In this document: in pieces, positions 1 through 64,000 of the stretch
How the letters are laid out: each line of letters starts with the position of its first letter
Position numbering within the stretch: the first letter of the stretch is position 1
From: an uncultured virus (IMG/VR IMGVR_UViG_3300027798_002855)
Taxonomy: Duplodnaviria > Heunggongvirae > Uroviricota > Caudoviricetes
Direction: 5' to 3' (one strand)
IMG/VR virus record: IMGVR_UViG_3300027798_002855
DNA length: 64,000 nt
Notes under the pieces: model-generated
The model's database searches: none
The model's input: only the letters and a program-made list of their open reading frames with translations
Told to the model about the DNA's origin: nothing
Translations under genes and position numbers: made by a program

Positions 1-2
1 TG

Positions 3-146
3 GATGGGGCATTAGTATTAAGACTACCTAACATTACCAATATCGTATATGGTCGTGATGTAGGATATAAAATTGAGCAAGTAGATTTGGGGGCAGACAT
101 TCATGCTATATCGGCTACGCAAAAACGTAAGGAGATGGGCATCTAA
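3..146 (+). CDS. C-terminal fragment of a probable adenylylsulfate-kinase/cytidyltransferase-like protein (truncated by window edge)
   Basis: Own translation ...LPNITNIVYGRDVGYKIEQVDLGADIHAISATQKRKEMGI*; resembles the tail of nucleotidyltransferase-like domains (ISAT motif). Confidence 0.5.
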   Translation, partial: DGALVLRLPNITNIVYGRDVGYKIEQVDLGADIHAISATQKRKEMGI

Positions 147-191
147 GGTTTGGGGCTGGATTATCAAGCCAAATAATATGGAGTGGCCATC

Positions 192-395
192 ATGAATGTA
201 TCTAAACAAAGATCTGCATTAAAGGCCATTACATGGCGTATAATTGGAACAGCAGATACTTTTGTAATATCTTGGGCAATAACCAAAGAGCCAGTTACGG
301 CTGGAGCAATCGCAAGTTTTGAGGTACTAACAAAAACAATTCTTTATTACTTCCATGAGCGTGGTTGGAATAAAATTAAATGGGGGAGAAAATAA
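192..395 (+). CDS. DUF2061-like small membrane protein
   Basis: SALKAITWR...T...LYYFHERGW signature. Confidence 0.8.
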   Translation: MNVSKQRSALKAITWRIIGTADTFVISWAITKEPVTAGAIASFEVLTKTILYYFHERGWNKIKWGRK

Positions 396-802
396 TGTTT
401 GAATATTATGTAAAGAAAGTAAGTAAGGTAGTAGACGGAGACACAATTGATGTTGATATTGATCTTGGGTTTGATATATCATTTACTTCAAGAGTTAGGT
501 TAGCTGGAATAGATACTCCAGAAAGTCGTACAACAGATAAGATGGAAAAAGCATTGGGCCTTGAAGCCAAAGCATACTTAAAGAATGCAATTGACTCAGC
601 TAAAACTGTTGTAATTAAAACAGAAAAGATGGACTCATCTGAAAAGTATGGTCGCATTTTAGGCTGGGTTTTCTTGGACGGATCAGATAAATCTATTAAT
701 CAAAAGATGATCGAAGATGGACATGCTTGGGGCTATATGGGAGAAACAAAGATTAAAGACTTTGATGCGTTAGCAAAAGCAAGGAAGAAAAGCGGAAAGT
801 AA
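395..802 (+). CDS. Thermonuclease (SNase-like) family protein, copy 1
   Basis: VVDGDT, RLAGIDTPE, KYGRILG motifs; ATG overlaps upstream TAA. Confidence 0.9.
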   Translation: MFEYYVKKVSKVVDGDTIDVDIDLGFDISFTSRVRLAGIDTPESRTTDKMEKALGLEAKAYLKNAIDSAKTVVIKTEKMDSSEKYGRILGWVFLDGSDKSINQKMIEDGHAWGYMGETKIKDFDALAKARKKSGK

Positions 803-990
803 TGCCAGTATACGAATACAAGTGCTCATATGATGAAGCACATGCATTAATGTCAGTACATAGATCAATTAAAGATGACGATCCAGGTTATACATGTGTT
901 GAATGTGATTCTGACATGGTAAGACATTTCACACCATTTGGTGTACAATTTAAAGGTAATGGTTTTTATAAAACAGATAATCCTAAATAG
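802..990 (+). CDS. FmdB-family zinc-ribbon protein, copy 1
   Basis: MPxYEYKC...CxxC...FKGNGFYKTD. Confidence 0.85.
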   Translation: MPVYEYKCSYDEAHALMSVHRSIKDDDPGYTCVECDSDMVRHFTPFGVQFKGNGFYKTDNPK

Positions 991-1040
991 CTAAGTGGTA
1001 TAATTACTAGGTAGACATATTGTTTACTTAGGGGCCCTAC

Positions 1041-3170
1041 TTGAAAAGGAATAAGTTATTTAGAATAACAGCAGCCACAATGCTTGCATTTGGTTGGCTT
1101 TTTATGTCACCCGCCTATTCTGATGACCCACTAAGCTTGGCAGCCCAAGAAATCCAAGATCTTAACAATAGCATTGACGACCTTGGCTACAAAGATGAAT
1201 TCATATCCCTAATTGAAGAAGCAGAAGATAAGTATGCCATTGCAGTATCTGCAAAAGAAACACAAACTCAGACCTCTGCCACATATGATTCGTCCCTTGT
1301 CTTAAAAGCCACGGCGGGAGAAGAAAAAGCATCAGCCCAATCAGCCGTAGATGGACAGACAGTAGTAGTTGCAACTGCCCTAACTAATAAAAATAATGCC
1401 CAAGATGCTCTTGATATAGCCAACATAAACTTATCAACCCAGTCTGGCTCAATAACTGATATCACAACAGAAGATTTTAATAATAATAGTATAAATAATG
1501 GTAGACAAAATTGGCCAGCAGGTGCTCTTAGTATATTTATAGTTGGATCAATAGACTCAAATGGAAACTCTGTGGGCACTGAGGTTGCAATAACTTCAAC
1601 AAATAATGGTGGATATTTTTATGGAAGCGACCAGGTTCCAAGTAATGATTATACAAACCCACCAGCACTACATCTTAAATTACCAAGTCAAACACTTGCT
1701 TTTCGTGTTGCCAATTGGAGTGAGGGAGCAGTTACTCAGGTTAAATTTTCCGTTTATGCAAAAAATGGAGATGCCACTGCTATGGTCAGGCATACAGATG
1801 GAACAACATATAACTTTACAATTCAAGACAATGTTAATTCAAATTATCCAGGATTTGTTCATCAAGAGGTTTTAGATGCCCTACCTGGTAAACAAATTCA
1901 TGAGATATATTTTTGGGCAAATGATGACTGGTACGTTATTGATAATGTAATTATAAAAACTATTATAGGAAGTGCTCCAAGCCAAGAGTTAACTGATGCA
2001 GTTACCTCAGCACAGGCTGTATACAATGACAAACTAAATGTTTATAACCAAGCAGTATCAACACTTAATGGTTACAATCAAACCTTAACTAATAAAACAT
2101 CTGAGGCCGAGAATGCAAGTTTAAATGTTGTAACGGCACTACAAAATAAAAACAATGCTATTAGCGCATACAATCAAGCAATCAGTAATGTTAATAGTGC
2201 AATTGATGACGCATGGCGTTACTATGACGAGCAACTACAAAGAGAAATTCAATCTGCTATTGCACAAGCAGCAGCCAATGCTGCAGCCAATCAGCCTACC
2301 CCAGAACCAAGCCCAGAGCCAACTGCTGAAGAGCCACCTACTCCTGAGCCAAGTCCAGAACCAACTGCTGAGGAACCACCAACACCAGAACCAAGCCCTG
2401 AACCTACAGCAGAAGAGCCTCCTACACCAGAGCCTTCTCCAGAGCCTACAGTAGACCCTACAGACCAGCCTACACCTGAACCTACCCCAGAGGAACCACC
2501 AACTCCAGAGCCTTCTCCAGAACCAACTCCAGAGCCTGCCCCAGAAAATACTGAAGAGCCTGCCCCAGAGCCTTCTCCAGAACCTGGACCAGATCCAAAG
2601 CCAGAAGAGAATCCCTGGAATGAACCAGATGTAGAAATTACTGATGAGGTATTAGCAGCACTTGTTCCTGAAAAGGGAACGGGAACTTCAGAAGATTTAT
2701 CTGGAGTTATTGCTAACCTTACAAGCAAGGATAATAAGTTAGTTACTCTTTCTGCTGAACAAATAACAGCAGTCAGCCAAACACTCAGAGCCTTGACTCA
2801 AGAAGCAAAGGTTGAGGTAGCAGAAGACCTTGGTATTAAGCCTTCAGAAGTTGCACAAATTGCGGAGCAGATGAAATCTAATCCAGCACTTGCAGAAGCA
2901 TTTGTTGAGTTCTCAGATAGAGAGGCGGAGGCAGGAGAAACTCCAATGCCATTTACATTAGCAGATGCGGTAACAGAAGTACAAACAGAAGCATTCTTAG
3001 CAGATCCGTTGAGTGTATTTACAAACATAGATTTTGATCAAGTGTTTAGCCCATCAGAATGGGGCAAAGATATGACGGATGATCAGAGGGAAAAGGCTCA
3101 AGAAGTTATTATCCCAGTAATTCTGGTATCCAATATTATTAGTTCAGTTATGTCAACAAGGAGGGTATAA
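1041..3170 (+). CDS. Large exported protein: signal peptide, coiled coil, beta-rich insert, Pro/Glu linker, helical C-terminus
   Basis: 709-aa ORF, TTG start, basic+hydrophobic N-terminus ending AYS, Ala/Gln/Asn heptads, PTPEPSPEP repeats. Confidence 0.8.
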   Translation: MKRNKLFRITAATMLAFGWLFMSPAYSDDPLSLAAQEIQDLNNSIDDLGYKDEFISLIEEAEDKYAIAVSAKETQTQTSATYDSSLVLKATAGEEKASAQSAVDGQTVVVATALTNKNNAQDALDIANINLSTQSGSITDITTEDFNNNSINNGRQNWPAGALSIFIVGSIDSNGNSVGTEVAITSTNNGGYFYGSDQVPSNDYTNPPALHLKLPSQTLAFRVANWSEGAVTQVKFSVYAKNGDATAMVRHTDGTTYNFTIQDNVNSNYPGFVHQEVLDALPGKQIHEIYFWANDDWYVIDNVIIKTIIGSAPSQELTDAVTSAQAVYNDKLNVYNQAVSTLNGYNQTLTNKTSEAENASLNVVTALQNKNNAISAYNQAISNVNSAIDDAWRYYDEQLQREIQSAIAQAAANAAANQPTPEPSPEPTAEEPPTPEPSPEPTAEEPPTPEPSPEPTAEEPPTPEPSPEPTVDPTDQPTPEPTPEEPPTPEPSPEPTPEPAPENTEEPAPEPSPEPGPDPKPEENPWNEPDVEITDEVLAALVPEKGTGTSEDLSGVIANLTSKDNKLVTLSAEQITAVSQTLRALTQEAKVEVAEDLGIKPSEVAQIAEQMKSNPALAEAFVEFSDREAEAGETPMPFTLADAVTEVQTEAFLADPLSVFTNIDFDQVFSPSEWGKDMTDDQREKAQEVIIPVILVSNIISSVMSTRRV
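2295..2600 (+). repeat. Coding tandem repeat, about 42-nt unit (PTPEPSPEPTAEEP)
   Basis: Three near-complete 14-aa units plus degenerate copies, with synonymous variation. Confidence 0.9.
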
Positions 3171-3171
3171 T

Positions 3172-3576
3172 ATGATAATGATAGATAAGTTAATTAACCA
3201 AGCAAAGGCCTTTATTGGCAAAATAAAGGTTCCACAGGTAAAAATACCAGCGGTACCTAAAATAAAAATGCCAAACCTTAAGCCTTTACTTAATAGGGTC
3301 AAACCTTTACTTAATAAGGCAAAGCCAGCTTTATTAAAGGCTATAGGCTTACTCAAAAAGGCTCTAGAATTGGCCTACAGGCTTGTTAAAGGCTTTGTTT
3401 CATGGTTTGGTAAGGCCATAAAAGAAAGCATTGCCCAGGTATGGACACTGCTAGGATTCTTTATTGCATGGCTTACTCTTACTGGTACCGCTCAACAAAT
3501 CGTAGGAATTGCTACAATAGCCGCTACTATTTTATGGCTTATCACAATACCTCTTCGTGAGGAAAAAGACGAATAA
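3172..3576 (+). CDS. Membrane protein (basic amphipathic N-terminus, two C-terminal TM helices)
   Basis: ORF track; hydrophobic segments WTLLGFFIAWLTL and IVGIATIAATILWLITI. Confidence 0.7.
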   Translation: MIMIDKLINQAKAFIGKIKVPQVKIPAVPKIKMPNLKPLLNRVKPLLNKAKPALLKAIGLLKKALELAYRLVKGFVSWFGKAIKESIAQVWTLLGFFIAWLTLTGTAQQIVGIATIAATILWLITIPLREEKDE

Positions 3577-3593
3577 CTGCTATAATGGTAGTT

Positions 3594-3779
3594 ATGGTAA
3601 AAATAATCCTAACTGCTTTTCTTGGAGTCTTGCTTGTGGGCTGTGGCTATGATGGTCACTACCGCTATCCCTGCCAAGATCCATTAAATTGGGAAAGGGC
3701 TGAATGTAAGCCACCAATCTGCACCGCTAATGGGGCATGTCCAGAAGACTTGTCAAAAATTGAAGGGGAAAACAAATGA
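3594..3779 (+). CDS. Small Cys-rich lipoprotein
   Basis: Lipobox LVGC, four further Cys; TGCTATAAT just upstream suggests a leaderless start. Confidence 0.7.
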   Translation: MVKIILTAFLGVLLVGCGYDGHYRYPCQDPLNWERAECKPPICTANGACPEDLSKIEGENK

Positions 3780-4186
3780 GTAAAGAAAGATTAACTCCAG
3801 CAGATTTAGATGCTAGGTTAAAGTTTATATTAGGAATAACGCTAGGTTCAATTTTATTTTTAACATCAACAGGCATAATGTATGCCCTTATATTTGTAAC
3901 ACAACCAATCACAGGACAATCAGAAAACGATAAGATGTTTTTTAATGTTCTTGGTAGCGTAGCAACTTTTATTACAGGAACACTTGCTGGATTATTAATT
4001 GGAAACTCTGGTGCCAAAGATATCATGACAGCGCAACTTGCTAACAAGGAAATGGATGCCAGAAATACTCAGGCAGATAAAAAGCTTGAAGCAGAGATCG
4101 ATGCAACAGCAGCTCGCTTGGCAGCAAAGCCAGATGGCGCAATGCCAGAAGAGCAACCAGTTGATGCAGATTGGGACAAAGAGTAA
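3776..4186 (+). CDS. Two-TM membrane protein, possible holin
   Basis: Two hydrophobic helices, charged tail, immediately upstream of the endolysin. Confidence 0.55.
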   Translation: MSKERLTPADLDARLKFILGITLGSILFLTSTGIMYALIFVTQPITGQSENDKMFFNVLGSVATFITGTLAGLLIGNSGAKDIMTAQLANKEMDARNTQADKKLEAEIDATAARLAAKPDGAMPEEQPVDADWDKE

Positions 4187-4773
4187 TGGCAGAACAAGGA
4201 ACAGCAGCACGTCTTATTGAAGTTGCTACAGCAGAAATTGGGACTATTGAAGGTCCAAAAGATAACGAAACTAAATACGGCGCTTTTATGAAAGCAAACT
4301 TCCAACCATGGTGCGGAAGTTTCGTAAATTGGTGCGGATCAGTATCTGGCGTAAAAGTTCCTAATACTGTTTATACCCCAAGTGGTGCAGCAGCATTTAA
4401 AAAATCAGGAGCATGGATTGATGGAGACATCGCAGATCCAGAGCCAGGAGATATAGCCTATTTTGATTTCCCATCAGATGGCGTTGATCGTATTTCTCAC
4501 GTAGGTATTGTTATTAAAGACAATGAAGATGGGACTGTCTGGTGTATAGAAGGAAACACATCTTCTAAGAAATCTGGAAGCCAGCGCAATGGCGGAGAGG
4601 TTTGTAAACAACTTCGTGCTTTTAAGAAGAACAAGGCGGGGGTAATGATTTCAATCGTTGGCTTTGGTCGTCCTAAGTTTGGCGGGAATTTAGAAAAAAA
4701 ATCTACTACAAAATCACCTAACAAAACCAACAAAGGTAAAACCTGTCCAACATGTGGACAAGCTATTAAGTAA
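4186..4773 (+). CDS. CHAP-domain endolysin/amidase
   Basis: PWCGSFV (catalytic Cys), SHVGIV (His), IEGNT; C-terminal CPTCG. Confidence 0.85.
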   Translation: MAEQGTAARLIEVATAEIGTIEGPKDNETKYGAFMKANFQPWCGSFVNWCGSVSGVKVPNTVYTPSGAAAFKKSGAWIDGDIADPEPGDIAYFDFPSDGVDRISHVGIVIKDNEDGTVWCIEGNTSSKKSGSQRNGGEVCKQLRAFKKNKAGVMISIVGFGRPKFGGNLEKKSTTKSPNKTNKGKTCPTCGQAIK

Positions 4774-4825
4774 TTGACACATTTTTAGTTAGATGATATA
4801 CTAAATACCAAGTTAGGGGGCTGTC

Positions 4826-5359
4826 TTGACCTGTATAGTCGCTGTAAAAGATACAATAGATAATAAGATTTGGATGGCTGGAGATCGTGGTATTTCAGAT
4901 GACAACTCTATTGGAATTGGATCAAGCCCAAAGATTTGGAAAAAAGAAGGATATTTATTTGGATATGCTGGATCTATGGATGGAGATAGAATAAGACATT
5001 TATTTGTACCTCCACAATTTGAAGGTCGTGGCAGTGTTGATAAATTTATGTATAGTAGATTTCTTAAATCTCTTAGGAAATTTTATGAAGAGTGGTGGGT
5101 TGATACATCACCAACTGCTGATTTTGGTATGATAATTTGTGTTCGTGGAAAAATGTACGAGCATAGCTCTGGCGATATGTCATTAACACAATATGAACAA
5201 GAATATTTAACCATGGGGTCTGGTGGAGATATTGCACTAGGATCACTTTATGCTACACAAAAAACAAAAGATACAAGAAAAAGGGCTGTTGCATCAGTTC
5301 AGGCTGCTATAAATCACTCTCCATCCTGCAAAGGTCCTATTGACATTCTAAGCATTTAG
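4826..5359 (+). CDS. Ntn-hydrolase (HslV/proteasome beta-like) peptidase
   Basis: M-T-C start giving an N-terminal Thr, D/K motifs, GSG..ALG. Confidence 0.75.
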   Translation: MTCIVAVKDTIDNKIWMAGDRGISDDNSIGIGSSPKIWKKEGYLFGYAGSMDGDRIRHLFVPPQFEGRGSVDKFMYSRFLKSLRKFYEEWWVDTSPTADFGMIICVRGKMYEHSSGDMSLTQYEQEYLTMGSGGDIALGSLYATQKTKDTRKRAVASVQAAINHSPSCKGPIDILSI

Positions 5360-5374
5360 GTATATACTAAATAG

Positions 5375-5584
5375 ATGAATGACATAAATGAAGAAGACCT
5401 GTCTCCAGAAGAGCAGGAATTTAGCATTTGGATAGAAAATGGAATTGAGAGGGGATGGATAACAGAACCTTTCTGTAATACTCATGATGGTGGATATCAG
5501 TACATGAGTGAAGAAGAGTTAGAAGAATGGGAAGCAGGAGGCGACCCATGCCAACACGTAGTTAGATTAATGATAGAGGGGTAG
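5375..5584 (+). CDS. Hypothetical acidic protein
   Basis: ORF with upstream TATACT (leaderless). Confidence 0.65.
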   Translation: MNDINEEDLSPEEQEFSIWIENGIERGWITEPFCNTHDGGYQYMSEEELEEWEAGGDPCQHVVRLMIEG

Positions 5585-5586
5585 TA

Positions 5587-6447
5587 ATGAAAAAAATAGT
5601 GGGGCTATTGGCAGTTATTCTTATCGCTGCATTTTTGCCAGCGGTATCTGCAAATGAAAAACCATCAATTGTTATTATTGATACAGCAATTGACACATCA
5701 AGGGTAAATGTAATTCATGAAGTATGTATTCTTTATGAAATCCGTTGTCCAAACAGAAAAGCATTTATGGAGGGTCCAGGAGCAGCAAGCCTTCCTGCAT
5801 CACAACTATATAAAAATGGTTTTCAGCATGGAACCATTATGTCAACAATTGCATCTGCTGTTAATAAAGACATGAATATTGTTTTTATTCGTGTGGTTTC
5901 AATGACAAACACAGGTCGTCAAGGATATTATGACGATAATCTTGTCAACGAGGCTTTAAAGTGGGTTTCTACAAATAAGACTAAGTTTAATATTGTTGCA
6001 GTTTCTGCATCTGTAGGAAATCACACACGTTTAAAGACTGGTGCAAACTATTGTCCAATTAACCAAGCACTTAGAGAAAGTATTATTTCTCTTCAAGGAA
6101 TTGGTGTAGCCACAGTATTTGCTGCAGGAAATAATTATGATACTGCTCGTGTTGATACACCAGCATGTACTCCTGAAGCAGTCGCTGTAGGATCAGTAGG
6201 AGAGCGTGGCAATGTAGAAAATTATAGTAATGGCGGTCCAGACTTAGACTTCTATGCTCTGGGCACATACAATACAAGTGTTGGTAGGGCAATGGGAACT
6301 TCTGCTGCTACCGCTGCATTTTCTGCATACTGGGCAAAAAATTACAAGGGTAGTTATCAAGCAACATATGACTATCTAAAATCTATTGGAAAATATGCTG
6401 AGGGTAACGGGGTAAAGACAAATCTGTTTGTCAATATCTTAGGATAG
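5587..6447 (+). CDS. Secreted subtilisin-like S8 serine peptidase
   Basis: Signal peptide; IIDT, HGT, AAGN, GTSAAT catalytic motifs. Confidence 0.9.
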   Translation: MKKIVGLLAVILIAAFLPAVSANEKPSIVIIDTAIDTSRVNVIHEVCILYEIRCPNRKAFMEGPGAASLPASQLYKNGFQHGTIMSTIASAVNKDMNIVFIRVVSMTNTGRQGYYDDNLVNEALKWVSTNKTKFNIVAVSASVGNHTRLKTGANYCPINQALRESIISLQGIGVATVFAAGNNYDTARVDTPACTPEAVAVGSVGERGNVENYSNGGPDLDFYALGTYNTSVGRAMGTSAATAAFSAYWAKNYKGSYQATYDYLKSIGKYAEGNGVKTNLFVNILG

Positions 6448-6513
6448 TGCTATAATAGTTAGTGCACCTGCCAAAAGGGGGTGCACTACTTACTCGCTGA
6501 AAAGGAGAAAAAG

Positions 6514-6930
6514 ATGGTAAGTTCGTATGCACTGGATCTTTTCAAGGATCCATTTTTTATTGGCTTCAACAGAGAGTTGGAGCGATTTAATAGTCTAAGC
6601 AAAGTAAACAATGGTGCTTTCCCGCCATATGATTTATTGAAATTAGACGAAGATAACTACCAGTTAACTCTAGCAGTTGCTGGGTTTACCAAAAAGGATC
6701 TAACTGTTTCCATTGAAGACGGAAGTCTTTGGATTACAGGTGAAATTACAACCGTAACAGATGCAGAGGTTGTCCACAAAGGTATCGCTGCACGTAAATT
6801 CACAAGGATTTTTGAGTTAAGTGAATACATGGAAGTTTCTACGGTAGAACTAAAAGATGGAATGCTAAATATTCGCATTGTCAGAAATCTACCAAAAGAG
6901 AAACAGCCAAAAATTTTAACAATCAAATAA
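6514..6930 (+). CDS. Small heat-shock protein (Hsp20/IbpA-like)
   Basis: FPPYD, LAVAGF, HKGIAARKF, LKDGML; AAGGAG RBS. Confidence 0.92.
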   Translation: MVSSYALDLFKDPFFIGFNRELERFNSLSKVNNGAFPPYDLLKLDEDNYQLTLAVAGFTKKDLTVSIEDGSLWITGEITTVTDAEVVHKGIAARKFTRIFELSEYMEVSTVELKDGMLNIRIVRNLPKEKQPKILTIK

Positions 6931-6968
6931 GTATAATGCTATAATTGTTAGATACTAAGGGAGCAGAT

Positions 6969-7145
6969 GTGCCTAAATATGACTATAAATGTGATGTTTG
7001 TAACTCTGTAATTGAGTTTGAGCGAGGTTTTGGTGAAGACAGACAGCCAGTTTGTTGCTCAAAAAGTATGAACAGAATTTGGAACTCTGCTCCCAGTGTA
7101 TTGTTTAATGGTTCTGGATTTTATTCAACTGACAACAGAAAGTAG
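6969..7145 (+). CDS. FmdB-family zinc-ribbon protein, copy 2
   Basis: PKYDYKCDVC...FNGSGFYSTD; GTG start after GGAG. Confidence 0.8.
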   Translation: MPKYDYKCDVCNSVIEFERGFGEDRQPVCCSKSMNRIWNSAPSVLFNGSGFYSTDNRK

Positions 7146-7160
7146 AGATATACTTAGATC

Positions 7161-7421
7161 ATGAGTCTAATAGTAAAAGATCATCCCAGCGTAAAGCAAA
7201 AAGAATGGAGCCTTAAGGCTACCGATAGATGCGATAGTTGTGGGGCACAGGCTTATGTTTCTGTCAAAGGTTCTACTGGAGATTTAATGTTTTGTGGACA
7301 CCATTATGAAAAGATTATGAATAACCCAGATGCATACACAAAGATGATGTCTTTTATGCTTGAGGTTACAGATGAACGTGAAAGACTAATTGAAAATAAA
7401 GCCATAGGGAGTGCAAACTAA
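7161..7421 (+). CDS. Actinobacterial-type small Zn-binding protein
   Basis: DRCDSCGAQAYV...LMFCGHH. Confidence 0.7.
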   Translation: MSLIVKDHPSVKQKEWSLKATDRCDSCGAQAYVSVKGSTGDLMFCGHHYEKIMNNPDAYTKMMSFMLEVTDERERLIENKAIGSAN

Positions 7422-7828
7422 TGTATGAATATTATGTAAAAAAGGTAGAGAACGTAGTAGATGGAGATACTATTGACGTCATTATTGATTTAGGGTTTGA
7501 CATTTTGTTTGCATCTCGTGTAAGACTAGCTGGCATTGACACTCCAGAGTCTCGCACTAAAGATATTAAGGAAAAGGCTCTTGGGCTTGAGTCCAAAGAA
7601 TACTTAAAGAAGCATTTAAAAGATGCAAAGTCTGTTGTTATCAAGACTGAAAAGATGGACTCATCTGAGAAGTATGGTCGCATTTTAGGTTGGGTATATA
7701 TCAATGGGGATACAGAATCTTTAAATGATAAGATGATAAACGATGGCTACGCTTGGGGATATATGGGAGATACTAAAGTAAAAGATTTTGAATTATTAAA
7801 AGCAGCCAGAGCAAAATCTGGAAAATGA
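7421..7828 (+). CDS. Thermonuclease (SNase-like) family protein, copy 2
   Basis: Same motifs as 395-802, and highly similar to it. Confidence 0.9.
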   Translation: MYEYYVKKVENVVDGDTIDVIIDLGFDILFASRVRLAGIDTPESRTKDIKEKALGLESKEYLKKHLKDAKSVVIKTEKMDSSEKYGRILGWVYINGDTESLNDKMINDGYAWGYMGDTKVKDFELLKAARAKSGK

Positions 7829-8076
7829 AAACTGTATACTACTTTACTGCAGAGTGGTGTCAGCCTTGTAAAAAAACAAGACCGATAGTTGAAAAACTAA
7901 ATCACGATCAACAAAATGCTCTTTTTCAAATAATCGATGTAGATGATTCTGGAGATCTTGTTAAACATTTTGGAATAAAATCTGTGCCTACTTTTATTTT
8001 ATTTGAAGACGGTATAGAAAAAAATAGAATCATTGGTGCTCAAACACAAGATCAGTTGGAGAATTTTATAAAATGA
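7825..8076 (+). CDS. Thioredoxin
   Basis: WCQPC active site, IKSVPT cis-Pro motif. Confidence 0.9.
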   Translation: MKTVYYFTAEWCQPCKKTRPIVEKLNHDQQNALFQIIDVDDSGDLVKHFGIKSVPTFILFEDGIEKNRIIGAQTQDQLENFIK

Positions 8077-8408
8077 ATGACGAAACTAACGATATAGAAA
8101 AACTAGTTCTTTCAGGGGGCCTTGAGGTCGCTGGTGTAGATTCAGACACTGGGGAACTCCTGTATACCTTTACGCCTAAAATGAAAAAAATAAATGTTCA
8201 GCTATATAACGATCATTTAAACTTCGTTAATTCTGAAATTATGGGGCTGTGGGAAAAGGGTTTTGTAAATGTAGACCTTATGCTTGAGGAGCCCATAGTA
8301 AAGTTAACAGATAAGGCTTTTCTAGATCAAGAACTCAATAAACTAACAAAGCAGCAGAGATGGTCTTTGGAGGAAATCAAACGGCTTCTTAAGAGCCGAG
8401 AAGTCTGA
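8073..8408 (+). CDS. Hypothetical protein
   Basis: ORF translationally coupled (ATGA). Confidence 0.7.
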   Translation: MNDETNDIEKLVLSGGLEVAGVDSDTGELLYTFTPKMKKINVQLYNDHLNFVNSEIMGLWEKGFVNVDLMLEEPIVKLTDKAFLDQELNKLTKQQRWSLEEIKRLLKSREV

Positions 8409-8420
8409 TATAATCTTATT

Positions 8421-9278
8421 ATGCCATATCGTGTAGGTGCTAAGGGTTCGTACGGTTGTTCTGGATACCCTGCTTTAAAAGAGGGAACCAACGAGGTAAT
8501 GGGCTGTCATGATACTCGTGCACAGGCTGCAGCACAGATCTATGCTATAAATCAATCTGAAGGAAACATCGGCAAAAATATGCACACTCTTAAAGAGGGT
8601 GATTTTGTCATGGGCGCAACAACAGAAGGCCTTGTTCATGGAATGATTGAACACATCATGACCGAAGGCGGAACTCTTGGAACTCCTGGAAGCAGATTTG
8701 CTCTTGAGTCAAAACCACCAGAGAACCCTGCCATGTCTGTTAGAATTTATGAAGAAAAAGATGGTGGTTGGGAACCAACTGCTTACAGTATCGGAATGAT
8801 GTATGTAAATGCAGAAAAAATAGATATTGAAACACATAATATGGATGGAGAAGAAACAATGAAATCTTATCATTCAGACAATGAAGATGAAGATAAATGG
8901 GACAACATGACGAAGGCTTGCTGGGTAGGATATGAGCAGCAAGGTATGAAAGAAAAAGATGGCAGAATGGTTCCTAATTGTGTACCCGTAGGAAAAATAA
9001 ATAAAGATGAAAACGATATTGATAAAGCAAAAAAACCAAACTATGATGAATTTATTCAGCCAAGACGTGGAGGATCAACTCCATCAAATCCACGACTATA
9101 TGCAAGAGTTCAGCGTGAAGCAAAAGATAAATTTGATGTATATCCTTCAGCAGTAGCAAATTCTTGGGTGGTTCAAGAATATAAGCGTCGTGGAGGAACA
9201 TATAAAGGTGAAGGAATTAAAACAACTAAGGATATTTGGGATGGATCTATGTTAGATCCTAACTCATTTAAAAAATAA
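8421..9278 (+). CDS. Multi-module phage protein, possible internal head protein
   Basis: Short modules GCHxTxxxAxxQ, CWxGY..VPNCVP, PSAxA..QEYKRRGG; leaderless. Confidence 0.65.
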   Translation: MPYRVGAKGSYGCSGYPALKEGTNEVMGCHDTRAQAAAQIYAINQSEGNIGKNMHTLKEGDFVMGATTEGLVHGMIEHIMTEGGTLGTPGSRFALESKPPENPAMSVRIYEEKDGGWEPTAYSIGMMYVNAEKIDIETHNMDGEETMKSYHSDNEDEDKWDNMTKACWVGYEQQGMKEKDGRMVPNCVPVGKINKDENDIDKAKKPNYDEFIQPRRGGSTPSNPRLYARVQREAKDKFDVYPSAVANSWVVQEYKRRGGTYKGEGIKTTKDIWDGSMLDPNSFKK

Positions 9279-9415
9279 TGTCATCTGGAAAATTTAAAAG
9301 ACATGATGGTTTTAATACCGTGCAAATTAAAGACGGAATGATTGTTAGACTTCGTAAAGATGGAACTTTAAAAGCAGTTCTTGGAAAATATGGAGAAAAG
9401 AAAAATGGAAAGTAG
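9278..9415 (+). CDS. Small basic protein (45 aa, not in ORF track)
   Basis: MSSGKFKRHDGFNTVQIKDGMIVRLRKDGTLKAVLGKYGEKKNGK, coupled to the upstream stop. Confidence 0.6.
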   Translation: MSSGKFKRHDGFNTVQIKDGMIVRLRKDGTLKAVLGKYGEKKNGK

Positions 9416-9812
9416 AACAAAGGTAGTGCAGCCAGCAGATATGCACAAAGAAGAAACATATACCCCAACCTCTGGAATGAAGGCAGCAGCACGTCGTGCA
9501 TTGCGCTGGAAAGCCGAGGGTAAAGCCAAAGGGGCAGGAACTCCAGTAGGATGGGGACGTGCAACAGATATTGTTGCTGGTAGAGCAATGTCTCTTTCTA
9601 CCGTAAAAAGAATGTATTCTTTCTTTTCCCGTCATGAAGTTGACAAAAAGGGAAAAGACTTCTATAATAGTAGTAATCCTTCAAATGGTCGCATAATGTG
9701 GGACGCATGGGGAGGGGACGCTGGATTTTCCTGGTCACGTAAAATTGCAGAACGTGAAAGAAATAAAGCAGTAAAGGCCTGGGAAGGTAGCGCATTTAGT
9801 ACTAGGGGGTAG
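9405..9812 (+). CDS. Conserved phage head-associated-type domain protein
   Basis: GTPVGWGRA..LSTVKRMYSFFSRH..WDAWGGDAG. Confidence 0.65.
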   Translation: MESRTKVVQPADMHKEETYTPTSGMKAAARRALRWKAEGKAKGAGTPVGWGRATDIVAGRAMSLSTVKRMYSFFSRHEVDKKGKDFYNSSNPSNGRIMWDAWGGDAGFSWSRKIAERERNKAVKAWEGSAFSTRG

Positions 9813-9815
9813 TAC

Positions 9816-9995
9816 ATGGAAGACTTGGGTATTGAAGAAATTAAACAAATTGTTACTTTCTACAAACAAAGAGCATCAGATTTAGAGTTGTCTAATTTGC
9901 AGTGGCAGTTGAAGTATAACAAACTACTTTTAAATAACTCTCAGCCAGTTACAGCAACAAAGGTAACTGCTGAAAGAAAAACCAAATCTGAATAA
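9816..9995 (+). CDS. Small coiled-coil protein (59 aa, not in ORF track)
   Basis: MEDLGIEEIKQIVTFYKQRASDLE...; GGGG RBS. Confidence 0.65.
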   Translation: MEDLGIEEIKQIVTFYKQRASDLELSNLQWQLKYNKLLLNNSQPVTATKVTAERKTKSE

Positions 9996-10000
9996 TAAAA

Positions 10001-10417
10001 ATGGAATATGGGATTATTGGTGCGTTGGCACTGGCGTTTTCTTTTTTAATTATTTATTGGATTGGTTTGAAAAGAAAAATATCCAATAAAAGAGTTATCT
10101 ATCGTCAAAGTGATACCCATGCATTTTTAAAAGAGTTTTTTTCAAGACAAACATCTCAAACAAAAAAGAAATCTCAACTTGAACAAAGAAAAGAAAGACA
10201 GGGCACAAAAATAATTGTTACAGAAGATGAAGTAGCATATTGGGTATCTGATAATATTTTTTTTAGTACAGAGGTCATTGACGGCAGACCAGATTTTGAA
10301 AACGCAAGACCAGTAGATACTTCAAGTATGTCTAAGAAGGAACTTGACAAAATGCTCTTTATACTGGATAATTTAGGTAGAGGTGATAAGAATGAACGTG
10401 GTAGTTCAGGGAACTAG
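10001..10417 (+). CDS. Hypothetical protein with N-terminal TM anchor
   Basis: ORF track. Confidence 0.7.
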   Translation: MEYGIIGALALAFSFLIIYWIGLKRKISNKRVIYRQSDTHAFLKEFFSRQTSQTKKKSQLEQRKERQGTKIIVTEDEVAYWVSDNIFFSTEVIDGRPDFENARPVDTSSMSKKELDKMLFILDNLGRGDKNERGSSGN

Positions 10418-10742
10418 CGATTTTGATGAATACAATGTATTCCTTCGTGCTATGGGTGTAGCAATGTCCAGCATGAAAGAAGCAGATGAGTATTTCTATG
10501 TTTATTCTGTAGGACCTGCCAGAATTAACTCAATGGTTTCTGAGTTCTGCAATCTGTCAGAACGAGGAATGAAAGCCAGAGGTAAAAAGATAAAGTATTA
10601 CAAGGTGCCATTTTCTTGGGTTGAAGAGAATATGGATGACATGGACTACTTTGCTTTTTTAAGTAAACCAAAACAAACTGTGTCAAAGTTAATCGCAAAT
10701 GCAGAATTAAAAGGTAAAGAAGTGGGGATATTTAGATACTAA
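10392..10742 (+). CDS. Hypothetical protein, possibly SLOG/YspA-like fold
   Basis: N-terminal VVVQGTSDFDEY resembles the G(S/T)RxFxDY start of that family. Confidence 0.45.
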   Translation: MNVVVQGTSDFDEYNVFLRAMGVAMSSMKEADEYFYVYSVGPARINSMVSEFCNLSERGMKARGKKIKYYKVPFSWVEENMDDMDYFAFLSKPKQTVSKLIANAELKGKEVGIFRY

Positions 10743-11695
10743 TGACAACTCAAGATCCAAGATTTTTTTGTTATAAGGAAGAGTATTTTGGCGGTACTGA
10801 ATATATGGCCAGGCATTTTCATAAAAATGTTGCTCCGTATGTTCAACAATTAAAAGAATATAATTGTTTAATTCTTCCAGGTCAAACAGATAGATCATAC
10901 TTTGAACTTGTTTATGAACCTAAAGAAATAATTATATGGCTTCATAATCTTGTTGATCAGTTTGGTTATCAACTCTATTATATATTTACAGATAAAAGGT
11001 TTCTTGCTAAAATAAAATATATTATAACTGTTTCTGAATATCACAGGCAGGATGTAATAAAGAAAACTGGCATAGATCCAGACAAGGTGCTTGTTATATA
11101 TAACGCTATAGATCCAGTAATAAATGATTTATCAAGGTTTGAAAATGTAAAAGTTCCAGAATTAATATACACGTCTTCTCCAGGAAGAGGTTTGGAGATA
11201 GGCCTTAAGGCTCTTTCAGAATTAGATGTTGATTTTAGACTAAGCATATTTAACGAGATTGTTCCAGATTTAATCAAAGCAGACAGTGCTAATAAGAAAA
11301 TCTTAGAAGATCCAAGATTTTACTTTTATGGAAAGACTCCACACAAAACGGTTCTAGATCATATGTCTCGTTCTCATATATTTATGCATACGAGCAGTTG
11401 GCATGAAACATTCTGTCTATCTCTTGTTGAGGGGCTTAGTGCAAACTGTTTATCGGTTTACAGCACATTTGGCTCCCTTAAAGAAGTTGGTAGTGGCTTA
11501 GGAATATCATATGATATAGATGGTAAAACAGAAAAACAACATGTGGAAATCTTTAAAGAAAAGATAACTACAGCAATTGACATGATCAAAAAGGGAAAAT
11601 TTGATCCAGGCAGTCAAGCAGAAACAATAAACAATAAATTTTCCTGGGATGTTTTTAGAAATTCTTGGTTAGATTTTTATGAAAAGAGAATATAA
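10742..11695 (+). CDS. GT-B glycosyltransferase (GT4-like)
   Basis: GGTE, YTSSPGRGL, ETFCLSLVE motifs. Confidence 0.85.
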   Translation: MTTQDPRFFCYKEEYFGGTEYMARHFHKNVAPYVQQLKEYNCLILPGQTDRSYFELVYEPKEIIIWLHNLVDQFGYQLYYIFTDKRFLAKIKYIITVSEYHRQDVIKKTGIDPDKVLVIYNAIDPVINDLSRFENVKVPELIYTSSPGRGLEIGLKALSELDVDFRLSIFNEIVPDLIKADSANKKILEDPRFYFYGKTPHKTVLDHMSRSHIFMHTSSWHETFCLSLVEGLSANCLSVYSTFGSLKEVGSGLGISYDIDGKTEKQHVEIFKEKITTAIDMIKKGKFDPGSQAETINNKFSWDVFRNSWLDFYEKRI

Positions 11696-11905
11696 ATGGA
11701 AATAAAAGATTTAGACTTAATGGAAAAAATAGTTAAAAAGTATAAAAACTTGAGTTGGATTGGTTGGGATGTGGTTGATCGTCGCCCTACCCAGGCTGGT
11801 AGAACCGCTATTAATGGTGTTAGGGTCGGTAGTCAATGGTACGTCCAGACAGCTTATCCAGTAACAACCAAAGGATGGGATATACCGAATAAGTATAGGA
11901 TGTAA
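11696..11905 (+). CDS. Hypothetical protein
   Basis: ORF track, in operon. Confidence 0.65.
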   Translation: MEIKDLDLMEKIVKKYKNLSWIGWDVVDRRPTQAGRTAINGVRVGSQWYVQTAYPVTTKGWDIPNKYRM

Positions 11906-11907
11906 AC

Positions 11908-12189
11908 GTGAAGCAACATTTATGGAAAGATGATGCTTTGTGTTTGGGATCCGAAACAAACCTTTTCTTTGATACATACGAAGAAAATCCAGAAACCAGA
12001 GAGTTCGTAGACTCTTTGTGTCGCACATGCCCCATGGCAAGAAAGTGTTTTGCAGTGGGGGTATCTGGTAAAGAATGGGGAGTATGGGGCGGAGTATACC
12101 TAGAAGATGGCGAGATATCAAAAGAATTTAATAATCATAAGACCAAAAAAGATTGGTCTTACACTTGGCAAGCATTAACAATGGGGTAA
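11908..12189 (+). CDS. whiB: WhiB-family Fe-S transcription factor
   Basis: W..ALC, FF, CxxCP..xC, GVWGG. Confidence 0.92.
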   Translation: MKQHLWKDDALCLGSETNLFFDTYEENPETREFVDSLCRTCPMARKCFAVGVSGKEWGVWGGVYLEDGEISKEFNNHKTKKDWSYTWQALTMG

Positions 12190-12191
12190 GT

Positions 12192-12422
12192 ATGTATACA
12201 GACAATATGCGTAGGGCTTTTCATTCTATACCAGCGCCAAAAAACTTTACTATTTCTATTATTGACAACGAACACTTCATTACGATAAAATTAGATGAAA
12301 GATCTTTTCTGCCTTTAAGTCATGATGAAAAGATAGATGCAGTAAAGTATGTAACATTAGTCAAAAAGGCTTTGGAGATGGAGGGGGCTATCGTAATGGT
12401 AACACGAGAGCCACTAAAATGA
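12192..12422 (+). CDS. Hypothetical protein
   Basis: ORF, ATG after GGGG. Confidence 0.65.
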   Translation: MYTDNMRRAFHSIPAPKNFTISIIDNEHFITIKLDERSFLPLSHDEKIDAVKYVTLVKKALEMEGAIVMVTREPLK

Positions 12423-12550
12423 TTAGATTAATGTTTAAATCTTTAATTTGTATTGCAAAAAATCACAATTATGTTGATTTGGGCAAATGTCCATTTACTG
12501 GCAATAACTATAAAATGTGTACAAGGTGTCAAGAAATGGTAACAAAATAA
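12419..12550 (+). CDS. Small Cys/His protein (43 aa)
   Basis: LICIAKNH...KCPF...CTRC; coupled to neighbours on both sides. Confidence 0.55.
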   Translation: MIRLMFKSLICIAKNHNYVDLGKCPFTGNNYKMCTRCQEMVTK

Positions 12551-13047
12551 TGCAAACATTTTTACCATCATCAAATTTTGCAAGGTGTGCAGAATTGCTT
12601 GATAACAAAAGACTAAACAAACAAATTTTAGAGGGCTATCAGATTCTTAATGTAAATTCTGGCATGTCAAAAACTGGTGGTTGGCGTAATCATCCAGCAG
12701 TTTTGATGTGGAAAAATCATGAGGGGCATTTATTTTATTACATTTCTGAGATGGTCAAAGAGGCAAAACTTCGAGGAATAAATACAACAGGTAATGAATC
12801 AAATATAAATATGCTAATGGGCAAGGTTGGAGATAGCTGGAATTACGATTCACCTTCTTGGATGCTTGACAATAACAAACTTATGCGTGTAATTACAACA
12901 CATAGGGCAAATTTATTTAAAAAAGATCCTTTATATTATGCTAGGTTTCAAAGTTCTATGAATAGTCCTTGGAATAACCCTTGCTGTCCAGATCGCAAAA
13001 CACCGTGTCAATACTACTGGGTAACTCATGAAAGTAGAGTACAATAG
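12550..13047 (+). CDS. Pyrimidine-dimer DNA glycosylase-like (MSMEG_6728 family) protein
   Basis: MQTFLP..LDNKRLNKQ.LE..QIL..GWRNHPAVLMW..HRANL. Confidence 0.85.
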   Translation: MQTFLPSSNFARCAELLDNKRLNKQILEGYQILNVNSGMSKTGGWRNHPAVLMWKNHEGHLFYYISEMVKEAKLRGINTTGNESNINMLMGKVGDSWNYDSPSWMLDNNKLMRVITTHRANLFKKDPLYYARFQSSMNSPWNNPCCPDRKTPCQYYWVTHESRVQ

Positions 13048-13051
13048 GTAT

Positions 13052-13483
13052 ATGGACTTTCTAACATTAATTCTTGGAATTTTTTCTGTATCTTTTGCTG
13101 TTGCATATACACTTTCAGTTTATAGATCAAAAAAATTAACAAAAGCATTTGCAAAACTTTTAATGTCTCAAGCCCAACTAGAGCAGGCACAAGAAAACTT
13201 TTTTAAAACAACAGCAGCAATTAATGATTCTGATGTTCACACTCAAAACTTTATAAAATTTTTATCTGATTCTCGTGATTGGGCATTTCAGTATATAGAA
13301 GAGGTGCAAAATGGTTTACAAAAATTTGTTGAAGAAGTAGAGCCACAGATTAACCATTATAATAGATATGGTGCTGCAATAGAAGGAACTATGCCACCAT
13401 ATGATATTGCTTTGAAAAAAATTTCAAAGGAGATGGAAGATCTTAAAAAGTTTCTTCCAGAAGAAACAATTGATAGACGCTAG
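13052..13483 (+). CDS. Hypothetical protein with TM anchor
   Basis: ORF; FIKFLSDSRDWAF. Confidence 0.7.
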   Translation: MDFLTLILGIFSVSFAVAYTLSVYRSKKLTKAFAKLLMSQAQLEQAQENFFKTTAAINDSDVHTQNFIKFLSDSRDWAFQYIEEVQNGLQKFVEEVEPQINHYNRYGAAIEGTMPPYDIALKKISKEMEDLKKFLPEETIDRR

Positions 13484-13667
13484 AGGAATTCCAACTTGTA
13501 CCTGCCCTAATTGTGGAGGGGTATTGTTTAGAGCCCTTGTATCTTTTGATCCAGAAACCTACACAATAGGAATGTATCATTTAGACATTCAGTGTAATGA
13601 TTGTGGTGCTTTTGCTACTGCCCCAACTCCGACAGATAATCCAACACAAAGCAATGATTCAATTTAA
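13470..13667 (+). CDS. Zinc-ribbon protein
   Basis: CPNC...CNDC. Confidence 0.7.
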   Translation: MIDARGIPTCTCPNCGGVLFRALVSFDPETYTIGMYHLDIQCNDCGAFATAPTPTDNPTQSNDSI

Positions 13668-13821
13668 ATTAAAAACTGCAGAAGAAGTTTATGAATACAT
13701 TTATCCTGTGTGCGAAGTAAAAGATTGTACAACGGAAAGTGAAAAATTGACTTCAACTGAAACAAGATTCGTAGACTTTTGTAAAAAACACTACGAAAAT
13801 TATATTATGGGGGAGATATGA
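13654..13821 (+). CDS. Small Zn-finger-like protein
   Basis: CEVKDC...FCKKH. Confidence 0.6.
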   Translation: MIQFKLKTAEEVYEYIYPVCEVKDCTTESEKLTSTETRFVDFCKKHYENYIMGEI

Positions 13822-13976
13822 AAGAAATCGTAATGTCCGTTTTAACAGGTTTTGGATGTGGCCTAATATTTGCTGCATTCAAATTGCCAGTTCCAGCACC
13901 ACCAGTTTTTGCGGGAGTCGCAGGAATTATTGGTCTTTGGGCTGGTTATGCTATACTAATAAAGGTTCTATCCTAG
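13818..13976 (+). CDS. XapX/DUF1427-like small membrane protein (not in ORF track)
   Basis: GLIFAAFKLPVPAPPVFAGVAGIIGLWAG. Confidence 0.8.
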   Translation: MKEIVMSVLTGFGCGLIFAAFKLPVPAPPVFAGVAGIIGLWAGYAILIKVLS

Positions 13977-13985
13977 GAGGAAAAA

Positions 13986-14240
13986 ATGGAACTTAAAAAA
14001 GAACACAAAGCAATGCTTGCATCCTATGGTCGTTCAGTAGTCGGCGCAGCATCAGCACTTTACGTTGCAGGAGTAACAGATCCAAAGGATCTATGGGCAG
14101 CACTCGTAGGAGCGCTTATACCAGTACTAGCACGTGCAGTTAATCCAAACGATCCAGCATTTGGTCGTATGCCAGCAGCAAAGGCTGTTGAGAAAGCACT
14201 TAGCAAGGCTAAGGCTAAAAAGAAGAAGGCTGCAGAGTAA
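13986..14240 (+). CDS. Holin-like membrane protein
   Basis: SYGRS...NPNDPAFG, basic tail, AGGAGG RBS. Confidence 0.55.
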   Translation: MELKKEHKAMLASYGRSVVGAASALYVAGVTDPKDLWAALVGALIPVLARAVNPNDPAFGRMPAAKAVEKALSKAKAKKKKAAE

Positions 14241-14258
14241 TTAGTTATTCTGTAAAAG

Positions 14259-14288
14259 AAAGCGGGCTTAGAAATAGGCCCGCTTTTT
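14259..14288. terminator. Bidirectional intrinsic terminator between convergent units
   Basis: AAAGCGGGCTTA-GAAA-TAGGCCCGCTTT flanked by A and T runs. Confidence 0.85.
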
Positions 14289-15336
14289 ATTTTAAAGAAT
14301 CAAAAAGTTCTAGATACCTATCTTTAAGAACTTCTACGGAAAAAGATCCAATGCCAATTTCAAGAGCATCACGCTTAACTTGCTGTTTTAGTTTTTTATT
14401 CATGCCAACATAATTATCAATGAGTTTGGCTAATTCTACAGGGTCCGCACCATAAACATCTATGGTAGATTTTGCTCTAAACTCTGTAACCTTTGTTGCA
14501 CCAACAAGCCATTCTTTTGGCAAAACCTGATTATTTGGAGATAGGTCTGTCATAAATACAGGCATTCCACTTATCAAAGCCTCATTCATTGGAAGGCATA
14601 GCCCAGCATATCTTCTTGGTAAAACCATACCATCAAAACCATAATACAGATCCTGTCTATTTTTAACATTTTGATACAGCAAAGATACTCTAGGATCTCT
14701 TGGTTTTCCATCAAATTCGGTTTGAGATGTTATGACTAAGTTGTAATCTTCTTTAGAATATCTTAGCATTTCTAATACAGTGTCTGTTCCATTTCTATCC
14801 CGTGCTGCTTTTTTACCACCCACATGAAGTATTCTGTTATGTACTCTTGACATGTTGTGAGTTCTAGATTTATCAAATAATGTTATTTCAGTTGGTGGTG
14901 GTAGGTGGGCAAGCATGGTCTTATCACTAAAAAGTTTCTGCATTTTTTCAAAGTTCCATAGGCTTGGAGCAAGCAAAACATCTGGAAGCGGGGCATCTTT
15001 TTGTTCTAAATTTAATAAAAATTCATAGTTGTATTGAAGAACAGTCTTCACTCCCATATCCCTTGCTACATCTACAAACAAAGAACTATAAAATGTTTCA
15101 CAAGACAATACAACATCCAGGTCTCTAAGAAAAGAAATGACCTCTCCACGCTTGGGAAATCCTGCACGTGTTACCGTATAATCATAGTCTTGATACCAGT
15201 CAAAATTTTGTTTGTTTTTATTAAAAAAGGTAGAGTTAACAACTAAAACTTTTTTAGGATTTAACATCTTGACAAGTTCTCTAGTCTGAGTACCAAGACC
15301 AGTATTATCTGATCTTGCTATGATTCCTAGTTTCAT
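14287..15336 (-). CDS. GT-B glycosyltransferase
   Basis: TGLGTQ N-terminus, GLCLPMNEAL motif. Confidence 0.8.
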   Translation of the reverse strand: MKLGIIARSDNTGLGTQTRELVKMLNPKKVLVVNSTFFNKNKQNFDWYQDYDYTVTRAGFPKRGEVISFLRDLDVVLSCETFYSSLFVDVARDMGVKTVLQYNYEFLLNLEQKDAPLPDVLLAPSLWNFEKMQKLFSDKTMLAHLPPPTEITLFDKSRTHNMSRVHNRILHVGGKKAARDRNGTDTVLEMLRYSKEDYNLVITSQTEFDGKPRDPRVSLLYQNVKNRQDLYYGFDGMVLPRRYAGLCLPMNEALISGMPVFMTDLSPNNQVLPKEWLVGATKVTEFRAKSTIDVYGADPVELAKLIDNYVGMNKKLKQQVKRDALEIGIGSFSVEVLKDRYLELFDSLK

Positions 15337-16094
15337 TCTTTATACCCCCAGGCTTGATCATCTGAAGTAAATTTACGTGTACCTTTGCGTCCATCTAGGT
15401 GGTAGGATCGTTTGATATTGCCCTCTGGGTGATATATCCAAAGTTTATGAATGTTCCAACCCTCATCGCTGAAACTGTTGTAAGGAAATGAATCGTCTTG
15501 AATTTTTCCATGAAATCTATCTTCTATAAAAGATTTTTCTTGGCAGAATGGCAGAACAACATTTTTATAATAATCTTTTTTAGATAGGTGTGGTCTTTGA
15601 CTCCATTGTGCAGTTTTCATAAAACCATCTTCTAACTCAATCATCAAGTGTTTATGGGGATTTGGAATTGTAGCCTCAAAGTGAAAACGAATAGTATTTG
15701 CTTTACCATATTCAAGCATATCTAAACACTTTTGCCAATCAATTGGTAAGTCTGGTGTTAGTGGAGCATCCCCTTCAACATAAAGAAGAGCAGATGTTTT
15801 AACTTCATCGATTGTTCTAAACATCATTGTGGTTTGATGACAGTGCTCCTCAAAAATAAAAGGTAATACATTTTTGTATTCATGTAAACATTTCCATAAT
15901 ATGCGATTTTTATATTCATCATAATCTTTCTTACGATGTTGTTGTTCTTCTCTAAGACCATCAATCTGCATAATAATTTCATTATCTGGAAAATGAACAC
16001 GAACGTCTTTAATTGTTTGCTCTATCATCTCTGTGCTTGGATGATCTGGAATCACAGAGGTGGCTAGGATAATAGTTACATCATTAATGTTCAT
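15333..16094 (-). CDS. GT-A-like glycosyltransferase
   Basis: YVEGD (DxD-like), HLDGR; position in cluster. Confidence 0.55.
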   Translation of the reverse strand: MNINDVTIILATSVIPDHPSTEMIEQTIKDVRVHFPDNEIIMQIDGLREEQQHRKKDYDEYKNRILWKCLHEYKNVLPFIFEEHCHQTTMMFRTIDEVKTSALLYVEGDAPLTPDLPIDWQKCLDMLEYGKANTIRFHFEATIPNPHKHLMIELEDGFMKTAQWSQRPHLSKKDYYKNVVLPFCQEKSFIEDRFHGKIQDDSFPYNSFSDEGWNIHKLWIYHPEGNIKRSYHLDGRKGTRKFTSDDQAWGYKE

Positions 16095-16941
16095 TTAAAT
16101 GTCTCATTATCTTAAAAGAAAAATCTCTTTTATATTTTAACCACCAGCATACGGCTCTGTGAAGATTTGCTGGATAATCATTCATTAGTTTTTCAAAAAT
16201 GTTAGGCAATTCATTCCAGTCGTAAGTTAACTCTATTGGAACATTTTTGCCATAAACATAATCGTAAAAATTTATTTCTCTGCCCTTCGGATCTTTACGA
16301 TCTCCTATTGGTAAGGTCAACATTTCTATTGCCTCAAAAAACCTAAATGAATCTATTACTTGTGCACCAGATGGGGATGGAGCAACTTTTGCGCTTGCCA
16401 GTTTGCGATAGTACTCTTGTGGTGGATCCCCCTGTGCAAAGCCCTCTGTAGGGCAATATAGGGCGTTTTTGACTGCAGACATGGCCTTGGCTAACTCTTG
16501 TCTGCGTTGATGAGTTATTTGACCACCAAAATAAATATCATAATCTTTAATAGAATAATCAGGCAGGTTATTTTTTAAATGCTGGGGAACTCCAATAAAA
16601 AACCTATTGTATTTTTCGTGTTTTTGGTGCGGGTATTGAATCCAAATGCTTATATTAGGATGCTTAATTGCATCAACATTAAACAAACCTTGCTCATCTC
16701 CAGTTATAAATAATACAACACGATTAAGGTTTGCTAGTTCTTTGTTTATTTGTTCTTCACTACCTGCATTTCCCTGGCCTGGTATTACAACAAAAGCTCT
16801 ATCATCTTTAGGAATGCAGGTAACTAAAATTTCTTCTACACGGTTTCTATTGAATGCTTCTTTAAGCAAGCCGTAATCCCATTTGCCATTAGCAGAATCT
16901 AGTGGATCTGTAGAAAAAATATATACTTTAGATTGATTCAT
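16084..16941 (-). CDS. Exostosin/GT47-like glycosyltransferase
   Basis: FGGQ..R, PSG..DSFRFFEAI..LPI. Confidence 0.65.
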   Translation of the reverse strand: MNQSKVYIFSTDPLDSANGKWDYGLLKEAFNRNRVEEILVTCIPKDDRAFVVIPGQGNAGSEEQINKELANLNRVVLFITGDEQGLFNVDAIKHPNISIWIQYPHQKHEKYNRFFIGVPQHLKNNLPDYSIKDYDIYFGGQITHQRRQELAKAMSAVKNALYCPTEGFAQGDPPQEYYRKLASAKVAPSPSGAQVIDSFRFFEAIEMLTLPIGDRKDPKGREINFYDYVYGKNVPIELTYDWNELPNIFEKLMNDYPANLHRAVCWWLKYKRDFSFKIMRHLNEH

Positions 16942-17641
16942 AAAATAAATGAACCTCATGCTGATAGTCTAAAATTATTTCAGTATATCCTAATCCCTTG
17001 ATCCATTGTCTAAGATTATATAAAGATTCATCCCATTGCTGTAACATAAACTCAGGGTGTCCAGATAGCCAGATCTTTGGTTTGTACTCTCTAAGCACCT
17101 TCTCTGCACCTCCTAGCACCCTCCATTCACTACCCTCTACGTCCAATGAAATAGCGGTAGGTGGCTTAATGCCATGATCATACACACAAGAATCTATAGT
17201 AATTTGACCATAGGCATCTCCTTCAAGGTATAGTTCTTTAAATCCATGTGCTGCCTCAATTACATCATTAACTTCTGGAGGCCATTCATTATAATAAATT
17301 CTTGCAAGATCATTTATTTTATCAGAAGCAAACCCAGGAATACATACCATAGGAAGTTCTAGGTTGTTTGCAGTCCATGTTGCAGGAAAGTGCGACCAAA
17401 CTTTAGGATTTGGCTCAAACAACACCACCTCTGCTCCCCACATTTGACACAGCGCTGGAAACTCTCCTTCTTCAGCACCAACGTAGTAAACAACATCTCC
17501 AGTACCAATGTTCTCAGACATATGCTTTAGTCTTGGTTTTTCCCAACCGTGTGGTTGATACCAGTCTGGTCTATCAGCACGATGCTTTGGTAGTGTTATT
17601 TCAAATTCCCCGTTAATAGTAGCCTTAATCATTTCAGTCAT
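16928..17641 (-). CDS. FkbM-family methyltransferase
   Basis: VGAEEG, FEPNP, LDVEGSE..VL.G. Confidence 0.85.
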   Translation of the reverse strand: MTEMIKATINGEFEITLPKHRADRPDWYQPHGWEKPRLKHMSENIGTGDVVYYVGAEEGEFPALCQMWGAEVVLFEPNPKVWSHFPATWTANNLELPMVCIPGFASDKINDLARIYYNEWPPEVNDVIEAAHGFKELYLEGDAYGQITIDSCVYDHGIKPPTAISLDVEGSEWRVLGGAEKVLREYKPKIWLSGHPEFMLQQWDESLYNLRQWIKGLGYTEIILDYQHEVHLFYESI

Positions 17642-18521
17642 TTTGTATCCATTCCATTAATGATACCTTTGGTATCCATCCAGTTAAATCTTTAAACTTG
17701 GCATTAGACGCAAGAGTTTCTTGCACTTCACCAATTCTTGGCGGGATAAATTTAATATCATTTGAAATCATATTAGCAATATCAAGTATAGCGTAGTTGC
17801 TTCCATACCCAATGTTATATACCTCACCAAATCCATTTTCAACTTCAGATGCAAGTATGTTTGCTTCTATTACGTCTGATATATGAGTAAAATCTCTACG
17901 CTGAGATCCATTACCAACTACTGTTAGTGGTTTTGACTCATGATATTGTTTTAAGAATAGTCCTATTACTGGGGCATACTGTCCTTTTAATGGTTGTCTA
18001 TCTCCATAAACATTAAAATATCTAAGAGATATAGTCTTTAATCCGTAAAGGTTATAATAAACTCTTGCAAGGTTTTCACCAAAAACTTTAGCAGCAGAGT
18101 ATGGAGTTAACGGATCAGGCGATTGGGTTTCTTGGTTTGGAAGCAAAGCCTTTTTACCATAAGAAGAAGATGTGCTTGAATAGATTAGCCTATCTACCTT
18201 ATTAACCCTACAAAGTTCAAGAACATTTGCTGTTCCTACTGCGTTTGATTGAATAGATTTTTTAGGATTTAATATTGCTGGCTGTATTCTTGCATCAGAT
18301 GCTACGTGAAATACGCAGTCAACATCTTTAAAAAGTGATGCAATTAAGTCATAGTCACAAATATCATACTTATAGTTTTGTGCCTTATCATTCCAATAGA
18401 ACTGCTCATGACACTCTGCAGACTCATCATCAATACAAACAACGTCGTGACCAAGACTAATTAACTTATCAACAAGGTTTGAACCAATAAAACCAGCACC
18501 ACCAGTTACTAAATATCTCAT
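17634..18521 (-). CDS. NAD-dependent nucleotide-sugar epimerase/dehydratase
   Basis: TGGAGFIGS, YxxxK, LRYFNVYG, RDFTH. Confidence 0.93.
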   Translation of the reverse strand: MRYLVTGGAGFIGSNLVDKLISLGHDVVCIDDESAECHEQFYWNDKAQNYKYDICDYDLIASLFKDVDCVFHVASDARIQPAILNPKKSIQSNAVGTANVLELCRVNKVDRLIYSSTSSSYGKKALLPNQETQSPDPLTPYSAAKVFGENLARVYYNLYGLKTISLRYFNVYGDRQPLKGQYAPVIGLFLKQYHESKPLTVVGNGSQRRDFTHISDVIEANILASEVENGFGEVYNIGYGSNYAILDIANMISNDIKFIPPRIGEVQETLASNAKFKDLTGWIPKVSLMEWIQND

Positions 18522-19477
18522 TGTATGTTTAATGTTTCTAGTATTGTTGCCCACCTGTGTACATATGTGTGCTCTTGTTTAGTTCTTTCATGCCCAGCAA
18601 GTCTTATACTCTCTCTTGAAAGACCATCTACTAGATACTTATCTATCTTGGTTTTTAGATCTTCAAGATTACCATGTTCATAAAATACAATCTCATTGCC
18701 ATCTTCAAAGTATTCTTCAAGTCCTGTAATGCGAGGGTAGATAGTAAAACCACCACGACCAGTACTTTCAAACAATCTATCACTAGTGTAGTAAGGATAG
18801 TTAAAGTTAATATTTAAACTATCACCTATTGCTATTTTGCTTCTTGCATAAATCCGATTTAAAGCATCTCCACGTACAGTTCCAGTATCTCCATCGCCAC
18901 CAACATGACAAAACCTACTGCCGTAAGTGTCTTTTAAAAAATCTATTAGTTGTGGACGGAATGGATACTCTTTGTGATATCTTTTACTTCCCACGAAAAT
19001 AACATCATGATCGTAATACTTTTTATTATAATCTGAATGAAGATAGCACTCTTTGTCATAAACTCCAGCAGGAACAAAATGACCTTTTACTTTTGTATTT
19101 TTGTTAAACCAATCAGTCATTAGCTTGTCTGTAGCAAAGAAATGTTCTATGTTTGTGTAAAAACCATCATCTTTTAAGTCTTTTTGACGCTCAATACCAA
19201 ACCAAAGATCAAGATGATAAGTCATGGTTGGTATGTTAATCATCTTCAATTCTTGTAAAACTTCAATCATGTCAAAGTGTCCAGGGGTTTTCCAGCCATG
19301 GGTGTGTACCCATATGAATAAATCTGATTCTGATGCCTGGTAAAATATCTCTTTACCTGTTGCTTGACGCTCTTGTAATTTTATTACAGTATGACCCAGA
19401 GACTCCAAAGACGCTGCGTGATGATTCTCACTAGAATATGGAACTTCAAAGTTACCAAGAAAAACAATTTTTGCCAA
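18518..19477 (-). CDS. CgeB-like glycosyltransferase
   Basis: DVIFVG, SDRLFE..G.G, HTYVHR; TTG start after GGAGG. Confidence 0.8.
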   Translation of the reverse strand: MAKIVFLGNFEVPYSSENHHAASLESLGHTVIKLQERQATGKEIFYQASESDLFIWVHTHGWKTPGHFDMIEVLQELKMINIPTMTYHLDLWFGIERQKDLKDDGFYTNIEHFFATDKLMTDWFNKNTKVKGHFVPAGVYDKECYLHSDYNKKYYDHDVIFVGSKRYHKEYPFRPQLIDFLKDTYGSRFCHVGGDGDTGTVRGDALNRIYARSKIAIGDSLNINFNYPYYTSDRLFESTGRGGFTIYPRITGLEEYFEDGNEIVFYEHGNLEDLKTKIDKYLVDGLSRESIRLAGHERTKQEHTYVHRWATILETLNIQ

Positions 19478-19531
19478 TTTTATCCTCCACTGTAAATAAT
19501 TATAGCATGATATACTTGTAATAGGGGTAAA

Positions 19532-20224
19532 ATGAATTTTATATATATATGTCGTGGCGGGGAAAACCAAGAACTTAGGTACTCTGTTAGGACAGTTGTT
19601 AATAGTTTTCCAGACTCAGAGATCTGGGTAGTCGGCGGTATACCAAATTGGTACAAAGGTAAAAGTATAAGCATAGAGCAAAATGCTAGTAAATATAATA
19701 ACGCTATAGAAAACCTAAAGGCTATCGTAAAGTCTACAGAAACCCCAGAAGAGTTTGTTTTAATGAATGATGACTTCTTCATTGTAGACAAAATAAATTC
19801 AATAAAACATTATCACGAGGGACCCCTCCTTGATAAAATTGAAAAATACAGGGATTTAAAAATGGATCCTAGTTACGTTCAAAAACTTGGACAGACCTAT
19901 GCCAGATTACAAAGAATGGGCATGGAAGAGCCTGTAAGTTATGAAACTCATACCCCAATGATTATGCTTAAAGATAGGCTTAAAGAGGTTTTACAATATT
20001 GTCCTACTAGCCTTTGGAGATCTCTGTATGGCAACATACATCATGTTGGTGGAGAACAAATAAAAGATGTAAAGGTTTACTATAGAGATAGGTTTGCAAA
20101 AATATCAAATGACTATACTAATTCTGATTTCCCTTTGATGTCTACAGACGATGAATCATTTTTAATAATAAGAGATAGTTTATTAAAAAATAAGTTTAAC
20201 AAGAAAAGTAAATACGAGAAATAA
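19532..20224 (+). CDS. Stealth-like sugar-phosphotransferase
   Basis: ELRYSVRT and LMNDDFF motifs. Confidence 0.6.
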   Translation: MNFIYICRGGENQELRYSVRTVVNSFPDSEIWVVGGIPNWYKGKSISIEQNASKYNNAIENLKAIVKSTETPEEFVLMNDDFFIVDKINSIKHYHEGPLLDKIEKYRDLKMDPSYVQKLGQTYARLQRMGMEEPVSYETHTPMIMLKDRLKEVLQYCPTSLWRSLYGNIHHVGGEQIKDVKVYYRDRFAKISNDYTNSDFPLMSTDDESFLIIRDSLLKNKFNKKSKYEK

Positions 20225-20226
20225 AA

Positions 20227-20913
20227 CTATCTCATAAAATGATAATCGCCATCTGGGCCATTGTCAGAAAACATCCCCATGTTTTTAAATCCTTGTGATG
20301 AAAGATAATCAATGATAACTTCTTTTTCAGGAGATCCAATATTATACTCTACATCTCTTAGTTCTACTATGAGGTGTTCACAAGTTTTTAATGATTCAGT
20401 TGCACCCACAAGGACATCTAGTTCTGCGCCCTGAACATCAATTTTAATAAAGTCTGGCTCTTTAAACATCTCATATTTGACGGTATCATCTAAAGTAATG
20501 GTTGTCATTTCAACTATACTGTTATCATCAAACAAATAATCTGCTGCTGAACTATATTTTGAATTTTCCTTGTAATATGAATTGCCAGCAAAGTTATCAT
20601 TGTTCTGATAAAACTTTATATTTTTGTCAGAAGCATTACTTAAGGCACCAATGCTGTATTGCAATCCGCTTTCAACATAAAGACTTTCAAATGCATCTGT
20701 TGCATCAAACAAAACTATTTCACTCTCAGGCCAGATATCTTGCGCTCTTTGTGTCCAGTGTAAAACACATGCTCCAATATCATAAATTACTTTTGGGTTG
20801 AAGTTGTAATCATATTTTAATTTAAGCAGATATTTAAAATGTTTATCTGGTAGGTTTCTATAGTCGCTAACCTTTTTAATATTATCTAAAATATTTTTAT
20901 TATATTGTTTCAT
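20227..20913 (-). CDS. FkbM-family methyltransferase, second
   Basis: DIGA, IKIDVQGAELDVL.G. Confidence 0.85.
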   Translation of the reverse strand: MKQYNKNILDNIKKVSDYRNLPDKHFKYLLKLKYDYNFNPKVIYDIGACVLHWTQRAQDIWPESEIVLFDATDAFESLYVESGLQYSIGALSNASDKNIKFYQNNDNFAGNSYYKENSKYSSAADYLFDDNSIVEMTTITLDDTVKYEMFKEPDFIKIDVQGAELDVLVGATESLKTCEHLIVELRDVEYNIGSPEKEVIIDYLSSQGFKNMGMFSDNGPDGDYHFMR

Positions 20914-21487
20914 TGTTAATATCATACTTTCCAATTTTATTTAGCCACTGTGCCATAGCCCATGCCTCACGAAACCTTATGTTTGCCATAGTCATACCAT
21001 ACTCTCTACACAACCTTTCAAAATCTTTATAGGTTTTTGGTTTTTTTGTAAAAAGAATCCACATCAAGGCCGACTCTGTTGTTAAAAATGTTTTGCCACC
21101 TTTTATATGAGAAGGTCTTTTAATTACGTTGCACCTTCTGCATCTCAAAGTCATGTTTTCTAAACTGTCTGCTTGATCCCCTAACACTTCTCTCGGAACT
21201 ATGTGATCCGCCTGCAATTCAAGTCGTGTTCCGCAGTCAGCACATTTACCATTTTGATTCTTATGCCATTCATAAACAGCCTGCATGGTTTTTCTTGGTG
21301 GATATTTACTTTGAAAAGTTTTTTTTGATGCTATAGAGGTTCCCACTTGTGATGGATTTAAGTGTCCAAGAACTAAAGCCACAACTTCTTGCATGGTAAC
21401 AAGACCCTCTGTAATTAATTCATTTAATAAATTAATCCAATCTTGTTGAGTCCATTCACGATCACTGTCTGGAAATTTATTTTGCAT
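20900..21487 (-). CDS. HNH endonuclease
   Basis: CADC..DHIVP..N...CRRCN. Confidence 0.8.
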   Translation of the reverse strand: MQNKFPDSDREWTQQDWINLLNELITEGLVTMQEVVALVLGHLNPSQVGTSIASKKTFQSKYPPRKTMQAVYEWHKNQNGKCADCGTRLELQADHIVPREVLGDQADSLENMTLRCRRCNVIKRPSHIKGGKTFLTTESALMWILFTKKPKTYKDFERLCREYGMTMANIRFREAWAMAQWLNKIGKYDINNETI

Positions 21488-21641
21488 TTTTCTTTTCTTC
21501 AACTAATTTTTTAATATTGTTTATTTTAGTATAGGCATCTCCACCAGCATCAAGAAGTATTATAACTTCATCAAACGCTTGCTTACGAGCTTTTTTACAG
21601 CCATTGCAAGGACAAGCCCAATCTTTATTGTTGCTTTCCAA
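21477..21641 (-). CDS. Small Cys-rich protein (54 aa)
   Basis: TTG start, WACPCNGCKKA. Confidence 0.5.
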   Translation of the reverse strand: MESNNKDWACPCNGCKKARKQAFDEVIILLDAGGDAYTKINNIKKLVEEKKNAK

Positions 21642-22425
21642 GGTCTTGTTTTCTTTTAACTTTACCGTCTGCTACGCCAGTCCAATACATATTGTAATAG
21701 TTTACATCAAACGAAAATGTCTTGAGATGCTGAACATGTGCACCAGTATGAGCATATAATTGAATACCAGCCTCTTTTAGTTTTCTAAAGAAAGAAACAT
21801 CTTCGCTAATAAACTTATTTGCTGCTTGTTGATTTTCTCCAAATACAGAAAACTCACCAGCAACTTCACGAACTTTAGGAACAACCGATCTGTGCATCAA
21901 AACAAAACCAAAACCAGCAACATCAACTGGTATTAACTGATTTGTTGGCATAGGATGAATCGTTCTTGTTACATATTTATTGTCTGTATTCATATAAATA
22001 GCAGGAGTTGGCTCCATCAAACTCTGTTCATTTTCTTGGCTAACAAAATAAACTCCAGTAACAACTGGCTTAGAGATTTTATCTGAAGAATCCCATAGCA
22101 ACTTAAATGCACCCATAGTCATAACTATGTCTGAGTCAATCCACATTAACCAATCTGTGTTCATATTGTCATACCAATAGTCAATTAAAGATTGACGCTG
22201 TCTTGCTATTTGATTACCCTGCACACGAATAGTGCTTGCTACCTTGATTCCACTTCTCTGTGCTTCAAGCAGGGTATTTAAAATGCCACTTGCAAACCTA
22301 CCCTCTACAGTGCCACCGTCACACCAAGCAAAGGTAACTGTTTCCTTATCGCTGTGTCCTGATATTGGTTTATCTACAACCTTTTTTGGTTGTGCCTTAC
22401 TAGGCTGCTTTTTTGCCATTGCCAT
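21625..22425 (-). CDS. GT2-like glycosyltransferase
   Basis: WIDSD, GFGFVLMH, SEDVSF, H.K. Confidence 0.8.
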   Translation of the reverse strand: MAMAKKQPSKAQPKKVVDKPISGHSDKETVTFAWCDGGTVEGRFASGILNTLLEAQRSGIKVASTIRVQGNQIARQRQSLIDYWYDNMNTDWLMWIDSDIVMTMGAFKLLWDSSDKISKPVVTGVYFVSQENEQSLMEPTPAIYMNTDNKYVTRTIHPMPTNQLIPVDVAGFGFVLMHRSVVPKVREVAGEFSVFGENQQAANKFISEDVSFFRKLKEAGIQLYAHTGAHVQHLKTFSFDVNYYNMYWTGVADGKVKRKQDLGKQQ

Positions 22426-22528
22426 GCTCCCTTATATGTCTTGCAAGGGTGCTGTGAGCAAAGATGCCCCAACGCACCTCAAGTCCTTTACCGCATTGAT
22501 TGCAGACTGCTACTCTACCCTTGTCCAT
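22400..22528 (-). CDS. C2H2 zinc-finger-like miniprotein (42 aa)
   Basis: CNQC...LARHIREH; TTGACA-17-TATAAT promoter upstream, leaderless. Confidence 0.6.
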   Translation of the reverse strand: MDKGRVAVCNQCGKGLEVRWGIFAHSTLARHIREHGNGKKAA

Positions 22529-22549
22529 GTTTCTATTATATACCAAACA

Positions 22550-22717
22550 TTATTTATTGTCAATCTTAGGTTCTAACTTGTCCCACTTGCCTGCTGCATT
22601 GCCTTGATAGGTTTGTCCAGTTTCTCTGTCTATGAGCAGCCATTTTGTTGGGGATAATGTTTGTACAACTAGAACTACTTCGCTTAAAGTTTCAGGGAAT
22701 TCAAAAGAATCTCTCAT
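22550..22717 (-). CDS. Hypothetical protein (55 aa)
   Basis: MRDSFEFPE...KWLLIDRETGQTY; ATGA-coupled. Confidence 0.55.
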   Translation of the reverse strand: MRDSFEFPETLSEVVLVVQTLSPTKWLLIDRETGQTYQGNAAGKWDKLEPKIDNK

Positions 22718-23478
22718 ATACCATTATCTTCCATATATTTTAATCTTTCCATAATAACATCAGTATTTGGATCAGCCAGGAATTGATCAAGAGCCTCTTT
22801 AACTATTGGGCGCATCTCATCAACTGCAGGGCCACCTTCATTTTCCATATTAGATATATCATAATGATAGGCATCTGAATCCTCTGTAACCCACTTGGCA
22901 GCATCTTCTACATCCCATTTGCGGGTATTGATAAGACGATGTATAACAGGTTTACCAGGCTTAGTAGTAAATGAAGGCTCTAAAACAAAAACACGATTGT
23001 TAGGCTGAATAGCAAAATTACCATCATCACGCTCTATAACATGACCACATTTATGTTGCCCAGGATTTTCTGAATACCCATCATCAAGGCTATTAGAGTC
23101 TCCTCCATACCAGTCAAGGCTAAACAAATACTTGCCAGATATCTTATTCTTACTTCTGTTCAAATAATTCATACGAAGGTTTGCAAGGTTTGAAAATCTG
23201 GTGACGGTAATGAAAGGACTAAAAGAATTCCATAGAACTAGATCATGTATGTCTATCTCTGGAACTCCTGGTTTGGTACAGAAGGCATTAATAGGCATTC
23301 TCCACCAGATACCACCATCTTCCATCATAAAATGAAACAGGGGACTTCGGTTTGGAACACTAGCAACGCCGAAAATTACACAGGGAAAGTATTGATCGTG
23401 ACTATCCTTTTGATCTCGCAAAAAGTTACCACGGATGTAGCATTCAATCGGCGGTATATTAGCATTTAATTCAGGCAT
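22714..23478 (-). CDS. Conserved phage hypothetical protein
   Basis: LNANIP, HKCGH, QPNNR. Confidence 0.75.
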   Translation of the reverse strand: MPELNANIPPIECYIRGNFLRDQKDSHDQYFPCVIFGVASVPNRSPLFHFMMEDGGIWWRMPINAFCTKPGVPEIDIHDLVLWNSFSPFITVTRFSNLANLRMNYLNRSKNKISGKYLFSLDWYGGDSNSLDDGYSENPGQHKCGHVIERDDGNFAIQPNNRVFVLEPSFTTKPGKPVIHRLINTRKWDVEDAAKWVTEDSDAYHYDISNMENEGGPAVDEMRPIVKEALDQFLADPNTDVIMERLKYMEDNGI

Positions 23479-23545
23479 AAGTCAATTCTATCATCTCGGC
23501 GCAATAGATGTATCAAACCACCATTCGCCCCTTTGCAGGGCGCTA

Positions 23546-24980
23546 TGGTTTAATCTTACTATCTGCGTAATCTTGACTAGCCATGTTTACCATTCTGGCT
23601 TTTCCGCAGGGACAGGCAGGAGCCTTATGTATCTTATCCTCATCTAATGTAGTAACAATAGCCATGATGGTTTGACATTCAAGGCATTTAAACATCCATC
23701 TACTTTCTACCACGAGCAACCTCCGCTGCTAATATTCTCATTCCTAAACCATTTATCTGAGACGATGTGCCAAGATCGATTGATTCAATCTCTCTGGCTA
23801 TACGCTCACGCAATTCAGACTCTACGGCCACAATACTATTCCCGATAAGGCTCTGTGTTTGAGATCCGAAGTTCTTAGATACCTCGTTGTAAAAGTGTTT
23901 GCCAATGTCTGTAGTAATATCAAAGTTCATTGTCTTCAAACTCCATGTTGTATACCGTGCCCCATTTGTCATAGATAGGCCAAAGATTATCCCAAATCCA
24001 ACAATCTCTCTTAAATCTAAATCCACTTGTTTTGCCAGTTTCTTCATAGAAGGAAATACGAAGAACAGCTTTTGATGCAAAGTGTCCTGCTAGGTTTGCC
24101 ATCCACCTTAAAGGAGGGCGGGAGTTATCAATTCTAGTAGTCTTCCACTCTGGAACATCATCATCATAACGCATATGCTATTACCCCCAATAGAAATCCT
24201 ATAATAAATGCAGAACATACAAAAGTTGAGATAAATCGTTTTTCAAGCCATCGTTTAATTACGGCTCGTTCTATCTCACGATCCACTTCATAAACCACAT
24301 CATCAACTTTGTATTCTGTCATGACTAGCCTATCTCTTTAATGAGCCTTGCTAGAATATGAGTAGCCTCGTCAATTTCGTGAAGAGAGCCTGAAAAGATC
24401 AGTTCGTGTGCCTTTGTGATTTCTGTCTTTATATATTCGTTAGTAAGTTCCATCAAACCAGTATACCCTAAAAAAGCGGGGGAGTCAAACAAAAACCACT
24501 ATCAAAGTAAGTAAAGGAACAAACCACCATATATGCTTAATCACGTATCTGCCCATATAAGGTATCTGGTTTGTCAGGAATTGTGTTAGGAGTCTCATGA
24601 TCTGAGCATACGGGGTATAGTTTATGGCCAATTGACTTGATACCCTCGGACTTTTTAGAACAGAAATAGCATATGGCCATAAAGGCTTGACCGTTTTTGC
24701 GTATCTTGTCTAAGGCTTCTACAAGTCTCTTATCTTTATACCATTGGGTATGTTGGCTAGGCATATATTCCTCCTAGGAATAAGTATATCAGGCAGGAGG
24801 GTTTTTGTCTATTTCTTCTAATATTTTCTTAGCAAGTTCTTGGGCCTGAATATCTTTGTGTTTGGTTTTGAGATATGGGGATAGAAGGTTTGCTATCAGG
24901 TCTATCATTTCTTGATTCATATCTGGATATTTATTATACATTATTAATGAGCCGTTTTTCTCATACTCAGGAGACTGCAC
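23546..24980 (-). other. Cluster of short hypothetical ORFs (incl. 23700-23930, 23920-24174, 24537-24764)
   Basis: Abutting short minus-strand ORFs, some with CxxC. Confidence 0.55.
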
Positions 24981-25066
24981 TCATTTTTCTGTGGATAGGG
25001 TAGAGGCAAATGTATCAGATCCCTACTTTGTGGTTGTGGTAGATGATGGTTTAACCCATCACCTAT
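24945..25066 (-). ncRNA. Candidate small RNA (5' hairpin, 3' pseudoknot)
   Basis: TGATATACT promoter, stem UAGGUGAUGG/CCAUCAUCUA, pseudoknot at 24948-24974. Confidence 0.4.
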
Positions 25067-25082
25067 CTAATAGTATATCAGA

Positions 25083-25781
25083 TTAGGAATAGTCTTTGCG
25101 TACCCAATGATTTTTTTTATACCAGCCAGAAAATACTGAGCTAGATTTTTTACCATTTAGTATGCCCATTTTAAGAAGACCTTTTGATTCTTTTGATATC
25201 CAAGAATCTTGTTTAAATGGTATTAATTGGGCTACTGGAGTTCCTTGTTCTATAACTCCTTCAAAACCACTTTTAATATAAAAGGGATAAGAACCATGTG
25301 GATTTGTAACATACCCACCGTCTATTATTCCAGAAAGAGTGAAAAATGGAAGATCATGTCTATTAAGTGGATGAGTTAATAAAATACTATATCCTTTTGG
25401 AACTTGAAAAGCAACATTGGTATTCCATGTATATTCTATTGGATAACAGCCTGTTGGGACTAGTGAACTATCAGATACTTCATTTCTAAATCCAGGTGGG
25501 TTGCTCATGGTGCCCCATACAACATATGGCGCTCCGTTGTTATTTTTAACATAAATATCAGATGGCAGCAATAGCATATAGCCACTTGAAAGACCATTTA
25601 AAAATGGAACACATTGTTTTACTGTTAAATTAATGTTATTTTTAGAGTCTATTATTTCTCCATTTTTCCATTTTGGTATTTTTTTATACCAATTGGGTAT
25701 TACATTTTTAGACGGAACAAGTGTGTTTGGATATTCTTCTAGTGCTGATTCATATTTTATAGTTGGTTTTTTCTTAAACAT
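25083..25781 (-). CDS. Hypothetical protein, paralog of 47098-47808 (possible dUTPase-like beta-clip fold)
   Basis: KxCxP, GYS.L..PL, GTPxxQxIP. Confidence 0.75.
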   Translation of the reverse strand: MFKKKPTIKYESALEEYPNTLVPSKNVIPNWYKKIPKWKNGEIIDSKNNINLTVKQCVPFLNGLSSGYMLLLPSDIYVKNNNGAPYVVWGTMSNPPGFRNEVSDSSLVPTGCYPIEYTWNTNVAFQVPKGYSILLTHPLNRHDLPFFTLSGIIDGGYVTNPHGSYPFYIKSGFEGVIEQGTPVAQLIPFKQDSWISKESKGLLKMGILNGKKSSSVFSGWYKKNHWVRKDYS

Positions 25782-25817
25782 GTTTTAATTGTATCAGATA
25801 TGCCTGGATTTGTAAAG

Positions 25818-25826
25818 TTATCCACA
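25818..25826 (+). promoter_or_regulatory. DnaA box
   Basis: Perfect TTATCCACA, intergenic. Confidence 0.5.
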
Positions 25827-26187
25827 AATAAATCTTACTGATAAAAAAATGTTATACCAATGGTGGAGGAAAGTGGAGGGAGGTGGGGGATGGAGCGCTT
25901 TTGCTGAGGGGATCGTAATACCAAACCAAATATCCCAAACCACGTATCCACGATATGGGGCATATGATACACCAGATATAATGGTTTGTCAAGCCCTAAA
26001 TACCGCCCCAAAAATGTGTAGAAATGTAACAAAACTATAACAAAAAGTTATAAAACCTTTTAATAACAAACCAAAATATCTAGAAAAGTTAGAAAATGTT
26101 TTGTCTCTATATATGGGGGGATTAGGAATAGGGATCGTAATCTTTTTTATACCCGCCCCTGCGGGGCCGCCGCCTGCGGCGGGGTAT

Positions 26188-26216
26188 TTGACAAGGATCG
26201 TAATCCCTAGTATACT
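26188..26216 (+). promoter_or_regulatory. Sigma70/SigA-type promoter
   Basis: TTGACA-17 bp-TATACT. Confidence 0.75.
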
Positions 26217-26220
26217 TATA

Positions 26221-26296
26221 GTATTGAATCTGGCCTTGCAGTCATTGATTCAATATTTGGGATCTGGTTACCTTTCTGGCCAGGTCCCAATTTTTA
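26221..26296 (+). ncRNA. Candidate two-hairpin small RNA with terminator
   Basis: Follows the promoter; two long stems with G-U pairs; U-tract; no credible ORF. Confidence 0.55.
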
Positions 26297-26532
26297 TGGT
26301 TTGATATAGTCTAAACTTTCAGCGGGGGCTACGGTTTGAGGGTTCTTAATGTCTTTTTCAAAAAATGGGCGGGGATTCAAAGATACACATCAAACCTAGT
26401 ATAAGAGACATAAGGTTTATATAATACAAGGTTTGGGGATATAAGGTTTGGGATCGTAATGGTTTTTTAAGGTTTGAGATGTCCAGATTGTCTGGTTTGA
26501 TATGATATTACCCGGGGGGCCTAAAAGGATCT

Positions 26533-26802
26533 TTAGGGTTTTTTATCTGCTTTGAAAAGAACCTCGTCTAAATCTTCAAACCCTGTATCCTCAACCTCAA
26601 CGGATGCTAAAAATAAATCAAATGTTTCTGCTACATACTTAGCCCCATCAGGTCTTATATCGCATAGCCCCTCATTAGCAAGATAGGCTAATGGCAAACC
26701 AATATCATTGAACTCAAAGAATTGGTCTGCTTCCTCATCATCTTGATATCTAACATAGAACTCTCCTAGTATTACTATCTTATTAGAAAAGTCTGTCGTC
26801 AT
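26533..26802 (-). CDS. Hypothetical acidic protein
   Basis: NDIGLPLAY. Confidence 0.7.
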   Translation of the reverse strand: MTTDFSNKIVILGEFYVRYQDDEEADQFFEFNDIGLPLAYLANEGLCDIRPDGAKYVAETFDLFLASVEVEDTGFEDLDEVLFKADKKP

Positions 26803-27019
26803 AGTGTCCTCCCTGTTGGTAGTATTCTCTTACTTCTTTATTATACCTTGCCGATTCTAAAATCTCAAGTGCTCTTGAATAAGGCACATAGGGAATAGCG
26901 GTTGCCAAGTAGTAGCCAACTGCCTCTAAGTCTAAAGAAAAATCAGATACGAGTGTAGAAATCTTTTGGGCAACCTTCTCCTCTTTTGTAGGTGTAGCGT
27001 TGCGTTTGATTCTATACAT
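26783..27019 (-). CDS. Hypothetical protein
   Basis: GGAGG RBS before MYRIK. Confidence 0.7.
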   Translation of the reverse strand: MYRIKRNATPTKEEKVAQKISTLVSDFSLDLEAVGYYLATAIPYVPYSRALEILESARYNKEVREYYQQGGHYDDRLF

Positions 27020-27142
27020 AGTTCCTCCCATTGTATCAAATAAGTAGGGAGAGCGCAAGCCCCACACCTGCGCTCTACCCTTATATCACGTGAGGGACCC
27101 CACCCCACGCATTCAGCCTAGGTCACCACTCCAGGCTCTCAG

Positions 27143-27496
27143 TTAAACCTTTAAACTTAAATGATAATTAATAAAACTATCAAACTCATGAATGCCAGTT
27201 TCATCTTCTACAGTCTTATTAATTAAATCAATAGTGATATCTGGATGGTCTCCACCATAGTCCATACCGTGGCCATTACTGGCCCATAGACCAAAACCTG
27301 TCTCCTCTGTCCACTGGTCCCCAATCAGCTGAGACACAATGATACGGGTTGCATAGGATGTGTCATTCCGCCTAGGTTCTGCAGCCTGTAGTGCACGGGC
27401 AAGGTTAACAAATCTATCATAGCCACCCCAATGACTGTATAAATTTACAGATAAGTCTTTATCTTGTTTGATTGTGTAGACGATTCTATCTCCCAC
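27143..27496 (-). CDS. Hypothetical phage early protein
   Basis: MGDR..LYSHWGG. Confidence 0.7.
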   Translation of the reverse strand: MGDRIVYTIKQDKDLSVNLYSHWGGYDRFVNLARALQAAEPRRNDTSYATRIIVSQLIGDQWTEETGFGLWASNGHGMDYGGDHPDITIDLINKTVEDETGIHEFDSFINYHLSLKV

Positions 27497-27822
27497 TATT
27501 CATCATCTCCTACAAATTCGATAACAACTCTAGCAACTCGTCCGTCCTCATTCATTTCAGCATAGACAGGATAGAGCCCGTCGCCATAGCCAGTTGAGAA
27601 CACTACAGCGGTAGCCATACCTAACTCGCCATAGCCTTTTGTTATGGTAGCCTCACAAGCCCCAAGATAACTATACTCTCCTACTTTTTGTTTATGTAGT
27701 TCAAAGTCCTCAGCCTCATCATTCCAAGGCTCCCACTCATCAAGATAGCAAGGGTCGCCTACCATGGCTTGCCCACTATCAACAGAAAAATGTCCAATAA
27801 GGGTCATTTCTTTAGTATCCAT
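27496..27822 (-). CDS. DUF4241-like protein
   Basis: VDSGQ..GDPCY, STGYGDG.YPV. Confidence 0.7.
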   Translation of the reverse strand: MDTKEMTLIGHFSVDSGQAMVGDPCYLDEWEPWNDEAEDFELHKQKVGEYSYLGACEATITKGYGELGMATAVVFSTGYGDGLYPVYAEMNEDGRVARVVIEFVGDDE

Positions 27823-27945
27823 TTCTTTCCTCTCCTTTGGTGTTTATGTCAATTCTATCAAAATCCAGCGGTAATGTCAATTGCTGATAAATCCCTAATA
27901 GATCCAACTGTTGTTTTGCCTTTAATACATCTAATGATTCTATTA

Positions 27946-28197
27946 TCATGTACCGTCCCTTTCTGCGATTGCAAATGACAAGTCATATGTTAGTTTATAT
28001 AGATTTGTATAAGCGTCTAGCATACCTTCACAGTATGTCCTGTTCATTGAATCCATGGCCTCACCTGAGAGCTCTTCTATATCTGCAGCAGCCTCTAATG
28101 AGCGTTCAGCCTCCAGCATAAGATTTTTAAGCTCTCCATGTATGACATCAAGGCCTGATGAGCCCAGGTCAATCTGTTTCTGTAGATTGTCGTTCAT
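27946..28197 (-). CDS. Hypothetical protein
   Basis: ORF track. Confidence 0.65.
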   Translation of the reverse strand: MNDNLQKQIDLGSSGLDVIHGELKNLMLEAERSLEAAADIEELSGEAMDSMNRTYCEGMLDAYTNLYKLTYDLSFAIAERDGT

Positions 28198-28396
28198 CTC
28201 TTTCTCTTTCCTCTCCTATTTGTATAAAGTGACGGGTAGCAATAATCTGCCCACCTAACCAGTTAAACTCAAAATCTAATTCAGCATAGTCTTTAGAATT
28301 CATATCTAATGATTCCATTTGTTCTTTTACATATTCCTGGTCTTGTTCAATACTAACAAGATGTAGCTTCATATATTCTATCAAATAAGAACTCAT
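28169..28396 (-). CDS. Hypothetical protein
   Basis: ORF track. Confidence 0.65.
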   Translation of the reverse strand: MSSYLIEYMKLHLVSIEQDQEYVKEQMESLDMNSKDYAELDFEFNWLGGQIIATRHFIQIGEERERDERQSTETD

Positions 28397-28623
28397 TAGT
28401 CTACCTCAATATAATATTGGTCATCAGGATTCATATTGTAGAATTTATTAAATGCCTGTTTAATTTCTTTAGAATCAGACAATGAAGCAAATTGATAATC
28501 TGCATACAATGTACCCTCATCTAAATTAGAATCCATCCATTCAGTAAATAGATGTTCTGATATTGCTTGTATCTCATAATCAATAACCATTTGGTTAATG
28601 TTTGCTTCCTCTAGGAAACTCAT
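28396..28623 (-). CDS. Hypothetical acidic protein
   Basis: ORF track. Confidence 0.65.
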   Translation of the reverse strand: MSFLEEANINQMVIDYEIQAISEHLFTEWMDSNLDEGTLYADYQFASLSDSKEIKQAFNKFYNMNPDDQYYIEVD

Positions 28624-29369
28624 TTGATTTGGTCCCTTCTGTATTCTGGTAGATGTGCTTCGTCTAAGTATACTTTATGGGTATCACATTCTGCAACTGC
28701 CTCTAGGTCTGCCTCGCCTAGCCAGTTACACGATTCACATATCTGACCACATTCACTCTCACAATAATCTAATGTGTTGGTTGCTTCGCAATCTCTGCAC
28801 ATATTCTCATATCCAGAATCAGAAATCATTTCACCACGCAAGAACTCACACTCACCACCCCAACCTGTCTCTTCCTCATAAGATAAGGTAAAGAGCAATG
28901 TTGGATACTGACTAGATAGTTTAGCAATAGCAGGCATTGGCGGCGACCAAGCGGTATTAAAATTATAATAAACAACTAGATTCTCTCCATTAGGAGTAGG
29001 ACCTTCCATATATGTATCAGGATGTTCATTATCAGAAGATACAGCAATTTCCCATTTAGTTCCCCAGTTGCGGACATTCCATGAATACCAGTCATTGCCT
29101 TTGAACTGCATGGCTTCTTCAATTGGTAATTTATGGTCAGGCTGCCCTGAATACTCATACTCAGTAACACCGTCTTCAATATAGTTATAGATATTATAGA
29201 ATGCAAATACAGGATTTGGATAAGTAGTTAATTTCTTTTCCATTTGTCCAGTCTCCGTGTTCCATGAATCATGGACCATTTTGAATGGTTTATTAAGTTG
29301 TGCTACAAGGTCATTAACCTCTGACGGACTACCTTCTATAGTAAGTCCACTAAATACCCAATTAGGCAT
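28620..29369 (-). CDS. DUF1281/YubB ferredoxin-like-domain protein with C-terminal Cys cluster
   Basis: MPNW, WY.W...WGTKW, F.TAWSPP. Confidence 0.8.
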   Translation of the reverse strand: MPNWVFSGLTIEGSPSEVNDLVAQLNKPFKMVHDSWNTETGQMEKKLTTYPNPVFAFYNIYNYIEDGVTEYEYSGQPDHKLPIEEAMQFKGNDWYSWNVRNWGTKWEIAVSSDNEHPDTYMEGPTPNGENLVVYYNFNTAWSPPMPAIAKLSSQYPTLLFTLSYEEETGWGGECEFLRGEMISDSGYENMCRDCEATNTLDYCESECGQICESCNWLGEADLEAVAECDTHKVYLDEAHLPEYRRDQIK

Positions 29370-29447
29370 GGGGGTCCTTTCTGTTTGTCGTAATACAATT
29401 ATCCCAAAATCAGGGAATTCTGTCAATCTGTCGTAAAGTGATTTTGG

Positions 29448-29930
29448 TCACACCTTTCCCTCTACCCTCGTGGATTGGCATTCCATGCACTTAGGATCTA
29501 TAGGATCGTAGTACTCTTTATAGCCAACATCCTCCAACTCACCTGCGGCAGTATATGTGGCCTCGTTATAGGAATTCTCCATGAATGAGAACCTAGTTAC
29601 ATTATTACAATCTAAACACTTAGGCATCTGCACCCATCTCCCATGGCTCTACTTTATAGTTTGCACATATTTGCTCAATGCAATCTTCAAGTTCGGTAAA
29701 GAATAGGCCACCTTCATTGTCGTCAAAATGACTAATCATGTTGTCAGTTATCTTGAATTCCCATACTATTTTCATTGGACATGTCCTTCTGCTAACAGAC
29801 CTTCAAAGAAGTCCCATACTATTAGTAATTGTTTATAGTTTTGTTCATCCCCTTGGTTTTTGGCAGTATCAATAGCCCAAGTCAAACTATTACCAAATGC
29901 TTGTATATCTTGATATGTATAACCTAACAT
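29448..29930 (-). CDS. Three short coupled ORFs (29772-29930, 29620-29775, 29448-29633 Zn ribbon)
   Basis: Own translation; AGAAAGG RBS and promoter upstream. Confidence 0.6.
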
Positions 29931-30079
29931 AATTACCCTTTCTGTGGTAAATATATTGTAGCAAATTTTGGGGAAAAAATCAAACTATCGTAAAGAATTT
30001 TAGGTAAAAATATCATGGATCCCGGGGGGATTTTAAAAAAATTGAGCAGTTTATACTCTTACTCAGGAGTTGAATTAGA

Positions 30080-31090
30080 TTAAACTAATTCTAAAGTATT
30101 TTTTACAATACCTAGCAGACGATTTTTTTCTGCTGTAATTGTCGCATCAAAACCAGAAGCAGCAGCAAGCAGAGATTCGTTAGAATTACCACGAGCAGAC
30201 CTGTGCCAATCAAGGCGTTCAGTTAGAGCATTGAAAGCACCCCAAGCGGTATTGGCAATCATGCCATTAAACTCGCCTGTGTAAATATCATTGATTAAAT
30301 CAATTTTATTTTCCCACTTCTTTGATGAGCCTTTAGAATCTTTATCAGGCTTAGGATAAGCAGCAAGAACAATATCATTGAACTGTTGCGCTGTGATTTC
30401 TTTTTCAATCATAGCCTTAGCCATAACATCAAAAGAATCCATATAAGCATTAGCAAGACCAAGGGCCTCACGAGCAATTTGGACTTTACCATTAGCGGTC
30501 TGTGTGTGGCGAATCTTGAAAGATTGCTTGATTTTATTCTTCTTAGAACCAAGCGCAAGATTAAGAGTGTTAGCGCATACAACACGCACTGGTGTGATAC
30601 TTGCTTGAATAGCAATAGAGCCATCATGTGATGTATTGATAAGTAAATAAGTTTTTACCTTATCTGCCACACCATTAGGGTCTAATACTGTTTCACGCTC
30701 AAGAGCAAGAGAGCCAAATACAACACGCCCTCCACGAATAGAGCCAGCGGTTTCCCATCTGCCTCCACCATCTAGGATATTATCACCAAATGAGAATAAG
30801 TCCTCATTTTGTAAAACATGATAACGCTCACCAACAACACCTAAAATATCTGTCTGAGAGTTATTTGTAGGATTTGTCCTAACAACATACTGATATTCTT
30901 TATCTGATGATAAAGTATTTGGAATCTCAACATCAACTAATCTAACATTCCAATTATTTAGATTAGCAGCAGCAAGCATTTCTGCTGTGGTTTTTTCATC
31001 TGTGAATACTGTGCCTAGACCATGCCAAGCAGGCTCACGCAATGAAGCAAAAGAAGCAACGCCATTTTGCGTTTCTAACTCATGTGCCAT
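30080..31090 (-). CDS. DUF932 (phage/plasmid-like TIGR03299) protein
   Basis: MAHEL..PAWHGLG, ETAGS..GG, NTSHDGS, TPVRVVCANT. Confidence 0.9.
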   Translation of the reverse strand: MAHELETQNGVASFASLREPAWHGLGTVFTDEKTTAEMLAAANLNNWNVRLVDVEIPNTLSSDKEYQYVVRTNPTNNSQTDILGVVGERYHVLQNEDLFSFGDNILDGGGRWETAGSIRGGRVVFGSLALERETVLDPNGVADKVKTYLLINTSHDGSIAIQASITPVRVVCANTLNLALGSKKNKIKQSFKIRHTQTANGKVQIAREALGLANAYMDSFDVMAKAMIEKEITAQQFNDIVLAAYPKPDKDSKGSSKKWENKIDLINDIYTGEFNGMIANTAWGAFNALTERLDWHRSARGNSNESLLAAASGFDATITAEKNRLLGIVKNTLELV

Positions 31091-31270
31091 TTTTATTTCC
31101 TTTCTATTTGTTTAGACAATCATATCAGGTGGGTCTGACAATGTCAATTCATACTATTAAGAATCTGGGCAAAACGGACATCGTTCTTAAACTTGACAAA
31201 AGATCTTTTTGCCCCCCGGGATTTTGGAGAGCAGTTTTAAGACATGCTCAGGTCTTGGATAGCCCCACTA

Positions 31271-31735
31271 TCACACGTTATAGATATTATCTATCTCAAC
31301 ACCTACTTCTCCGTCATATGAATTTAGTTCAGCATAAACATTTAAGTCAATGTCGCTAACCTCAAAATTAGCAACTTCATCTAACGGAACTAATATTGTT
31401 CCTGTGATTGTGGCGGTAGCCTCAAACTGAATTTCCTTAGTAGGATTAAATCCAAAGATACTACAAATATCAGCAACGATTTCCTCTGAACCCATATCAA
31501 GGTAATCAGGTAGGCGACTTTCTAACAGACCTACTCCCTGAGTATATCTATTAAGTTCTCGTCTTTCTCTGCGGTGTTGATGTAATTCCCACTCAAGGTC
31601 GCTAACCTTTACTGTGGGATACCAATTTGTATAGTCTGTTTGGTGTGCCTCAGAATCAATAATCTTATAGGTCACGATTTGATTTGGGTTGTAGTGGTTT
31701 GGCACTACTATTTCATTAGTTGTTTCTGTATTCAT
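31271..31735 (-). CDS. Hypothetical protein
   Basis: ORF track. Confidence 0.7.
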   Translation of the reverse strand: MNTETTNEIVVPNHYNPNQIVTYKIIDSEAHQTDYTNWYPTVKVSDLEWELHQHRRERRELNRYTQGVGLLESRLPDYLDMGSEEIVADICSIFGFNPTKEIQFEATATITGTILVPLDEVANFEVSDIDLNVYAELNSYDGEVGVEIDNIYNV

Positions 31736-31997
31736 TTAAGAGTTCCTCTCCTACTGTATCCATTTCTTTAATGGTATCCATCATATCGTTTAACTGTTCC
31801 TCTGTCAATAGTGCGTGGGTCACTAAGGTTGTTGTCATAGCAGAGAGCATAGCGGAATAGTTATACATCTCTTTGATAAAACTTTCATCATCTACTTCAT
31901 TTCTGATACTGACAATGTGTTTCACAATTTCCATTATCATGTCATCATGAACTGCGTCTCTTGACGCTTCTTGTAATTTAATAGCGGTTGCTATCAT
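31716..31997 (-). CDS. Hypothetical helical protein
   Basis: AGAAAGG RBS before MIATA. Confidence 0.7.
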   Translation of the reverse strand: MIATAIKLQEASRDAVHDDMIMEIVKHIVSIRNEVDDESFIKEMYNYSAMLSAMTTTLVTHALLTEEQLNDMMDTIKEMDTVGEELLNEYRNN

Positions 31998-32228
31998 GGG
32001 GCGTTCCTTTCTTTTGGTTATACCCAAGTCTATCAAAAATATAGGAAAAATACAAATCGTGTCTTAAACCAGCTATGTGATCATTATCACATTTCCCGGG
32101 GGGCGCAAAAAAAATAAGCAGTTTTAGTTCATGCTTAGGAACTGTATGCCTCGCTATAGCACTGGCAGGGACATTTGGTTGTGGCTGGGGGAATTCCGAT
32201 TACACACCCGAAACCAGCCACAATTCTA

Positions 32229-32396
32229 TTAGTGTGTTTTTACCATAGCAAATCTTGTTTGATTATTTGCCAAGCGCAACATTACTTTAGTGACATTACG
32301 AGTTTGTGGGACAAACTTTTCAATGCGACCTGTAATACCTGTTTTGCTTGTTGTAAATAAATCACCAAGTTGGTATCTGTATCCTCCAAGTGTCAT
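32229..32396 (-). CDS. Small SH3-like beta protein (55 aa, not in track)
   Basis: YQLGDLFTTSKTGITGRIEKFVP; AGAAAGG RBS. Confidence 0.7.
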   Translation of the reverse strand: MTLGGYRYQLGDLFTTSKTGITGRIEKFVPQTRNVTKVMLRLANNQTRFAMVKTH

Positions 32397-32471
32397 TTAC
32401 TTTTCCTTTCTGTTAGGGGTTTTTGTTGAGCAGTTTTAGTTGTCATACTCAGGACATTTAGCGTTTGCTAA

Positions 32472-32891
32472 TTATAGATAACGAGCGATAGCATTATAGG
32501 TGCTAGTGCTAACTACTTCCTCATCTGTCATTTTGAGAATACGAATTGCGTTCTCAATTTCATCTACCATTTCCTTGTATTGCCACTCATTGTAAGTGTC
32601 AAAATCTTTCTGAGGTTCATCAGGTAGAACTATACTTCCACTAGGTAAGTTGAAATCTACATTTATAGTGCCATTGTAGCGAACATTGGCAGATAAATCT
32701 GTTGCCTTGCTTATTTGAGCAAGTGCTAACTTTCCTACTTCTTTGTTGTATTTCTCTTGCGCCTTTGAGAACTTTTCCTCATTGACTTTTTGATTAGCCT
32801 TATCCTTTTGGATTTGGGCTAGTTTTGCTTCTAGAGCCTTTATGACTTTAGTTGTAGCGATTTTTACGCTAATTGCTTTTCCTCTTGACAT
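32472..32891 (-). CDS. Hypothetical coiled-coil protein
   Basis: ORF, own promoter and AGAAAGG RBS. Confidence 0.75.
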   Translation of the reverse strand: MSRGKAISVKIATTKVIKALEAKLAQIQKDKANQKVNEEKFSKAQEKYNKEVGKLALAQISKATDLSANVRYNGTINVDFNLPSGSIVLPDEPQKDFDTYNEWQYKEMVDEIENAIRILKMTDEEVVSTSTYNAIARYL

Positions 32892-32977
32892 AATTACCTT
32901 TCTGTGTAATTTATTGGTGGGCTATTATTTTAGCATTTTTAGGTGGGATAGTCAATTTGGCTACCCCACCCATTTGA

Positions 32978-33142
32978 CTACTTAGATTTCCAAGTTGTCC
33001 AACGAGTTGCGCCATTTACATCAAGTTTAACGCGAACTGTGTCCTTGTTGGTTGGCACGATTTCCTTGATAACACCTGTCACCTTAGACTTCTGTGAGGT
33101 GTAAGTGTCGCCGACCTTGTAAGTTGCTACTGCTACTGACAT
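32978..33142 (-). CDS. Small SH3-like beta protein (54 aa), paralog of 32229-32396
   Basis: YKVGDTYTSQKSKVTGVIKEIVP; AAGGAG RBS; TTGACA promoter. Confidence 0.7.
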   Translation of the reverse strand: MSVAVATYKVGDTYTSQKSKVTGVIKEIVPTNKDTVRVKLDVNGATRWTTWKSK

Positions 33143-33386
33143 TGTTTCTCCTTTGTTAGTTGTTTTTTCATTACTGTATTATTATCGCATTTTTGGTATT
33201 TATTGTCAAGTCCTATACCCTAAAAATCTCATTATTTGAGATTTGTGAGGTAAGTCACTAATTGCCCATTCCCGAAAAAACTAGCAGTAGGCATGTGACT
33301 CCTAAGATTATTAGTAATTCCACGATTCCCCTTTCTGTCCTTGATTTTATCATTTTGCGGGGGTATTGGTCAAGTCCCCCTAGATC

Positions 33387-34106
33387 CTACTTCTTCTTAG
33401 CAGAGAAAACTATATTAGCCTTGTTATCAATACATAGAGAGCAGACTACGCAAGCAGAGCCCTCTTTAGATATTAGTGGAATAGCCTTTTTATTTTCAGG
33501 GCATTTAGCTCCAGGCTTACCTATCATCTCTTTCATATCTGCCTGACCAATTGCGAAGGTATCAGCAAGGTATGCTAATTTAACTCCAGTATCTTTATTT
33601 AATTTAATAGCAATTTTTTTATTCTCGCTATCTGTGGAATAGTATAGAGATAGATTATCAATACCCTTAAGAATATTGACCGCAGAGGCTACTCTTGTAT
33701 ATACCCAAAACTTTATATCAGAATTATTAAGGATGATATGCTTCCAGGCGAAGGCATAAGTATCATTGAAAAAGTCTCCGTCCCAATGGATACGAAATAA
33801 TTTAGGAGCATTGCGCTTATCACAATCAGCCTTAAAATCATTTATCATATCTTGCAATAGGTCTTCCATAGTATCGTGGTCAGCGTCTTTTAATAAATTC
33901 CAATTATGAATTAGGTTTTCTCTTACGCCTTTATATACTCTTTCAAGTTTTCCTGCGTAGCAAACACTTTCACAAACACTAGTGGCACCAGGGCACGAGT
34001 AAGCCTTGCCAGCAGGCAGTCCAAAAGTGTTGGCGATTGTTGCGGTTTTTCCATTGGGTGATACGGCATTAGCGACCTTTCTATCGTTAGAGCGTTTTAG
34101 TTTCAT
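33387..34106 (-). CDS. Gp88-like (radical-SAM-related) phage protein
   Basis: FGLPA..SCPGA..C...CYA, FRIHWDGDF, YTR. Confidence 0.8.
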   Translation of the reverse strand: MKLKRSNDRKVANAVSPNGKTATIANTFGLPAGKAYSCPGATSVCESVCYAGKLERVYKGVRENLIHNWNLLKDADHDTMEDLLQDMINDFKADCDKRNAPKLFRIHWDGDFFNDTYAFAWKHIILNNSDIKFWVYTRVASAVNILKGIDNLSLYYSTDSENKKIAIKLNKDTGVKLAYLADTFAIGQADMKEMIGKPGAKCPENKKAIPLISKEGSACVVCSLCIDNKANIVFSAKKK

Positions 34107-34141
34107 AGGGGTCCTTTCTTACTTCCTAGAATAACATTTTT

Positions 34142-34270
34142 TTAATCTTTTGTCAATTTTTTATGCTTGGTTTTGCGGGAATAAATTTTCTTGTTCCTTA
34201 ATGGCGTGGCAGCAGAAGACCTACGTAATTCCATTAATCTACGTAATTCTTCTCTAGGTTTTTTCCACAT
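34142..34270 (-). CDS. Small basic protein (42 aa)
   Basis: ELRRSSAA.P..NKK.YSRK.KH; leaderless. Confidence 0.55.
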   Translation of the reverse strand: MWKKPREELRRLMELRRSSAATPLRNKKIYSRKTKHKKLTKD

Positions 34271-34334
34271 AAAATAATCTTATCATAAAAATATCATAAA
34301 AGCAAATCGGACAAATCGGGCGCCCCGGGGGCTT

Positions 34335-35299
34335 TTATTCTAAAATATACAATTCAAATTTTTCATTATCAAAAATTTCAACATCTTCTTTTTCATCAAA
34401 CTCATTATCAATGACAAGAGCGAACCCATCTTTAGTTGGAGTAATTGAAATAATTTTTACAATACCAATAATGCCTAAACCAATTAGATCTCCTACTTCT
34501 AATTGGTCAGCATTAAGAATATCTACAAATCTGTAATCCATAGAAATTAGTGTATCAGACATTTATTTACCTGATACCCTTCCGTCACGATAAAAAATCT
34601 TAGTAATCATTTTACCTGATGGCTCTGAAAAATTGTAGGTTGCGTATTCATTAGCAAATCCCCAATCCTTTATTTTATCCCACTCGCCAACTGCGCTAAT
34701 TGCGTCAGAATAACGACCAACCCAATAAGGGGCTTTATCGTTATCATAGGTTGCGGTAATTGCGTATAAGTATTCCATTTTAGTATTCCCTTTCAATAAG
34801 CCACGCATTTAGGTGGTGTTGCTCAATAATAGCCCAAGCAGGGGCGGTAGTCAAACCCTTATAGGTTATTCCTTCAGGCATAGGTATTTCTAAATCCCAA
34901 AGTCCAGCGTCATTAACTGCGTCTATGGCTTCAACGCAAGGAGCAACCATAGAGCGGGGAACGGGCGGGTAATGATTAGCAGATAGGTGAATTGCTATCT
35001 GACTTTCAATTTCAAGATTATCAGCAAGGGCTAAATCGTGAGCAAAAATACTTCCCATTTTAGTTAGCCTCTCTACTAGCAAAGATACTGAGATTATAGA
35101 AATCTTTAATTAGTTCAGGCTCGCTTAGCAAACCATTATCCCAAATTACATCTCCGTCATCATCTAAGATTAGTTCATAGGGATTACACTCGCAAACCTC
35201 AAAATCAAAATCCTCGCCAATTCCCCAATACAAATTACCTTTACCCTCGCAAGCATTACAATTGCGAATTGTGTTTAACGCGTATTCTACTTTATCCAT
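34335..35299 (-). CDS. Operon of four short hypothetical ORFs (35060-35299, 34780-35058, 34563-34778, 34335-34562)
   Basis: Abutting ORFs; the first has CNAC.G.G..CEC. Confidence 0.65.
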
Positions 35300-35394
35300 T
35301 TTTCTTTCCTTCTTTCTGTTTAATACTGTAAGCCTATCAGATAGGGCTGACATTTCCAAATCTGCCACGCCCTGTCCGATATGTCCGTTTTGTC

Positions 35395-35892
35395 CTACCA
35401 AGAACTCTGATAGTAGAAAGACAATTCCTCAAACTCAGGCAGATTAATTAGCCTTCTCAATTGCTTTCTAGTATCCTCAATATCTCGCCAATACCACTCA
35501 TCAATATCTGTTCCACCAAAGAAAAATCCTTCTGTTGGCGGTAGCAAATTAGGGTCCTTATTAGTTATAGCCAAAGCACAAAGTGTTTCTAATTCTCTTA
35601 TCTTAGTATTGGATACATAGTATTCTCCACAATTATCCTCGCCACCTTGAATATTCTTTACAAACCAATTGTGTATCTGATTACACTTGCGCCAATAGCA
35701 GACATTTACTGACACATCTACACCATAGATACCTTCTCTATCTGCGAGGGTAGCCAAACCAGCACTATCTACTACATTATCCCATTGTGGATAAGTAGCC
35801 TGTGAATACTTAGTATCGCTATCACGATCAAGTAAATCCCAATTTACTTTTTTAATGTGCTTTCTAGCACTCATATACATATCTAATCCCAT
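35395..35892 (-). CDS. Widespread phage early hypothetical protein
   Basis: MGLDMY, YWRK.NQIH.WF, FYYQSSW. Confidence 0.8.
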   Translation of the reverse strand: MGLDMYMSARKHIKKVNWDLLDRDSDTKYSQATYPQWDNVVDSAGLATLADREGIYGVDVSVNVCYWRKCNQIHNWFVKNIQGGEDNCGEYYVSNTKIRELETLCALAITNKDPNLLPPTEGFFFGGTDIDEWYWRDIEDTRKQLRRLINLPEFEELSFYYQSSW

Positions 35893-35893
35893 T

Positions 35894-36058
35894 TTACTGT
35901 TCCTTCTTTCCAAAAACATTTTCCATTATATTTAAGTTTTCCTCTGTTAGAAAACTCTGTGCGCTTCCCCATAAGCCATAAATATAGTTATCACCATATT
36001 TTTCTTTAGCTAATTTTTCAATATTAGCAATTCTTTCCATTTTTTCAATAACTGTCAT
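35894..36058 (-). CDS. Hypothetical protein (54 aa)
   Basis: AGAAAGG RBS; YGLWGSA. Confidence 0.55.
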   Translation of the reverse strand: MTVIEKMERIANIEKLAKEKYGDNYIYGLWGSAQSFLTEENLNIMENVFGKKEQ

Positions 36059-36183
36059 TTTAGTTATCCTTTCTTTATTTTCAGGCTTCTAGCCTATCAT
36101 TTTCTACTGACAAAATCAAATTAGACACGCCCAAAAACTGTGAGAAAATTCACAAGCCCCGTAAAGTGCTACGTAATTCACAT

Positions 36184-36204
36184 TGTGGATAACCCTGTGG
36201 ATAA
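36184..36204 (-). promoter_or_regulatory. Tandem DnaA boxes
   Basis: TGTGGATAA twice, 3-bp spacer. Confidence 0.7.
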
Positions 36205-36416
36205 CCCCCCCGGGGCCTTGCAACTCTAACTATTTAAATTAAAGTTGCAATTTTGAAATCAAACTTTTATTTGATTCCATTTCATTTCAGCATTTTTTTT
36301 TCGCAATTCTCTGTTTTCATTTTCTAATTTTCTAAGTGTAATTAGTCCGTGAAATGTTATTCCAATTAAGCCAACGAGAGCAATTATTATTGCGATTACA
36401 TCAGTTGTTAAAAGTG

Positions 36417-36868
36417 TCATACGGGAATTAGTCCTATCTCATCAACACCGCAAGCCTTCTCAAATCTTGCGAAGTCAAATCTATCATTGTCAGACTTGAA
36501 AAATTGTGAAAACTCCTCTACCAAATCCTCAAAAACTTGCGGGTGGATTTCCTCGCTGAAACCTTTTAGAATTTCAGCGGTTTTGACATAGTCTTTTCGT
36601 GTCATCATTAGTTAGACCCCTCATCTAATAGAATAAATGCGTGAGTTCCACCATTATTTATTTTAGTTAGTGCTATTAGCAATTCATCTTTAGTTAGAAA
36701 TGAAGCGTCACCTACCAATTCGGTTAGTGCTTGAATATTTAATTCAGCAAATGCGCCAGCAGGCAGGCTCTCAATACTAGATAGAAATGGAGAGTCAGAA
36801 TAAACTCTTGAAACGAATTTTACTCCGTTAGTTGTAAATGGGAAATCTTTATAGGTTGTGTTAGTCAT
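36417..36868 (-). CDS. Two short hypothetical ORFs (36608-36868, 36417-36608)
   Basis: Coupled; MTRKDY..DN.RFD..RF..AC. Confidence 0.7.
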
Positions 36869-36996
36869 AGTTAGTTTTTACCTTTCTTGGTGTTTGTGTT
36901 ATTTACTATTTTAGCGATTTTCTCTAAGTTTGTCAATTCTTGCGCCTTGCGCTGGCTCTCAATAAGAGCCTTGAATTCGTGTAGTTTCATTGGAGA

Positions 36997-37203
36997 TTAC
37001 TCTCCAACTTTAACTGCTAGGGTAGCCCAATAATCTCGGGAAGCAAATCTGAAGCGAATTGCGTAGGCTTCATAGCCCTCAGATAGATAGACATTATCTC
37101 GCTTCTCAGCGTAGTTAATTTCTCCACCCATAAATCTCCTGCTCATAGAGCGTGGATAGTAGAACTTGCCAACTAGCAAGTCTGGAATTGAGTATGATTT
37201 CAT
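36997..37203 (-). CDS. Hypothetical protein
   Basis: AGAAAGG RBS, own promoter. Confidence 0.65.
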   Translation of the reverse strand: MKSYSIPDLLVGKFYYPRSMSRRFMGGEINYAEKRDNVYLSEGYEAYAIRFRFASRDYWATLAVKVGE

Positions 37204-37315
37204 TTTAAGTTATCCTTTCTAAGATACTTTCTAATAGTTCTATTATTTCATTTTTTAGCGTAAAAGTCAAATTAGACCCACGCTTGGTGAGTGTGAGGTT
37301 AATCACACCTTCCCC

Positions 37316-37513
37316 CTAGTTAGGGAGAATGTCTATTCCGTAGTATTCTACGGCTTCAACTATGTTAGTCATACCCTTATACTCACGACAAGATACGCAT
37401 ACCGCGTTCCAACGATCATAAGTAGTTGAGCAGAACACGCAGATTTTATCTTGAAAATTAAAGTTATTTTCAATTAAGTATTCTATTACTTGATTTTTAT
37501 CTAGTGTAGTCAT
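37316..37513 (-). CDS. Zn-finger-like protein
   Basis: CVFC..CVSCREYKG. Confidence 0.65.
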   Translation of the reverse strand: MTTLDKNQVIEYLIENNFNFQDKICVFCSTTYDRWNAVCVSCREYKGMTNIVEAVEYYGIDILPN

Positions 37514-37546
37514 TTTAAGACCTACCTTTCTTTTTAGTGTGTTAAC

Positions 37547-37615
37547 TTATTTGCTCTTATCTTATTTGCTAGGCTCACCTTTCGGATTATTTGCTAGGCT
37601 CATTTAAGAGGCTCA
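37547..37615 (-). repeat. Short direct repeats in 5' leader
   Basis: TTATTTGCT x3 and AGGCTCA x3 (16-mer TTATTTGCTAGGCTCA x2). Confidence 0.8.
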
Positions 37616-37925
37616 TTTAACACTATTTATTTTTTCTTATACTAGAATTATAACAGGGGGGTCTGACATTTTGAGAGAACAAATCAGGATAAATCGGACA
37701 TTCTGAAAAACTATTTTTGTGATAGTAGTCACAAATAAACTATGACAAATCGGACACCCCCCGGGGACCGACACGCCCGAACGCGGGGGTGGGAAAAGTG
37801 TGACCAACACCACAAAAATACTTTGCGACACGCCGTGTTTAGATTTGATTTTGTCGGTCTGCTCTGTTATACTTCCCGTATTAGATAGTTAAAATATAAC
37901 TACTAAACGAAAGGTAAAAACTAAA

Positions 37926-38758
37926 ATGATAAGCGATTTTTTTGGAAATACATTGGACTCAGTGTCAGACTTCTTTGGAAATATTACAGACTGGGCAGAT
38001 GATGCTTTAGCAAGTGGGCCATGGCCAGCATTTATTGGCGTTGCCATATGCGTGATTATAGGTATAGCCACCCTTTAGGGTGTGACCTAAATCACAGGGA
38101 TTACCCCACAGACACCCCCCAAAATGTCAGTGGCAACAGATAGAATTACAGGTATAACAAAAAGAAAGGTTAGGTAGCAAAAAATGCTAACACTAAATTA
38201 CACAGTATCTAAAGAGGATACTATACTTACAACATCAGATAGGCTGATGATAAATGAGCGTCAAATAAATGACCTTATGGATAGCCTAGTGGCTTACGGA
38301 TTTACAGTAGAGGCTATGTCAGTAGCCCCTGCTACACTTTAAGAATTAAGAAAGGATAAACTAAAATGATAAACGCAATAGAAAGAATAAATTGTGATGA
38401 GTGTTATGGACACGGACTTATTTTCTACGGAGATGAGAACAACTATGACACAGAACCTTGCGAGTGTGTATGACCTACACACTAGAGCAACAACTGCGCC
38501 TAGCGTGGATAAATAAAAATGGTAGCCCCAAAGGTTATCACCAAGCAACACAACAACAGAAAGAACAGGTGTTAAATGAAAATAACGATAACTAGTATGA
38601 GTGGCAAAGAAATGAAAATGGATTTGCCTACTAAAGAAAATGTCTATTACTTTATAGACCTATACAAAAAATCTCTAAAGAAAAATCAACGAGTAAAAAT
38701 TACTTGCGATTTATTAGGTATTGACGGATATTTACAAGGCACTGCTTCTAGTAAATAA
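37926..38758 (+). CDS. Four short rightward early ORFs (37926-38078 TM, 38184-38342, 38366-38473 Zn, 38576-38758)
   Basis: Own translation; GAAAGG RBS before the first three; PafBC-type promoters. Confidence 0.6.
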
Positions 38759-38775
38759 ACCGCTATAAATAGCCC

Positions 38776-38814
38776 TAGTGCGATCTCTCCAATAGTGGTC
38801 GCACTATTTTTTTT
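38776..38814 (+). terminator. Intrinsic terminator
   Basis: TAGTGCGATC...GGTCGCACTA + T8. Confidence 0.85.
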
Positions 38815-38909
38815 ATTTTATTTTTTCAAATCATGCATCATACACTTTAGCAAAATATTCAGATTTTCCCAAAATGAAAAATTTTTCAGATTTCGGGTAT
38901 AATAAATAC

Positions 38910-39107
38910 ATGCCAAACCCCACACCCTGTATCCATGTATTTGAATATGTTCATCGTGAAACATGCCCCCATTGTGGGCGGTATACCCATGAACCCGATC
39001 ATAACCTTAACTCTAAACTCTTTAAAGAATTCTACCTATCAGACGAACCTAAAAAATACATATGCCCAATAGATGGGGGAACCATAAGAGGCTGGTGGTC
39101 TATATAG
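38910..39107 (+). CDS. Small Cys/His protein
   Basis: CPHCG, CPID; leaderless. Confidence 0.55.
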   Translation: MPNPTPCIHVFEYVHRETCPHCGRYTHEPDHNLNSKLFKEFYLSDEPKKYICPIDGGTIRGWWSI

Positions 39108-39260
39108 ATCTATTTTCCATATTTATTAATTATACTCAATATACCAATACATATACAAATAGCCAGAGACATGTTTATAACAAATTGCAACATATAGCCA
39201 TTATATAGCAAAACTATACAAAAAACAATATATATGCTACAATTATATAAAAGGGAAAAT

Positions 39261-39767
39261 ATGGACATTCAAATTATAGACGATTTCTTAGATAAAGACA
39301 GTTTTGAAAATATCAAAAATACCATGCTTTCAGAAAACTTCCCATGGTTCTATGTGCCCAGAAAAACAAATGGTTATGACTTTAATGAGAATTTTCAGTT
39401 TGTTCATATTTTTTATATACGTCATTCAATAAACTCAAACCATTCTCAAATTCTTAATCCATTAATAGATAAAATTGATGCACTTGCTTTAGTAAAAATT
39501 AAAGCAAATTTAACAGTAAAAACCAAAGAAATTATTGATTATGGATATCATACAGACTATATAACAGATAGCAAACTTTATACAGCAGTTTACTATATTA
39601 ATAGTAATAATGGATCTACTAATTTTGAAAATGGTCCAAGCGTAAAATCTAAAGAAAATAGAATAGTCATATTTGACTCTCAACTTCGTCATAGTGGCAC
39701 TAGTTGTACAGATGAGCGTTTGAGAGTATTGATAAACTTGAACTTTTATAAAAATCCATCTAACTAG
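39261..39767 (+). CDS. 2OG-Fe(II) oxygenase-like protein
   Basis: HTD, YYIN..NG.T, NR.VIFD...H, R.LIN. Confidence 0.8.
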   Translation: MDIQIIDDFLDKDSFENIKNTMLSENFPWFYVPRKTNGYDFNENFQFVHIFYIRHSINSNHSQILNPLIDKIDALALVKIKANLTVKTKEIIDYGYHTDYITDSKLYTAVYYINSNNGSTNFENGPSVKSKENRIVIFDSQLRHSGTSCTDERLRVLINLNFYKNPSN

Positions 39768-39852
39768 ACAATTTATCTGGCATTGGATAAAGTCTATAAT
39801 CTACAAAGAATAATTTTTCGGGGGACATTGAAAAACCAGGGTATATAAAAAA

Positions 39853-40059
39853 CTACCACTTCCCAATCGGACATTTAGCTTCTTCTAAACTCGTCTTTAA
39901 CTTCATAAAACAACCACACTTTCTACATTGTTCCGTACGAGGTTTAAAATATTCACATGCTCTACATATGGCTAATCTAGCTTCCTTTAATTCTTCGCCA
40001 GACCTTGGCTTATTTGGATTTAATAGATCCCAGGGTTTGACTTCACGTTCTTTATCCAT
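39853..40059 (-). CDS. DUF6171-like Cys-rich protein
   Basis: RLAICRAC..CRKCGCFM..K...CPIGKW. Confidence 0.75.
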   Translation of the reverse strand: MDKEREVKPWDLLNPNKPRSGEELKEARLAICRACEYFKPRTEQCRKCGCFMKLKTSLEEAKCPIGKW

Positions 40060-40187
40060 ACTTGCCATTATACATTACAAACCAGGATATTGACAATACT
40101 TTGAATATTTTATTCATATCTTTGTCAGGGATGGTTTGTTGTTCTTTTTGCGCTTCCCGCCGAAAAATATGTTATAATTTTATCACT

Positions 40188-40415
40188 ATGACGCCAACAG
40201 ACTGGGCAGGATTAACACTTACAATTCTAGGAATCCTAGGAACCGTCGGCGTAGTGATGAGGTGGATCTTGAAAAAATATGTAGAAGAGATAATGAGCGA
40301 ACTAAGGCCAAATTCTGGATCTTCAATGAAAGACCAAATTACAAGGCTTGAAACCAAAACCGATAAACTCTATGATGCTATCTTGATTCACCTTGAAGAT
40401 CACGCTAATAAGTAA
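40188..40415 (+). CDS. Small membrane protein
   Basis: TM helix then PNSGSSMKD. Confidence 0.7.
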   Translation: MTPTDWAGLTLTILGILGTVGVVMRWILKKYVEEIMSELRPNSGSSMKDQITRLETKTDKLYDAILIHLEDHANK

Positions 40416-40648
40416 TCTATATATAGTATATCTTTTTTCTTTTAACTATTTACCCTCTTAATATTTAAGTATACACTATAAAATTTTCTTGTCAAGACTA
40501 AAATCAAACTTTTTTAAAAAATTTATCAAATTGTTACAAAAGTAAATAAAATAATGTTAGAATGAACGTGCTGGCGCTCTAGGTTGCTCTCTACCCACCC
40601 CCCACTGCCCCTAGAGCGTTCAGCCTTTTTATGGTATAATCAAACATT

Positions 40649-41059
40649 ATGGCTGAAAAATCCTTTACCGTTGCAGATACTTCTAAATTTGGAGCAAATC
40701 CAGCCAACATTCAATGGAATATTGTTCGTGGCGATACGGCGACTCTAAATGTAGACTTTTTATATGATAATGAAATAACAAAATGGCCTACTACTACCTG
40801 GTCTTATAAGGCTACAGCCTATGATCCAAGCGGAGATGTTTTGGATGAATTGTTAACTACCGCCTCTACTGGTAGTGTTTCTATTACTGCCCCCGCTTCT
40901 ATGACCTTGTCCTGGGGAACTGCCTATCAGTCGGTGGTAGCAGAACTACCATTTGACCTACAGGTAGAAATAGAAGATGCTGGAGAAAATACAATTTGGA
41001 CTCCAATTGTTGGTACAATTAGAGTATTGGGTGACATTACTCCAGGAGGATCATTATGA
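40649..41059 (+). CDS. Virion/baseplate Ig-like protein
   Basis: RGDT, FDLQ, GTI.V pattern shared with 41151 and 51750. Confidence 0.6.
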   Translation: MAEKSFTVADTSKFGANPANIQWNIVRGDTATLNVDFLYDNEITKWPTTTWSYKATAYDPSGDVLDELLTTASTGSVSITAPASMTLSWGTAYQSVVAELPFDLQVEIEDAGENTIWTPIVGTIRVLGDITPGGSL

Positions 41060-41150
41060 GTTTACCTGCCGTTGTTAAAATTAAAGATACACGCACCGAT
41101 GTTTCCCCTGTTATTAAGGTAAACGGAAAGATCTATAAGGTGTCACGTTA

Positions 41151-41501
41151 ATGGCATTTCCAGCAACATATAATTTTAGTTACTACCGTGGAGATACAAA
41201 CGAATTCGTAATTCGTCCAAAGAACTCTGATGGTTCTGCATTTGATCTTGATGGATATGATGCGGATTTCTTTATTGCTACCGCCCGAGGAGCAGCGACA
41301 AGCGTTGTTCAGTATGAAGCACAAGCCGTGGTTGATGATGTTAATAATTTAGTTACATGTACAATTTTGCCAGGTGTTGGAGAAGAACTTGCTCCAGGAA
41401 CATATGTTTATGACGTGCAGATTGATTCTGGCGCAGCACTTGTATTTACACTTTTGACTGGAACAATCAGTGTGACGGAGCAGATCACGGGTGCTGTCTA
41501 A
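41151..41501 (+). CDS. Virion/baseplate (BppU-like) protein
   Basis: RGDT, YVYDVQI, GTI.V. Confidence 0.65.
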   Translation: MAFPATYNFSYYRGDTNEFVIRPKNSDGSAFDLDGYDADFFIATARGAATSVVQYEAQAVVDDVNNLVTCTILPGVGEELAPGTYVYDVQIDSGAALVFTLLTGTISVTEQITGAV

Positions 41502-42076
41502 TGCCAGAGGTATTGCTTAGTAATGACGATATTACTGTATTAGGACCACCGACAGAAATAGAATTACTTGTTGATATTGGTCCCGCTGGAATTCGTGGTA
41601 GTCAAGTATTTGTCGGCACTGGTAATCCAAACAGTATTGGAATTGGTCAGACTCCTGAGTTAAATGATTTATTTATAAATACATCTCCTGGTGCTGACTA
41701 TGGGTATCTATATCAATACGTCGCAGAGCCAGGTGGAGACACTTGGATTGAAGTATTAAAATTAAATCCAACTATTTATTCTAAAAATTATTCTGCTACA
41801 TTTTCAAGTGGTGTCGCTTCTGTGGTTATTCCTATTGCTGACATTACAGCAGCCGATACGGCATTCGTAGCAGATAACTTTAGCGTTCAGTACAGCATCG
41901 CTCACGACAGCCCTGTAGCCTCAGCAATGGCTATTCCAGCGCTAACAGGTGCTAATACTAGCAACCTAAGAATTAATTTAGAGGCTATGGAATATGCATC
42001 TGGTGCCTGGACCTCGTTATCAGAAGAAGTGGTTGTTCATCTTTTTATTACCGTTGTTGAGGCTGGAGAGTCATAA
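41501..42076 (+). CDS. Putative tail-associated protein
   Basis: GPxGxRGS..G.G.P motif. Confidence 0.6.
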   Translation: MPEVLLSNDDITVLGPPTEIELLVDIGPAGIRGSQVFVGTGNPNSIGIGQTPELNDLFINTSPGADYGYLYQYVAEPGGDTWIEVLKLNPTIYSKNYSATFSSGVASVVIPIADITAADTAFVADNFSVQYSIAHDSPVASAMAIPALTGANTSNLRINLEAMEYASGAWTSLSEEVVVHLFITVVEAGES

Positions 42077-42110
42077 GAATGTGCTATAATAATTTGCATA
42101 AGGAGATCCC

Positions 42111-43343
42111 ATGGCCGTAGAATCAATTGGTAGTATATACTCTGTAAATATCCCAGGTTTAACTGATGCTGCTGACATTCAAGCAGCGTTTCAAGCATAT
42201 CATTATGGTGCTTATACATCTATTGCAACTACCGCTGGTATTGGTTCTGGTGGTTTAGCATATTGGCTTAAAGCAATTGATGATGACATTGCTTCGCTAG
42301 AAGCACGTCCATCATCTGGTGGAGATGCAACATCAAGTGCTCCAGTTGCTGGAGACTTTACCCCATCAGGAGTTCCAGATGGATATATTTGGGTTGATTT
42401 TGATGGATCAATGACAAGTTCTGTTATTGGCGCTACTGCAATTTATAATAACAATGCTCCCACATCTAATATTACATCTGGTGTTATCTGGGTAGATAAA
42501 GATGCATCTACTTCTACAACTGGAAACCCATTTATTCCAGCAGCAGTTATTGCAGCAAAGGGAGATTTGCTTGCAGGTGTTTCTAATGATACCGTCACAG
42601 TTTTGACAGTTGGATCAAATGGACAATATTTAAAAGCAGACTCAAGCACAACAAGCGGACTTGCTTGGTCAGATCCTGGAGATCTAACTGCAGTTTCTGC
42701 AGGTACTGGTATTACAGTTACAAATGGTGCTGGACCAATTCCATTAATTGCTATTGATACTGGCACTACGGTTGACCTGAGTACTGCTCAGACTTTAACA
42801 AACAAAACTTTAACAACACCTACCCTAAACAATCCTTCAGTAACAAGCGGAACATTTATTGGTGGCACATTTACATCTAATCCAAATATTATTGCGCCAT
42901 TAATTTCAGCGGGTACCTCAGTAACAGTAACAGAAACATATCCAATATTACTTTCTCCAGAAGAGCGTTGGAATATAGCAGCATCATCTGCTGGTGGCAC
43001 TGTAAATCTAGATGTATTAACTTCTGCTGTTTTGTATTATACAAACTCTTCAAGCTCTAACTGGGTATTAAATGTTCGTGGTAATTCTTCAACATCTCTT
43101 AATAATATTCTTACAACTGGTGATTCTATTACTACCGTTTTATTTGCAACAAATGGAACAACTCCGTTTTATCAAACGGTTCTTACCGTAGACGGTGCAA
43201 CAAGCGGAGTAAGCGTTAAATGGCAAAATGGTGTTGCACCAAGTGCAGGAAACACAAGCAGCATCGATATTTATTCGTTTACAATTGCAAAAACAGCAAA
43301 CGCTACCTTCACAGCATTCGGATCACAGACTAAGTTTGCATAA
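42111..43343 (+). CDS. Tail-fibre-like protein, cassette 1
   Basis: KGDL, QTLTNKTLT repeats, C-terminal DIYSF..TKFA domain. Confidence 0.7.
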   Translation: MAVESIGSIYSVNIPGLTDAADIQAAFQAYHYGAYTSIATTAGIGSGGLAYWLKAIDDDIASLEARPSSGGDATSSAPVAGDFTPSGVPDGYIWVDFDGSMTSSVIGATAIYNNNAPTSNITSGVIWVDKDASTSTTGNPFIPAAVIAAKGDLLAGVSNDTVTVLTVGSNGQYLKADSSTTSGLAWSDPGDLTAVSAGTGITVTNGAGPIPLIAIDTGTTVDLSTAQTLTNKTLTTPTLNNPSVTSGTFIGGTFTSNPNIIAPLISAGTSVTVTETYPILLSPEERWNIAASSAGGTVNLDVLTSAVLYYTNSSSSNWVLNVRGNSSTSLNNILTTGDSITTVLFATNGTTPFYQTVLTVDGATSGVSVKWQNGVAPSAGNTSSIDIYSFTIAKTANATFTAFGSQTKFA

Positions 43344-43355
43344 GGGGAATAATAG

Positions 43356-44474
43356 ATGCCTATCATTGGTGGAAGACAAGCGGGCGTTAGAGGTCTTGGA
43401 TTTCAAGGTGCTGGAAAGCCTAATGCTCCTACAATTAATTCTGTAACAGTTGCTAGTTCAACTTCAGTAACAATAACTTATACTTTAGGAGCAAATAATG
43501 GCGCCCCCATTACAACTATTGGATTTACTTCATCGCCATCAATTGCTTTAACATTTACAAATACAGATCTTGATGGTTCTATTGTTGTAACAGGATCTTA
43601 TGTTGAAGGAACTGCATATACATTTACAATGACAGCGACAAATGCTGTTGGAACATCCGATGCTTCTTCCGCATCAAGTTCTGTTACACCTAATGCTATA
43701 TATTCTTTATCACAAACATTCAACGCTTCTGGAGCGTATACAGTGCCATCAGGAACAACAAAAATTGCTACCTATGTAGTCTCTAGTGGTGCAGCTGGTG
43801 GCTCTGGTAACGCTGGAGGACATAACTTTGATAATTTTTGCCTTGGTGGTAGTGGAGGTGGAGGCGGTGCTGGTGGTGGAGCAGTAGCCTTTAAAGAGTA
43901 TTCGGTAACCCCTGGTGATACAATCAATGTTACTGTTGGATCAACGTCTAATTTTGGAAACTTAGCAAGTGCAAGTAGAAATGCTCAAAATAGTAATGTT
44001 GGCGGATCTGTTACTCGTGCTTCCGTCAGTGGTGGCGGTGGTGGCGGTGAAACAAGGGCTAATGATCAGCAGTCTACTGGAGGAAGTTCTGGAAATTCTG
44101 GTACAGCGGGTGGAAATATCACTCTATCTGATAACAATATTTCAATATTGGCTATTGGTGGTGGCGGTGGTGGCGGTGGATCTGGTGGCGCTAGTATGAG
44201 AACTAACAGTGATGGATCCGATAACTTCAGCGTTGGTGGTGGAGGTGGAGGCGCTGCAGGATCTGGTGCTGGTAATGGTGGCGGTGGAGGTAGTGCTGGA
44301 TTTACGGGTTTTACACTTTTTGCTAATTCTGGTGGCGGTGGAGGTACCGCTTCTGGAATAGGCGGCGGTGGCGGTGGTGGCGGCGGAGGCGGAGCGTCAA
44401 GATACAATGCAGCAGCTGGTGGTGGAGGTGGAGGAAATGGAAATGCTGGACAAGTTATTGTTTATAGAAAGTAG
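43356..44474 (+). CDS. Gly-rich adhesin-like protein with Fn3-like domain, cassette 1
   Basis: ATNAVGTS, polyglycine tracts. Confidence 0.7.
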   Translation: MPIIGGRQAGVRGLGFQGAGKPNAPTINSVTVASSTSVTITYTLGANNGAPITTIGFTSSPSIALTFTNTDLDGSIVVTGSYVEGTAYTFTMTATNAVGTSDASSASSSVTPNAIYSLSQTFNASGAYTVPSGTTKIATYVVSSGAAGGSGNAGGHNFDNFCLGGSGGGGGAGGGAVAFKEYSVTPGDTINVTVGSTSNFGNLASASRNAQNSNVGGSVTRASVSGGGGGGETRANDQQSTGGSSGNSGTAGGNITLSDNNISILAIGGGGGGGGSGGASMRTNSDGSDNFSVGGGGGGAAGSGAGNGGGGGSAGFTGFTLFANSGGGGGTASGIGGGGGGGGGGGASRYNAAAGGGGGGNGNAGQVIVYRK

Positions 44475-44480
44475 TACTAT

Positions 44481-44825
44481 ATGAATGAAATAACATACGG
44501 TTTTGTAGATAATAGCAATATCTTAATAGAAACTGCTGTTTGCGTTGAAAACGACATTGACACACTTGAAAGAATAAAAAATGAATTCAATGCATTTAAT
44601 TATTATAAAATGAATTTAGAAAAAGAGTCAACAGAACTAGGTATTGTTTATTGGACAGGCACTAGATTTTGTCTACCATCCCCATACCCATCATGGGTAT
44701 TTAATGAAGAATTAAATACATGGGAAACCCCTATTCCGTATCCAAATATTGATGAAGAAAATCCAAAGCATTATAAATGGAATGAAGAAATTATAGGCTG
44801 GGAAGAAGTACAGATATCAGAGTAA
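44481..44825 (+). CDS. Small accessory/chaperone-like protein, cassette 1
   Basis: PYPSW..NE...WE.PIPYP..Y.W.E. Confidence 0.65.
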   Translation: MNEITYGFVDNSNILIETAVCVENDIDTLERIKNEFNAFNYYKMNLEKESTELGIVYWTGTRFCLPSPYPSWVFNEELNTWETPIPYPNIDEENPKHYKWNEEIIGWEEVQISE

Positions 44826-44856
44826 CATCTGATATAATAAACCATAAGGAGAAATA

Positions 44857-45795
44857 ATGCCAACTTTTAACACTACCGATCCAAAACCAGGATATGTATA
44901 TGACTCAGGAGATGATACTTGGTATCCCCTTGCTGGTATTGCAGTACAGAGTTTAGATGGATTAACGGATGTTGTTATTTCTACCGCTGCATCTGGACAG
45001 ACTCTTGTTTATAATGGAACTAACTGGGTAAATACCGCCGAGACTGGCGACGTGTCTGCTGTTTCAGCGGGTACAGGAATAACAGTAACCAGTGGTGCAG
45101 GACCAATACCTTCTATTGCAGTAGATGATACTTTAGTTGCAACTACTAGCAACACAATGACTTTAAGTAATAAAACATTAACTGCACCAACAATTCAAAA
45201 TCCTTCAGTAACAAGTGGAACTTTTGTTACTCCAACTTTACAAAATCCTTCAGTAACAAGTGGAACTTTTGTTACTCCAACTTTACAAAATCCTTCAGTA
45301 ACAAGCGGAACATTTATTGGTGGAACATTTACATCTGCACCAGAAATTAATCGTCCTACTATTACAGGCACCACACAGATTGCTCAAATTCTTGAGTCGG
45401 CTGCTGTAACTTCCTTTTCAGTAACAGGCACAGTTATACTAAATGTACTTGATCAAGGTTCAGTTGTTTATTACACTAGTTCTGCCAGTGCTAACTATGT
45501 ATTAAATGTAACTGGAAGCTCTACCACCTCTCTTGTTAATTTAATGTCAACTGGTCAATCACTAACAGTTGCAAATCTTGTAACTAATGGTGCAGGTGCT
45601 GCTAGATATTTAACTGCCATGCAAATTGACGGTACAGCAGTAACATCTGTAACCAAATGGCAAGGTGGAACTGCTCCAACTGCTGGAAACACATCTGCAG
45701 TAGATATTTATTCAATTACAGCAATTAAAGTAGCTAACACTTCGACGGTAGCATCAGCATTCACAGTATTCGCAGCACAAACTAAGTTTGCATAA
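44857..45795 (+). CDS. Tail-fibre-like protein, cassette 2
   Basis: Paralogous to 42111; ends TKFA. Confidence 0.7.
   Translation: MPTFNTTDPKPGYVYDSGDDTWYPLAGIAVQSLDGLTDVVISTAASGQTLVYNGTNWVNTAETGDVSAVSAGTGITVTSGAGPIPSIAVDDTLVATTSNTMTLSNKTLTAPTIQNPSVTSGTFVTPTLQNPSVTSGTFVTPTLQNPSVTSGTFIGGTFTSAPEINRPTITGTTQIAQILESAAVTSFSVTGTVILNVLDQGSVVYYTSSASANYVLNVTGSSTTSLVNLMSTGQSLTVANLVTNGAGAARYLTAMQIDGTAVTSVTKWQGGTAPTAGNTSAVDIYSITAIKVANTSTVASAFTVFAAQTKFA
45196..45310 (+). repeat. 45-bp tandem repeat (two perfect copies plus a partial one)
   Basis: CAAAATCCTTCAGTAACAAGTGGAACTTTTGTTACTCCAACTTTA. Confidence 0.95.
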
Positions 45796-45811
45796 TTAAG
45801 GGGTGATTTAA

Positions 45812-46663
45812 TTGCCATTACTTTCAACTCGTGGCGCCGCAGCCGTAAGAGGCTTTGGTAGATTTGGTGTTGTTAAAAACCCCCCAACAAGTGTTGAATA
45901 TTTATTAGTTGGTGGCGGAGGAACTGGTCAAGGTGGCGATAGCAACACCGCAGGGGCGGGTGGCGGTGCAGGAGCATTTGCTGAATCAACTTTAAACAAT
46001 GTATCTGCAACAACATCATATACTTTGACTGTAGCAGGAGGCGGAGGAACATCTTCATTTGCAGGAATAAATGCCGCTGGCGGAAGCGGAAGCACATCTG
46101 GTAATTCAAGAAATGCTGGATCAAATAATGGTAGGGCAGCAGGAGGTGGTGGTGGATCTGCAAACAATGGAGGCGCCGCTGGCGGTACAGATAATGGTAG
46201 TAGTTATGGCGGAAATGGCGGCGCAGGAACATCGAGTTCAATTTTAGGTGCAAATTACGCAGGCGGTGGCGGTGGTGGAGGAGACTCAGATTCTTGCTGT
46301 CCAGGTGCTGGTGGTGGAAATGCTCAGGGTGGTAATAGCACTGGATGTTTTAGTGGTGGAGGAGGTAGCGGAAATAGTGGTGGTGGAATGGGCTCATATG
46401 GTTGGTCAGCCTGTGGAAATATAAGAGGTGGAAGTAGTAGTGCTGGCGCAGCTAATACTGGTAGCGGTGGTGGAGGAGGATCAAGTAATCTGGCTTATGG
46501 TAGAGCTGCATCAGGTGGAGGATCTGGAGTTGTTGCAATTAAATATTCAATAAATTCTGATGCGCCAACAATAGGTGCGGGGCTAACATACTCAGATGTT
46601 AGTTCAGAAAATCATAGAATTTATAAATTTAATTCTGGTTCAGGGAATGTGAGTTGGGCTTAA
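45812..46663 (+). CDS. Gly-rich adhesin-like protein, cassette 2
   Basis: VEYLLVGGGG, ANTGSGGGG, GGSGVV.I.Y. Confidence 0.7.
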   Translation: MPLLSTRGAAAVRGFGRFGVVKNPPTSVEYLLVGGGGTGQGGDSNTAGAGGGAGAFAESTLNNVSATTSYTLTVAGGGGTSSFAGINAAGGSGSTSGNSRNAGSNNGRAAGGGGGSANNGGAAGGTDNGSSYGGNGGAGTSSSILGANYAGGGGGGGDSDSCCPGAGGGNAQGGNSTGCFSGGGGSGNSGGGMGSYGWSACGNIRGGSSSAGAANTGSGGGGGSSNLAYGRAASGGGSGVVAIKYSINSDAPTIGAGLTYSDVSSENHRIYKFNSGSGNVSWA

Positions 46664-47061
46664 TGGCACACTATGCTTTATTAGACGAAAATAATATTGT
46701 TATTAATATAATAACTGGAATAGATGAAGACCAACTAATTGAAGGTCTTAATCCAGAAACTTGGTATGGAAATTTTCATAATACAAAATGTAAAAGAGCA
46801 TCATACAATACAATGGCTGGAGAGCATTTATTTGATGGTATACCATTTAGAAAAAACTATCCACAAATTGGATATAACTATGATGAAGTTAGAGATGCTT
46901 TTATACCGCCAAAACCAGAAGATTTTCCATCATGGGTTTTAAATGAAGATAAATGTATTTGGCAACCACCTATTCCATACCCTACAATTGAAGACGGTAG
47001 TGATGAAATTTATACATGGGATGAAAATACAACATCTTGGCTCTTGCTTCCTCCCCTCTAA
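46663..47061 (+). CDS. Small accessory/chaperone-like protein, cassette 2
   Basis: MAHYA, FRKNY, DAFIPP, PSW. Confidence 0.7.
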   Translation: MAHYALLDENNIVINIITGIDEDQLIEGLNPETWYGNFHNTKCKRASYNTMAGEHLFDGIPFRKNYPQIGYNYDEVRDAFIPPKPEDFPSWVLNEDKCIWQPPIPYPTIEDGSDEIYTWDENTTSWLLLPPL

Positions 47062-47097
47062 TTAGTGTATAATTAAAACTTAAGGGGGGTAGTTAAA

Positions 47098-47808
47098 TTG
47101 ACAAACATAATTACATTTACAGATACTATTGGGGTACCAGAAGAATATCGTCCAGTACCCGCTTCAAAACTAGTTCCAGACTGGTATAAAAATTTAGAAT
47201 CATATGCTGGTGGAGAAAAAAGACCAGACGGAAATGCAGGGACAACAGCAACAGCAAAACGCTGTATGCCTATTTTTGATGCTATTTCTGGCGGGTATAT
47301 AATTTCAACTCATGTAGATTTATTTATATCTCAAAGACCAGATGAAAATGGAAAACTACATCAACATTATGAATGGGCAAATTTTGGTGCTATTTCTTTT
47401 CATCCAAAACATCAATTACCAGAACATCCAGATGACACAGGACATGAAGACTCCTATCCAAAATGGAATAATGCATGGTCTATAAAAACACCACCAGGAT
47501 ATTCATCATTATTTATATCTCCTCTTCATAGGGAAACTCCTATTATTGCGTTACCCGCAATTGTAGATACTGATACTTATAATGCTCCTGTTAACTTCCC
47601 TTTCGTTTTACGTGATCCAAAGATGGATGGCTTAATTCCAGCGGGTACTCCAATAATGCAAGTAATTCCAATCAAAAGAGATGAATGGCAAATGGAGATT
47701 GGGACACAAGAAGATTTTGCTGAACAGGCAAGGGTAACAAATAAACTCCGTACCCTATTTTTTGATTCCTATAAAAGACAGTATAGACAGCCTAAAGAAT
47801 ACCGCTAA
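47098..47808 (+). CDS. Hypothetical protein, paralog of 25083-25781
   Basis: KRCMP, TPPGYS, GTPIMQVIP. Confidence 0.75.
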   Translation: MTNIITFTDTIGVPEEYRPVPASKLVPDWYKNLESYAGGEKRPDGNAGTTATAKRCMPIFDAISGGYIISTHVDLFISQRPDENGKLHQHYEWANFGAISFHPKHQLPEHPDDTGHEDSYPKWNNAWSIKTPPGYSSLFISPLHRETPIIALPAIVDTDTYNAPVNFPFVLRDPKMDGLIPAGTPIMQVIPIKRDEWQMEIGTQEDFAEQARVTNKLRTLFFDSYKRQYRQPKEYR

Positions 47809-47863
47809 TTGTGGTATAATTTTTCTGAGAGGGTAGCGGAATAAATCTGCTATAATAAACACT

Positions 47864-48520
47864 ATGCCAACTACATTTAACTACTCTGGTAAACCAGCCT
47901 TCATGTATGATCAGGAAAGTGATCAATGGCTACAACTGGGTGGCGCAATTGATACCTCTTCAGCATACACATGGGCAGGCGTTAATGCATTTAGTAATGA
48001 CGTATCTTTTACAGATTCTTTGACCTCTAAAGAAGGTCTTAATAACTTTTTAAATCCCGCTGCAAGAGACGCAGCAATTGCATCTCCTGTTCATGGAACA
48101 GTAGCATTTGTTCGTCAGGATTCTGGCGGTAACACAATTAACCAATGGCAATACTACAGCGGATCCGCTTGGGTTGCTAATGATGGAGATATTTCTGCAG
48201 TTTCATCTGGCGTAGGTTTAACAGGTGGAGGAACTGCTGGTGCGCTAACTTTGACGGTAGACACAACATTCGTTGCTACCACAAGTAATACAATGACAAT
48301 GAGCAACAAGACTCTTACAAGTCCTGTCATTACTGGTTTAACATTAAATGACTCAAGCATTATTTTTGAAGGATCTTCTGCTGATAATCATGAGACTACT
48401 CTTACCGTCACAAATCCAACGGCAGATAGAACAATCACGCTACCAAACAGTAGTGGAACAGTTTCCCTATTATCAGACCTAGAAGAGTTAGAAGTTCAAA
48501 TGATTATGGGAGCACTATAA
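47864..48520 (+). CDS. Tail-fibre-like protein, cassette 3
   Basis: GDISAV, SNKTLT, PTADRTITLP. Confidence 0.65.
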   Translation: MPTTFNYSGKPAFMYDQESDQWLQLGGAIDTSSAYTWAGVNAFSNDVSFTDSLTSKEGLNNFLNPAARDAAIASPVHGTVAFVRQDSGGNTINQWQYYSGSAWVANDGDISAVSSGVGLTGGGTAGALTLTVDTTFVATTSNTMTMSNKTLTSPVITGLTLNDSSIIFEGSSADNHETTLTVTNPTADRTITLPNSSGTVSLLSDLEELEVQMIMGAL

Positions 48521-48553
48521 AATGCTATATAATACTATTGGAGGTAGTAACTA

Positions 48554-48880
48554 ATGGCTACAACAACTAAAGCACTTTTTCGTGGTGCTGCAACAACTTC
48601 AGGAACTGCTGCACCTTTATATACCGTGCCAGCAACAGGAACAACAGCGGTAATTACAAACATTGCAGTGTCTAATCCACTTGCATCTACATCTACTTTT
48701 ACTTTAAATATTGGTGGAACTAATTTTGCTGCTACCTCGGCGGTATCACCAAATAGCACAGTTTTAATTGATCTCAAGCAGGTACTTGAATATAGTGCAA
48801 CAACTTCAAATATGCAAATCACAGCAAGTGCAGTAACCACAGCAGTAACATTCCATATTTCTGGAATAGAAATTTCATAA
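48554..48880 (+). CDS. Small virion-associated beta protein
   Basis: LYTVP..., FHISG.E. Confidence 0.65.
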   Translation: MATTTKALFRGAATTSGTAAPLYTVPATGTTAVITNIAVSNPLASTSTFTLNIGGTNFAATSAVSPNSTVLIDLKQVLEYSATTSNMQITASAVTTAVTFHISGIEIS

Positions 48881-48890
48881 GGGGTAAAAA

Positions 48891-49904
48891 ATGGGAATTT
48901 CAGTATTAAATCCAGCAGCAGCAGCAGGAGCAGCTAGCGTAAATGCTAAGGTTTTTACAATAAGCGCTTCAAATACAACATATAAGGTAGCAGATACATT
49001 TCTTGCTGGAGGTTATACAATAACAACATCACCAGGAACTAGCCAACAAGTTGAAGTTTCATTTATTAATGCTAATACAGTTTTACAAACTGTTACAACA
49101 AGCAGTGGAACCGTTTCAACATCAATACCTTCAGAAGCAACACATGTATATATCAGAGACACTGGTGGATATAGTGATACTGTTGTTACAATAACATATA
49201 CTTCAACAAATTCAACAGGTAGTGCTACAACTGGAACACTGGACACAATAACATCAACTGGAAATTATAATCAAACTGGCCTTTTATATGCACTTGCAAT
49301 AGGTGGCGGTGGTGGCGGTGGCGCTGGATCAAGTGGGGATACCTCTAAAGCTGGTTGTGGTGGTGGATCTGGTTCTTTTAGTGCTGGCTTTATTTATACT
49401 AATACTGCAATATCGGCAACAATAGGCAATGGAGGTTCGGGTGGTAATAATTCAACAGCTTCAGGCAGTGCTGGCGGAACAACTACTTTTAGTAACCTAA
49501 GTGCTGCTGGTGGAAATGGCGGAACTCTAAATAGTGGTGGAAATGGGCAGGGAAATGGTTCTGCTCCAACAGAAAACTATCAAGGCGGTCGCACAGGCAA
49601 TTCAAGCGGAACTCCATATAAAACAATTACAGGAAATAGTACGACTGGCGGCGGCGGTGGTGGTGGATCATCTTATGAAGGCAGTGGAAATCAAGGTAAT
49701 GGAGGAGCTGGCGCAGGATCAGGCATAGGTACTGGTGGAACTGGCGGAACAATTAATAGCGGAAATGGTGGTTTTACTACCGCTGGAAGCAGTGGAACTG
49801 GATATAGTGCAGGTGGTGGCGGTGGCGCAACAAAAAGAACAGTTACTTTTTCTGTTGGTGGCGCTGGCACAGCAGGCGTAATCTACGTATTGAGAGGATT
49901 CTAA
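48891..49904 (+). CDS. Gly-rich adhesin-like protein, cassette 3
   Basis: IGGGGGG, polyglycine tracts. Confidence 0.7.
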   Translation: MGISVLNPAAAAGAASVNAKVFTISASNTTYKVADTFLAGGYTITTSPGTSQQVEVSFINANTVLQTVTTSSGTVSTSIPSEATHVYIRDTGGYSDTVVTITYTSTNSTGSATTGTLDTITSTGNYNQTGLLYALAIGGGGGGGAGSSGDTSKAGCGGGSGSFSAGFIYTNTAISATIGNGGSGGNNSTASGSAGGTTTFSNLSAAGGNGGTLNSGGNGQGNGSAPTENYQGGRTGNSSGTPYKTITGNSTTGGGGGGGSSYEGSGNQGNGGAGAGSGIGTGGTGGTINSGNGGFTTAGSSGTGYSAGGGGGATKRTVTFSVGGAGTAGVIYVLRGF

Positions 49905-49905
49905 T

Positions 49906-50202
49906 ATGTTCAACTTTGCAGTCCTTGATGGAGAAAATATACTTAATACAATAGTTGCAGATTCTAAGGCAATTGCTGAAGAAATTACAGGCAAGACATG
50001 TGTAGAATTTAATATTCCAAGTTGTGCAGAACCAGGTGGCACATATGTTGGTGGAGTGTTTATTCCACGTAAGCCTTACCCAAGTTGGGTGCTAAATGCA
50101 GACAATTTATGGGAGGCACCAGTTGCTTACCCAGAATTTGATCCAGAAAATCCTGTATTTTACACCTGGGATGAAACAACAACTTCTTGGATTGTAGAAT
50201 AA
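49906..50202 (+). CDS. Small accessory/chaperone-like protein, cassette 3
   Basis: KPYPSWV..WEAPV.YP..WDE. Confidence 0.7.
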   Translation: MFNFAVLDGENILNTIVADSKAIAEEITGKTCVEFNIPSCAEPGGTYVGGVFIPRKPYPSWVLNADNLWEAPVAYPEFDPENPVFYTWDETTTSWIVE

Positions 50203-50232
50203 AAAACTAAAGATATTTTTTTGGGGGTATTT

Positions 50233-50493
50233 ATGGATAGAGATTTAGTGTATGTTCCTGAAATAGAGACTGCTCAGTGTTGGGGATGTAAGGAAGATTT
50301 TAAATTATATTCTGTGCAAAAAACTGGTATTAATTGGTGTAGAGTTTGTGCAATAAACAATAGATTGTCTGAACTAATAACTTTGCCAAATATTTTAAAA
50401 AAAATTATCAAATTTGCAGAAGAAAAAAATGAAAAAATTGATGATCGTCTTGTAGTTGATATTTCTGGGTTAGTTAAAGAATTACAAAAATAA
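50233..50493 (+). CDS. Hypothetical Zn-binding protein
   Basis: CWGC..CRVC. Confidence 0.55.
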   Translation: MDRDLVYVPEIETAQCWGCKEDFKLYSVQKTGINWCRVCAINNRLSELITLPNILKKIIKFAEEKNEKIDDRLVVDISGLVKELQK

Positions 50494-50523
50494 CCCTCTC
50501 ATATTTCAGAGAGGGTATCTTTA
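50493..50523. terminator. Hairpin between convergent genes
   Basis: ACCCTCTC-N8-GAGAGGGT. Confidence 0.6.
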
Positions 50524-50532
50524 TGCCCTGAA

Positions 50533-51090
50533 CTATCCAGGGAATTTATTAAGCCACTTATTTACAGCACCTTTATTGTAAGATGACCATGAACTCCAAT
50601 CTTCCCCGCCCCTAGTCATACGATATGCAATTTGTGCATTTATGACGGGATTGAAAAGATCAGCATTATGCTCTAGATCAAATCGCTCACGGCGATCCTC
50701 TCCAAGCATATCTAGCATATTAATTTGAAAGACGCCAAATGAGGAGTCTCCAGTTTTGATGTTTCCGTTAAAAGCAAACGGGCGACCATTGGATTCAGCC
50801 TTAGCGACTGCATAGGCAGTCTTTAGACCTTTTCCTTTGAAACCCACTGCTCTAAGTAATTCAACCAACTGGCTGTCAGTTAAACCTGTAGCGTTATTAT
50901 ATTTTTCAAGTACCTTGTCATTATTGGCCTTAGATAGCAAAAGAGCCGCCTTGTGGGCGGCAGCGACTGCTGGTTCGTTAGTTTTATAAGACAAGTTATT
51001 CTTAGCAGCGGCATTTGGAATAGCACCCAAAAGTGTTACAATTCCAAACATAGTTGCAAGAACCCCCGATAGTATTTTTCTGTCTCTCAA
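50533..51090 (-). CDS. Secreted lysozyme-like/lytic transglycosylase
   Basis: Signal/TM, AKAESNG, GVFQIN, NAQIAY, W..W; TTG after AGGAGG. Confidence 0.85.
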   Translation of the reverse strand: MRDRKILSGVLATMFGIVTLLGAIPNAAAKNNLSYKTNEPAVAAAHKAALLLSKANNDKVLEKYNNATGLTDSQLVELLRAVGFKGKGLKTAYAVAKAESNGRPFAFNGNIKTGDSSFGVFQINMLDMLGEDRRERFDLEHNADLFNPVINAQIAYRMTRGGEDWSSWSSYNKGAVNKWLNKFPG

Positions 51091-51228
51091 GTTTTTCCTC
51101 CTTAGAAACGCAATAGCACTGTAATTAACAGTGCTATGCACTAAGTATAACATATTTTGACCTTTTAGGTCAAGTCAAGCACAAAATAAGTAAAATATAA
51201 ATATTTCAGAGTGGTATAATAAACTATT

Positions 51229-51753
51229 ATGGCGGAAACCAATACCTATGATCTACCCTACCCAACAAATGCTAGTCCTGTAAACGTTGCAGGCGACATA
51301 CAGGCATTGGCAGAAGCAGTTGATGCTATTCTGCCTAGCCTCGGGCTTCCTTATCATACGTTAGAGGTTGTTAATAATACTGGCTCAACAATTGCAAAAG
51401 CAACACCAGTTTATATTTCTGGGTTTGGAACAAGCAAACCACGTATCTCAAAATCTGATGCCGACACGCTTTCAACATTTCCTGTAATTGGATTAACACA
51501 GGCAGCAATTGCAAATGGTAGTGATGGTGTTGTTTTAATAAGTGGAGTTTTTAGTGATGTAAATACCTCGTCATTTTCTGTAGGTGCTAGACTTTATGTT
51601 GCATCAGGTGGAGGACTTACAACAACAAAACCAACAAGCGGTGGTGGCGTAATTGGCGTGGTAGCAAAATCAAATGCATCAACAGGTATAATTATTGTAG
51701 GAGCAAATAAAGGTAATGGAACTTGGGGTTCTATGAAAGCAGGATTATCATGA
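51229..51753 (+). CDS. Virion-associated protein (capsid-fibre/decoration-like)
   Basis: LPYP N-terminus, GLTTT.P. Confidence 0.6.
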   Translation: MAETNTYDLPYPTNASPVNVAGDIQALAEAVDAILPSLGLPYHTLEVVNNTGSTIAKATPVYISGFGTSKPRISKSDADTLSTFPVIGLTQAAIANGSDGVVLISGVFSDVNTSSFSVGARLYVASGGGLTTTKPTSGGGVIGVVAKSNASTGIIIVGANKGNGTWGSMKAGLS

Positions 51754-52142
51754 CAAGTTATAGAAATACAGGCGCATCGTCTTTTTCAATTAATAATACA
51801 CCACCAACAATATCTTGGACGCTAGTTCGTGGAGACACTCCAGCATTTAGAGTTTATGTAACAGATGAAAATAGCGACCCCTTAACTATTGAAGATTGGG
51901 ACCTTGCCATGGACATAGTTAGACCATCTAGCACAAATGCCGTTATAGTGGCCGTAACTCCTGGAATTTCTGCAGATGATGATGATGGAGAATTTACTGT
52001 AGCCTTGAATGCAAATCAATCTGAGCTATTGGCAACCAATGATATTTTTGATATTCAAATATCTGATGCAACTAGAACTTGGACTATTGCTAAAGGAACA
52101 ATAACTGTAATTGAAGATGTAACTGGTCCATACGAAAGTTAA
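51750..52142 (+). CDS. Baseplate Ig-like protein
   Basis: RGDT, FDIQ, GTI.V..DVT. Confidence 0.6.
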   Translation: MTSYRNTGASSFSINNTPPTISWTLVRGDTPAFRVYVTDENSDPLTIEDWDLAMDIVRPSSTNAVIVAVTPGISADDDDGEFTVALNANQSELLATNDIFDIQISDATRTWTIAKGTITVIEDVTGPYES

Positions 52143-52145
52143 TCC

Positions 52146-52331
52146 ATGACCCTTAAAAGAGTTGTTTCTCTTTCACCTAAAAATACTTTTATTAAAAAAG
52201 TCAGTTATCCTAAAACAGATGTAAAAGGAATATATCCCTATAGGGTTAGGTTTGAAAATATTGGAATTTCTTCTGCTCCATCAGCGGGAATCGGAGTAGC
52301 AGTAATCGGCACTAGTTTTGTTATTTTGTGA
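52146..52331 (+). CDS. Small hypothetical protein
   Basis: GIG..IG..F.I C-terminus. Confidence 0.55.
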   Translation: MTLKRVVSLSPKNTFIKKVSYPKTDVKGIYPYRVRFENIGISSAPSAGIGVAVIGTSFVIL

Positions 52332-52345
52332 TATAATCTTTTATT

Positions 52346-52783
52346 ATGGCTATAGTTCCTATTAATACCCTGAAGACAAAGTTTGAAACAGGCGACAGGC
52401 CTACTCAGCAAGACTTTATGGACCTTATTGATACTACTTCATACCGTGCTGATTCTTTAGGCGGGGATGGAAACAACTCCGTAACCATAAACGGAATAGA
52501 ATCTCCAACAGCATTTGACACTATAGACACATCAACATGGAGAACTGTAAAGTATTTAATTCAACTATCCAATGCTGCTTCTAGTTCCTATAGAAGCACA
52601 GAAATCAACATAGTTTTTGATGGTACCAATCAAAACATAACTGAATACGGTTCAGTTAAGAACAACAATAGTGATGTGGGAACAATTTCTGCAGCACTAA
52701 ATTCTGGTACAATTACCATGACGGTTACCCCCGTCTTAAGTCCGATGACCATACGGTATTACCGTACAGGTTTGAAGGCCTAA
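52346..52783 (+). CDS. Virion protein
   Basis: FETGDRPT..DF.DLID; RTVKYLIQ domain. Confidence 0.65.
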   Translation: MAIVPINTLKTKFETGDRPTQQDFMDLIDTTSYRADSLGGDGNNSVTINGIESPTAFDTIDTSTWRTVKYLIQLSNAASSSYRSTEINIVFDGTNQNITEYGSVKNNNSDVGTISAALNSGTITMTVTPVLSPMTIRYYRTGLKA

Positions 52784-52799
52784 ACCCCATAAGGAGAAA

Positions 52800-54365
52800 A
52801 TGATGGCGACAGTCAATAAAGACTTCAGAATTAAGAATGGGCTCGTCGTTGAGGGAAGCACAGCAACCGTCAATGGATCAAACGTTCTTACAGAAGCATC
52901 AACTACATTTCTAGCAGAGTATGTTGCAGATACCGTTGGAGCAATGGTTTCAAGCAACACCGAGTCTGGTATTTCAGTAAGTTACCAAGACGGAGACAAC
53001 ACACTAGATTTTAATGTTGACGATTTTACAATTACACTTGGTGGAGATCTTTCAGGTTCTGTAACAATTACAGATCTTGCAAGTGCAACTCTTACCGCAT
53101 CTATTGCAGCAGACTCTGTTGCACTAGGCACAGATACAACAGGTAACTACGTAGCATCTGTTACATCTGGCACAGGACTTTCAATTACATCTGGATCAAT
53201 TGGAGAAGGTTCAGCAGTAGTCATTGCAAACGATGACAAAGGTTCTTCACAAAACATTTTCAAAAATGTTGCAATTACTGGTGGAGCAACTGTTTCAGCA
53301 GACTCAAATGATGACACTGTAACATTTACAGCAGGAACTGGTATCGGTTTAGTTGCTGCTACATCAACAGACACAATTACAGTTAACAATCTTGGTGTTC
53401 ATACAATTACAGGAACAGCAAATGAAATTGAAGTTTCTGCTGCAACTGGATCAGTCACAATTGGTCTTCCAGACAATGTGACAGTTGGCGGGAATTTAAC
53501 AGTAACTGGCGATCTAACTGTAAATGGAACCTCTACTGTTCTTAATACAGAAACTCTTGCAGTAGAAGATAATATAATTCTTCTAAATAGCAACGTTACA
53601 AGTGCTCCATCAACAAACGCAGGTATTGAAGTTGAGCGTGGCTCATCAGCAAATGCATCTTTATTCTGGAATGAGACAACCGATAAATGGACAGTAAATG
53701 ATTCTACTACCTCCAAGGCAATTGCTTTGGTTGGAGATGCAACATTTAATACCTTCTCAACATTCACAGATGGTTCAAATAACGCAGAACCAGATTCATC
53801 ATCTGACACATTCACATTCAGTGCTGGAACTGGTATAACCGCTGTAGTTAACGCAGGAGCAGACAGTTTAACAATTACAAACGTAGGTGTTACAGGTTTA
53901 ACAGGAACTACCTCACAGGTTATTGTTTCTGCTTCAACTGGTGCTGTAACTCTGTCTCTACCACAGGACATTGCAAGTACAGCAAGCCCAACATTCGCAG
54001 CACTCTCAGTAGGATCTGGATCAGTTACAGCAGGTTCTGTAACTCTTGCAGAAGCCCTTATTGGTTCTGCAGTTGCAACCGCTGGAACATCTGCTTCCGT
54101 TGTAGATTCCTGGTCTGCAACAACATACAGAAGCGCTAAGTATCTTGTACAAATGAAAAAAGGCAATGATATTCAGACTCTTGAAGTTCTTGTAAATGTT
54201 GATGGAAATAACAACGTTTATATTACAGAATATGCTGATGTTATTAGCAACGTTTCTCTTGGAACTACCGACGCTGACTATAACGCAGGCAACGTTCGTT
54301 TGCTAGTTACAGCAGCAGCCGATGAAACAGCAGTAAAGGTACACAAGACGCTTATTGAAGCGTAA
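52800..54365 (+). CDS. Tail-fibre protein
   Basis: KDF..KNGL, GNLTV.G, VEDN, RSAKYLVQ. Confidence 0.75.
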   Translation: MMATVNKDFRIKNGLVVEGSTATVNGSNVLTEASTTFLAEYVADTVGAMVSSNTESGISVSYQDGDNTLDFNVDDFTITLGGDLSGSVTITDLASATLTASIAADSVALGTDTTGNYVASVTSGTGLSITSGSIGEGSAVVIANDDKGSSQNIFKNVAITGGATVSADSNDDTVTFTAGTGIGLVAATSTDTITVNNLGVHTITGTANEIEVSAATGSVTIGLPDNVTVGGNLTVTGDLTVNGTSTVLNTETLAVEDNIILLNSNVTSAPSTNAGIEVERGSSANASLFWNETTDKWTVNDSTTSKAIALVGDATFNTFSTFTDGSNNAEPDSSSDTFTFSAGTGITAVVNAGADSLTITNVGVTGLTGTTSQVIVSASTGAVTLSLPQDIASTASPTFAALSVGSGSVTAGSVTLAEALIGSAVATAGTSASVVDSWSATTYRSAKYLVQMKKGNDIQTLEVLVNVDGNNNVYITEYADVISNVSLGTTDADYNAGNVRLLVTAAADETAVKVHKTLIEA

Positions 54366-54394
54366 TGTGACCACGAAGGGATAAGTGAACTTCA

Positions 54395-54805
54395 GTGGCA
54401 ACAACTAATAAAGATTTTGTCGTCAAGACAGGACTTAAGGTTGCCACTGGAGTTACCTTCCCAGATAATTCAGTTCAAACAACAGCCTTCACAGGCAACG
54501 CATTAACAGTAGGGTCAACATTTCCAGTTTCGCCAAGTAATGGAAATTTATTTTTATATACAGAAACAAATCGTGTTTATTATTACTACAATTCTGAATG
54601 GTATGCCCTTGCAAACTTTGATGATACCGCAACTGTTCAAGAGCATACACATGACACATCTATTGGCGGTGGAGGATTTGTTGATGATATTTATCAATAT
54701 GCTGGAGATGGAGTGGCTGGTCCATGGCTTGGAACATCTCTTGATGGAGGAACACCAGCAACAACATCGTTTGCTTTTGTAATTGATGGCGGTGCTGTAG
54801 CATGA
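54395..54805 (+). CDS. Virion fibre-associated protein
   Basis: KDFVVK.GL, FPD...QTTA, DGG. Confidence 0.65.
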   Translation: MATTNKDFVVKTGLKVATGVTFPDNSVQTTAFTGNALTVGSTFPVSPSNGNLFLYTETNRVYYYYNSEWYALANFDDTATVQEHTHDTSIGGGGFVDDIYQYAGDGVAGPWLGTSLDGGTPATTSFAFVIDGGAVA

Positions 54806-54845
54806 CAAACTTTGGTATAATAAGATTGATTACGGAGGCTATAAA

Positions 54846-56621
54846 ATGGCAGTAAGAATTCAAATGCGTCGTGGCGCTGCCACATCTTGGAACTCCACAG
54901 ACCCAGTTCTTGCACAAGGAGAGTTTGGTTTTGACACAACCTCTGGACAAATTAAAATTGGTAATGGAACAACATCTTGGAGTGGCCTAGACTATTTAGT
55001 TACAGATGGAAGCCTTGGAACCAGCCTTGGAGATTACATTGAACTTGCTGAAAAAGGATCAACCAGTGGCGTTGCAGAACTCGATAGCAACAGAAATTTG
55101 CTTATTCCTAATGCAAGTATTATTTTTGAAGGTTCAACAGCAAATAATTTTGAAACAACTTTAACTGCAACAGATCCAACTGCTGATCGCACTATTACTT
55201 TGCCTAATACATCTGGTACGGTAGTTTTAGCCGATAATAGCGGAAATGTAACTATTGGAGGAAATCTAACAGTAAGTGGAACAACTACAACCATTGATTC
55301 TACTACCATCAATGTTGTTAATTCATTTATTTTTGAGGGTACCGCTAATGATCACGAAACTACCTTAACAATAACAGATCCTACTGCAGACAGAACTATT
55401 ACACTTCCAGATGCTACTGGAACTGTAGCACTCACAACAGACCTTTCATCATTTGCTACAACATCTTATGTATCAAGCTCAGTTTCAAGTCATAACGCTA
55501 CAACAACAAGTGTACATGGCATAACAGATACAGGCGCTCTTGCAACTACATCATATGTCGGAACAGCCATACAAAATTTAGCAAGTACTTCTTTTGTAGG
55601 AAATTCAGTTTCAAGCCATAATGCAACTACTACAAATGTGCACGGCATATCAGATACGGCTGCTTTAGCAACAACATCATACGTAACTAACTCTGTATCC
55701 AGTCATAATGCTACAACTACCAGTGTTCATGGTATTGCAGATACAGCAGCCCTTGCGACAACTTCATATGTCGGAAATGCTATAGCAGCATTTGCAACTA
55801 CTTCATATGTAACAAATTCAGTTTCTAGCCATAATGCAACAACTACAAATGTACATGGAATTACCGACACCTCGCTACTTGCTACTACATCTTCTGTAGC
55901 AACAGCAATACAAAATCTAGCCAGTACCTCATTTGTAGGAAACTCAGTGTCTAGCCATGCAGCGTTAACCACTACACATGGTGTTTCTGGTGCAATCGTT
56001 GGAACCTCAGATTCTCAGACACTAACAACCAAAACAATTGCTCTTGGATCAAATACAGTATCTGGCTCAATATCAGACTTTAATACAGCGTTAACAGATG
56101 CTGATTTTGCTACACTATCTGGCACAGAAACTTTTGCAAATAAGACCCTGACAAGCCCAGTAGTTAATACTCAAATTACTACAGCAAGCACATCATTTAA
56201 TCTTTTGAATACTGTCGCTACTACGATTAACTTTGGTGGAGCAGCAGATGTCATTTCTCTTGGATCTGCCACTAGCACTGTTACAGTAAATAAACACCTT
56301 GTTGTAACGGGAGATCTAACAGTAAATGGAACAACTACAACTATCAACTCAACAACTCTATCAGTAGATGATAAAAATATTGTTCTTGCAGATGGAAACA
56401 CTTCTGATGTTGCAGCAGATGGTGGCGGTATAACTCTAAAAGGTGCATCAGATAAAACCTTTACTTGGTCAGACTCAAATGATTCTTGGAGTTCATCTGA
56501 GCATGTCAGCCTAGCCTCTGGCAAGTCTTATAAAGTTAATGGCACAAATATTTCTGCTGCTCTTCCTGGTCTTACATGGGGAGAAGTTAAGAACGGCAAG
56601 TCTGGTCTAACAATTAGTTAG
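54846..56621 (+). CDS. Tail fibre with Mtd-N-like N-terminal domain and His-repeat stalk
   Basis: IQMRRG..W...PVLA.GE.G..KIG.G; SHNATTTxVHGI x4. Confidence 0.8.
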   Translation: MAVRIQMRRGAATSWNSTDPVLAQGEFGFDTTSGQIKIGNGTTSWSGLDYLVTDGSLGTSLGDYIELAEKGSTSGVAELDSNRNLLIPNASIIFEGSTANNFETTLTATDPTADRTITLPNTSGTVVLADNSGNVTIGGNLTVSGTTTTIDSTTINVVNSFIFEGTANDHETTLTITDPTADRTITLPDATGTVALTTDLSSFATTSYVSSSVSSHNATTTSVHGITDTGALATTSYVGTAIQNLASTSFVGNSVSSHNATTTNVHGISDTAALATTSYVTNSVSSHNATTTSVHGIADTAALATTSYVGNAIAAFATTSYVTNSVSSHNATTTNVHGITDTSLLATTSSVATAIQNLASTSFVGNSVSSHAALTTTHGVSGAIVGTSDSQTLTTKTIALGSNTVSGSISDFNTALTDADFATLSGTETFANKTLTSPVVNTQITTASTSFNLLNTVATTINFGGAADVISLGSATSTVTVNKHLVVTGDLTVNGTTTTINSTTLSVDDKNIVLADGNTSDVAADGGGITLKGASDKTFTWSDSNDSWSSSEHVSLASGKSYKVNGTNISAALPGLTWGEVKNGKSGLTIS

Positions 56622-56786
56622 ACTACTTTGCAAAACTAAAAGTACTTAACCTTTACTTAAGACTAACTGTTTATAAAAACACTGTAAATTATAACTTTTC
56701 TTTATATAAACTTTGTGGTATACTAAACACTACTTTGCGATTTGTAAAGTTCTCATATTATTTCTTGTGGAAAGGTATTAAAACAA

Positions 56787-58817
56787 ATGTCAGATGTATT
56801 TTCTTTTCGTTTATTGGAAGAGTTTGTAGCCAAATATAAGTCTATTGAGCCTCCCTTTGGATTTGCCGATGCAGGTAATAACTCTCTTGGTGAGATAACT
56901 TTTATTCGCACCTATTCAAGAATCAAAGACGATGGCACAAAAGAACGCTGGCATGAGGTTTGTAAGCGGGTAATTGAAGGAATGTACTCTGTTCAAAAAA
57001 ACCACGCAAAAGAAAATCGTTTACCTTGGAATGACAATAAAGCACAGAAATCAGCCCAAGAAGCATATGACAGAATGTTTAATTTAAAATGGACTCCACC
57101 TGGACGTGGGCTATGGGCTTTTGGTACCCCCATGACAATGGAGAGACGCAATTCTGCGGCCCTGCAGAACTGCGCTATGGTTTCTACTAGGGACATTGAT
57201 AGAAACGACCCTGGAGCCCTTTTTGGCTGGGTTATGGATGCTCTGATGCTAGGGGTAGGAGTTGGTTTTGATACCCTTGGACAAGAAAAGGGTATGGAAA
57301 TATACAAAACCCTATCAGAAGAAATAACATATGAAATACCAGATACTCGTGAAGGCTGGGTAGAGTCAGTAAGGCTTCTACTTAATTCCTATCTTAAAGC
57401 AAACCAGGCAAAAGTGGTTTTTGATTACTCCAAGATCAGGCCTTTGGGTGCTCCGATTAAAGGATTTGGCGGTACCGCTTCAGGACCAGAGCCTTTGATA
57501 AAATTACATGAAACTATTCGCAAGGTTATTGGAGATAGAGCAGGAGATATTTTAGATTCTCGTGCAATTGTAGACATTGTTAATCTTATTGGAACTTGTG
57601 TAGTTGCTGGAAATGTTCGTCGTTCTGCTACCCTCGCACTTGGTGCTCCAGCAGATAATAGTTTTATTAATTTAAAAAATGCAGAAGAATTTCCAGAGCG
57701 TAATTCTTTTGATCCAGAAAATCCAGGGTGGGCATGGATGAGCAATAACTCTATCGCAGCAGAAGTTGGAACTAAATACGAAGAGTACGTAGATTTAATT
57801 GCTGACAACGGAGAGCCAGGATTTATCTGGCTTGATGTTGCTCGCAATTATGGTCGTCTTGCAGATCCTGCAGATGGAAAAGACTATCGTGTTATGGGAT
57901 TCAATCCTTGTGCTGAGCAGCCATTAGAGTCATATGAACTCTGCACACTTGTAGAGGTGCATTTAAATCGTCACAAAGACAAAGAAGATTTTCTACGTAC
58001 ATTAAAGTTTGCATACCTTTATGGCAAAACCGTTACTCTTGTTCCTACACATTGGCAGATTACTAATGGCATTATGCAAAGAAACCGTCGTATTGGAACC
58101 TCTTTAACTGGCATTGCATCTTTCTCTGATGAAAATGGTTTGCCAACAGTTCGTGAATGGATGGATGAGGGATACAAAACAATTCGTAAATACGATCATG
58201 CATATTCTGAATGGCTATGTGTTCGTGAATCTGTTCGTGTGACCACAGTTAAACCATCGGGATCCGTATCTTTGCTTTCAGGTGCTACCCCTGGTGTTCA
58301 CTGGGGTCCAGGAGGAAAGTATTTCCTTCGTGCAATTCGTTTTGGAAATACAGATCCAATGATTCATTTATTCAAAGCAGCGGGGTATAAAACAGAACCA
58401 GATCTAGTATCTGCAAATACAACTGTAGTATATTTCCCAGTTCATTCAGGACATGCAAGGTCTGAAAAAGATGTTACATTATTTGAAAAGATTGGCCTTG
58501 CTGCTACCACCCAAAAATATTGGTCTGATAATGGAGTGTCTGTAACTTTGTCATTTGATAAAGAAACAGAAACAAAGCATGTCGCTCATGCTCTACACAT
58601 GTATGAGGGACAGTTAAAGGCTGTATCATTTTTACCTATGGGCAACAAGACATATCCACAGCAGCCATATAGCCAAATCACAAAAGAAGAATATGATTCA
58701 TATGTTGGCAAGATTAAGAAGATTAATTGGTCTGCTATCTATGACGGTGTTGACAATCTTGAGGCTATTGGAGAAAGTTACTGTACCACAGATGTCTGTG
58801 AGATTAAAATAGCGTAA
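56787..58817 (+). CDS. nrdJ: Class II (adenosylcobalamin-dependent) ribonucleotide reductase
   Basis: RTYSR, PPGRGLW, NC, VRRSA, NPCAE, TTVKPSG, C-terminal CTTDVC. Confidence 0.92.
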   Translation: MSDVFSFRLLEEFVAKYKSIEPPFGFADAGNNSLGEITFIRTYSRIKDDGTKERWHEVCKRVIEGMYSVQKNHAKENRLPWNDNKAQKSAQEAYDRMFNLKWTPPGRGLWAFGTPMTMERRNSAALQNCAMVSTRDIDRNDPGALFGWVMDALMLGVGVGFDTLGQEKGMEIYKTLSEEITYEIPDTREGWVESVRLLLNSYLKANQAKVVFDYSKIRPLGAPIKGFGGTASGPEPLIKLHETIRKVIGDRAGDILDSRAIVDIVNLIGTCVVAGNVRRSATLALGAPADNSFINLKNAEEFPERNSFDPENPGWAWMSNNSIAAEVGTKYEEYVDLIADNGEPGFIWLDVARNYGRLADPADGKDYRVMGFNPCAEQPLESYELCTLVEVHLNRHKDKEDFLRTLKFAYLYGKTVTLVPTHWQITNGIMQRNRRIGTSLTGIASFSDENGLPTVREWMDEGYKTIRKYDHAYSEWLCVRESVRVTTVKPSGSVSLLSGATPGVHWGPGGKYFLRAIRFGNTDPMIHLFKAAGYKTEPDLVSANTTVVYFPVHSGHARSEKDVTLFEKIGLAATTQKYWSDNGVSVTLSFDKETETKHVAHALHMYEGQLKAVSFLPMGNKTYPQQPYSQITKEEYDSYVGKIKKINWSAIYDGVDNLEAIGESYCTTDVCEIKIA

Positions 58818-58844
58818 ATGCTATAATAAAGGGTAAGGAGCAAT

Positions 58845-61800
58845 ATGTCCAACCCGTCAAATTTATATGCAGAAAAGGTGTTCTCAGAGCACCCCACGGT
58901 CCTGTGGGCATTAGACGACACTGCTGACTACATCAGTCTTATAACAGAGGCTCAACGAAGTTTTACTAGTTGGACTGTTACAAATGCAACTAGAAGCGTT
59001 GCTAATGCTCCATCTACCGAACCTTTTACGGATAGTGTTGTTAATAAATTAGACTTTGTTATTCCAGCAAATACAAGTTTTCAGGTTACTTGCGTAAGTA
59101 GTGATCTCATTAATTTTTCAAATTTAAATTCTGATTATGCAACATTTTCTGTTGGTGGATATTTCTTTGACTCAACTGCAGTTTTAGATTCTGTAGAAAT
59201 AGGATACGAATATACAGATACTACAACGGCTCAAAATGTTAGAAACCTAAATACCTTTGATACAAACCTTAACAATGCCTGGGGCTTTGTTTCTGGTACT
59301 TTTGAAACTCCCAATGAAAACACTACAATGAGGGCAGTTATAAAAGCAACATTTTCTGGTGGAGCATCAACATCCACCACTTCTTTTTATCTAAACGGAA
59401 TAAGTTTAGGTCAATGGTCAGAAAATTTTAATACTCAGTCCCTTGGTATTTCTGCTGCATCAATAACATCAGCAAACATTGCTATAGCAACAACAGAAGG
59501 AGTTGAGGCAGAGGCCTATGGACTAGGTTCTGAACATGGATATTATTTAGTTAATGATAGTGCTTTAGTTGCAAAAAATTCTAGTATTCCGATGGTGTTT
59601 GGTGCTTCTGGTGTAACAGTTTTAACTCCCAGCGCAACCAGTGAACCATCTTTGATTGTTCCAGGAAAAGGATTTTTAAACGAAGCGGGAAGACACAAGG
59701 AATATACTGTAGAGTTTTGGGCAAGAATAAATTCTAGTACAACAACTCCTAAAAGAATATTTGGTCCAATTGCTTCTTCAGACGGTCTTTATGTAGAAAG
59801 TGGATTTTTAACTTTAGTAATTGGAAATCAATTTGGATCTCATTTCGTTGGTGAGTGGTATAGGCCAATGCTAATTCATGTTCGTATTATTCGTAATAAT
59901 GCAACGGTATTGGTAAATGGAGAAGAAGTAATAAGCCTAAGCATATCAACAGACACTATGATTTTGCCAGATATACTAAATAACTCAGATGAGGAGCAGG
60001 ACTGGCTTGGTTTTTATGCATATGAAGATGTTACACCAATAGAGATTGACTGTGTTGCAATATATTCTTATCAGGTCCCACTGCCAGTTGCAAAACGAAG
60101 ATGGGTTTATGGGCAAGGAGTTCTTTCTCCAGAGGGAATTAATTCTGCATACGGTGGAACATCTGCTTTTATTGACTATCCTTTTGCAGACTATACAGCA
60201 AACTATACCTATCCAGATTTTGCAAATTGGAATCAAGGATCTTTTGATAATTTAATTACATCTGATACCTATATCAGCACTCCAAACTATCAGCTTCCAA
60301 ACATTTTTATTGATGAAGAAGTCTTACAGGACCTATATGATGATAACCAAAACATTCAGGCTGGAAGCAATAAATTTATAACATTTAGACCAACGACAAG
60401 TTGGAACTCTGTTCATGCATATTACAACTTTCCCAACTTTAACGTTTTAAATGAAGAAGTCAAGGCAGTTTACGGAGTATTTAGCCACGACGATGTAACC
60501 TCAATTAATCAAACACTTTTTAAGATTTACAACAAGACTAATGGGAATTATTTCCAGGTAGTTCAAGATGATAATCAATTAATATACAGCCTAACTCACA
60601 ATGGGGCAAGTACTTCGCTTTATACATATAACACAATATCGGTAGATCAGATATTTGCAGTTGGAATTAATATTCCAGATTTGGTTTCTAGGTTTGGCGG
60701 TAACGTTGCATCATTTTTTGGTAATCGTAATGGACTAGAATTGTATGTGGCAGGAGATAATACCGCAGCAAATACATTTGAGGGCAATTTGTATTCTTTT
60801 GGTTTTTGCACTGCTTTAAATGCCGACGAAGCAGATGGTTATTTTAGTAATGGTTTTGCGGCTGTAACATCTGGTCAAGATTTAATAGATTTTACAGCAA
60901 GTTATACTCTTTTACCAACTGAGGCTTATGACACATATTTCTTAGATATTGGAGTTGCTGGGTACTGGGAAGACTATTTGCCACTTTCTTATTTTGCACA
61001 GTTTGTTGAAAACGATAGAGGAGAAACCTATTACGACTTAGACTTTTTGCAGTTTAATATTGGATATCCAAAACCATCAGAATTGTTAGAGCAGGCATCA
61101 ACAAGTGCATTTACCTATCAACAACTAAAAGATGATTATGAATATCCTGTTCAAAGAACTTATAGTCAATTGGACAACTACTTATTTACTGGCTGGGAAA
61201 ACTATCAGCAAATGATAGGTAGGACAGAAAAATATTACGAATATGATACAGAGGATGCTTCAATCAGAAGTTTTGTTACCTTCCAGTATGTGGAATTGGG
61301 AGCAAATGCGCCAAGGGGAGACTTTACAACAAGAACAGCAAGAGAAGGATCAATAATTGATATTGACAATTTTACAAATTGGCCAAGCACAAAATTTGAG
61401 GTTGTTGACAATACTTTAATTTATCCATCAAAGAGTATAGATTTCAATCAACTAGCAGTTGTATATCATTTAGACTTTAATATTCGTGGAATCTTAAGGA
61501 AGCCTATTAGACTTAGAAGGCTAGAATTGGCATCTCAATCATTTAATAATAACTCATTTAATCCAGTAGGAACAAGATTTGGTGTAGATATATTTCCATA
61601 CAAACGTTCTGGAATTTATTACGATTACAAGGCAAAAAATCCTTTTAGTATTTATAAAGGCAGCACCCCTTATCTTTACATGACAAGAACTTCTGGAATA
61701 CAGGTTCGTGGAGACTATGATCCGTTAGTAAACAGGGGACTTGCTATTCCTATTAATCCAAATACCGCCGATGATTATCGTATCAGCGCAGTACAGATGT

Positions 61801-62423
61801 GGTTAAGATATGATGAAAGGCAGTTTCCAGAAGCTCCAGTAGAGTTGTTTGAAATAGAATATCGTTCTGATACTATTAAATTTTATTTTGTTGCGGATAG
61901 CGAAACTGGAGATCGTGCAAGAATATACGCCCTGAGTTTAGAAACAGGCGAATCTTATGACGGCATATCGTATTATTGGAATGGTACCCTTGTTAGGGAG
62001 CCAGTTTTAACAAGAAACGAATGGGGAGTTTTGGGCATAGGATTTTCTAATGCATTAAACTTTGATCTATATCTTGGCGGTATTAATCTAAACGGACCAC
62101 TTGTATTTAACAACATAGCATACTATCAGGCTAATAATCTACAACAAGTTCAGAGTACCCTTACCAGACCATGGCAGCAAGTAATAACAGATGGTGCAAC
62201 CAACTTCCAATGGGAGTACTGGCTTAATTCTTCAACATGGCAAGGCGTTCTTGTTATTGGATCCTCAGAACTTTATGGCGTAAACCCAAGCGATGTTTAT
62301 AAAACATATATTGGAACTAATAAGATTATTTTTGATGATGAAGAGGGCTTGACCGTAGATGCAGATAAAATAAAGGTCTATACCGATACAGTTTGGACAA
62401 TTAGGGTCGGTACACCAGTATAA
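58845..62423 (+). CDS. Large virion structural protein with LamG-like segments
   Basis: 1192 aa, beta-rich, EHP..LW.LDD, YTVEFW; position before portal. Confidence 0.65.
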   Translation: MSNPSNLYAEKVFSEHPTVLWALDDTADYISLITEAQRSFTSWTVTNATRSVANAPSTEPFTDSVVNKLDFVIPANTSFQVTCVSSDLINFSNLNSDYATFSVGGYFFDSTAVLDSVEIGYEYTDTTTAQNVRNLNTFDTNLNNAWGFVSGTFETPNENTTMRAVIKATFSGGASTSTTSFYLNGISLGQWSENFNTQSLGISAASITSANIAIATTEGVEAEAYGLGSEHGYYLVNDSALVAKNSSIPMVFGASGVTVLTPSATSEPSLIVPGKGFLNEAGRHKEYTVEFWARINSSTTTPKRIFGPIASSDGLYVESGFLTLVIGNQFGSHFVGEWYRPMLIHVRIIRNNATVLVNGEEVISLSISTDTMILPDILNNSDEEQDWLGFYAYEDVTPIEIDCVAIYSYQVPLPVAKRRWVYGQGVLSPEGINSAYGGTSAFIDYPFADYTANYTYPDFANWNQGSFDNLITSDTYISTPNYQLPNIFIDEEVLQDLYDDNQNIQAGSNKFITFRPTTSWNSVHAYYNFPNFNVLNEEVKAVYGVFSHDDVTSINQTLFKIYNKTNGNYFQVVQDDNQLIYSLTHNGASTSLYTYNTISVDQIFAVGINIPDLVSRFGGNVASFFGNRNGLELYVAGDNTAANTFEGNLYSFGFCTALNADEADGYFSNGFAAVTSGQDLIDFTASYTLLPTEAYDTYFLDIGVAGYWEDYLPLSYFAQFVENDRGETYYDLDFLQFNIGYPKPSELLEQASTSAFTYQQLKDDYEYPVQRTYSQLDNYLFTGWENYQQMIGRTEKYYEYDTEDASIRSFVTFQYVELGANAPRGDFTTRTAREGSIIDIDNFTNWPSTKFEVVDNTLIYPSKSIDFNQLAVVYHLDFNIRGILRKPIRLRRLELASQSFNNNSFNPVGTRFGVDIFPYKRSGIYYDYKAKNPFSIYKGSTPYLYMTRTSGIQVRGDYDPLVNRGLAIPINPNTADDYRISAVQMWLRYDERQFPEAPVELFEIEYRSDTIKFYFVADSETGDRARIYALSLETGESYDGISYYWNGTLVREPVLTRNEWGVLGIGFSNALNFDLYLGGINLNGPLVFNNIAYYQANNLQQVQSTLTRPWQQVITDGATNFQWEYWLNSSTWQGVLVIGSSELYGVNPSDVYKTYIGTNKIIFDDEEGLTVDADKIKVYTDTVWTIRVGTPV

Positions 62424-62435
62424 TCTGCTATACTT

Positions 62436-62825
62436 ATGGATATGAATAGCGAAAAAATCCCAAAAGTTGGTAATGTAAGGCGCAAAGTCATAGAAAAAAA
62501 CTATGATTGGGGTCTTTATGTGTATAAAAAATCTAATGGCAAGTGGTTTACAGATGGCCAGGGTAGCGTATTAAACGTTCCAGCCATGCGTGGAGACATA
62601 TCAAAGATATCAGAACTTAAGAAGGCGGCCATGTATTATGGCGATGAGGGTGACGGAGAATGCATATTTGTCCCTGGACTTAACAGGGTATCAGAAGAGC
62701 AGTATTCAGAAATGAAAGATAGAATGGCGCAAGGACTTATTCCAAATGTTAATGACCTTGGTGCTGTTTATGATGCACAGCAAACTTTAAAGAAACACGG
62801 AAGAGACGCATACGACAATGAATGA
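62436..62825 (+). CDS. Hypothetical protein
   Basis: ORF track; TGCTATACT upstream. Confidence 0.7.
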   Translation: MDMNSEKIPKVGNVRRKVIEKNYDWGLYVYKKSNGKWFTDGQGSVLNVPAMRGDISKISELKKAAMYYGDEGDGECIFVPGLNRVSEEQYSEMKDRMAQGLIPNVNDLGAVYDAQQTLKKHGRDAYDNE

Positions 62826-64000
62826 GAATTTTGATTACATATCAGCCAGTTTAAATACTCAAATTAAAGATCCAACTCCTTTTGCAAATATGGATCCTTT
62901 TACTAAATCTTGGGATGAACTTAAAGGCTTGAATGGTATTGACAATAACTTTAGACGCAGAACAAGTAGAAGCATTACAAAGGTTGCATCAGAAAGTCCA
63001 GCATATCTTGACTCTGCTAGTGCGACACCCTCTGGCGATGACTCAAAATCAAAACAAATAAATCCTGGCACGGTATACAGAAACGGCTATGGATTATTTG
63101 ATGTAATTACCCCGCCATACAACATGTATGAGTTGGCAAACTTCTATGATACAAACTTTGCTAATCATGCTGCTATCGATGCAAAGGTAGAAAATGTTGT
63201 AGGTCTTGGATACCGATTTGATATTACAGATCGCACAATGCTCAGTTTTGAAATGAGCGATGATGATGGTAGAGTAGAAAGAGCAAGAAACAGAATTGAA
63301 CGAGCAAAGATTATGCTTCGTGATTGGCTAGAAGATCTTAATGACGATGATTCTTTTACAACTACAATGGAAAAGGTTTATACGGACTTACAGTCTACTG
63401 GAAATGGATTTCTTGAAGTTGGTCGTAAAGTAAATGGAGAGATTGGCTATCTTGGTCACATTCCTGCTACGACTATCCGTGTTCGTCGTTTAAAAGATGG
63501 TTTCGTACAGATTATTGGAAGTAAGATGGTTTACTTTAGAAACTTTGGTGCTAGAAATGCCAACCCGATTACATCTGACGGAAGACCAAACGAGATTATT
63601 CATCTAAAACAATATTCTCCACTAAATACATTCTATGGTATTCCTGACATCCTTTCAGCAATGCCTTCGCTAATTGGAGACCAGTTGGCATCTCAATACA
63701 ACATTGATTACTTTGAAAATAAGGCTGTTCCACGATATGTTATTACAGTAAAGGGCGCTAAGTTATCTGCTGATGCAGAAGACAAGATGTTTAGATTTCT
63801 TCAAACAGGACTTAAGTCTCAGTCTCACAGAACTCTATACATTCCTCTTCCTGGAGATACAGACAACAACAAGGTTGAGTTTAAAATGGAGCCAATTGAA
63901 AACGGTATTCAAGAAGGTTCATTTAAAGAATATCGTAAACAAAATCGTGATGACATTTTGATTGCTCATCAGGTTCCAATTTCTAAACTTGGTGGGTCTG
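62818..64000 (+). CDS. Phage portal protein (PBSX-like), 3' truncated
   Basis: Own translation: TGNGFLE, LGHIPA, NEIIHLK, YGIP, YFEN.A.P; open to window end. Confidence 0.88.
   Translation, partial: MNENFDYISASLNTQIKDPTPFANMDPFTKSWDELKGLNGIDNNFRRRTSRSITKVASESPAYLDSASATPSGDDSKSKQINPGTVYRNGYGLFDVITPPYNMYELANFYDTNFANHAAIDAKVENVVGLGYRFDITDRTMLSFEMSDDDGRVERARNRIERAKIMLRDWLEDLNDDDSFTTTMEKVYTDLQSTGNGFLEVGRKVNGEIGYLGHIPATTIRVRRLKDGFVQIIGSKMVYFRNFGARNANPITSDGRPNEIIHLKQYSPLNTFYGIPDILSAMPSLIGDQLASQYNIDYFENKAVPRYVITVKGAKLSADAEDKMFRFLQTGLKSQSHRTLYIPLPGDTDNNKVEFKMEPIENGIQEGSFKEYRKQNRDDILIAHQVPISKLGGS

What the first reader, a model, noticed from the sequence alone, without database searches (positions are those of the whole stretch)
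24948..32456. Five copies of a compact H-type pseudoknot RNA with complete stem covariation
Minus-strand consensus: P1-CURAGYAW-P1'-(N1-4)AAAC-KGCUY(A). P1 differs in every copy yet always pairs: UCUC/GAGA (24948), ACUC/GAGU (30043), AAGAC/GUCUU (31229), AGUUC/GAACU (32115), UGUC/GACA (32427). The loop pairs with the 3' tail, with a compensatory change (UGAGYA/UGCUCA versus UAAGCA/UGCUUA). Three copies sit 9-15 nt after a stop codon, two precede U-tracts and one precedes the next RBS. I cannot assign it to a family I recognise. It could be a nuclease-blocking 3' cap, a processing signal, a ligand or protein-binding aptamer (preQ1-like topology, different sequence) or an antitoxin-RNA mimic.
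Basis: partly seen in the sequence, partly recalled or inferred. Interest (0 to 1): 0.88.

Follow-up and report, generated by a model that had tools for sequence, protein, structure and literature searches.

The report
Phage RNA pseudoknot capping gene ends
Five copies of a tiny knotted RNA fold, shared by hundreds of unrelated phages but listed in no RNA catalogue, sit just behind genes and just ahead of RNA cutting sites, where they most likely shield the end of the upstream message.

Summary
The minus strand carries exactly five copies (24974-24948, 30070-30043, 31256-31228, 32143-32115, 32456-32427) of a ~28-nt H-type pseudoknot. It consists of a 4-5 bp covarying hairpin, loop CUGAGYAW, linker (N)AAAC and tail UGCUYA that pairs with the loop.

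No Rfam 15 family matches. The motif also occurs in named phages of Lactobacillus, Staphylococcus, Anoxybacillus, Moraxella and Cylindrospermopsis.

Both helices are supported. The hairpin pairs in 139 of 147 instances, each with a different sequence. Two pseudoknot pairs covary: G:C/A:U, and UGAACA with UGUUCA in 54 of 58.

Position is tightly constrained. The hairpin starts 4-14 nt after a stop codon in 79 of 133 cases. In 22 of 276 cases it ends 4-13 nt before a tRNA gene, and in 2 cases 7-13 nt before a hammerhead cleavage site.

My best reading (about 0.4) is a portable 3'-end cap, or punctuation mark, that protects the upstream RNA after cutting or leaky termination. Other readings remain open: a processing signal, a pseudoknot terminator or a ribozyme. 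Nothing has been tested at the bench.

This scan noted the same or a like motif earlier on other DNA (e1-6025861, e1-6073490).

The parts
24948..24974 (-). Copy 1: P1 UCUC/GAGA, loop CUGAGUAU, linker AAAAC, tail GGCUCA. It lies 108 nt after the stop of ORF 25083-25781.
   Evidence: R1 32.2 bits; distance
30043..30070 (-). Copy 2: P1 ACUC/GAGU, loop CUGAGUAA, linker AUAAAC, tail UGCUCA. It lies 9 nt after the stop of the DUF932 gene (30080-31090).
   Evidence: R1 43.1 bits. The orthologous slot in L287 carries the compensated form UGAACA/UGUUCA.
30035..30041 (-). U7 tract starting 1 nt after copy 2
31228..31256 (-). Copy 3: P1 AAGAC/GUCUU, loop CUGAGCAU, linker AAAAC, tail UGCUCU. It lies 14 nt after the stop of ORF 31271-31735. 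A sigma-70-like promoter (31147-31119) lies about 80 nt downstream.
   Evidence: R1 45.9 bits
32115..32143 (-). Copy 4: P1 AGUUC/GAACU, loop CUAAGCAU, linker AAAAC, tail UGCUUA (compensated A:U variant)
   Evidence: R1 42.4 bits
32107..32114 (-). U8 tract directly after copy 4
32427..32456 (-). Copy 5: P1 UGUC/GACA, loop CUGAGUAU, linker ACUAAAAC, tail UGCUCA. It lies 15 nt after the stop of ORF 32472-32891. The RBS and ATG of ORF 32229-32396 follow.
   Evidence: R1 39.7 bits

Best explanation
The motif is a self-contained RNA pseudoknot transcribed as part of phage messages. It acts as a portable 3'-boundary element.

It is placed as close behind a stop codon as a terminating ribosome allows. 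It also lies a few nucleotides ahead of the point where the transcript is cut or ends. That point can be RNase P cleavage at a tRNA 5' end, a hammerhead's self-cleavage site, an AU-rich spacer, or a U-tract.

After the cut, the upstream RNA ends in a compact coaxial stack of two short helices with only a short single-stranded overhang. This should deny 3'-to-5' exonucleases a foothold, so the upstream cistron is stabilised.

Shown here: the fold (by covariation), its breadth, and its positional rules. Inferred: that it is transcribed as part of the upstream message, that the cut sites are used, and that the knot blocks exonucleases.
For: (1) The fold is real.
- P1 pairs over at least 3 bp in 139 of 147 unique viral instances, each with a different sequence. 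By contrast, 72 of 121 mostly chance matches in bacterial genomes have no pairing at all.
- The pseudoknot pair G:C/A:U covaries. Counts are G:C 142, G:U 8, A:U 96, A:C 5. In a sample unbiased at this pair, 123 of 131 are standard pairs.
- A second pair covaries. With loop UGAACA the tail is GUU in 54 and GCU in 4 instances with P1 of at least 3 bp. The background with P1 below 3 bp is 35:22.
- Between close relatives there is an orthologous compensated change in the same slot.

(2) The motif is anchored to the upstream gene.
- Of 133 instances with an upstream ORF, 79 start 4-14 nt after the stop. There is a sharp floor at 4 nt and a mode at 5-6 nt.
- In long intergenic gaps it lies near the upstream stop only in 29 cases, near the downstream start only in 8, and near neither in 27.
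- The distance to the downstream SD is broad, 0-30 nt.
- In the window, copies 2-4 lie upstream of sigma-70-like promoters, so they cannot be leaders of the next gene's primary transcript.

(3) The motif sits next to cut sites, and the arrangement is asymmetric.
- A co-oriented tRNA gene starts 4-13 nt after the motif in 22 of 276 instances. A tRNA ends within 3 nt upstream in only 2.
- In L004 and L009 a type III hammerhead begins right after the motif. Its predicted cleavage site is 13 and 7 nt past the tail. Both hammerhead hits are below Rfam's gathering score (32.1 and 19.9 bits against 48.5), and the 7-nt figure for L009 rests on the 19.9-bit hit.

(4) No partner protein is needed. No protein family is shared by the neighbourhoods; the largest occurs in 10 of 118 loci. 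Hosts span Firmicutes, Proteobacteria, Bacteroidota (crAss-like phages), Cyanobacteria and Saccharibacteria.

(5) The genes served are varied. They include DUF932, anti-restriction, Gp2.5-like SSB, Lsr2-like, RNR and head genes.
Against: - No RNA end has been mapped. The only RNA data are assembled metatranscriptome contigs, which cannot show ends.
- Each helix alone is weak. Nested folding gives -4 to -6.5 kcal/mol, with z-scores of +0.2 to -2.1. Any barrier strength would have to come from the knot and tertiary contacts, which I could not compute.
- In two tRNA arrays (L332, L326) the motif follows a tRNA's encoded CCA by 1-3 nt. An exonuclease block there would hinder 3' maturation of that tRNA.
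- In three Firmicute phages the single copy sits before the highly expressed scaffold and capsid genes. That position would equally suit a role for the downstream message.
- The loop and tail sequences are far more conserved than a mere roadblock needs.
Confidence: 0.4

Rival explanations
1. Processing signal. The knot is recognised by a universal host nuclease, for example RNase P reading it as an acceptor-arm-like minihelix. That enzyme cuts at or beside the knot, so the knot is the punctuation mark itself rather than a shield.
For: It occupies the same slots as tRNAs and hammerheads, including whole inter-tRNA spacers in L326 and L332. The loop and tail sequences and the AAAC linker are conserved across host phyla. 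The base after the tail is A in 101 of 147, followed by two pyrimidines with G nearly absent.
Against: A tRNA-like 3' ACCA follows the tail in only 13 of 147. If the knot were itself a cut site, placing it directly before a tRNA or a hammerhead, which already provide a cut, would be redundant. No nuclease is implicated by any data.
Confidence: 0.2
2. Pseudoknot-type intrinsic terminator or attenuator. Where a U-tract follows, the loop-tail helix takes the place of a terminator stem and ends transcription. This applies to a subset and is compatible with the cap reading.
For: Copies 2 and 4 are followed by U7 and U8 and then, 60-90 nt on, by promoters. The simple scan finds no canonical terminator at these gene ends. 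A T-run of at least 4 follows in 56 of 249 instances. In the scaffold-leader group, the motif plus U5-6 (KC5a, A403, L022, L098, L101) stands where StB12 has a -18 kcal/mol hairpin plus U7.
Against: 78% of instances have no U-tract, and its presence does not track intergenic length. The helix is only 5-6 bp. Copies inside operons directly before an RBS or a tRNA would be harmful if they terminated.
Confidence: 0.15
3. Folding or translation insulator. The knot sequesters the spacer so that upstream coding RNA cannot mispair with the downstream tRNA, ribozyme or RBS, and so that terminating ribosomes do not run on.
For: It fills the gap between the footprint of a terminating ribosome and the next functional element. 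It sits directly before structured RNAs.
Against: In long gaps it stays with the upstream stop, far from the downstream element (29 against 8). In the window, promoters lie between it and the next gene.
Confidence: 0.1
4. A new minimal self-cleaving ribozyme.
For: It shares the genomic neighbourhoods of hammerheads. A RAGATH-1 hammerhead lies in L289. ardA-type genes flanked by hammerheads are described in PMC3088659 (passages read). The motif is a pseudoknot with invariant unpaired nucleotides: C in loop 1 and AAAC in the linker.
Against: It is very small and shows no conserved cleavage dinucleotide or further helices. It stands directly beside hammerheads and tRNAs, which already supply cuts. 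It matches no ribozyme model.
Confidence: 0.07
5. Ligand-sensing riboswitch (preQ1-like) or recoding signal (frameshift or readthrough).
For: The topology resembles preQ1-I and viral frameshift knots. The spacing after the stop codon (mode 5-6 nt) matches the spacers of recoding signals.
Against: The motif has many copies per genome and sits behind unrelated genes. Loops of 1 nt leave no pocket. 54 of 133 copies lie more than 14 nt from the stop. The loop's own UGA/UAA is in the +1 frame in 80 of 203 and in the -1 frame in 73 of 203, so a shifted ribosome would be stopped there.
Confidence: 0.03

Closest known systems
Hammerhead ribozymes flanking single genes in prophage and phage operons (Perreault et al. 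2011, PMC3088659; passages read)
   Same: Both are short structured RNAs repeated between genes of varied identity, including anti-restriction ardA, and are thought to divide long phage transcripts. The motif occurs next to hammerheads.
   Different: The motif has no hammerhead core and matches no ribozyme model. It probably does not cut but sits just upstream of the cut.
RNase III-processed hairpins between phage T7 genes, and terminator or REP stem-loops that stabilise upstream mRNA (recalled, not from a call)
   Same: They are intercistronic structures left at the 3' end of the upstream message, which then resists 3' exonucleases. In T7-like contigs the motif sits before primase/helicase.
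   Different: The motif is a 28-nt pseudoknot with a conserved sequence, not a long hairpin. No RNase III-type duplex is present. It is shared across host phyla.
preQ1-I riboswitch aptamer (Rfam RF00522)
   Same: Both are small H-type pseudoknots with a short P1, an A-rich linker and a 3' tail pairing with the loop.
   Different: There is no match to the model. The motif is not in leaders of queuosine genes. It has 1-nt loops and many copies per genome.
Pistol ribozyme, 5' domain (Rfam RF02679; features recalled)
   Same: Both have a P1 hairpin whose loop forms a pseudoknot, followed by an A-rich linker.
   Different: The pseudoknot partner follows the linker directly. There are no P2/P3 helices and no conserved cleavage site downstream, and no model match.
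Compact viral frameshift/readthrough pseudoknots (luteovirus or retrovirus type; recalled)
   Same: Both have classical H-type geometry: a 1-nt loop over a 5-6 bp helix and an A-rich loop over the other helix. Both lie 5-9 nt past the decoding site.
   Different: The motif sits behind true stop codons and no extended frame follows. It also occurs in tRNA arrays.
Plastid intercistronic expression element (PMC2230500; abstract seen in the search listing only)
   Same: Both are short intercistronic elements that yield stable monocistronic RNAs from operons.
   Different: As I recall it, the plastid element works through a bound protein that blocks exonucleases. Here no protein partner is evident.

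Membership tests
preQ1-I riboswitch (RF00522) | Match to the family covariance model | tested here: not met
   No Rfam hit at gathering thresholds or at E<=10
preQ1-I riboswitch (RF00522) | Location in the 5' leader of queuosine synthesis or transport genes | tested here: not met
   The motif lies after stop codons of unrelated genes and before DNA polymerase, primase, scaffold and tRNA genes
Pistol ribozyme (RF02679) | Match to the family model; P2/P3 helices and a cleavage site 3' of the pseudoknot | tested here: not met
   No hit. Sequence after the tail is not conserved beyond A-Y-Y
Hammerhead / other catalogued self-cleaving ribozymes | Catalytic core motifs or a model match within the motif | tested here: not met
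   Hammerhead matches lie beside the motif, not in it
Self-cleaving ribozyme (any, new) | Site-specific self-cleavage in vitro | not testable with these tools
   Needs a bench assay
Intrinsic (Rho-independent) terminator | G+C-rich hairpin directly followed by a U-tract | tested here: not met
   The scan finds no terminator-like site at any copy. A U-tract follows 2 of 5 window copies and 56 of 249 instances overall. The only helix next to the tract is the 5-6 bp loop-tail helix
tRNA-like acceptor-arm pseudoknot (TYMV type) | Single-stranded 3' tail ending in N-CCA after the pseudoknot helix | tested here: not met
   ACCA follows in 13 of 147 and ACC in 25 of 147
Programmed frameshift / readthrough pseudoknot | An extended reading frame beyond the stop or in a shifted frame | tested here: not met
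   The loop's UGA/UAA is in the 0 frame in 50, the +1 frame in 80 and the -1 frame in 73 of 203. An RBS and the next gene follow
Type III antitoxin RNA (ToxI-like) | Tandem array of repeats directly upstream of an endoribonuclease toxin gene | tested here: not met
   The copies are single and 0.3-5 kb apart. No protein family is shared by the neighbourhoods. No toxin HMM search was run
3'-end stabilising structure (functional class) | RNA 3' ends map just downstream and depend on the structure | not testable with these tools
   Only assembled RNA contigs were available

The most novel reading that the evidence does not exclude
The knot is not a passive shield but the active punctuation mark of phage transcripts. 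It would be either a new, smallest-known class of self-cleaving RNA or a universal minihelix that recruits RNase P. Either way it would let phages of any host cut operons into units without encoding a nuclease.
Probability: 0.12. Interest if true: 0.9.

Novelty: new variant of a known kind. Interest (0 to 1): 0.72.

Why it matters
Phage operons are usually annotated as strings of genes with empty spacers. This motif shows that a 28-nt RNA knot is reused by phages of at least five bacterial phyla at gene ends, before tRNAs and before ribozymes.

If it protects 3' ends, three things follow:
- It is a general, host-independent way to set the stability of individual cistrons.
- It gives an annotation mark for transcript-unit boundaries in uncultured phages.
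- It offers a very small part for stabilising messages in engineered operons without causing termination.

If instead it directs cleavage or terminates transcription, it would be a new class of RNA signal. Either way it deserves a catalogue entry (a covariance model) and a bench test.

Tried and rejected
- RNA evidence. Four freshwater metatranscriptome runs from 2 studies hold parts of the region, but only as assembled contigs. These gave no ends, strand or level. Two variant joints were seen: 25080/25830, which removes ORF 25083-25781, and 30067/32512, which has a 25-nt side and is weak. These are only hints of cassette exchange.
- Own assembly. It is not held. The nearest record, G001 (24 kb), has no copy.
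- Protein-level relative. Streptomyces phage Jay2Jay has no copy at E<=1.
- E. coli genomes. There was no blastn match to one 35-nt instance.
- Possible sixth copy. A weak SAM-II hit (21 bits, 32975-32920) was examined. It is a hairpin overlapping a sigma-70-like promoter, and its tail motif recurs in only one unrelated locus (L020). I rejected it.
- tRNA-like CCA end: not general.
- Back-up in-frame stop in the loop: not supported, 50 of 203.
- Neighbour-encoded partner protein: none found.
- Link between U-tract and gap length: none.
- Tight spacing to the next SD: none.
- Simple terminator scan of the StB12 gap: nothing found, although folding shows a strong hairpin before its U7.
- Literature. 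Three full-text searches and passages of five papers gave no description of this motif. The 2015 RAGATH paper (PMC4509812) is not held. Supplements of the structured-RNA surveys, including the 10,006 viral candidates of PMC10690425, were not read and might list it.
Full report
**What is there.**
Reading the minus strand at the stated places shows five copies of one element. A regular expression for loop, gap, AAAC and tail finds exactly these five and none on the plus strand.

Each copy has:
- a 4-5 bp hairpin (P1) closed by C-G;
- an 8-nt loop CUGAGYAW (CUAAGCAU in copy 4);
- a linker ending in AAAC;
- a tail, UGCUCA or a variant, complementary to loop positions 2-7.

Exact spans are 24974-24948, 30070-30043, 31256-31228, 32143-32115 and 32456-32427. 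In 300 simulated windows (first-order Markov model of this window) the joint pattern never occurred.

**Not a catalogued family.**
Rfam 15 gave no match at gathering thresholds on the whole window. It also gave none at E<=10 on 9.5 kb, on 381 nt around two copies, or on four named phages that carry the motif.

**Breadth.**
The CCUAAG form gave 117 loci, the CCUGAA form 119, and a form left open at one pseudoknot pair 133. All four stopped at the limit, so totals are unknown.

In 596 Gb of bacterial genomes the same pattern gave 121 matches. Of these, 72 have no P1 pairing at all, as chance predicts, and 22 have P1 of at least 4 bp. The 22 come from Saccharibacteria, Bacteroidales, Calothrix and others. 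This works as an internal control, because in viral contigs 139 of 147 unique instances have P1 of at least 3 bp.

A 35-nt instance used as a blastn query found 41 phage records at E<=10. They include Lactobacillus KC5a, Lj771, phi jlb1 and phig1e, Staphylococcus StB12, Anoxybacillus A403, Moraxella Mcat1-5, crAss-like cr7_1, cr8_1 and cr124_1, cyanophages S-RIM4 and S-CRM01, and Cylindrospermopsis phage Cr-LKS4.

The covariance model R1 was built from 145 instances. These were a random 70 of 131 and 70 of 115 regex-selected instances with P1 of at least 3 bp, plus the five window copies. R1 confirmed the motif in 5 of 5 named records tested. In the window it scores the five copies at 32-46 bits, with the next hit at 8.8 bits.

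**Structure.**
On the 145-row alignment the P1 pairs show many pair types:
- AU 72, UA 66, CG 6, GC 1 at the pair next to the closing C-G;
- GC 67, CG 33, AU 27, UA 18 at the next pair;
- 117 of 145 paired, with six types, at the fourth pair.

The covariation score is 0.438 against 0.161 in shuffles (0 of 500 reach it). With the partners slid by 1-3 columns only 24-42% of cells pair. The rows were chosen by the pattern and by P1 of at least 3 bp, which forces the first three pairs. The unfiltered figure is the 139 of 147 above.

The pseudoknot rests on three tests in which the tail base was left free.
1. Loop G goes with tail C in 142 and with U in 8. Loop A goes with U in 96 and with C in 5.
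2. With loop UGAACA the tail is GUU in 54 and GCU in 4 instances with P1 of at least 3 bp. Matches with P1 below 3 bp split 35:22.
3. In a scan open at both partners of one pair, 123 of 131 instances with P1 of at least 3 bp form a standard pair: G:C 98, A:U 21, G:U 3, C:G 1.

Between close relatives the same slot behind the DUF932 gene holds UGAGUA/UGCUCA in the window and UGAACA/UGUUCA in L287, with an identical P1. The AAAC linker is nearly fixed. Among 110 model hits in 405 kb, the 14 that miss the pattern include AAAA+GG and AAUC forms and one with a 24-nt hairpin inserted in the linker.

Nested folding alone gives weak energies (-4 to -6.5 kcal/mol) and usually predicts the loop-tail helix. 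Stability must therefore come from both helices together. The geometry is a 1-nt loop across a 5-6 bp helix, one unpaired base at the junction, and a 5-6 nt A-rich loop across a 4-5 bp helix. That is a classical compact H-type pseudoknot (established knowledge of such folds).

**Where it sits.**
- All copies are co-oriented with the genes.
- Of 147 instances, 133 have an ORF of at least 50 codons ending within 120 nt upstream. The gap from stop codon to P1 has a floor at 4 nt, a mode at 5-6 nt, and is 4-14 nt in 79 of the 133, with a tail beyond 100 nt.
- This floor is about where the mRNA entry channel of a ribosome paused on the stop codon ends (recalled knowledge). It reads as "as close as possible without being unwound".
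- In long gaps the motif stays near the upstream stop only in 29 cases, near the downstream start only in 8, and near neither in 27, out of 64.
- The distance to the next SD is broad.
- Of 276 unique instances, 22 have a co-oriented tRNA gene starting 4-13 nt after the motif (12 of them at 4-5 nt). Only 2 have a tRNA ending within 3 nt upstream.
- In L004 and L009 a type III hammerhead follows directly (32.1 bits, E 1e-4, and 19.9 bits, E 0.34; both below gathering). The alignment puts the cleavage site 13 and 7 nt past the tail.
- L289 has a RAGATH-1 hammerhead one gene upstream.

**Genes around it.**
Of 85 upstream ORFs found, I gave 42 to PHROGs and 14 had a family. These were DUF932-type phrog_1221 (4), Gp2.5-like SSB, a protease, HslV, Lsr2-like, an anti-restriction protein, Hsp20, RNR (2), HNH and one unknown.

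Of 54 downstream ORFs, I gave 30 and 15 had a family. These were DNA polymerase, T7-type primase/helicase (3), endolysin, nucleases, SSB (2), scaffold (2) and others.

In KC5a, StB12 and A403 the single copy lies between the protease or minor head gene and the scaffold and major capsid genes. Clustering 864 ORFs from 118 neighbourhoods gave no family present in more than 10 loci; those 10 are the window's own relatives.

**The window itself.**
The region is a run of small minus-strand genes with strong sigma-70-like promoters (11 of 12 matches at 33209, 31147, 29426, 27880, 25992 and others). The window's phage is uncultured, and its portal and DUF932 proteins are 45-53% identical to those of Streptomyces BE-cluster phages.

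Copies 2, 3 and 4 stand at the ends of such units, 60-90 nt upstream of the next promoter. Copies 2 and 4 abut U7 and U8. Copy 5 lies inside a unit, before an RBS. Copy 1 lies 108 nt behind its gene.

**How it most likely works.**
The asymmetric, close placement upstream of RNase P and hammerhead cut sites, the anchoring to the upstream stop, and the absence of any partner protein across five host phyla together fit a 3' cap best. After the cut, or after leaky termination at a U-tract, the upstream RNA ends in the knot with only a few free nucleotides. As I recall, that is too few for RNase R, PNPase or RNase II to engage. A knot also has an advantage over a G+C-rich hairpin: inside an operon it need not terminate transcription (inference). 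I put this reading at about 0.4.

Points against it:
- No ends have been mapped.
- The helices are weak individually.
- Two tRNA-array cases have the knot directly after a CCA end, where a block would hinder tRNA maturation.
- The pre-scaffold position could equally serve the downstream message.
- The sequence is more conserved than a roadblock needs.

**Rivals.**
- Recognition signal for a universal nuclease (0.2).
- Pseudoknot-type terminator for the U-tract subset (0.15). It is supported by copies 2 and 4 and by the positional equivalence with a -18 kcal/mol hairpin plus U7 in StB12.
- Folding or translation insulator (0.1).
- New ribozyme (0.07).
- Riboswitch or recoding signal (0.03).

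**Known relatives and novelty.**
The motif works most like the hammerhead punctuation of prophage operons (PMC3088659) and like RNase III-processed hairpins of T7 (recalled). It is a member of neither. It has the topology of the preQ1-I aptamer and of the pistol 5' domain but fails their model and context tests.

I found no description in three literature searches and five papers read in passages. The supplements of the large candidate-RNA surveys were not read.

Earlier notes of this scan on other genomes describe the same or a very similar knot behind stop codons and before cut sites (e1-6025861, e1-6073490). They reach the same tentative reading. They are not independent evidence.

Noticed in passing
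window 30029-30021, 31220-31212, 32103-32095 (minus strand): A CCCCCCGGG / CCCGGGGGG element lies 7-13 nt downstream of copies 2, 3 and 4, between the motif and the next promoter. Relatives carry other G+C-rich palindromes after an A/T run at the same place (CCUAGG, or CGACCCGUUCGGGCG in L005, L006, L278, L287, L312). It could be a regulator site or a small hairpin.
   Followed up: no
window 32091-32076 (minus strand): A perfect CRP-family-like palindrome, TGTGA-N6-TCACA, lies just upstream of the promoter-like site 32067-32038. Similar palindromes follow the motif in relatives L005, L092 and L075.
   Followed up: no
window 32215-32176 (minus strand): A hairpin with an 8-bp stem (GUGGCUGG...CCAGCCAC) lies between ORF 32229-32396 and copy 4. 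It is terminator-like in position but has no U-tract.
   Followed up: no
window 25080-25830: One metatranscriptome contig joins 25080 to 25830 with 4 other letters in between. This is a variant phage lacking exactly ORF 25083-25781, i.e. presence or absence of a gene cassette. A second, weak joint links 30067 (inside copy 2) to 32512 (near copy 5).
   Followed up: partly
L372 1527-1583, and L022, L098, L101, L132, L347 after the motif: In Firmicute-type phages the motif before the scaffold gene is followed by U5-6, a (G)UAUGCC-like word and a second hairpin that covaries. Together these form a conserved scaffold-gene leader of unknown role.
   Followed up: partly
L315 3032-3108: ARAGORN calls a tRNA with an 8-nt anticodon loop (anticodon given as 'ttaa'), 7 nt after a motif copy. 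It may be a stop-suppressor or a quadruplet-reading phage tRNA.
   Followed up: no
window 14287-23478: A block of glycosyltransferase, methyltransferase, nucleotide-sugar epimerase and ferredoxin-like genes (PHROGs). This points to sugar modification functions in this freshwater phage.
   Followed up: no
alignment A1, columns 7-18: The P1 pair next to the closing C-G is A-U or U-A in 138 of 145 instances and almost never G-C. This hints at a tertiary contact, for example with the AAAC linker.
   Followed up: no

Follow-up and report, generated by a model that had tools for sequence, protein, structure and literature searches.

What is known of the timing of gene expression in lytic phages mostly concerns transcription, together with a few protein repressors and nucleases acting on ribosome-binding sites (RBSs). 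In phage T4, RegA is a translational repressor and RegB a nuclease cutting GGAG within early Shine-Dalgarno (SD) sites. The sar RNA of P22 and the oop RNA of lambda are phage RNAs of ~70-77 nt encoded in control regions, each having its own promoter and an intrinsic terminator. On the side of the bacterial host, RNAIII, with its hairpins 7, 13 and 14, and RsaE/RoxS possess C-rich loops, including a terminator loop, which pair with the SD sequences of many mRNAs. The c4 RNA acts on one operon via two matched sites and is cut from a longer transcript. As an immunity RNA of the phages P1 and P7, it is described in a review as carrying loops complementary to the ribosome-binding region of a phage mRNA, thereby blocking translation (PMC12197685). 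Here, we analysed a locus of an uncultured phage which invites comparison with these systems, i.e. a putative small transcription unit within a stretch of DNA of 64,000 nucleotides, which as a whole is referred to as the window.

The unit is located on the + strand at 26188-26296, within a 750-bp gap (25782-26532) between two minus-strand genes. It starts with the predicted promoter P1 (26188-26216), composed of TTGACA (26188-26193), a 17-nt spacer and TATACT (26211-26216), i.e. near-consensus -35 and -10 elements separated by the 17 +/- 1 nt that define sigma-70-type promoters. With 11 of 12 positions matching the consensus, P1 is the sole + strand site of this quality within 20000-39500, in agreement with the initial annotation, which had proposed a consensus promoter driving a small RNA with two stems and a U-tract. 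Both stems and the U-tract were recovered as well. Hairpin 1 (26221-26256, +) consists of 14 pairs with a 2-nt bulge and the loop CUUGCA; it is directly followed by hairpin 2 (26257-26290, +), which has 14 bp, six of them G-C and three G.U, and the 6-nt loop CCUUUC, and by TTTTT (26291-26295, +) immediately 3' of the stem, together resulting in the anatomy of an intrinsic terminator. Among the 20 terminator-like sites in 20000-39500, hairpin 2 has the longest stem, and the minus strand shows no T-run at the terminator. P1 and the terminator (26257-26295) would thereby form a self-contained unit producing a structured + strand RNA of ~72-75 nt. We calculated a minimum free energy of -33.7 kcal/mol for the RNA 26220-26296 (77 nt; z = -6.15), and none of 200 shuffled sequences folded equally well. 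The minus strand reaches -22.5 kcal/mol, i.e. its fold is ~11 kcal/mol weaker, with five G.U pairs turning into A.C mismatches, suggesting that selection on the structure acts on the + strand.

A + strand ORF overlapping the unit (26101-26304) is non-coding, being disrupted in relatives by a deletion of 11 nt and insertions of 1-2 nt, and no ORF frame across 26188-26296 is kept among the relatives. The small ORFs opposite the RNA, of interest for the idea of a type I toxin-antitoxin system, are only 8-9 codons long. No minus-strand gene lies opposite the RNA, the nearest ones ending at 26533 and starting at 25781; in contrast to sar and oop, which are both cis-antisense to a coding gene, nothing coding faces the RNA here. 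In Rfam, no match was obtained in 26100-26400 even at E-values up to 10, and the three weak matches found over 24000-28000 all lie outside this interval. Among the contigs of four RNA-library runs, one of 128 nt spans 26241-26365 across the terminator, carrying neither strand nor end information, and the RNA-library contigs on the region have a low, even depth of ~3-8, for which carry-over of DNA is a possible source. Taken as a whole, 26188-26296 has the appearance of a genuine small transcription unit, strand-specific and under selection, from which a discrete small RNA is probably transcribed.

The proposed targets of this RNA reside in a minus-strand block (27958-37531). AGAAAGG occurs 18 times in the window, and 13 of these sites are positioned 5-12 nt before the start of an ORF of at least 40 aa. 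All 13 RBSs fall into the block (first bases at 37531, 37220, 36887, 36074, 34119, 34082, 32903, 32411, 32012, 31105, 29943, 29382 and 27964) and none elsewhere, as compared to GGAGG with no site in the block and 13 elsewhere, GGGGG with none and 10, and AAGGAG with two and seven, respectively. Judging from this placement, AGAAAGG is a class-specific ribosome-binding motif. Eight of the 13 sites fall 8-23 nt after a promoter-like -10 element, suggesting short leaders, and many of the block's genes are individually preceded by a TTGACA-17-TAnnnT promoter and a short leader. The distribution upholds the earlier view of AGAAAGG as an early-gene RBS and of GGAG-type sites as being set apart, GGAGG and GGGGG occurring outside the AGAAAGG block only; leaderless-looking starts, also predicted, do exist. 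The statement that most early genes use AGAAAGG has to be lowered to about a third to half of them (11 of the 25 crude gene calls in the block), and the proposed extension to AGAAAGG(U) did not hold, as T follows the heptamer in only four of the 13 sites, next to A in seven and G in two.

Across relatives, the exact heptamer is present in 40 of 96 early-block gene calls of four RNA-bearing contigs (11/25, 11/24, 8/19 and 10/28) versus 0 of 92 in six RNA-free contigs, the gene calls being rough and the orthology of some RNA-free stretches being assumed. In the RNA-free contigs, orthologues read AGAAAGA, AGAAAGC or GAAAGGA. At orthologous starts, the heptamer is exact though the flanks differ; a RegB-like protein reading AGAAAGG would be an alternative reason for this strictness. 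The co-occurrence of RNA and heptamer is suggestive and represents at most one or a few events instead of independent replication, because the RNA-bearing contigs belong to one clade in which the identity of the early block to the window amounts to 99.9% for L078, 85.8% for L077 and 73.8% for L076.

The initial annotation had described an exposed 8-nt apex complementary to AGAAAGG. The complementarity was confirmed, the apex ACCUUUCU (26270-26277, +; ACCTTTCT at these positions) being the complement of AGAAAGGU. The full exposure was not: the flanking A and U of the 8-mer form the closing pair, so that only the loop CCUUUC (26271-26276) is truly unpaired, its six bases showing unpaired probabilities of 0.98-1.00. 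Opening the apex costs 0.0 kcal/mol for 6 nt, 1.1 kcal/mol for the 8 nt of ACCUUUCU and 4.5 kcal/mol for the 12 nt of UUACCUUUCUGG. It had been conceded that the loop match could be due to chance, and this is borne out only in part. Anti-SD hexamers are found at the apex of five of the 1173 hairpins with stems of at least 7 bp in the window, i.e. there is no overall enrichment. The observation to be explained is an 8-mer which, at the apex of the one strong terminator, exactly complements the RBS heptamer most common in the block, and for this exact match we estimate chance as unlikely, at ~1% or less when allowing for the ~20 terminator-like sites.

The accessible seed is complementary to all 13 sites over 7-11 nt, with the contiguous match spanning 7 nt at five sites, 8 nt at another five and reaching 9, 10 and 11 nt at the three others, respectively. 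No complement elsewhere in the window is longer than CAGAAAGGTAA, whose 11 nt coincide with the ribosome-binding site 32894-32904; three unrelated 11-mers match the RNA equally well, which is about the level expected by chance, and no complement of at least 12 nt exists in the window. At the base after the heptamer the RNA offers A, and the 16S tail presumably offers U; the bases found there fit the tail better than the RNA, suggesting that the sites are tuned to the ribosome and not to the RNA. The pairing between RNA and sites is no better than the ribosome's own pairing. As only the terminal part of the tail is copied, the apex could tell AGAAAGG from GGAGG-type sites. Its one seed, CCUUUC(U), which corresponds to the very 3' end of the 16S tail, distinguishes the phage RNA from RNAIII and RsaE/RoxS, with which it has pyrimidine-rich hairpin loops and short seeds in common; these are host RNAs with UCCC or CCCC seeds, usually more than one, and show no sequence or Rfam relation to the phage RNA. 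With c4, the unit shares being a phage RNA of similar size with loop sequence complementary to an RBS. It differs from c4 by having its own promoter and terminator, a single matching loop instead of two loops for two sites in one leader, and 13 dispersed sites sharing the heptamer alone, and no two-site target or target of at least 12 nt is present in the window. By sequence or defining anatomy, the unit belongs to none of the systems compared. A scan of cellular genomes with a 20-mer containing the apex returned 22 matches, all in unrelated sequence without sRNA flanks, most of which share one conserved, presumably coding context; the scan gave no clue to the host and no cellular origin.

Exact-pattern scans uncovered the unit in four IMG/VR contigs and 14 metagenome contigs, resulting, together with the window, in 19 copies representing six haplotypes; the metagenome scan, whose anchor fixed 11 nt of the 5' arm of hairpin 2, had yielded 17 loci, of which L083, L088 and L090 were dropped as chance matches upon inspection. 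Variable columns are frequent in the upstream flank (82 of 193) and in the downstream flank (216 of 258) and become rare in between. A GC-rich hairpin region (26143-26184, +), which lies directly 5' of the promoter and belongs to the conserved island, has 10 of 42, the promoter segment (26185-26219) has 4 of 35, hairpin 1 has 6 of 37 and hairpin 2 has only 2 of 34, both of which are changes in L019 at the 3' end. L019, which belongs to the L076 lineage, differs from the window at only two positions in the 111 nt comprising GC hairpins, promoter and hairpin 2, with the GC-rich hairpin region being unchanged. A non-coding island of ~150 nt is thus ~95-100% identical where the neighbouring coding block is 74-86% identical. 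At the level of sequence, the identity of the module despite the divergence of the block is strong evidence for either constraint or a recent exchange. The module occurs with flanks of three types, and these are mosaic. Hairpin 1 shows three one-sided, pair-preserving changes and no compensatory one, and no pair with changes on both sides was found among the 19 copies. The apex is invariant in 19 of 19 copies; because the stem of hairpin 2, part of it fixed by the search anchor, is equally invariant, the conservation of the loop is inseparable from lack of divergence.

The RNA is absent from 15 more distant relatives, in which the flanking protein is 42-60% identical and the gap is built alike, with a homologous promoter; their equivalent transcripts are unstructured (z from -1.5 to +1.8). 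The model R1, built from five copies, detected no homologue among these 15 loci, nor anywhere along 11 contigs of relatives (G006-G016), its residual matches of at most 21 bits being chance hairpins from the stem-only pattern. The latter pattern matched 22 loci, i.e. the four known contigs and 18 unrelated ones, and the hairpin-1 pattern 24 loci, comprising the four known contigs and again unrelated ones. The RNA is carried by a lineage of freshwater phages that resemble those of actinobacteria. The genome has 33-41% GC and no tRNA genes, its ribonucleotide reductase shares 61% identity with the enzyme of Actinomycetia phage DSL-LC01 and 60.6% with its counterpart in Mycobacterium phage Gaia, 382 of the 393 phage records matched by a GP88-family early protein belong to Mycobacterium or Streptomyces phages, and the sequencing runs containing this DNA are by label mostly freshwater, sediment or drinking-water metagenomes. 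A search of phage records with the region gave no match, and both the nearest record, G001, and phage DSL-LC01 lack it.

We propose a model according to which the RNA masks AGAAAGG ribosome-binding sites, which is the mechanism we rank first and nonetheless put forward as tentative. The RNA, specific to one phage lineage, seems to have emerged out of local repeats, next to a duplicate of an older promoter. In the cell, the AGAAAGG SD motif would be bound by the terminator tip CCUUUC, whose pairing could extend through the weak A-U and G.U pairs closing the loop, resulting in lowered translation of the short-leader genes in the 27.9-37.5 kb block, and host mRNAs sharing AGAAAGG would perhaps be repressed too. 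Genes led by GGAGG, AAGGAG or GGGGG, or leaderless genes, would escape as there is no complementarity. GGATCGTAAT in the P1 spacer may place synthesis of the RNA under the control of a DNA-binding protein. The switch to late genes suggested by the initial annotation is not evident: P1 matches the consensus shared by many of the block's minus-strand promoters, so that the RNA would be made alongside its proposed targets, unless the GGATCGTAAT site imposes timing. The closest functional analogue of such a mechanism is T4 RegA/RegB, where an early mRNA class is likewise shut off via its RBSs, by proteins there and by an RNA as proposed here. A wider version, which we regard as unlikely, assumes that two SD classes use separate parts of the 16S tail, AGAAAGG pairing with the terminal CCUUUCU and GGAGG/AAGGAG with the core; an RNA copying the terminal part would then turn down the short-leader early class, and core-SD and leaderless genes would continue.

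The small RNA could also be real and its loop match incidental, with the apex being inherited from an older local CTTTCTGG terminator motif and the RNA acting via hairpin 1, a bound protein, a host target or in some other role, an explanation that we consider possible while doubting it. The CTTTCTGG core is found in three of the 15 distant relatives without the RNA; at the homologous place it occurs twice in L017, which has a further copy in a downstream terminator, and once in L016, and L011 and L012 bear the variants GTTTCTGG and CTTCCTGG there, all four being devoid of the RNA and of the exact AGAAAGG heptamer. In the contig of L012, where the element of the relatives reads CTTCCT, 3.8 kb of early block were inspected for a compensating change of RBS motif and showed mixed motifs. 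As the 5' arm of hairpin 2, moreover, resembles the local repeat GGTTTGGGATC, the hairpin may have grown around inherited sequence. An incidental match is further favoured by the RBSs fitting the 16S tail, as we take it to be, better than the RNA, and by a conservation covering the whole module beyond the apex. It accounts less readily for an 8-mer that exactly complements the commonest RBS heptamer within the only fully exposed stretch of the strongest terminator, for the co-occurrence of RNA and exact heptamer, and for the lack of any other extended target within the window. If the unit had no function at all, consensus-like motifs and a palindrome would have arisen in a repeat-rich spacer and spread recently by recombination. 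Recent transfer could indeed also yield 19 nearly identical copies in mosaic flanks, and the number of promoter-like sites in 24500-27500 corresponds to that in shuffled sequence (12 versus 11.5). The two differences in 111 nt of L019 next to a coding neighbour of 74% identity, the presence of the module in three flank types and the z score of the fold render this improbable. Still less credit is given to a cis-antisense RNA directed against minus-strand read-through from the gene 26533-26802, which would separate two expression blocks by cleavage or by interference from the convergent promoter: P1 points against minus-strand transcription entering the gap, in which no terminator-like site was detected on the minus strand, and the AGAAAGG block and GGAGG-led genes are on opposite sides of the region, but there is no coding sequence opposite, the downstream gene has two promoters of its own, one with a leaderless start, a minus-strand terminator would be simpler, and the 15 distant relatives do without the RNA. 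An RNA mimic of a CRISPR repeat was considered as well.

What matters might also be the DNA and its transcription instead of the RNA, in that the gap is a control region, possibly an origin, with P1 as one of its regulated promoters and a terminator that just stops P1 before the convergent gene, the act of transcription or the binding of proteins (RNA polymerase, the factor recognizing GGATCGTAAT) being the relevant event. This, too, is conceivable to us, if hardly probable, and it draws on the repeats of the gap. Four exact direct copies of GGATCGTAAT (25910-25919, 26132-26141, 26195-26204 and 26451-26460), all on the + strand, lie in the gap and none elsewhere in the 64-kb window, the third one being in the P1 spacer. 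Allowing one mismatch, eight matches were counted versus 2.45 expected, and the TCGTAAT core recurs ~4-7 times in the homologous gap of distant relatives. GGATCGTAAT is probably the site of a sequence-specific DNA-binding protein and may serve as an operator. Inverted CAAACC/GGTTTG repeat arms surround an AT-rich centre of the gap, AAGGTTTG occurs 16 times in the window versus 3.4 expected, with three occurrences in the gap, a DnaA-box-like TTATCCACA is located at 25818 (L016 has three), and downstream there is a paralogous second copy of the P1 region, with CCTAGTATA at 26206 and 26395. The GC hairpins and the promoter are as strongly conserved as the RNA. A plain stop of transcription, however, needs no two hairpins totalling 28 pairs with G.U pairs favouring one strand by 11 kcal/mol, and the equivalent transcripts of the relatives show no such structure. 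As a replication origin the gap was set aside, the support being thin with a single DnaA-box-like site here and a cluster of such sites elsewhere at 36184-36204.

Should the RNA indeed mask AGAAAGG sites, one small RNA silencing a gene class via its class-specific SD motif would constitute a new and simple layer of phage timing, and different parts of the 16S tail could serve as separate regulatory channels; the reading with two SD classes would then describe an RNA counterpart of T4 RegA/RegB. Among the papers listed by full-text literature searches, none showed a phage RNA directed against a gene-class-specific SD motif, which is no proof of absence. Independent of the mechanism, two observations stand, i.e. 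the sharp division of RBS motifs between gene blocks and the non-coding island of ~150 nt, whose identity exceeds that of the neighbouring genes.

Several further features were observed in and around the gap. A second + strand unit (26365-26547) contains a paralogue of the P1 upstream and -10 region and several AAGGTTT(G) repeats, followed by a short hairpin with a T-run that reaches into the stop codon of the convergent gene. Distant relatives have one such unit only, which is its homologue, and as RNA it is unstructured (z +0.5). A purine-rich tract at 25862-25890, containing GGAGG three times on the + strand, is conserved in those distant relatives that were inspected but is not a conserved ORF. 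Its minus strand is a pyrimidine tract like the anti-SD core, situated in a leader from the promoter 25992-25964, and might be the matching element for the core-SD class; the minus-strand leader folds into no structure (z -0.2). The gene 25083-25781 looks leaderless, as it starts only 6 nt after a TG-extended TACAAT -10 element (25779-25816, -), and in the relatives L120 and L121 many starts have TATAAT 6-10 nt before ATG. A related strain seems to be devoid of the 232-aa gene, as one RNA-library contig joins 25080 to 25830; in distant relatives this gene is found ~1.7 kb away from the gap, and its nearest phage homologues are from tailed viruses of haloarchaea (28-34% identity). Farther away, the DnaA-box-like TTATCCACA occurs three times in 35786-36204 (-), including a pair at 36184-36204 separated by 3 nt, and this area is a better candidate for a DnaA-related site than the gap. 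Finally, 14287-23478 (-) comprises a sugar-modification run, as judged by PHROG matches, with three glycosyltransferase-like genes, a nucleotide-sugar epimerase, a methyltransferase and a ferredoxin-like gene.

Follow-up and report, generated by a model that had tools for sequence, protein, structure and literature searches.

Sequence comparison points to seven CnGn boxes of an uncultured phage as one allele of a family-wide word system

In the temperate cluster A mycobacteriophages (L5, Bxb1), stoperators are asymmetric 13-bp sites, mostly in one orientation, that are bound by a monomeric immunity repressor and stop the elongating polymerase, as portrayed in the parts of two accounts used here (PMC6550527, PMC9283540). 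The seven boxes of adjoining C and G runs (CnGn) that we describe lie in the window, the whole 64,000-nucleotide stretch of an uncultured Caudoviricetes virus that was analysed. They resemble stoperators, so far as those parts go, in that many copies of one short intergenic motif are spread across transcription units and in that the motif set is genome-specific and drifts between relatives. Unlike stoperators as portrayed there, the boxes are GC-only palindromes of 6-11 bp, free in orientation and spread over ~11 kb of early genes, and the proteins searched included no repressor. The Streptomyces phage phiC31 has conserved inverted repeats (CIRs) of ~17 bp, operators bound by the phage repressor. 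The boxes share with them the arrangement of palindromic copies in intergenic early DNA of an actinophage and differ in that the word of the boxes switches between close relatives.

In T4-type phages, PeSL cassettes of promoter and stem-loop act by homology of the whole module, according to the sections of the two reports drawn on here (PMC2839356, PMC4122927). As in those sections, a variable region has small early genes bordered by repeated composite terminator-promoter modules, with gain, loss and reordering of cassettes; unlike PeSLs as treated there, the box modules have differing flanks, and just a 6-base word is uniform, switching as a set. CCCGGG is also the site of SmaI and XmaI, and CCGG that of HpaII and MspI; the box sequence is thus identical with a type II restriction site, and other word classes of the family equal known type II sites too. 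In contrast to type II targets, the boxes are accompanied by no C5 or N4/N6 methylase family (PF00145, PF01555) in 13 phage records and by no nuclease gene found to be tied to the word class. Phage T5 carries site-specific single-strand nicks at a short GC-rich word in a few fixed places; to our knowledge, these are not tied to unit boundaries, and the likeness lies in such a word at few fixed places, a genome of ~100-120 kb and an early region of many small units. We propose, with a probability of roughly 0.4, that the boxes are boundary sites, recognised as duplex DNA by a class-specific factor and acting as roadblocks or insulators.

All seven boxes were found at the positions and with the run lengths given in an earlier note on this DNA (Table 1), and they are confined to an early-gene stretch of ~11 kb. 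The 64,000 bases contain 7 copies of CCGG, each inside a box (7/7), where base composition predicts 80.4 copies and Markov models of order 1 and order 2 predict 54.8 and 45.7; CCCGGG, by the same measure, is observed 7 times against 1.5-2.8 expected. The absence of CCGG outside the boxes, which the earlier note had judged by eye, therefore holds on exact counting (7 vs 46-80 expected), and the counts support its suggestion of selection against the word generally and for it at the boxes, a pattern that extends to relatives. All seven CCCGGG sites fall in spacers; crude ORF calls leave 6/7 boxes intergenic, as had been claimed for all of them, and have box 7 (37757) overlapping a 64-aa GTG ORF (37637-37831) that is probably spurious. 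One box had been described as sitting at the divergence point, and this is approximately so: box 7 lies ~400 bases from the switch of minus-strand to plus-strand genes.

Table 1. Boxes and neighbouring features of the early region (window coordinates)
Feature	Position	Strand	Sequence or form	Remarks
Box 1	26511..26519	.	CCCGGGGGG, C3G6	minus-strand downstream side of the early unit's last gene; C3G6 also in G003
Acidic 89-aa protein gene	26533..26802	-		last gene before box 1; variable family, present in most relatives
Acidic zinc-ribbon protein gene	29448..29633	-	59 aa (counted from MPKC)	
Promoter-like element	29955..29984	-	TTGATT..TTTTCCCCAAAA..TACAAT	downstream of box 2; family D3
Box 2	30021..30029	.	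CCCGGGGGG, C3G6	flanked by the hairpin/T-run of the DUF932 gene and the promoter that follows; C4G4 in G003; spanned by an X3 contig
Conserved hairpin with T-run	30044..30075	-	cctgag..aaactgctc type	5' of box 2; family D2
DUF932 gene	30080..31090	-		between boxes 3 and 2; anchor for finding relatives
Sigma-70-like promoter	31119..31147	-	TTGACA N17 TATGAT	downstream of box 3; consensus scan only
Box 3	31212..31220	.	CCCCCCGGG, C6G3	upstream of the DUF932 unit's promoter; homologous site occupied by different words in other lineages
Box 4	32095..32103	.	CCCGGGGGG, C3G6	C3G5 in G003
Box 5	34323..34331	.	CCCCGGGGG, C4G5	on the minus strand, CCGATTTGTCCGATTTG repeats come next (family D14)
Two DnaA-box-like repeats	36184..36204	-	TTATCCACA	directly 3' of box 6
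Box 6	36205..36215	.	CCCCCCCGGGG, C7G4	C6G5 in G003; 1 base shorter in run X12
Strong hairpin	36218..36250	-	-20.1 kcal/mol, z -3.2	directly 5' of box 6, transcribed strand
Box 7	37757..37766	.	CCCCCCGGGG, C6G4	first box along early transcription; C4G3 in G003; 1 base shorter in X12

Homopolymer runs of C or G can come from two-colour sequencing chemistry, and an origin of the boxes in assembly, adapter or poly-G errors had to be considered. Its probability is practically nil, already refuted by contigs of an independent run that span all seven boxes with 0-4 differences, by the relatives G003 and G002, which keep the boxes with run lengths that differ around the CCCGGG core, and by homologous CCCGGG boxes in 10/80 IMG/VR loci from many samples; the contig-join artefact that the earlier note wanted checked is thereby excluded. 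DNA of the window is present in the runs of 18 studies. A near-identity search of a phage collection returned no match for the window, the region has no cover in the G001 record, and a first scan of the collection for AAACTGCT-N-CCCGGG gave mostly chance matches, 2/116 loci being relatives. A separate idea, that each box is a mini-hairpin (~9 bases, with a 3-bp stem and a triloop), was dropped because the boxes of G002 are only 6-7 bases long.

The search for relatives yielded 383 related stretches in IMG/VR, and 80 loci were used for comparing words. Across these 80 loci, each genome carries one GC-rich, mostly palindromic word at positionally homologous spacers: CCCGGG, CCTAGG, GACGTC, CACGTG, TTCGAA and others, in at least 10 word classes. 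In at least 27/80 loci, palindromic hexamers reach 4-10 copies, against 0.4-2.6 expected. The words are palindromic or, in the asymmetric forms (C6G3 vs C3G6) and the non-palindromic words, found in both orientations, and so lack the single orientation typical of stoperators; a genome-specific motif that varies between relatives, as in stoperators, is present. Switching is concerted. Loci L183 (CCTAGG) and L185 (CACGTG) have five box sites that align and a further 2-3 whose coordinates match; the word differs at every one, the flanks being 78-91% identical. A DUF932 tree of 65 tips requires 36 changes of word type. One relative, G012, has boxes that have only the 4-base core CCGG in common, and the cultured relative Jay2Jay, a Streptomyces phage, carries a repeat of the type TGTCCG-N3-CGGACA after early-region terminators. 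Judged from such comparisons, the seven CnGn boxes represent one allele in a word system that spans the family, and this points to a sequence-reading factor that would change along with the word. Literature searches turned up no prior description of a system of this kind.

Word switching also bears on an improbable explanation raised in the earlier note, that the boxes are joints for swapping early-gene cassettes, through recombination at the shared GC-rich word within and between genomes. Cassette order does differ between the window and G002, similarity between the window and G003 is lost exactly at boxes 1, 2 and 7, and variant contigs break at 26519 and 37756: those of X3 part exactly at the end of box 1 (26519->26683), and the variant joint at box 7 starts at 37756. 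BLAST alignments in the CCCGGG class end <=10 bases from a box in 20/546 cases, against 1.1% of bases. This excess, however, is no greater than for intergenic DNA in general and is absent in the other classes (20/1288, 12/456 and 0/98), and a single clean deletion joint was seen (30067->32512), which falls in repeated hairpins outside the boxes. The proposed breakpoint check found some joints at boxes but no clear excess of alignment ends there. Moreover, word changes leave the flanks on either side of the site in place, an outcome that recombination at the box could not give.

The surroundings of the boxes follow a recurrent order, with a hairpin and an A/T run first, then the box, then DnaA-box-like repeats, inverted repeats and a sigma-70-like promoter. 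This order is seen in the window, in G002 and in CCTAGG and GACGTC genomes, in agreement with the earlier placing of the boxes between the end of one unit and the next promoter, termination and promoter use being predictions. Upstream of the boxes, 1/7 hairpins (that of box 6, z -3.2) beats shuffled sequences, the other six scoring z +1.3 to -0.85. Boxes 2-4 have T/A runs, and the hairpin of box 2 has paralogous copies at 31229-31260 and 32116-32147 and recurs in relatives, with weak predicted stability. Pairs of TTATCCACA repeats, which resemble DnaA boxes, also stand 3' of the boxes in G002 and many other lineages; the spacer motif TTTTCCCAA of the promoter-like element below box 2 is common to G002. 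An Rfam search found no match in 24000-40000, and contigs of the RNA runs X15 and X16 cover the region, contig cover being no measure of expression. The distance from box to -35 element varies (about 26-64 bases), an observation that counts against boundary sites. With their GC-only sequence, their place after T/A runs, their variable run lengths and their occurrence in either orientation, the boxes could also be a readerless structural GC clamp, slowing RNA polymerase past the T-run or walling off promoter melting. We regard this as highly improbable: a clamp cannot explain the identical word at all sites, the concerted switching or the purging of the core elsewhere.

That purging was measured in several ways. 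CCGG is absent from 63/80 related loci and from 10/12 near-complete relatives, the other two being G012, in which 9/9 copies lie inside its boxes, and G014, which has few (obs/exp 0.04). Between the window and G003, comparable GC-rich 4-mers have 29-50% of their occurrences in one lineage only, with zero new CCGG outside the boxes. In other classes too, genomes have purged the core 4-mer of their own word elsewhere in the early region: with boxes masked, obs/exp in the early region is 0.08 in the own class (n=13) vs 0.85 in others (n=55) for CTAG (p=1.5e-8), 0.05 (n=11) vs 0.23 (n=57) for ACGT (p=2.7e-6) and 0.11 (n=9) vs 0.25 (n=59) for TCGA (p=0.03). This is the pattern expected of sites that are harmful inside transcription units. 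Further words are avoided in the window (CGCG, 4 vs ~40 expected; TCGA, 12 vs 59; AGCT, 42 vs 224), and among the 12 near-complete genomes CGCG is at 0 in 8, and AGCT is at 0 in 10 or TCGA in 2.

Proteins that follow the word class were sought within 10 kb on each side of the loci and, at family level, in 12 near-complete genomes. The acidic zinc-ribbon protein was found by profile search of all six frames in 14/15 CCGG-word loci vs 0/65 others, BLAST on called ORFs having found just 6 of these loci. Its net charge is -5 to -13 (pI 4.1-4.4), and it is probably dimeric, on the strength of a self-pairing prediction that scores 0.78, against 0.00 for the best control, with a partner pLDDT of at least 92 and at least 97% of contacts shared between runs; the mark used for pairing is reached by 20/30 solved pairs and 1/23 single chains. 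An anti-CRISPR is the best fold match, though a weak one (Foldseek E 0.23; Z 4.2 with an rmsd of 3.3 across 56 residues). The zinc-ribbon profile had no match among PDB sequences, nor did PHROGs yield one for this protein, the 89-aa protein or a 201-aa protein. A 92-aa acidic protein, a distinct relative of the 89-aa protein, occurs in 8/9 TCGA-word genomes vs 0/59 others; the CTAG and ACGT classes yielded no protein confined to either of them. We detected no DNA-binding Pfam domain in 73 representative early proteins, no column that follows word type cleanly in a column-wise association over 45 families of core early proteins, no CCCGGG-specific protein in an identity-pattern search of 10 kb on each side, and no BLAST relative here of the ParB-like and Lsr2-like early proteins of Jay2Jay. 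Two candidates, a 54-aa CDC-motif protein and the acidic ~90-aa family, were set aside because they do not follow word type; a link of 'fam213' to CTAG genomes was a false ORF running through the box itself.

These proteins and the purging bear on the explanation that we rank as the main rival, which is unlikely: that the boxes are kept targets of a restriction-type enzyme, of host or phage, where they are nicked, cut or decoy-bound, with the zinc-ribbon dimer as inhibitor. The words are classic 4-6-base palindromes, and the boxes of G012, sharing CCGG alone, look more like restriction-type specificity than like an operator. The purging of the core in the early regions of genomes that use it and the extreme site avoidance in the family fit a targeting enzyme, as do the zinc-ribbon protein, which is limited to the CCGG class, acidic, predicted to self-pair and weakly similar in fold to an anti-CRISPR, and the 92-aa protein specific to TCGA-word genomes. 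The lack of C5 and N4/N6 methylase families in the 13 records also favours it; for the same reason, methylation by the phage, another role that had been suggested for the boxes, is unlikely. Against it, restriction would make sites in the first-expressed DNA lethal, with no evident benefit, and the searches that found no word-class nuclease gene and no class-specific protein for CTAG and ACGT weigh on the same side. In the CCTAGG genome G004, CCTAGG remains in 3 late ORFs, which we count against an enzyme target and against boundary sites alike. More doubtful still is a combined scheme, in which the phage would keep the word of the enzyme it currently faces together with a matching acidic dimeric inhibitor, the enzyme becoming a harmless clamp, nickase or decoy-bound sink, and word and inhibitor being swapped as a set on a change of host strain.

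Returning to boundary sites read by a factor, we consider the boxes putative cis-acting elements of the phage early region, each lying in a spacer between units. A sequence-specific factor would read the box as duplex DNA in either orientation, recognising a short GC-rich palindrome, here the core CCCGGG with free run lengths. Once bound, it would block polymerases that escape the weak terminator upstream and shield the promoter that follows, in the manner of actinophage multi-copy operator sets; the weak upstream hairpins, 1/7 being clearly stable, leave room for such help. One word would serve all boundaries of a genome, word and reader changing together between close relatives. Beside the observed position, uniformity, concerted switching and early-region core purging of the boxes, we infer protein binding and the roadblock effect. 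The word-class proteins, being acidic, are ill-suited to DNA binding, and that the proteins searched included no DNA-binding reader is counted against boundary sites.

Box-bearing phages are common in fresh water (383 IMG/VR stretches; runs of 18 studies), and their boxes form a regulatory 'punctuation mark': one genome keeps to a single word, and the full set is exchanged from one close relative to another. Rapid co-evolution of a cis word and its putative reader would here be visible from sequence alone, and the family may offer a natural series of matched pairs of word and putative reader for studying switches of DNA-recognition specificity. The word is tied, in an unexpected way, to restriction-site avoidance, and word class may give a simple marker by which to sort uncultured phages into functional or host groups.

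An exact scan of the window (37.7% G+C) recovered all seven CnGn boxes described in the earlier note, with the positions and run lengths claimed for them, and bore out the statement that CCGG is absent elsewhere despite dozens being expected. There are seven CCGG, all within the boxes, where base composition predicts 80.4 and Markov models of order 1 and 2 predict 54.8 and 45.7; CCCGGG is present seven times against 1.5–2.8 expected.

Features of the window (W) and of related records
Record	Coordinates	Feature	Detail
W	26511	Box 1, C3G6	CCGG at 26512
W	30021	Box 2, C3G6	CCGG at 30022
W	31212	Box 3, C6G3	CCGG at 31216
W	32095	Box 4, C3G6	CCGG at 32096
W	34323	Box 5, C4G5	CCGG at 34325
W	36205	Box 6, C7G4	CCGG at 36210
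W	37757	Box 7, C6G4	CCGG at 37761
W	10742-23478	Sugar-modification cluster
W	20900-21502	HNH endonuclease gene	inside the cluster
W	25080-25830	749 bases absent from a variant form	runs X12 and X15
W	25083-25781	232-aa gene	phrog_7084
W	47098-47808	Paralogue of the 232-aa gene	phrog_7084
W	29448-29633 (-)	Zinc-ribbon gene	61-aa ORF
W	30067-32512	2,444 bases skipped	run X15
W	33031, 35279, 37403, 37782	CGCG	4/4 in early region
G003	39375-48962	AGCT	8/8 in early region (L135-L136)
L132	10950-11024	tRNA-Asp gene	directly after DUF932 gene
L183	11060-11134	tRNA-Asp gene	directly after DUF932 gene
L210	11062-11136	tRNA-Asp gene	directly after DUF932 gene
L207	14434-14712	92-aa acidic protein
G007	69992-70597	201-aa protein	L235:9992-10597
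G013	12915-13517	201-aa protein
L257 (Jay2Jay)	1-10800	Early terminator hairpins	UUCG type

The boxes are not assembly artefacts. Contigs of sequencing run X3, from another sample and study, bridge all seven with 0–4 differences, and homologous boxes occur in two related virus records. G003, collinear with the window at ~86–94% identity, has C3G6, C4G4, C6G3, C3G5, C4G5, C6G5 and C4G3 at the seven homologous sites; G002, at ~70–77% identity, has eight boxes that are nearly bare CCCGGG. Neither carries CCGG outside its boxes (7 against 48.8 expected and 8 against 14.7, respectively). Because run lengths differ in these relatives, the constant part is CCCGGG and the homopolymer lengths drift; in run X12 the runs of boxes 6 and 7 are shorter by one base.

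Near-complete relatives (98–120 kb) encode a portal, a prohead protease and a 3240-aa tape-measure protein, together with a DnaE-type polymerase, DnaB, DnaG, RecA and a class II ribonucleotide reductase. The early genes DUF932 and GP88 are ~50–53% identical to terminal-region genes of Streptomyces phages such as Jay2Jay, and window DNA is present in freshwater, sediment and drinking-water runs; from these affinities, our guess for the host is a low-GC freshwater actinobacterium. The window also encodes a large sugar-modification cluster, with several glycosyltransferases, an NAD-dependent epimerase, a pair of FkbM-type methyltransferases and a ferredoxin-like gene. A 232-aa gene is missing from a variant form present in two runs. 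It has no tRNA gene at all; in three related loci a box lies a few to ~50 bases behind a tRNA-Asp gene.

On crude ORF calls, the genes lie on the minus strand from ~24 to 37.8 kb and on the plus strand after ~38.1 kb. Along the transcribed strand, each box follows a hairpin with an A/T run and precedes operator-like repeats and a sigma-70-like promoter, promoters and terminators being predictions; this agrees with the proposed placement between the end of one unit and the promoter of the next. Boxes 2, 3 and 4 have a common cctgag..aaactgctc hairpin, conserved and with a compensatory change. The hairpins are energetically weak: at box 6 the hairpin folds better than its shuffles (−20.1 kcal/mol, z −3.2), whereas those at the remaining six boxes do not (z +1.3 to −0.85). 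The repeats behind the boxes include two TTATCCACA copies at box 6, CCGATTTGTC-type repeats at boxes 5 and 7 (box 7 has the form TGTCCGATTTGTC) and inverted repeats of the type tgtgat..atcaca. Strong predicted promoters with no hairpin before them have no box, so boxes mark unit boundaries and not promoters as such. An Rfam search of the early region matched no family. Separately, an X15 contig that skips the sequence between two cctgagta-type hairpin copies, and with it the DUF932 gene, two more genes and boxes 3 and 4, shows cassette loss via repeated hairpins. In almost all intergenic spacers of the early region of Jay2Jay, a terminator hairpin precedes a CCCGGACA/TGTCCG-N3-CGGACA-like repeat, and the half-site TGTCCG recurs beside boxes and promoters of the freshwater phages too.

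Across the family, the boundary word itself varies. Among 80 related loci drawn from 383 DUF932-protein matches (82–100% identity), 63 have no CCGG, and the set as a whole (1.30 Mb) holds 115 CCGG against 807 expected, 68 of them CCCGGG. In other genomes the counterpart of box 3, behind the same hairpin, is another GC-rich word: CCTAGG, GACGTC, CACGTG, TTCGAA, CTCGGG, GGCGCC, GCCGGC, GCGGACCGC and others (word classes were assigned by eye). Each genome repeats its one word at its other boundaries, in the same surrounding anatomy as in the window: per genome, CCTAGG occurs 5–10 times (1.6–2.6 expected), GACGTC 4–9 (0.4–1.3), CACGTG 5–8 (1.5–2.1), GGCGCC 5 (0.5) and GCCGGC 6 (0.9). Many words differ by a single substitution, and non-palindromic ones (CCCCGAG, CCCGACCC, CCTCCCG and GGCCGCCCC) are used in both orientations. 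The boxes of G012, a related 100-kb genome, contain all nine of its CCGG and have only this core in common, with variable G/C flanks.

Words also switch in concert. Five box sites align between the loci L183 (CCTAGG) and L185 (CACGTG), whose flanking DNA is 78–91% identical, and the coordinates of two or three further sites match; the word differs at all of them, including those after the tRNA-Asp gene and before a DnaA-box-like pair. The 11 word groups require 36 changes when mapped onto a tree built from 65 distinct DUF932 genes (minimum possible 10; shuffled mean 45.2, with 0 of 200 shuffles as low); same-lineage loci are not independent, and word classes nonetheless recur at several tree positions. 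Copying between sites is ruled out as the cause of uniformity by the flanks of different boxes in one genome, which are unrelated; something must read the word. Searches of open full-text literature found no prior description of switching boundary words.

The core of the word is, further, purged from the early region. With boxes masked and the early region taken as −7 kb to +5 kb from DUF932, observed/expected ratios in the own class and in other classes were 0.08 (n = 13) and 0.85 (n = 55) for CTAG (p = 1.5e-8), 0.05 (n = 11) and 0.23 (n = 57) for ACGT (p = 2.7e-6), and 0.11 (n = 9) and 0.25 (n = 59) for TCGA (p = 0.03); CCGG stood at 0 in both. The early region of the related genome G004 has ten CTAG, six of these in boxes, against ~40 expected and about 40 in other genomes' early regions. 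The rest of the genome shows a milder purge, and three late ORFs of G004 retain CCTAGG itself. Selection against CCGG, which the earlier note had inferred, is still acting in the window: over 37,278 bases aligned with G003 (87.8% identity), comparable GC-rich words have 29–50% of their copies in the window alone (for example GGCC 16/34, CCGC 35/91, CCCG 19/65), yet no CCGG has newly arisen outside boxes.

We put at roughly 85% the probability that a sequence-specific agent reads the boxes, as cis sites in duplex DNA, and does harm when its word lies within early genes, because nothing else explains uniformity, concerted switching, free orientation and purge together; a GC clamp without a reader is rejected. 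The proposal that boxes are crossover points is weakly supported. Alignment ends fall within 10 bases of a box in 20/546, 20/1288, 12/456 and 0/98 cases in four classes, such positions making up ~1% of bases, and a few variant joints in run contigs lie at boxes 1 and 7; words switch in place, which speaks against recombination joints and leaves them a doubtful reading.

Two word classes have a protein of their own. The zinc-ribbon gene, flagged by whole-genome comparison as present only in the window, G003 and G012, was found by six-frame profile search (E ≤ 2.7e-26) in 10/10 CCCGGG loci and G002, in 4/5 loci with other CCGG words (the fifth, L194, ends ahead of its expected place) and in 0/65 loci of other words (next best E 1.3). 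This association (14/15 against 0/65, p = 1e-14; 12/13 against 0/55 in unique loci) is by far the best among 300 families tested. The product has 59 aa when counted from MPKC and contains two CxxC pairs; it is strongly acidic (pI 4.1–4.4, net charge −5 to −13) and confidently predicted to be an all-beta zinc ribbon (pLDDT 92.2). It matches no PDB sequence; its fold has one weak match above the rest, the anti-CRISPR AcrVIA2 (Foldseek E 0.23; Z 4.2 with an rmsd of 3.3 over 56 residues, against Z 2.8 for the runner-up). Its predicted self-pairing scored 0.78, where the best control scored 0.00, with a partner pLDDT of at least 92 and contact agreement between runs of at least 97%; this passed a mark reached by 20/30 solved pairs and 1/23 single chains. 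The predicted pairing strand (residues 12–27) coincides with the stretch in which CCCGGG-type genomes diverge from those of other CCGG types. The acidic 92-aa protein of L207 and its homologues occurs in 8/9 TCGA-word loci and 0/59 others, encoded directly upstream of a ~90-aa paralogue, the last gene before a box. Association tests of gene families found no class-specific protein for CTAG or ACGT.

The family has lost other short palindromes. Among the 12 near-complete genomes (G004–G015), CCGG is absent from 10 (G014 retains a few, observed/expected 0.04), AGCT from 10 (~330–400 expected; exceptions G007, 418 copies, 1.07, and G014, 0.15), CGCG from 8 (six in G012; 0.01–0.09 in G013, G014 and G015) and TCGA from G007 and G013. 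The window is intermediate, with 42 AGCT (~224 expected) and 12 TCGA (~59); it has four CGCG (~40). No C5 or N4/N6 DNA methylase family was found in 13 records. The family thus lives under heavy restriction pressure, which it answers by site loss, and this makes the CCGG boxes kept in the window more striking. A ~three-fold depletion of GATC is confined to the early region in the window (26000–38100), G003, G004, G006, G007 and G012 (the window has 15 inside, where 41 are expected, and 182 outside, where 178 are), and the window's early region is low in GTAC (3 against 41) and ACGT (5 against 41), which suggests that early-region DNA is more exposed to restriction than the remaining genome. 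G003 has no AGCT in the other ~50 kb, and the early block may differ in history from the rest. A 201-aa protein without Pfam or PHROG match, present only in the two TCGA-free genomes, is one possible candidate for a phage-borne TCGA-specific nuclease.

This restriction background, the 4-base core and the acidity of the class-specific proteins suit the main rival better, in which a restriction-type enzyme would target the words and the acidic dimers would inhibit it; neither nuclease nor benefit was found, and we rate it somewhat less likely than the reading that we favour. We lean instead, tentatively, towards a protein bound at the boxes as a block to read-through and an insulator, because the boxes hold a fixed place after weak terminators, because the cultured relative Jay2Jay has operator-like repeats after its terminators, and because stoperators set a precedent (PMC6550527, PMC9283540). 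Such a protein would stop read-through from the upstream unit and would at the same time insulate the promoter of the next.

Follow-up and report, generated by a model that had tools for sequence, protein, structure and literature searches.

Layout of the control region

The window (the whole stretch of 64,000 nucleotides that was analysed, G+C content 37.7%) carries about 15 short transcription units between 26.8 and 38.4 kb, which diverge from a control hub at 37514–37925 defined from the ORF map, the sequence and its motifs. The hub is flanked by the first leftward gene (37316–37513, minus strand) and the first rightward gene (37926–38078, plus strand), and about 25 small proteins are encoded in the region, nearly all without a recognisable family. 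On the minus strand lie a DUF932 gene (30080–31090; Pfam 2.4e-50; phrog_1221) and a GP88-family gene (33387–34106; Pfam 3.5e-55; phrog_1392), whose products share about 53–54% identity with proteins of Streptomyces and Mycobacterium phages. Every unit has its own sigma-A-type promoter. Between 29.4 and 38.4 kb the promoter matches number about 13 leftward and 3 rightward; a Shine-Dalgarno site and a start codon follow each of them, and the mix of upstream sites differs from promoter to promoter, which bears out the original prediction of more than a dozen units with individually decorated promoters. The combinatorial array of host-regulator-type sites that it placed at 29390–38150 was confirmed there by sequence, but the array extends further left, with promoters at 27852–27880 and 26840–26868.

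The source appears to be an uncultured, WhiB-encoding freshwater phage of Actinobacteria. Outside the bounds of the predicted array, tblastn and Pfam identified a WhiB-like (Wbl) gene (11908–12189, plus strand) with 56–62% identity to the WhiB of five relatives (tblastn) and a Pfam Whib score of 43.4 bits (cut-off 23.6). Wbl proteins are described as confined to Actinobacteria and their phages (PMC10202952; PMC13013590). The portal, which resembles that of Streptomyces Stanwilliamsviridae, is 45% identical across 99% of its length to portals of Streptomyces phages. This likeness, together with the presence of WhiB in the window and in all five complete relatives, points to an actinobacterial host, probably a low-GC freshwater species. 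Streamlined freshwater actinobacteria may be without some of PafBC, CRP and BldC.

PafBC-type and canonical promoters

Seven promoters have TGTCRG exactly 10 nt ahead of TAnnnT. This arrangement occurs eight times in the window against 0.96 expected, a count reached in none of 100 shuffles, and seven of the eight matches lie at 31119–38338, oriented with the genes. In the hub, the leftward promoter (37647–37668, minus strand; predicted start about 37640) has TGTCAG, 10 nt, TATAAT and a TG extended −10, and the rightward hybrid promoter (37852–37873, plus strand; predicted start about 37880) has a TTGATT −35-like element, TGTCGG, 10 nt and TATACT; the outer ends of these two are the bounds of the divergent hub as predicted at 37647–37873. 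Further to the right on the plus strand are TGTCAGTG-N8-TAGAAT (38125–38146; a perfect CRP box has its centre at −64.5) and TGTCAGTA-N8-TACACT (38317–38338). On the minus strand are the hybrid promoter of a composite module at 36059–36258 (36091–36112; TTGATT, TTGTCAGTA-N8-TAGGCT), a ATGTCAGCC-N8-TAGGCT promoter (35331–35352) that carries two BldC-like repeats and, at −47, a WhiA-like site with one mismatch, and a hybrid TTGACA-N17-TATGAT promoter before the DUF932 gene (31119–31147) with TGTCAG in the spacer at −26. By published description, PafBC promoters have no −35 element; TTGAYN is present in 69 of 421 phage TGTCRG promoters, and in the logo of these promoters TTGAAA is weak and the TG extended −10 strong. 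They may fire without PafBC.

Promoters of canonical sigma-A type, all on the minus strand, are TTGACT-N17-AATAAT (37242–37270, perfect CRP box centred at −64.5), TTGACA-N17-TAAAAT (36908–36936), TTGACA-N17-TATTCT before the GP88 gene (34128–34156), TTGACC-N18-TAAAAT (33344–33373), TTGACA-N17-GATAAT (33181–33209), TTGACT-N17-TAAAAT (32927–32955), TTGATT-N17-TACAAT (29955–29983) and TTGACA-N17-GATAAT (29398–29426, one-mismatch CRP box centred at −53.5).

Sites upstream of the promoters

The mycobacterial CRP site is given as TGTGA-N6-TCACA (PMC13720381). With up to one mismatch the window holds eight such boxes against 2.56 expected (eight was reached in 1 of 100 shuffles), and the five perfect ones, every one intergenic, span 32076–38096: 32076–32091, 36139–36154 (centre −62.5 of the 36091 promoter), 37292–37307, 37718–37733 (in the hub, centre −85.5 of its leftward promoter) and 38081–38096. 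One-mismatch boxes lie at 37799–37814 (centre −73.5 of the rightward hub promoter), 29437–29452 and 33244–33259. The WhiA/WhiB2 consensus of mycobacteria is reported as GACACGCC / CGACACGCCGn (PMC13473873). GACACGCC occurs on the plus strand at 36124–36131, where the transcribed strand reads GGCGTGTC starting at −47, and in the hub at 37770–37777 and 37827–37834, the latter starting at −53 of the rightward promoter. The WhiA-type site (CGACACGCCG) abuts the −35 region.

Two tandem copies of the DnaA-box consensus TTATCCACA (36184–36192 and 36196–36204, together 36184–36204, minus strand) lie at −120 and −108, their starts 12 bp apart. With one mismatch allowed, neither TTATCCACA (23 in the window against 24.5 expected; 64 of 100 shuffles reach 23) nor GGCGTGTC (18 against 13.1; 11 of 100 shuffles reach 18) is enriched. 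These relaxed counts are at chance, and support for both motifs comes from their perfect copies and from the relatives. BldC sites are described as 9-bp head-to-tail repeats of AATTxxxx(C), for example AATTCGGTC (PMC5859096), and BldC-like pairs lie at 34304–34321 (AAATCGGAC AAATCGGGC, plus strand) and 35374–35391 (AAAACGGAC ATATCGGAC, minus strand), with two AAATCGGAC units (37691–37699 and 37747–37755) in the hub stretch 37691–37755 (plus strand). Confidence is lower in the BldC and DnaA assignments than in the others. The DnaA boxes may be part of an origin, and a phage Xis/BldC-like protein would be an equally good reader of the BldC-like repeats, by analogy with D29 Gp36. A CCCCGGGGGGG box (36205–36215) has the core CCCGGG (36209–36214), with other cores at 30021, 31215, 32095, 34324, 37760 and 26511. 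CCCGGG is found seven times in the window against 2.63 expected (seven was reached in 3 of 100 shuffles); it is a lineage-specific G+C patch that only 5 of 80 related loci share, with CCCGAGGGG or CCTAGGGGG elsewhere. The stack predicted at 36091–36215 is there in full (TGTCAG-N10-TAGGCT, GACACGCC, a CRP box, two TTATCCACA and CCCGGG), and the names given to the PafBC, WhiA, CRP and BldC motifs agree with published consensus sites.

Beside this stack a hairpin with a 14-bp stem (36218–36250, minus strand; −20 kcal/mol, z −4.2) follows the upstream gene and is likely to be a terminator or insulator of the unit. An unexplained 26-nt repeat, TCCTGAGCA..AAAACTGCTC, lies at 30044–30067 (minus strand), with further copies at 31229–31252, 32116–32139 and 32428–32453.

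Conservation in related phages

Motifs were counted in 63 non-redundant related phage loci (1,051,618 bp) and compared with shuffle means. Five motifs are 16- to 250-fold over the shuffles, in counts that are not independent events: the PafBC-type promoter motif (435 versus 16.8), the CRP box (304 versus 1.2), GACACGCC (297 versus 7.0), TTATCCACA (247 versus 15.1) and paired 9-bp BldC-like repeats (105 versus 0.9). Unbiased discovery gave GGCGTGTC as the top intergenic 8-mer (219 versus 2.0 expected) and TGTGA-N6-TCACA as the top 5-N6-5 palindrome (304 versus 42 for the next). TGTGA/TCACA with spacers of N4, N5, N7 and N8 occurs 4, 0, 1 and 0 times, and N10 separates TGTCRG from TAnnnT in 435 cases against 5–32 for each other spacer from N6 to N14. 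The −26 element of the phages reads TGTCAG 95% of the time. Positional conservation, which had been proposed as a check, is seen for the WhiA- and CRP-type sites, which keep fixed promoter distances. Of 181 upstream occurrences of GGCGTGTC, 94 start at −46 or −47, and of 124 of GACACGCC, 80 start at −53; the CRP centres (n = 252) favour −64.5 (67), −74.5 (30), −84.5/−85.5 (40) and −53.5 (9), that is, one helix face at about −54, −64, −75 and −85.

These positions recur, and the sequences downstream of them are diverse (21, 20 and 32 clusters). The promoter at 36091–36112 is kept in 27 related modules, and in 27 aligned modules (64% mean identity) the motif columns are kept but not the flanks, and different genes lie downstream. 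In two complete relatives of 113–120 kb the motifs are restricted to the hub region. WYL, Crp-type HTH, WhiA HTH, DnaA C-terminal and sigma-70 region 2 domains were found in none of the five complete relatives.

Candidate readers of the sites

The best reading of these patterns, and in our judgement a probable one, is that host regulators are recruited to the phage's first, host-takeover type genes. It is favoured because the five complete relatives encode WhiB and no PafBC-like, CRP-like, WhiA, DnaA or sigma homologue; and the match to host consensus sites, the conservation in relatives and the fixed promoter distances are better explained by activator sites that RNA polymerase reads than by passive decoys. 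We infer the binding proteins, and the sign and timing of regulation, from these sequence patterns. The host's RNA polymerase, carrying the housekeeping sigma factor, would transcribe the units, and TGTCAG at −28 to −23 of the hybrid promoters would be the docking place of PafBC, the actinobacterial DNA-damage activator that works by 'sigma adaptation', so that single-stranded DNA appearing in infection would let PafBC boost them. Each promoter has its own subset of WhiA-, CRP-, DnaA- and BldC-type sites, the last two further upstream. Host CRP would most likely act as a class-I-type activator, and host WhiA with a WhiB-family partner would co-activate beside the −35. That partner would be host WhiB2 first and perhaps phage Wbl later; the latter, a possible partner of host WhiA, would be the phage's only contribution. 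Sigma region 4 is engaged by both WhiA/WhiB and PafBC, so on one promoter these would be alternative rather than joint activators.

The sites might instead be read by the phage's own products (small early proteins, the phage Wbl or proteins co-injected with the DNA) in a self-contained circuit whose host likeness reflects convergence or mimicry. DNA-binding proteins could hide among the small proteins without known family, in all five complete relatives an ORF of about 183 aa matches HTH_17 weakly, below the threshold, the G+C box differs by lineage as expected for sites co-evolving with a phage protein, and D29 Gp36, a phage BldC/Xis-like protein, is reported to bind direct repeats and repress phage genes (PMC12266134). 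We nevertheless think this rather unlikely, as it needs four to five unrelated motifs that each match a different host consensus over 8–10 positions with the right spacing, in phages whose five complete genomes hold no homologues of those regulators. Moreover, first-firing promoters cannot need proteins still unmade, and the sites take activator-type positions that leave the core promoters uncovered.

If the sites mainly soaked up host WhiA/WhiB2, CRP, DnaA and PafBC during phage replication, they would shut off the host's division, its initiation of replication and its damage response instead of steering phage genes; division, replication and repair are what these regulators are reported to govern (PMC13473873; PMC8635444), the tandem DnaA boxes, at −90 to −120, are well upstream and loosely placed, as in a sink, and the WhiB of phage TM4 reportedly inhibits the function of host WhiB2 (PMC13013590). 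Yet there are only 3–9 WhiA and 4–5 CRP sites per genome, and these hold to a set promoter distance and helical face, neither of which a sink needs, making titration as their main role very unlikely. Titration is compatible with recruitment rather than exclusive of it. We give similarly little credence to the hub and DnaA-box module being a replication origin, or part of one, that recruits host DnaA, with the transcription signals as incidental neighbours. Perfect tandem DnaA boxes, iteron-like repeats (TGAGCCTAGCAAATAA, 37530–37640) whose related 8-mers are enriched in relatives, a cumulative GC skew minimum at about 39–41 kb adjoining the hub and the lack of a phage DnaA homologue in the five complete relatives are in its favour, but it accounts for the DnaA boxes and iterons only and not for the CRP, WhiA and TGTCRG elements or the fixed geometry; the skew turn coincides with the gene-direction switch, which is enough to explain it.

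Comparison with known systems

If host regulators are indeed recruited, the phage's first genes would be plugged into host control circuits and its early expression secured or tuned across host states. We found no published description of such a combined system. Weighing against recruitment, the Streptomyces phage NootNoot, a relative, has the same gene array but is without these motifs. Also on that side, the phage CRP centres are about 3 bp off the classical −61.5 and −72.5, as measured from predicted starts. TGTCRG-N10-TAnnnT lacks the 'gtg' tail of the PafBC consensus, tTGTCRgtg-8 nt-TannnT (PMC5656591), but has the published PafBC (RecA-NDp) promoter architecture, in which the −26 element is placed at −23 to −28 (PMC8635444).

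Architecture of the putative early region

Some 30 small genes, spread over about 37.5–26.5 kb, are read leftward and rightward genes begin at 37926, the two arms diverging at a 412-bp hub (37514–37925). A consensus scan for sigma-70-type promoters gave seven 11-of-12 and several 10-of-12 matches on the minus strand, and between 29.4 and 38.4 kb there are about 13 leftward and three rightward promoters, with a GAAAGG-type ribosome site and a start codon within tens of bases. This bears out the original prediction of more than a dozen units each with a promoter of its own, and both the stack of regulator-like elements that it placed at 36091–36215 and the divergent hub that it placed at 37647–37873 were recovered exactly, the former in all its elements. 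Reading by eye also revealed a 20-codon hydrophobic mini-ORF at about 33269–33331 (−), lying between two promoters and having its own ribosome site and promoter (33344–33373).

The window has a G+C content of 37.7% and is phage DNA, coding for a portal, a class II ribonucleotide reductase, a cement protein, an Mtd_N tail protein, lysis enzymes and DUF932 and GP88 proteins; neither tRNA genes nor Rfam matches were found in it. A WhiB-like (Wbl) protein is encoded at 11908–12189 (+) (Pfam Whib, 43.4 bits against a cut-off of 23.6) and WhiB is likewise encoded in all five complete relatives (108–120 kb), the window protein being 56–62% identical to the WhiB of five relatives. Wbl proteins are described only from Actinobacteria and their phages (PMC10202952; PMC13013590). 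The portal shares 45% identity, across 99% of its length, with those of Streptomyces BE-cluster phages, the same phages give the best matches to the DUF932 and GP88 proteins (53–54%), and freshwater metagenomes of many studies contain near-identical DNA. Taken together, the WhiB protein, the similarity to Streptomyces phages and the freshwater occurrence point to a low-GC freshwater actinobacterium as the most likely host, a clade that we infer. A cyanophage or other non-actinobacterial phage, as 37% G+C might suggest, was rejected in view of WhiB, the Streptomyces-phage-like portal and the motif set. Neither megablast of the region against cultured phages nor tblastn with the 1192-aa protein gave a match, and the nearest virus record (G001) has no coverage of the region. 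Contigs from four freshwater metatranscriptome runs cover most of 26–39 kb (29, 21, 16 and 27 of 30 bins), which records presence in RNA libraries, with DNA carry-over possible and without starts, ends or strand.

The WhiB-like gene stands in a rightward block with two staphylococcal-nuclease homologues (395–802 and 7421–7828), and the same block holds Hsp20, thioredoxin, a CHAP lysin, a subtilase and a pyrimidine-dimer glycosylase. Glycosyltransferases cluster at 14287–21502 with two FkbM-type methyltransferases, an NAD-dependent epimerase/dehydratase and an HNH endonuclease, an arrangement suggestive of a sugar-modification island. When genome contigs were searched with the phage WhiB, two contigs of metagenome-assembled genomes (MAGs) were the only matches. 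The closer (L102, 5.7 kb, from a MAG labelled Chitinophaga pinensis) has a WhiB 85% identical to that of the phage and, because its MAG holds no other WhiB, is probably a piece of phage DNA that was binned with a bacterial genome.

Conservation of the sites among related phages

Searching with the GP88 protein gave 371 related IMG/VR stretches, the best 80 of which were kept (1.32 Mb; L001 is identical to the window); removal of near-duplicates left 63 loci (1,051,618 bp), which were compared with 20 dinucleotide-type shuffles. The best 80 of the 371 contain 368 perfect CRP boxes, 363 copies of the WhiA-type 8-mer GGCGTGTC and 303 of the DnaA-type box TTATCCACA, with at least one copy of each in 77, 75 and 76 loci respectively, and the loci that have none are those that end short on the hub side. 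In the 63 loci, 63–77% of the motif sites fall in the 27% of bases outside long ORFs. The motifs of two complete relatives are confined to the homologous hub region, and in G002 all five CRP boxes lie inside 1.7 kb of 120 kb. CRP, WhiA, DnaA, PafBC-type and BldC-like sites were all more frequent in the 63 loci than in the shuffles, and in related phages the WhiA, CRP and TGTCRG sites keep fixed distances from their promoters. The observation of an array is real and much stronger than one window could show.

When 27 copies of the composite module at 36059–36258, which contains the PafBC-type promoter 36091–36112 (−), were aligned (mean identity 64%), the motif columns were conserved and the flanks were not, and the gene behind the module varied between phages. 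Over the −10 element and predicted start of this module (36059–36100), and of the homologous modules in the related loci L002–L080, lies a 4–5-bp hairpin that shows compensatory changes between phages (AGGCT-AGA-AGCCT, ATTAC-AGA-GTAAT, CTTAC-GGA-GTAAG).

The gene arrangement resembles the terminal array of Streptomyces BE-cluster phages (Stanwilliamsviridae, NootNoot), which has about 20 small leftward genes with their own intergenic spaces and homologues of DUF932 and GP88, and the portals of the window and of Stanwilliamsviridae are related. However, NootNoot, at 54% G+C unlike the window, has no CRP or hub-type motifs in its 1–16 kb (no perfect CRP box, one GGCGTGTC and one TGTCRG-type match inside a gene block). 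Because NootNoot has the gene array and not the motifs, the motif code belongs to the freshwater group. The small-gene array at 29–38 kb of the window is syntenic with the terminal region of Streptomyces BE-cluster phages (L081, NC_042009.1, 1–10000; DUF932 ... Lsr2-like ... GP88). The small-gene array of the BE cluster sits in a long terminal repeat; the freshwater relatives have a 126-bp end repeat only (G003).

PafBC-type promoters

The pattern TGTCRG-N10-TAnnnT occurs eight times in the window against 0.96 by chance (none of 100 shuffles reached eight), and seven of these matches lie at 31119–38338, oriented with their downstream genes (four of them leftward of the hub, three rightward). 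Transcription is predicted to begin near 37640 (−), 37880 (+), 36084 (−), 35324 (−), 31112 (−) and 38153 (+). The 63 relatives have 435 copies against 16.8 in shuffles, and the gap is rigid, each other length from N6 to N14 giving only 5–32. The RecA-independent promoter is given as tTGTCRgtg-8 nt-TannnT (PMC5656591), and promoters of this type have a canonical −10 but lack a −35, PafBC touching the DNA at a '−26 element' (−23 to −28) in which GTC is conserved (PMC8635444). With the phage −10 set at −12 to −7, TGTCRG occupies −28 to −23, so that the phage promoters share with PafBC-dependent (RecA-NDp) promoters the −26 element, its conserved GTC and the 10 nt to TAnnnT. They differ from them in belonging to a phage genome rather than to host repair genes, in that R is A in 95% and the 'gtg' tail is absent, and in usually having a strong TG extended −10 and often a weak −35 (69 of 421 have TTGAYN at 17 bp; the logo is a weak TTGAAA, with the TG extended −10 in 76–78%). 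Because of TGTCAG in 95%, the missing 'gtg' tail, the extended −10 and the weak −35, these promoters may be active without PafBC. A breadth scan of IMG/VR with the joint pattern GGCGTGTC-N8-14-TGTCAG-N10-TAnnnT found at least 137 stretches, of which the chance background is possibly tens; the 10-nt gap is the same in most, and the stretches are compatible with one phage group.

WhiA-type sites

Three perfect copies of GACACGCC are found in the window, at 36124, 37770 and 37827, and nowhere else in its 64 kb. WhiA recognizes GACAC in Streptomyces (PMC10243135) and GACACGCC in M. tuberculosis, as determined by ChIP-seq and in vitro IDAP-seq, an earlier data set having given CGACACGCCGn (both in PMC13473873). 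In the 63 loci GACACGCC occurs 297 times against 7.0 in shuffles, and an unbiased count made GGCGTGTC the most over-represented intergenic 8-mer (219 against 2.0 expected); the extended phage motif, cGGCGTGTCG (296 unique contexts), is the reverse complement of CGACACGCCG. Measured from predicted starts, 94 of the 181 upstream copies of GGCGTGTC begin at −46 or −47, and 80 of the 124 copies of GACACGCC, the opposite orientation, begin at −53; each of these position classes precedes 32 clusters of different downstream sequences. The phage sites resemble those of WhiA/WhiB co-activated promoters (Streptomyces sepX; the M. tuberculosis WhiA/WhiB2 regulon) in being identical to the consensus GACACGCC/CGACACGCCG, and those of WhiA targets in lying just upstream of −35 on either strand (PMC10243135); a Wbl protein is available too, here encoded by the phage. 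Unlike the host promoters they serve phage genes, and their distance to −35 is rigid (−46/−47 or −53) whereas that of host targets is said to vary.

CRP-type boxes

Five perfect copies of TGTGA-N6-TCACA are present in the window (32076, 36139, 37292, 37718 and 38081), all intergenic, together with three further boxes that have one mismatch. In the 63 loci there are 304 perfect copies against 1.2 in shuffles, making this by far the commonest 5-N6-5 palindrome (the runner-up has 42), and spacers of 4, 5, 7 and 8 bases between TGTGA and TCACA occur only 4, 0, 1 and 0 times. Of 252 box centres, 67 fall at −64.5, 30 at −74.5, 40 at −84.5/−85.5 and 9 at −53.5 from predicted starts, a period that fits one face of the helix, and boxes at −64.5 precede 21 clusters of different downstream sequences. 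Classical class I CRP promoters have centres at −61.5, −72.5 and so on. The phage promoters are like these in their perfect palindrome, strict N6 and centres about 10.5 bp apart upstream of −35, and unlike them in that a phage genome carries the boxes and that the centres, reckoned from predicted starts, are about 3 bp off those classical values. TGTGA-N6-TCACA is also the mycobacterial CRP site (PMC13720381). Palindromes centred at −53 to −86, and not over −35/−10, do not fit lambda-type immunity operators, in which palindromes cover the core of divergent promoters. The sequence GAATTACGTAG occurs three times in 34218–34250 and 36163–36173, TTACGTA-type cores adjoin CRP boxes in relatives and TGTGAATTACGTCACA is found in some of them; these may represent another site or a second, degenerate CRP box.

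DnaA-type boxes and other repeats

Two tandem copies of TTATCCACA, the DnaA-box consensus, lie at 36184–36204, and the 63 loci hold 247 copies against 15.1 in shuffles. Since counts with one mismatch are at chance level in the window both for TTATCCACA (23 against 24.5 expected) and for GGCGTGTC (18 against 13.1), within the window by itself only the perfect copies are supported. The first leftward gene has a long leader in which TGAGCCTAGCAAATAA repeats stand at 37530–37640; related 8-mers (GCTAGGCT and GAGCCTAG) are over-represented in relatives, and the minimum of the cumulative GC skew lies near these repeats, at about 39–41 kb. The TGAGCCTAGCAAATAA repeats may be origin iterons, and the DnaA boxes could, with the repeats and the skew minimum, mark a replication origin.

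Head-to-tail 9-bp repeats (AAATCGGAC/AAATCGGGC and AAAACGGAC/ATATCGGAC) and single units are found at 34304, 35374, 37691, 37747 and 31171, and paired units occur 105 times in the 63 loci against 0.9 in shuffles. BldC binds contiguous 9-bp direct repeats of the form AATTxxxx(C), for example AATTCGGTC, with a consensus that tolerates much variation (PMC5859096), and because it is so permissive the match is weak proof of BldC. An equal candidate for reading these repeats is a phage protein of the Gp36/Xis kind, D29 Gp36 of mycobacteriophage being a MerR/BldC/Xis-like repressor, a small winged-helix protein that binds direct repeats (PMC12266134). Direct repeats in a phage control region are common to both systems; those of Gp36, however, are G+C-rich (GCGGC) and 15–19 nt apart, while those of the window are contiguous 9-bp AWWWCGGAC units, like BldC sites, and no Gp36-like phage protein was identified here.

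The CCCGGG box, which the original prediction counted among the elements of the array, is present in the stack at 36091–36215 but does not belong to the conserved code. It occurs seven times in the window (26511, 30021, 31215, 32095, 34324, 36209 and 37760) against 2.63 expected, a count reached by three of 100 shuffles; the copies are embedded in C and G runs and six are in the region, all intergenic. Only five of the 80 related loci have it, and elsewhere the same place holds CCCGAGGGG, CCTAGGGGG, GGGCCC or other G+C patches, so it is lineage-specific. It could reflect a co-evolving phage factor, a structural element or restriction-modification.

A conserved 26-nt element (TCCTGAGCAtGA.ttaAAACTGCTCaa, minus strand) lies after stop codons and before the next promoter module at 30044–30067, 31229–31252, 32116–32139 and 32428–32453. 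It has 176 unique contexts in the 63 relatives and no Rfam match, and its stem GAGCA/UGCUC covaries (TAAGCA is paired with TGCTT in 22 of 22). A terminator was rejected, the folding being weak (−4 to −8 kcal/mol; z −0.4 to −1.7); only 46 of the 176 contexts continue into a T run. The element may be a protein-bound RNA hairpin, for example a nut-like or processing site.

Candidate readers of the sites

Domain searches of the five complete relatives, in which the controls were positive, found no WYL domain of the PafBC type, Crp-type HTH, WhiA HTH, DnaA C-terminal domain or sigma-70 region 2 (0 of 5 in each case); in all five, an ORF of about 183 aa gives a weak match to HTH_17, below threshold. 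Because these phages have no homologues of the PafBC, CRP, WhiA, DnaA or sigma type, binding by host proteins would be the economical reading of the sites. As for a passive sink for such proteins, fixed distance and helical phasing are what activator sites need and a sink does not. Recruitment of host regulators is the best available reading, with binding and regulation as its predictions.

On this reading of host recruitment, host CRP would serve as a class-I-type activator, host WhiA with a WhiB-family partner would sit beside −35 as in the sepX complex, and PafBC would come into play at the −26 element after the appearance of single-stranded DNA, its trigger (PMC11804915). The phage Wbl may take over from host WhiB2 at a later stage; among solved structures WhiB7 and WhiB1 match it best, and it is not clearly of the WhiB2 subfamily. 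A predicted complex of it with Streptomyces coelicolor WhiA and a 4Fe-4S cluster had an uncontrolled score of 0.00, uninformative either way. As WhiA/WhiB and PafBC both engage sigma region 4, the promoters that have both types of site (36091 and 37852) would form an either-or gate.

The full scheme, which we offer tentatively and regard as rather doubtful in its entirety, is that an abundant lineage of freshwater actinophages uses a modular promoter code that would tie its first genes simultaneously to four or more master regulators of the host: to cell division through WhiA/WhiB, to DNA damage through PafBC and sigma adaptation, to cAMP and carbon through CRP, and to replication through DnaA. 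The phage WhiB-like protein would replace host WhiB2 and so redirect host WhiA and sigma-A, the modules would be shuffled as cassettes before different genes, and the whole would be an actinobacterial counterpart, made from host parts, of sigma appropriation by T4. If host regulators are indeed recruited in this way, with or without the full scheme, this would give a concrete, testable role to the WhiB genes that mark actinophages, show how phages of slow-growing, streamlined freshwater Actinobacteria sense the state of the host, supply natural promoters for dissecting activation by WhiA/WhiB and PafBC, and add low-GC Actinobacteria to the groups in which consensus sites of these regulators are known.

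Comparison with known systems

Our literature searches found, by title or abstract, no description of WhiA sites or PafBC-type promoters in a phage, and neither WhiA nor promoters come up in a survey of the WhiB and Lsr2 regulators of phages. As far as these searches show, what is new is that one early region combines sites for several unrelated global regulators, conserved and locked in position. Borrowing of single host regulators by phages is already known, as with LexA in GIL01 or CTXphi and DnaA at lambda pR, and host global regulators would be the inputs here too; the phages studied here would stand apart from those borrowers in the number of regulators combined and in a modular, position-locked design in which the same module is reused before different genes. 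A parallel in mechanism is with the middle promoters of T4 (MotA/AsiA sigma appropriation), which have themselves been compared with PafBC (PMC8635444). In both, recognition would rely on an additional factor that connects sigma region 4 with DNA but, unlike in T4, the bridging factors would be the host's own.
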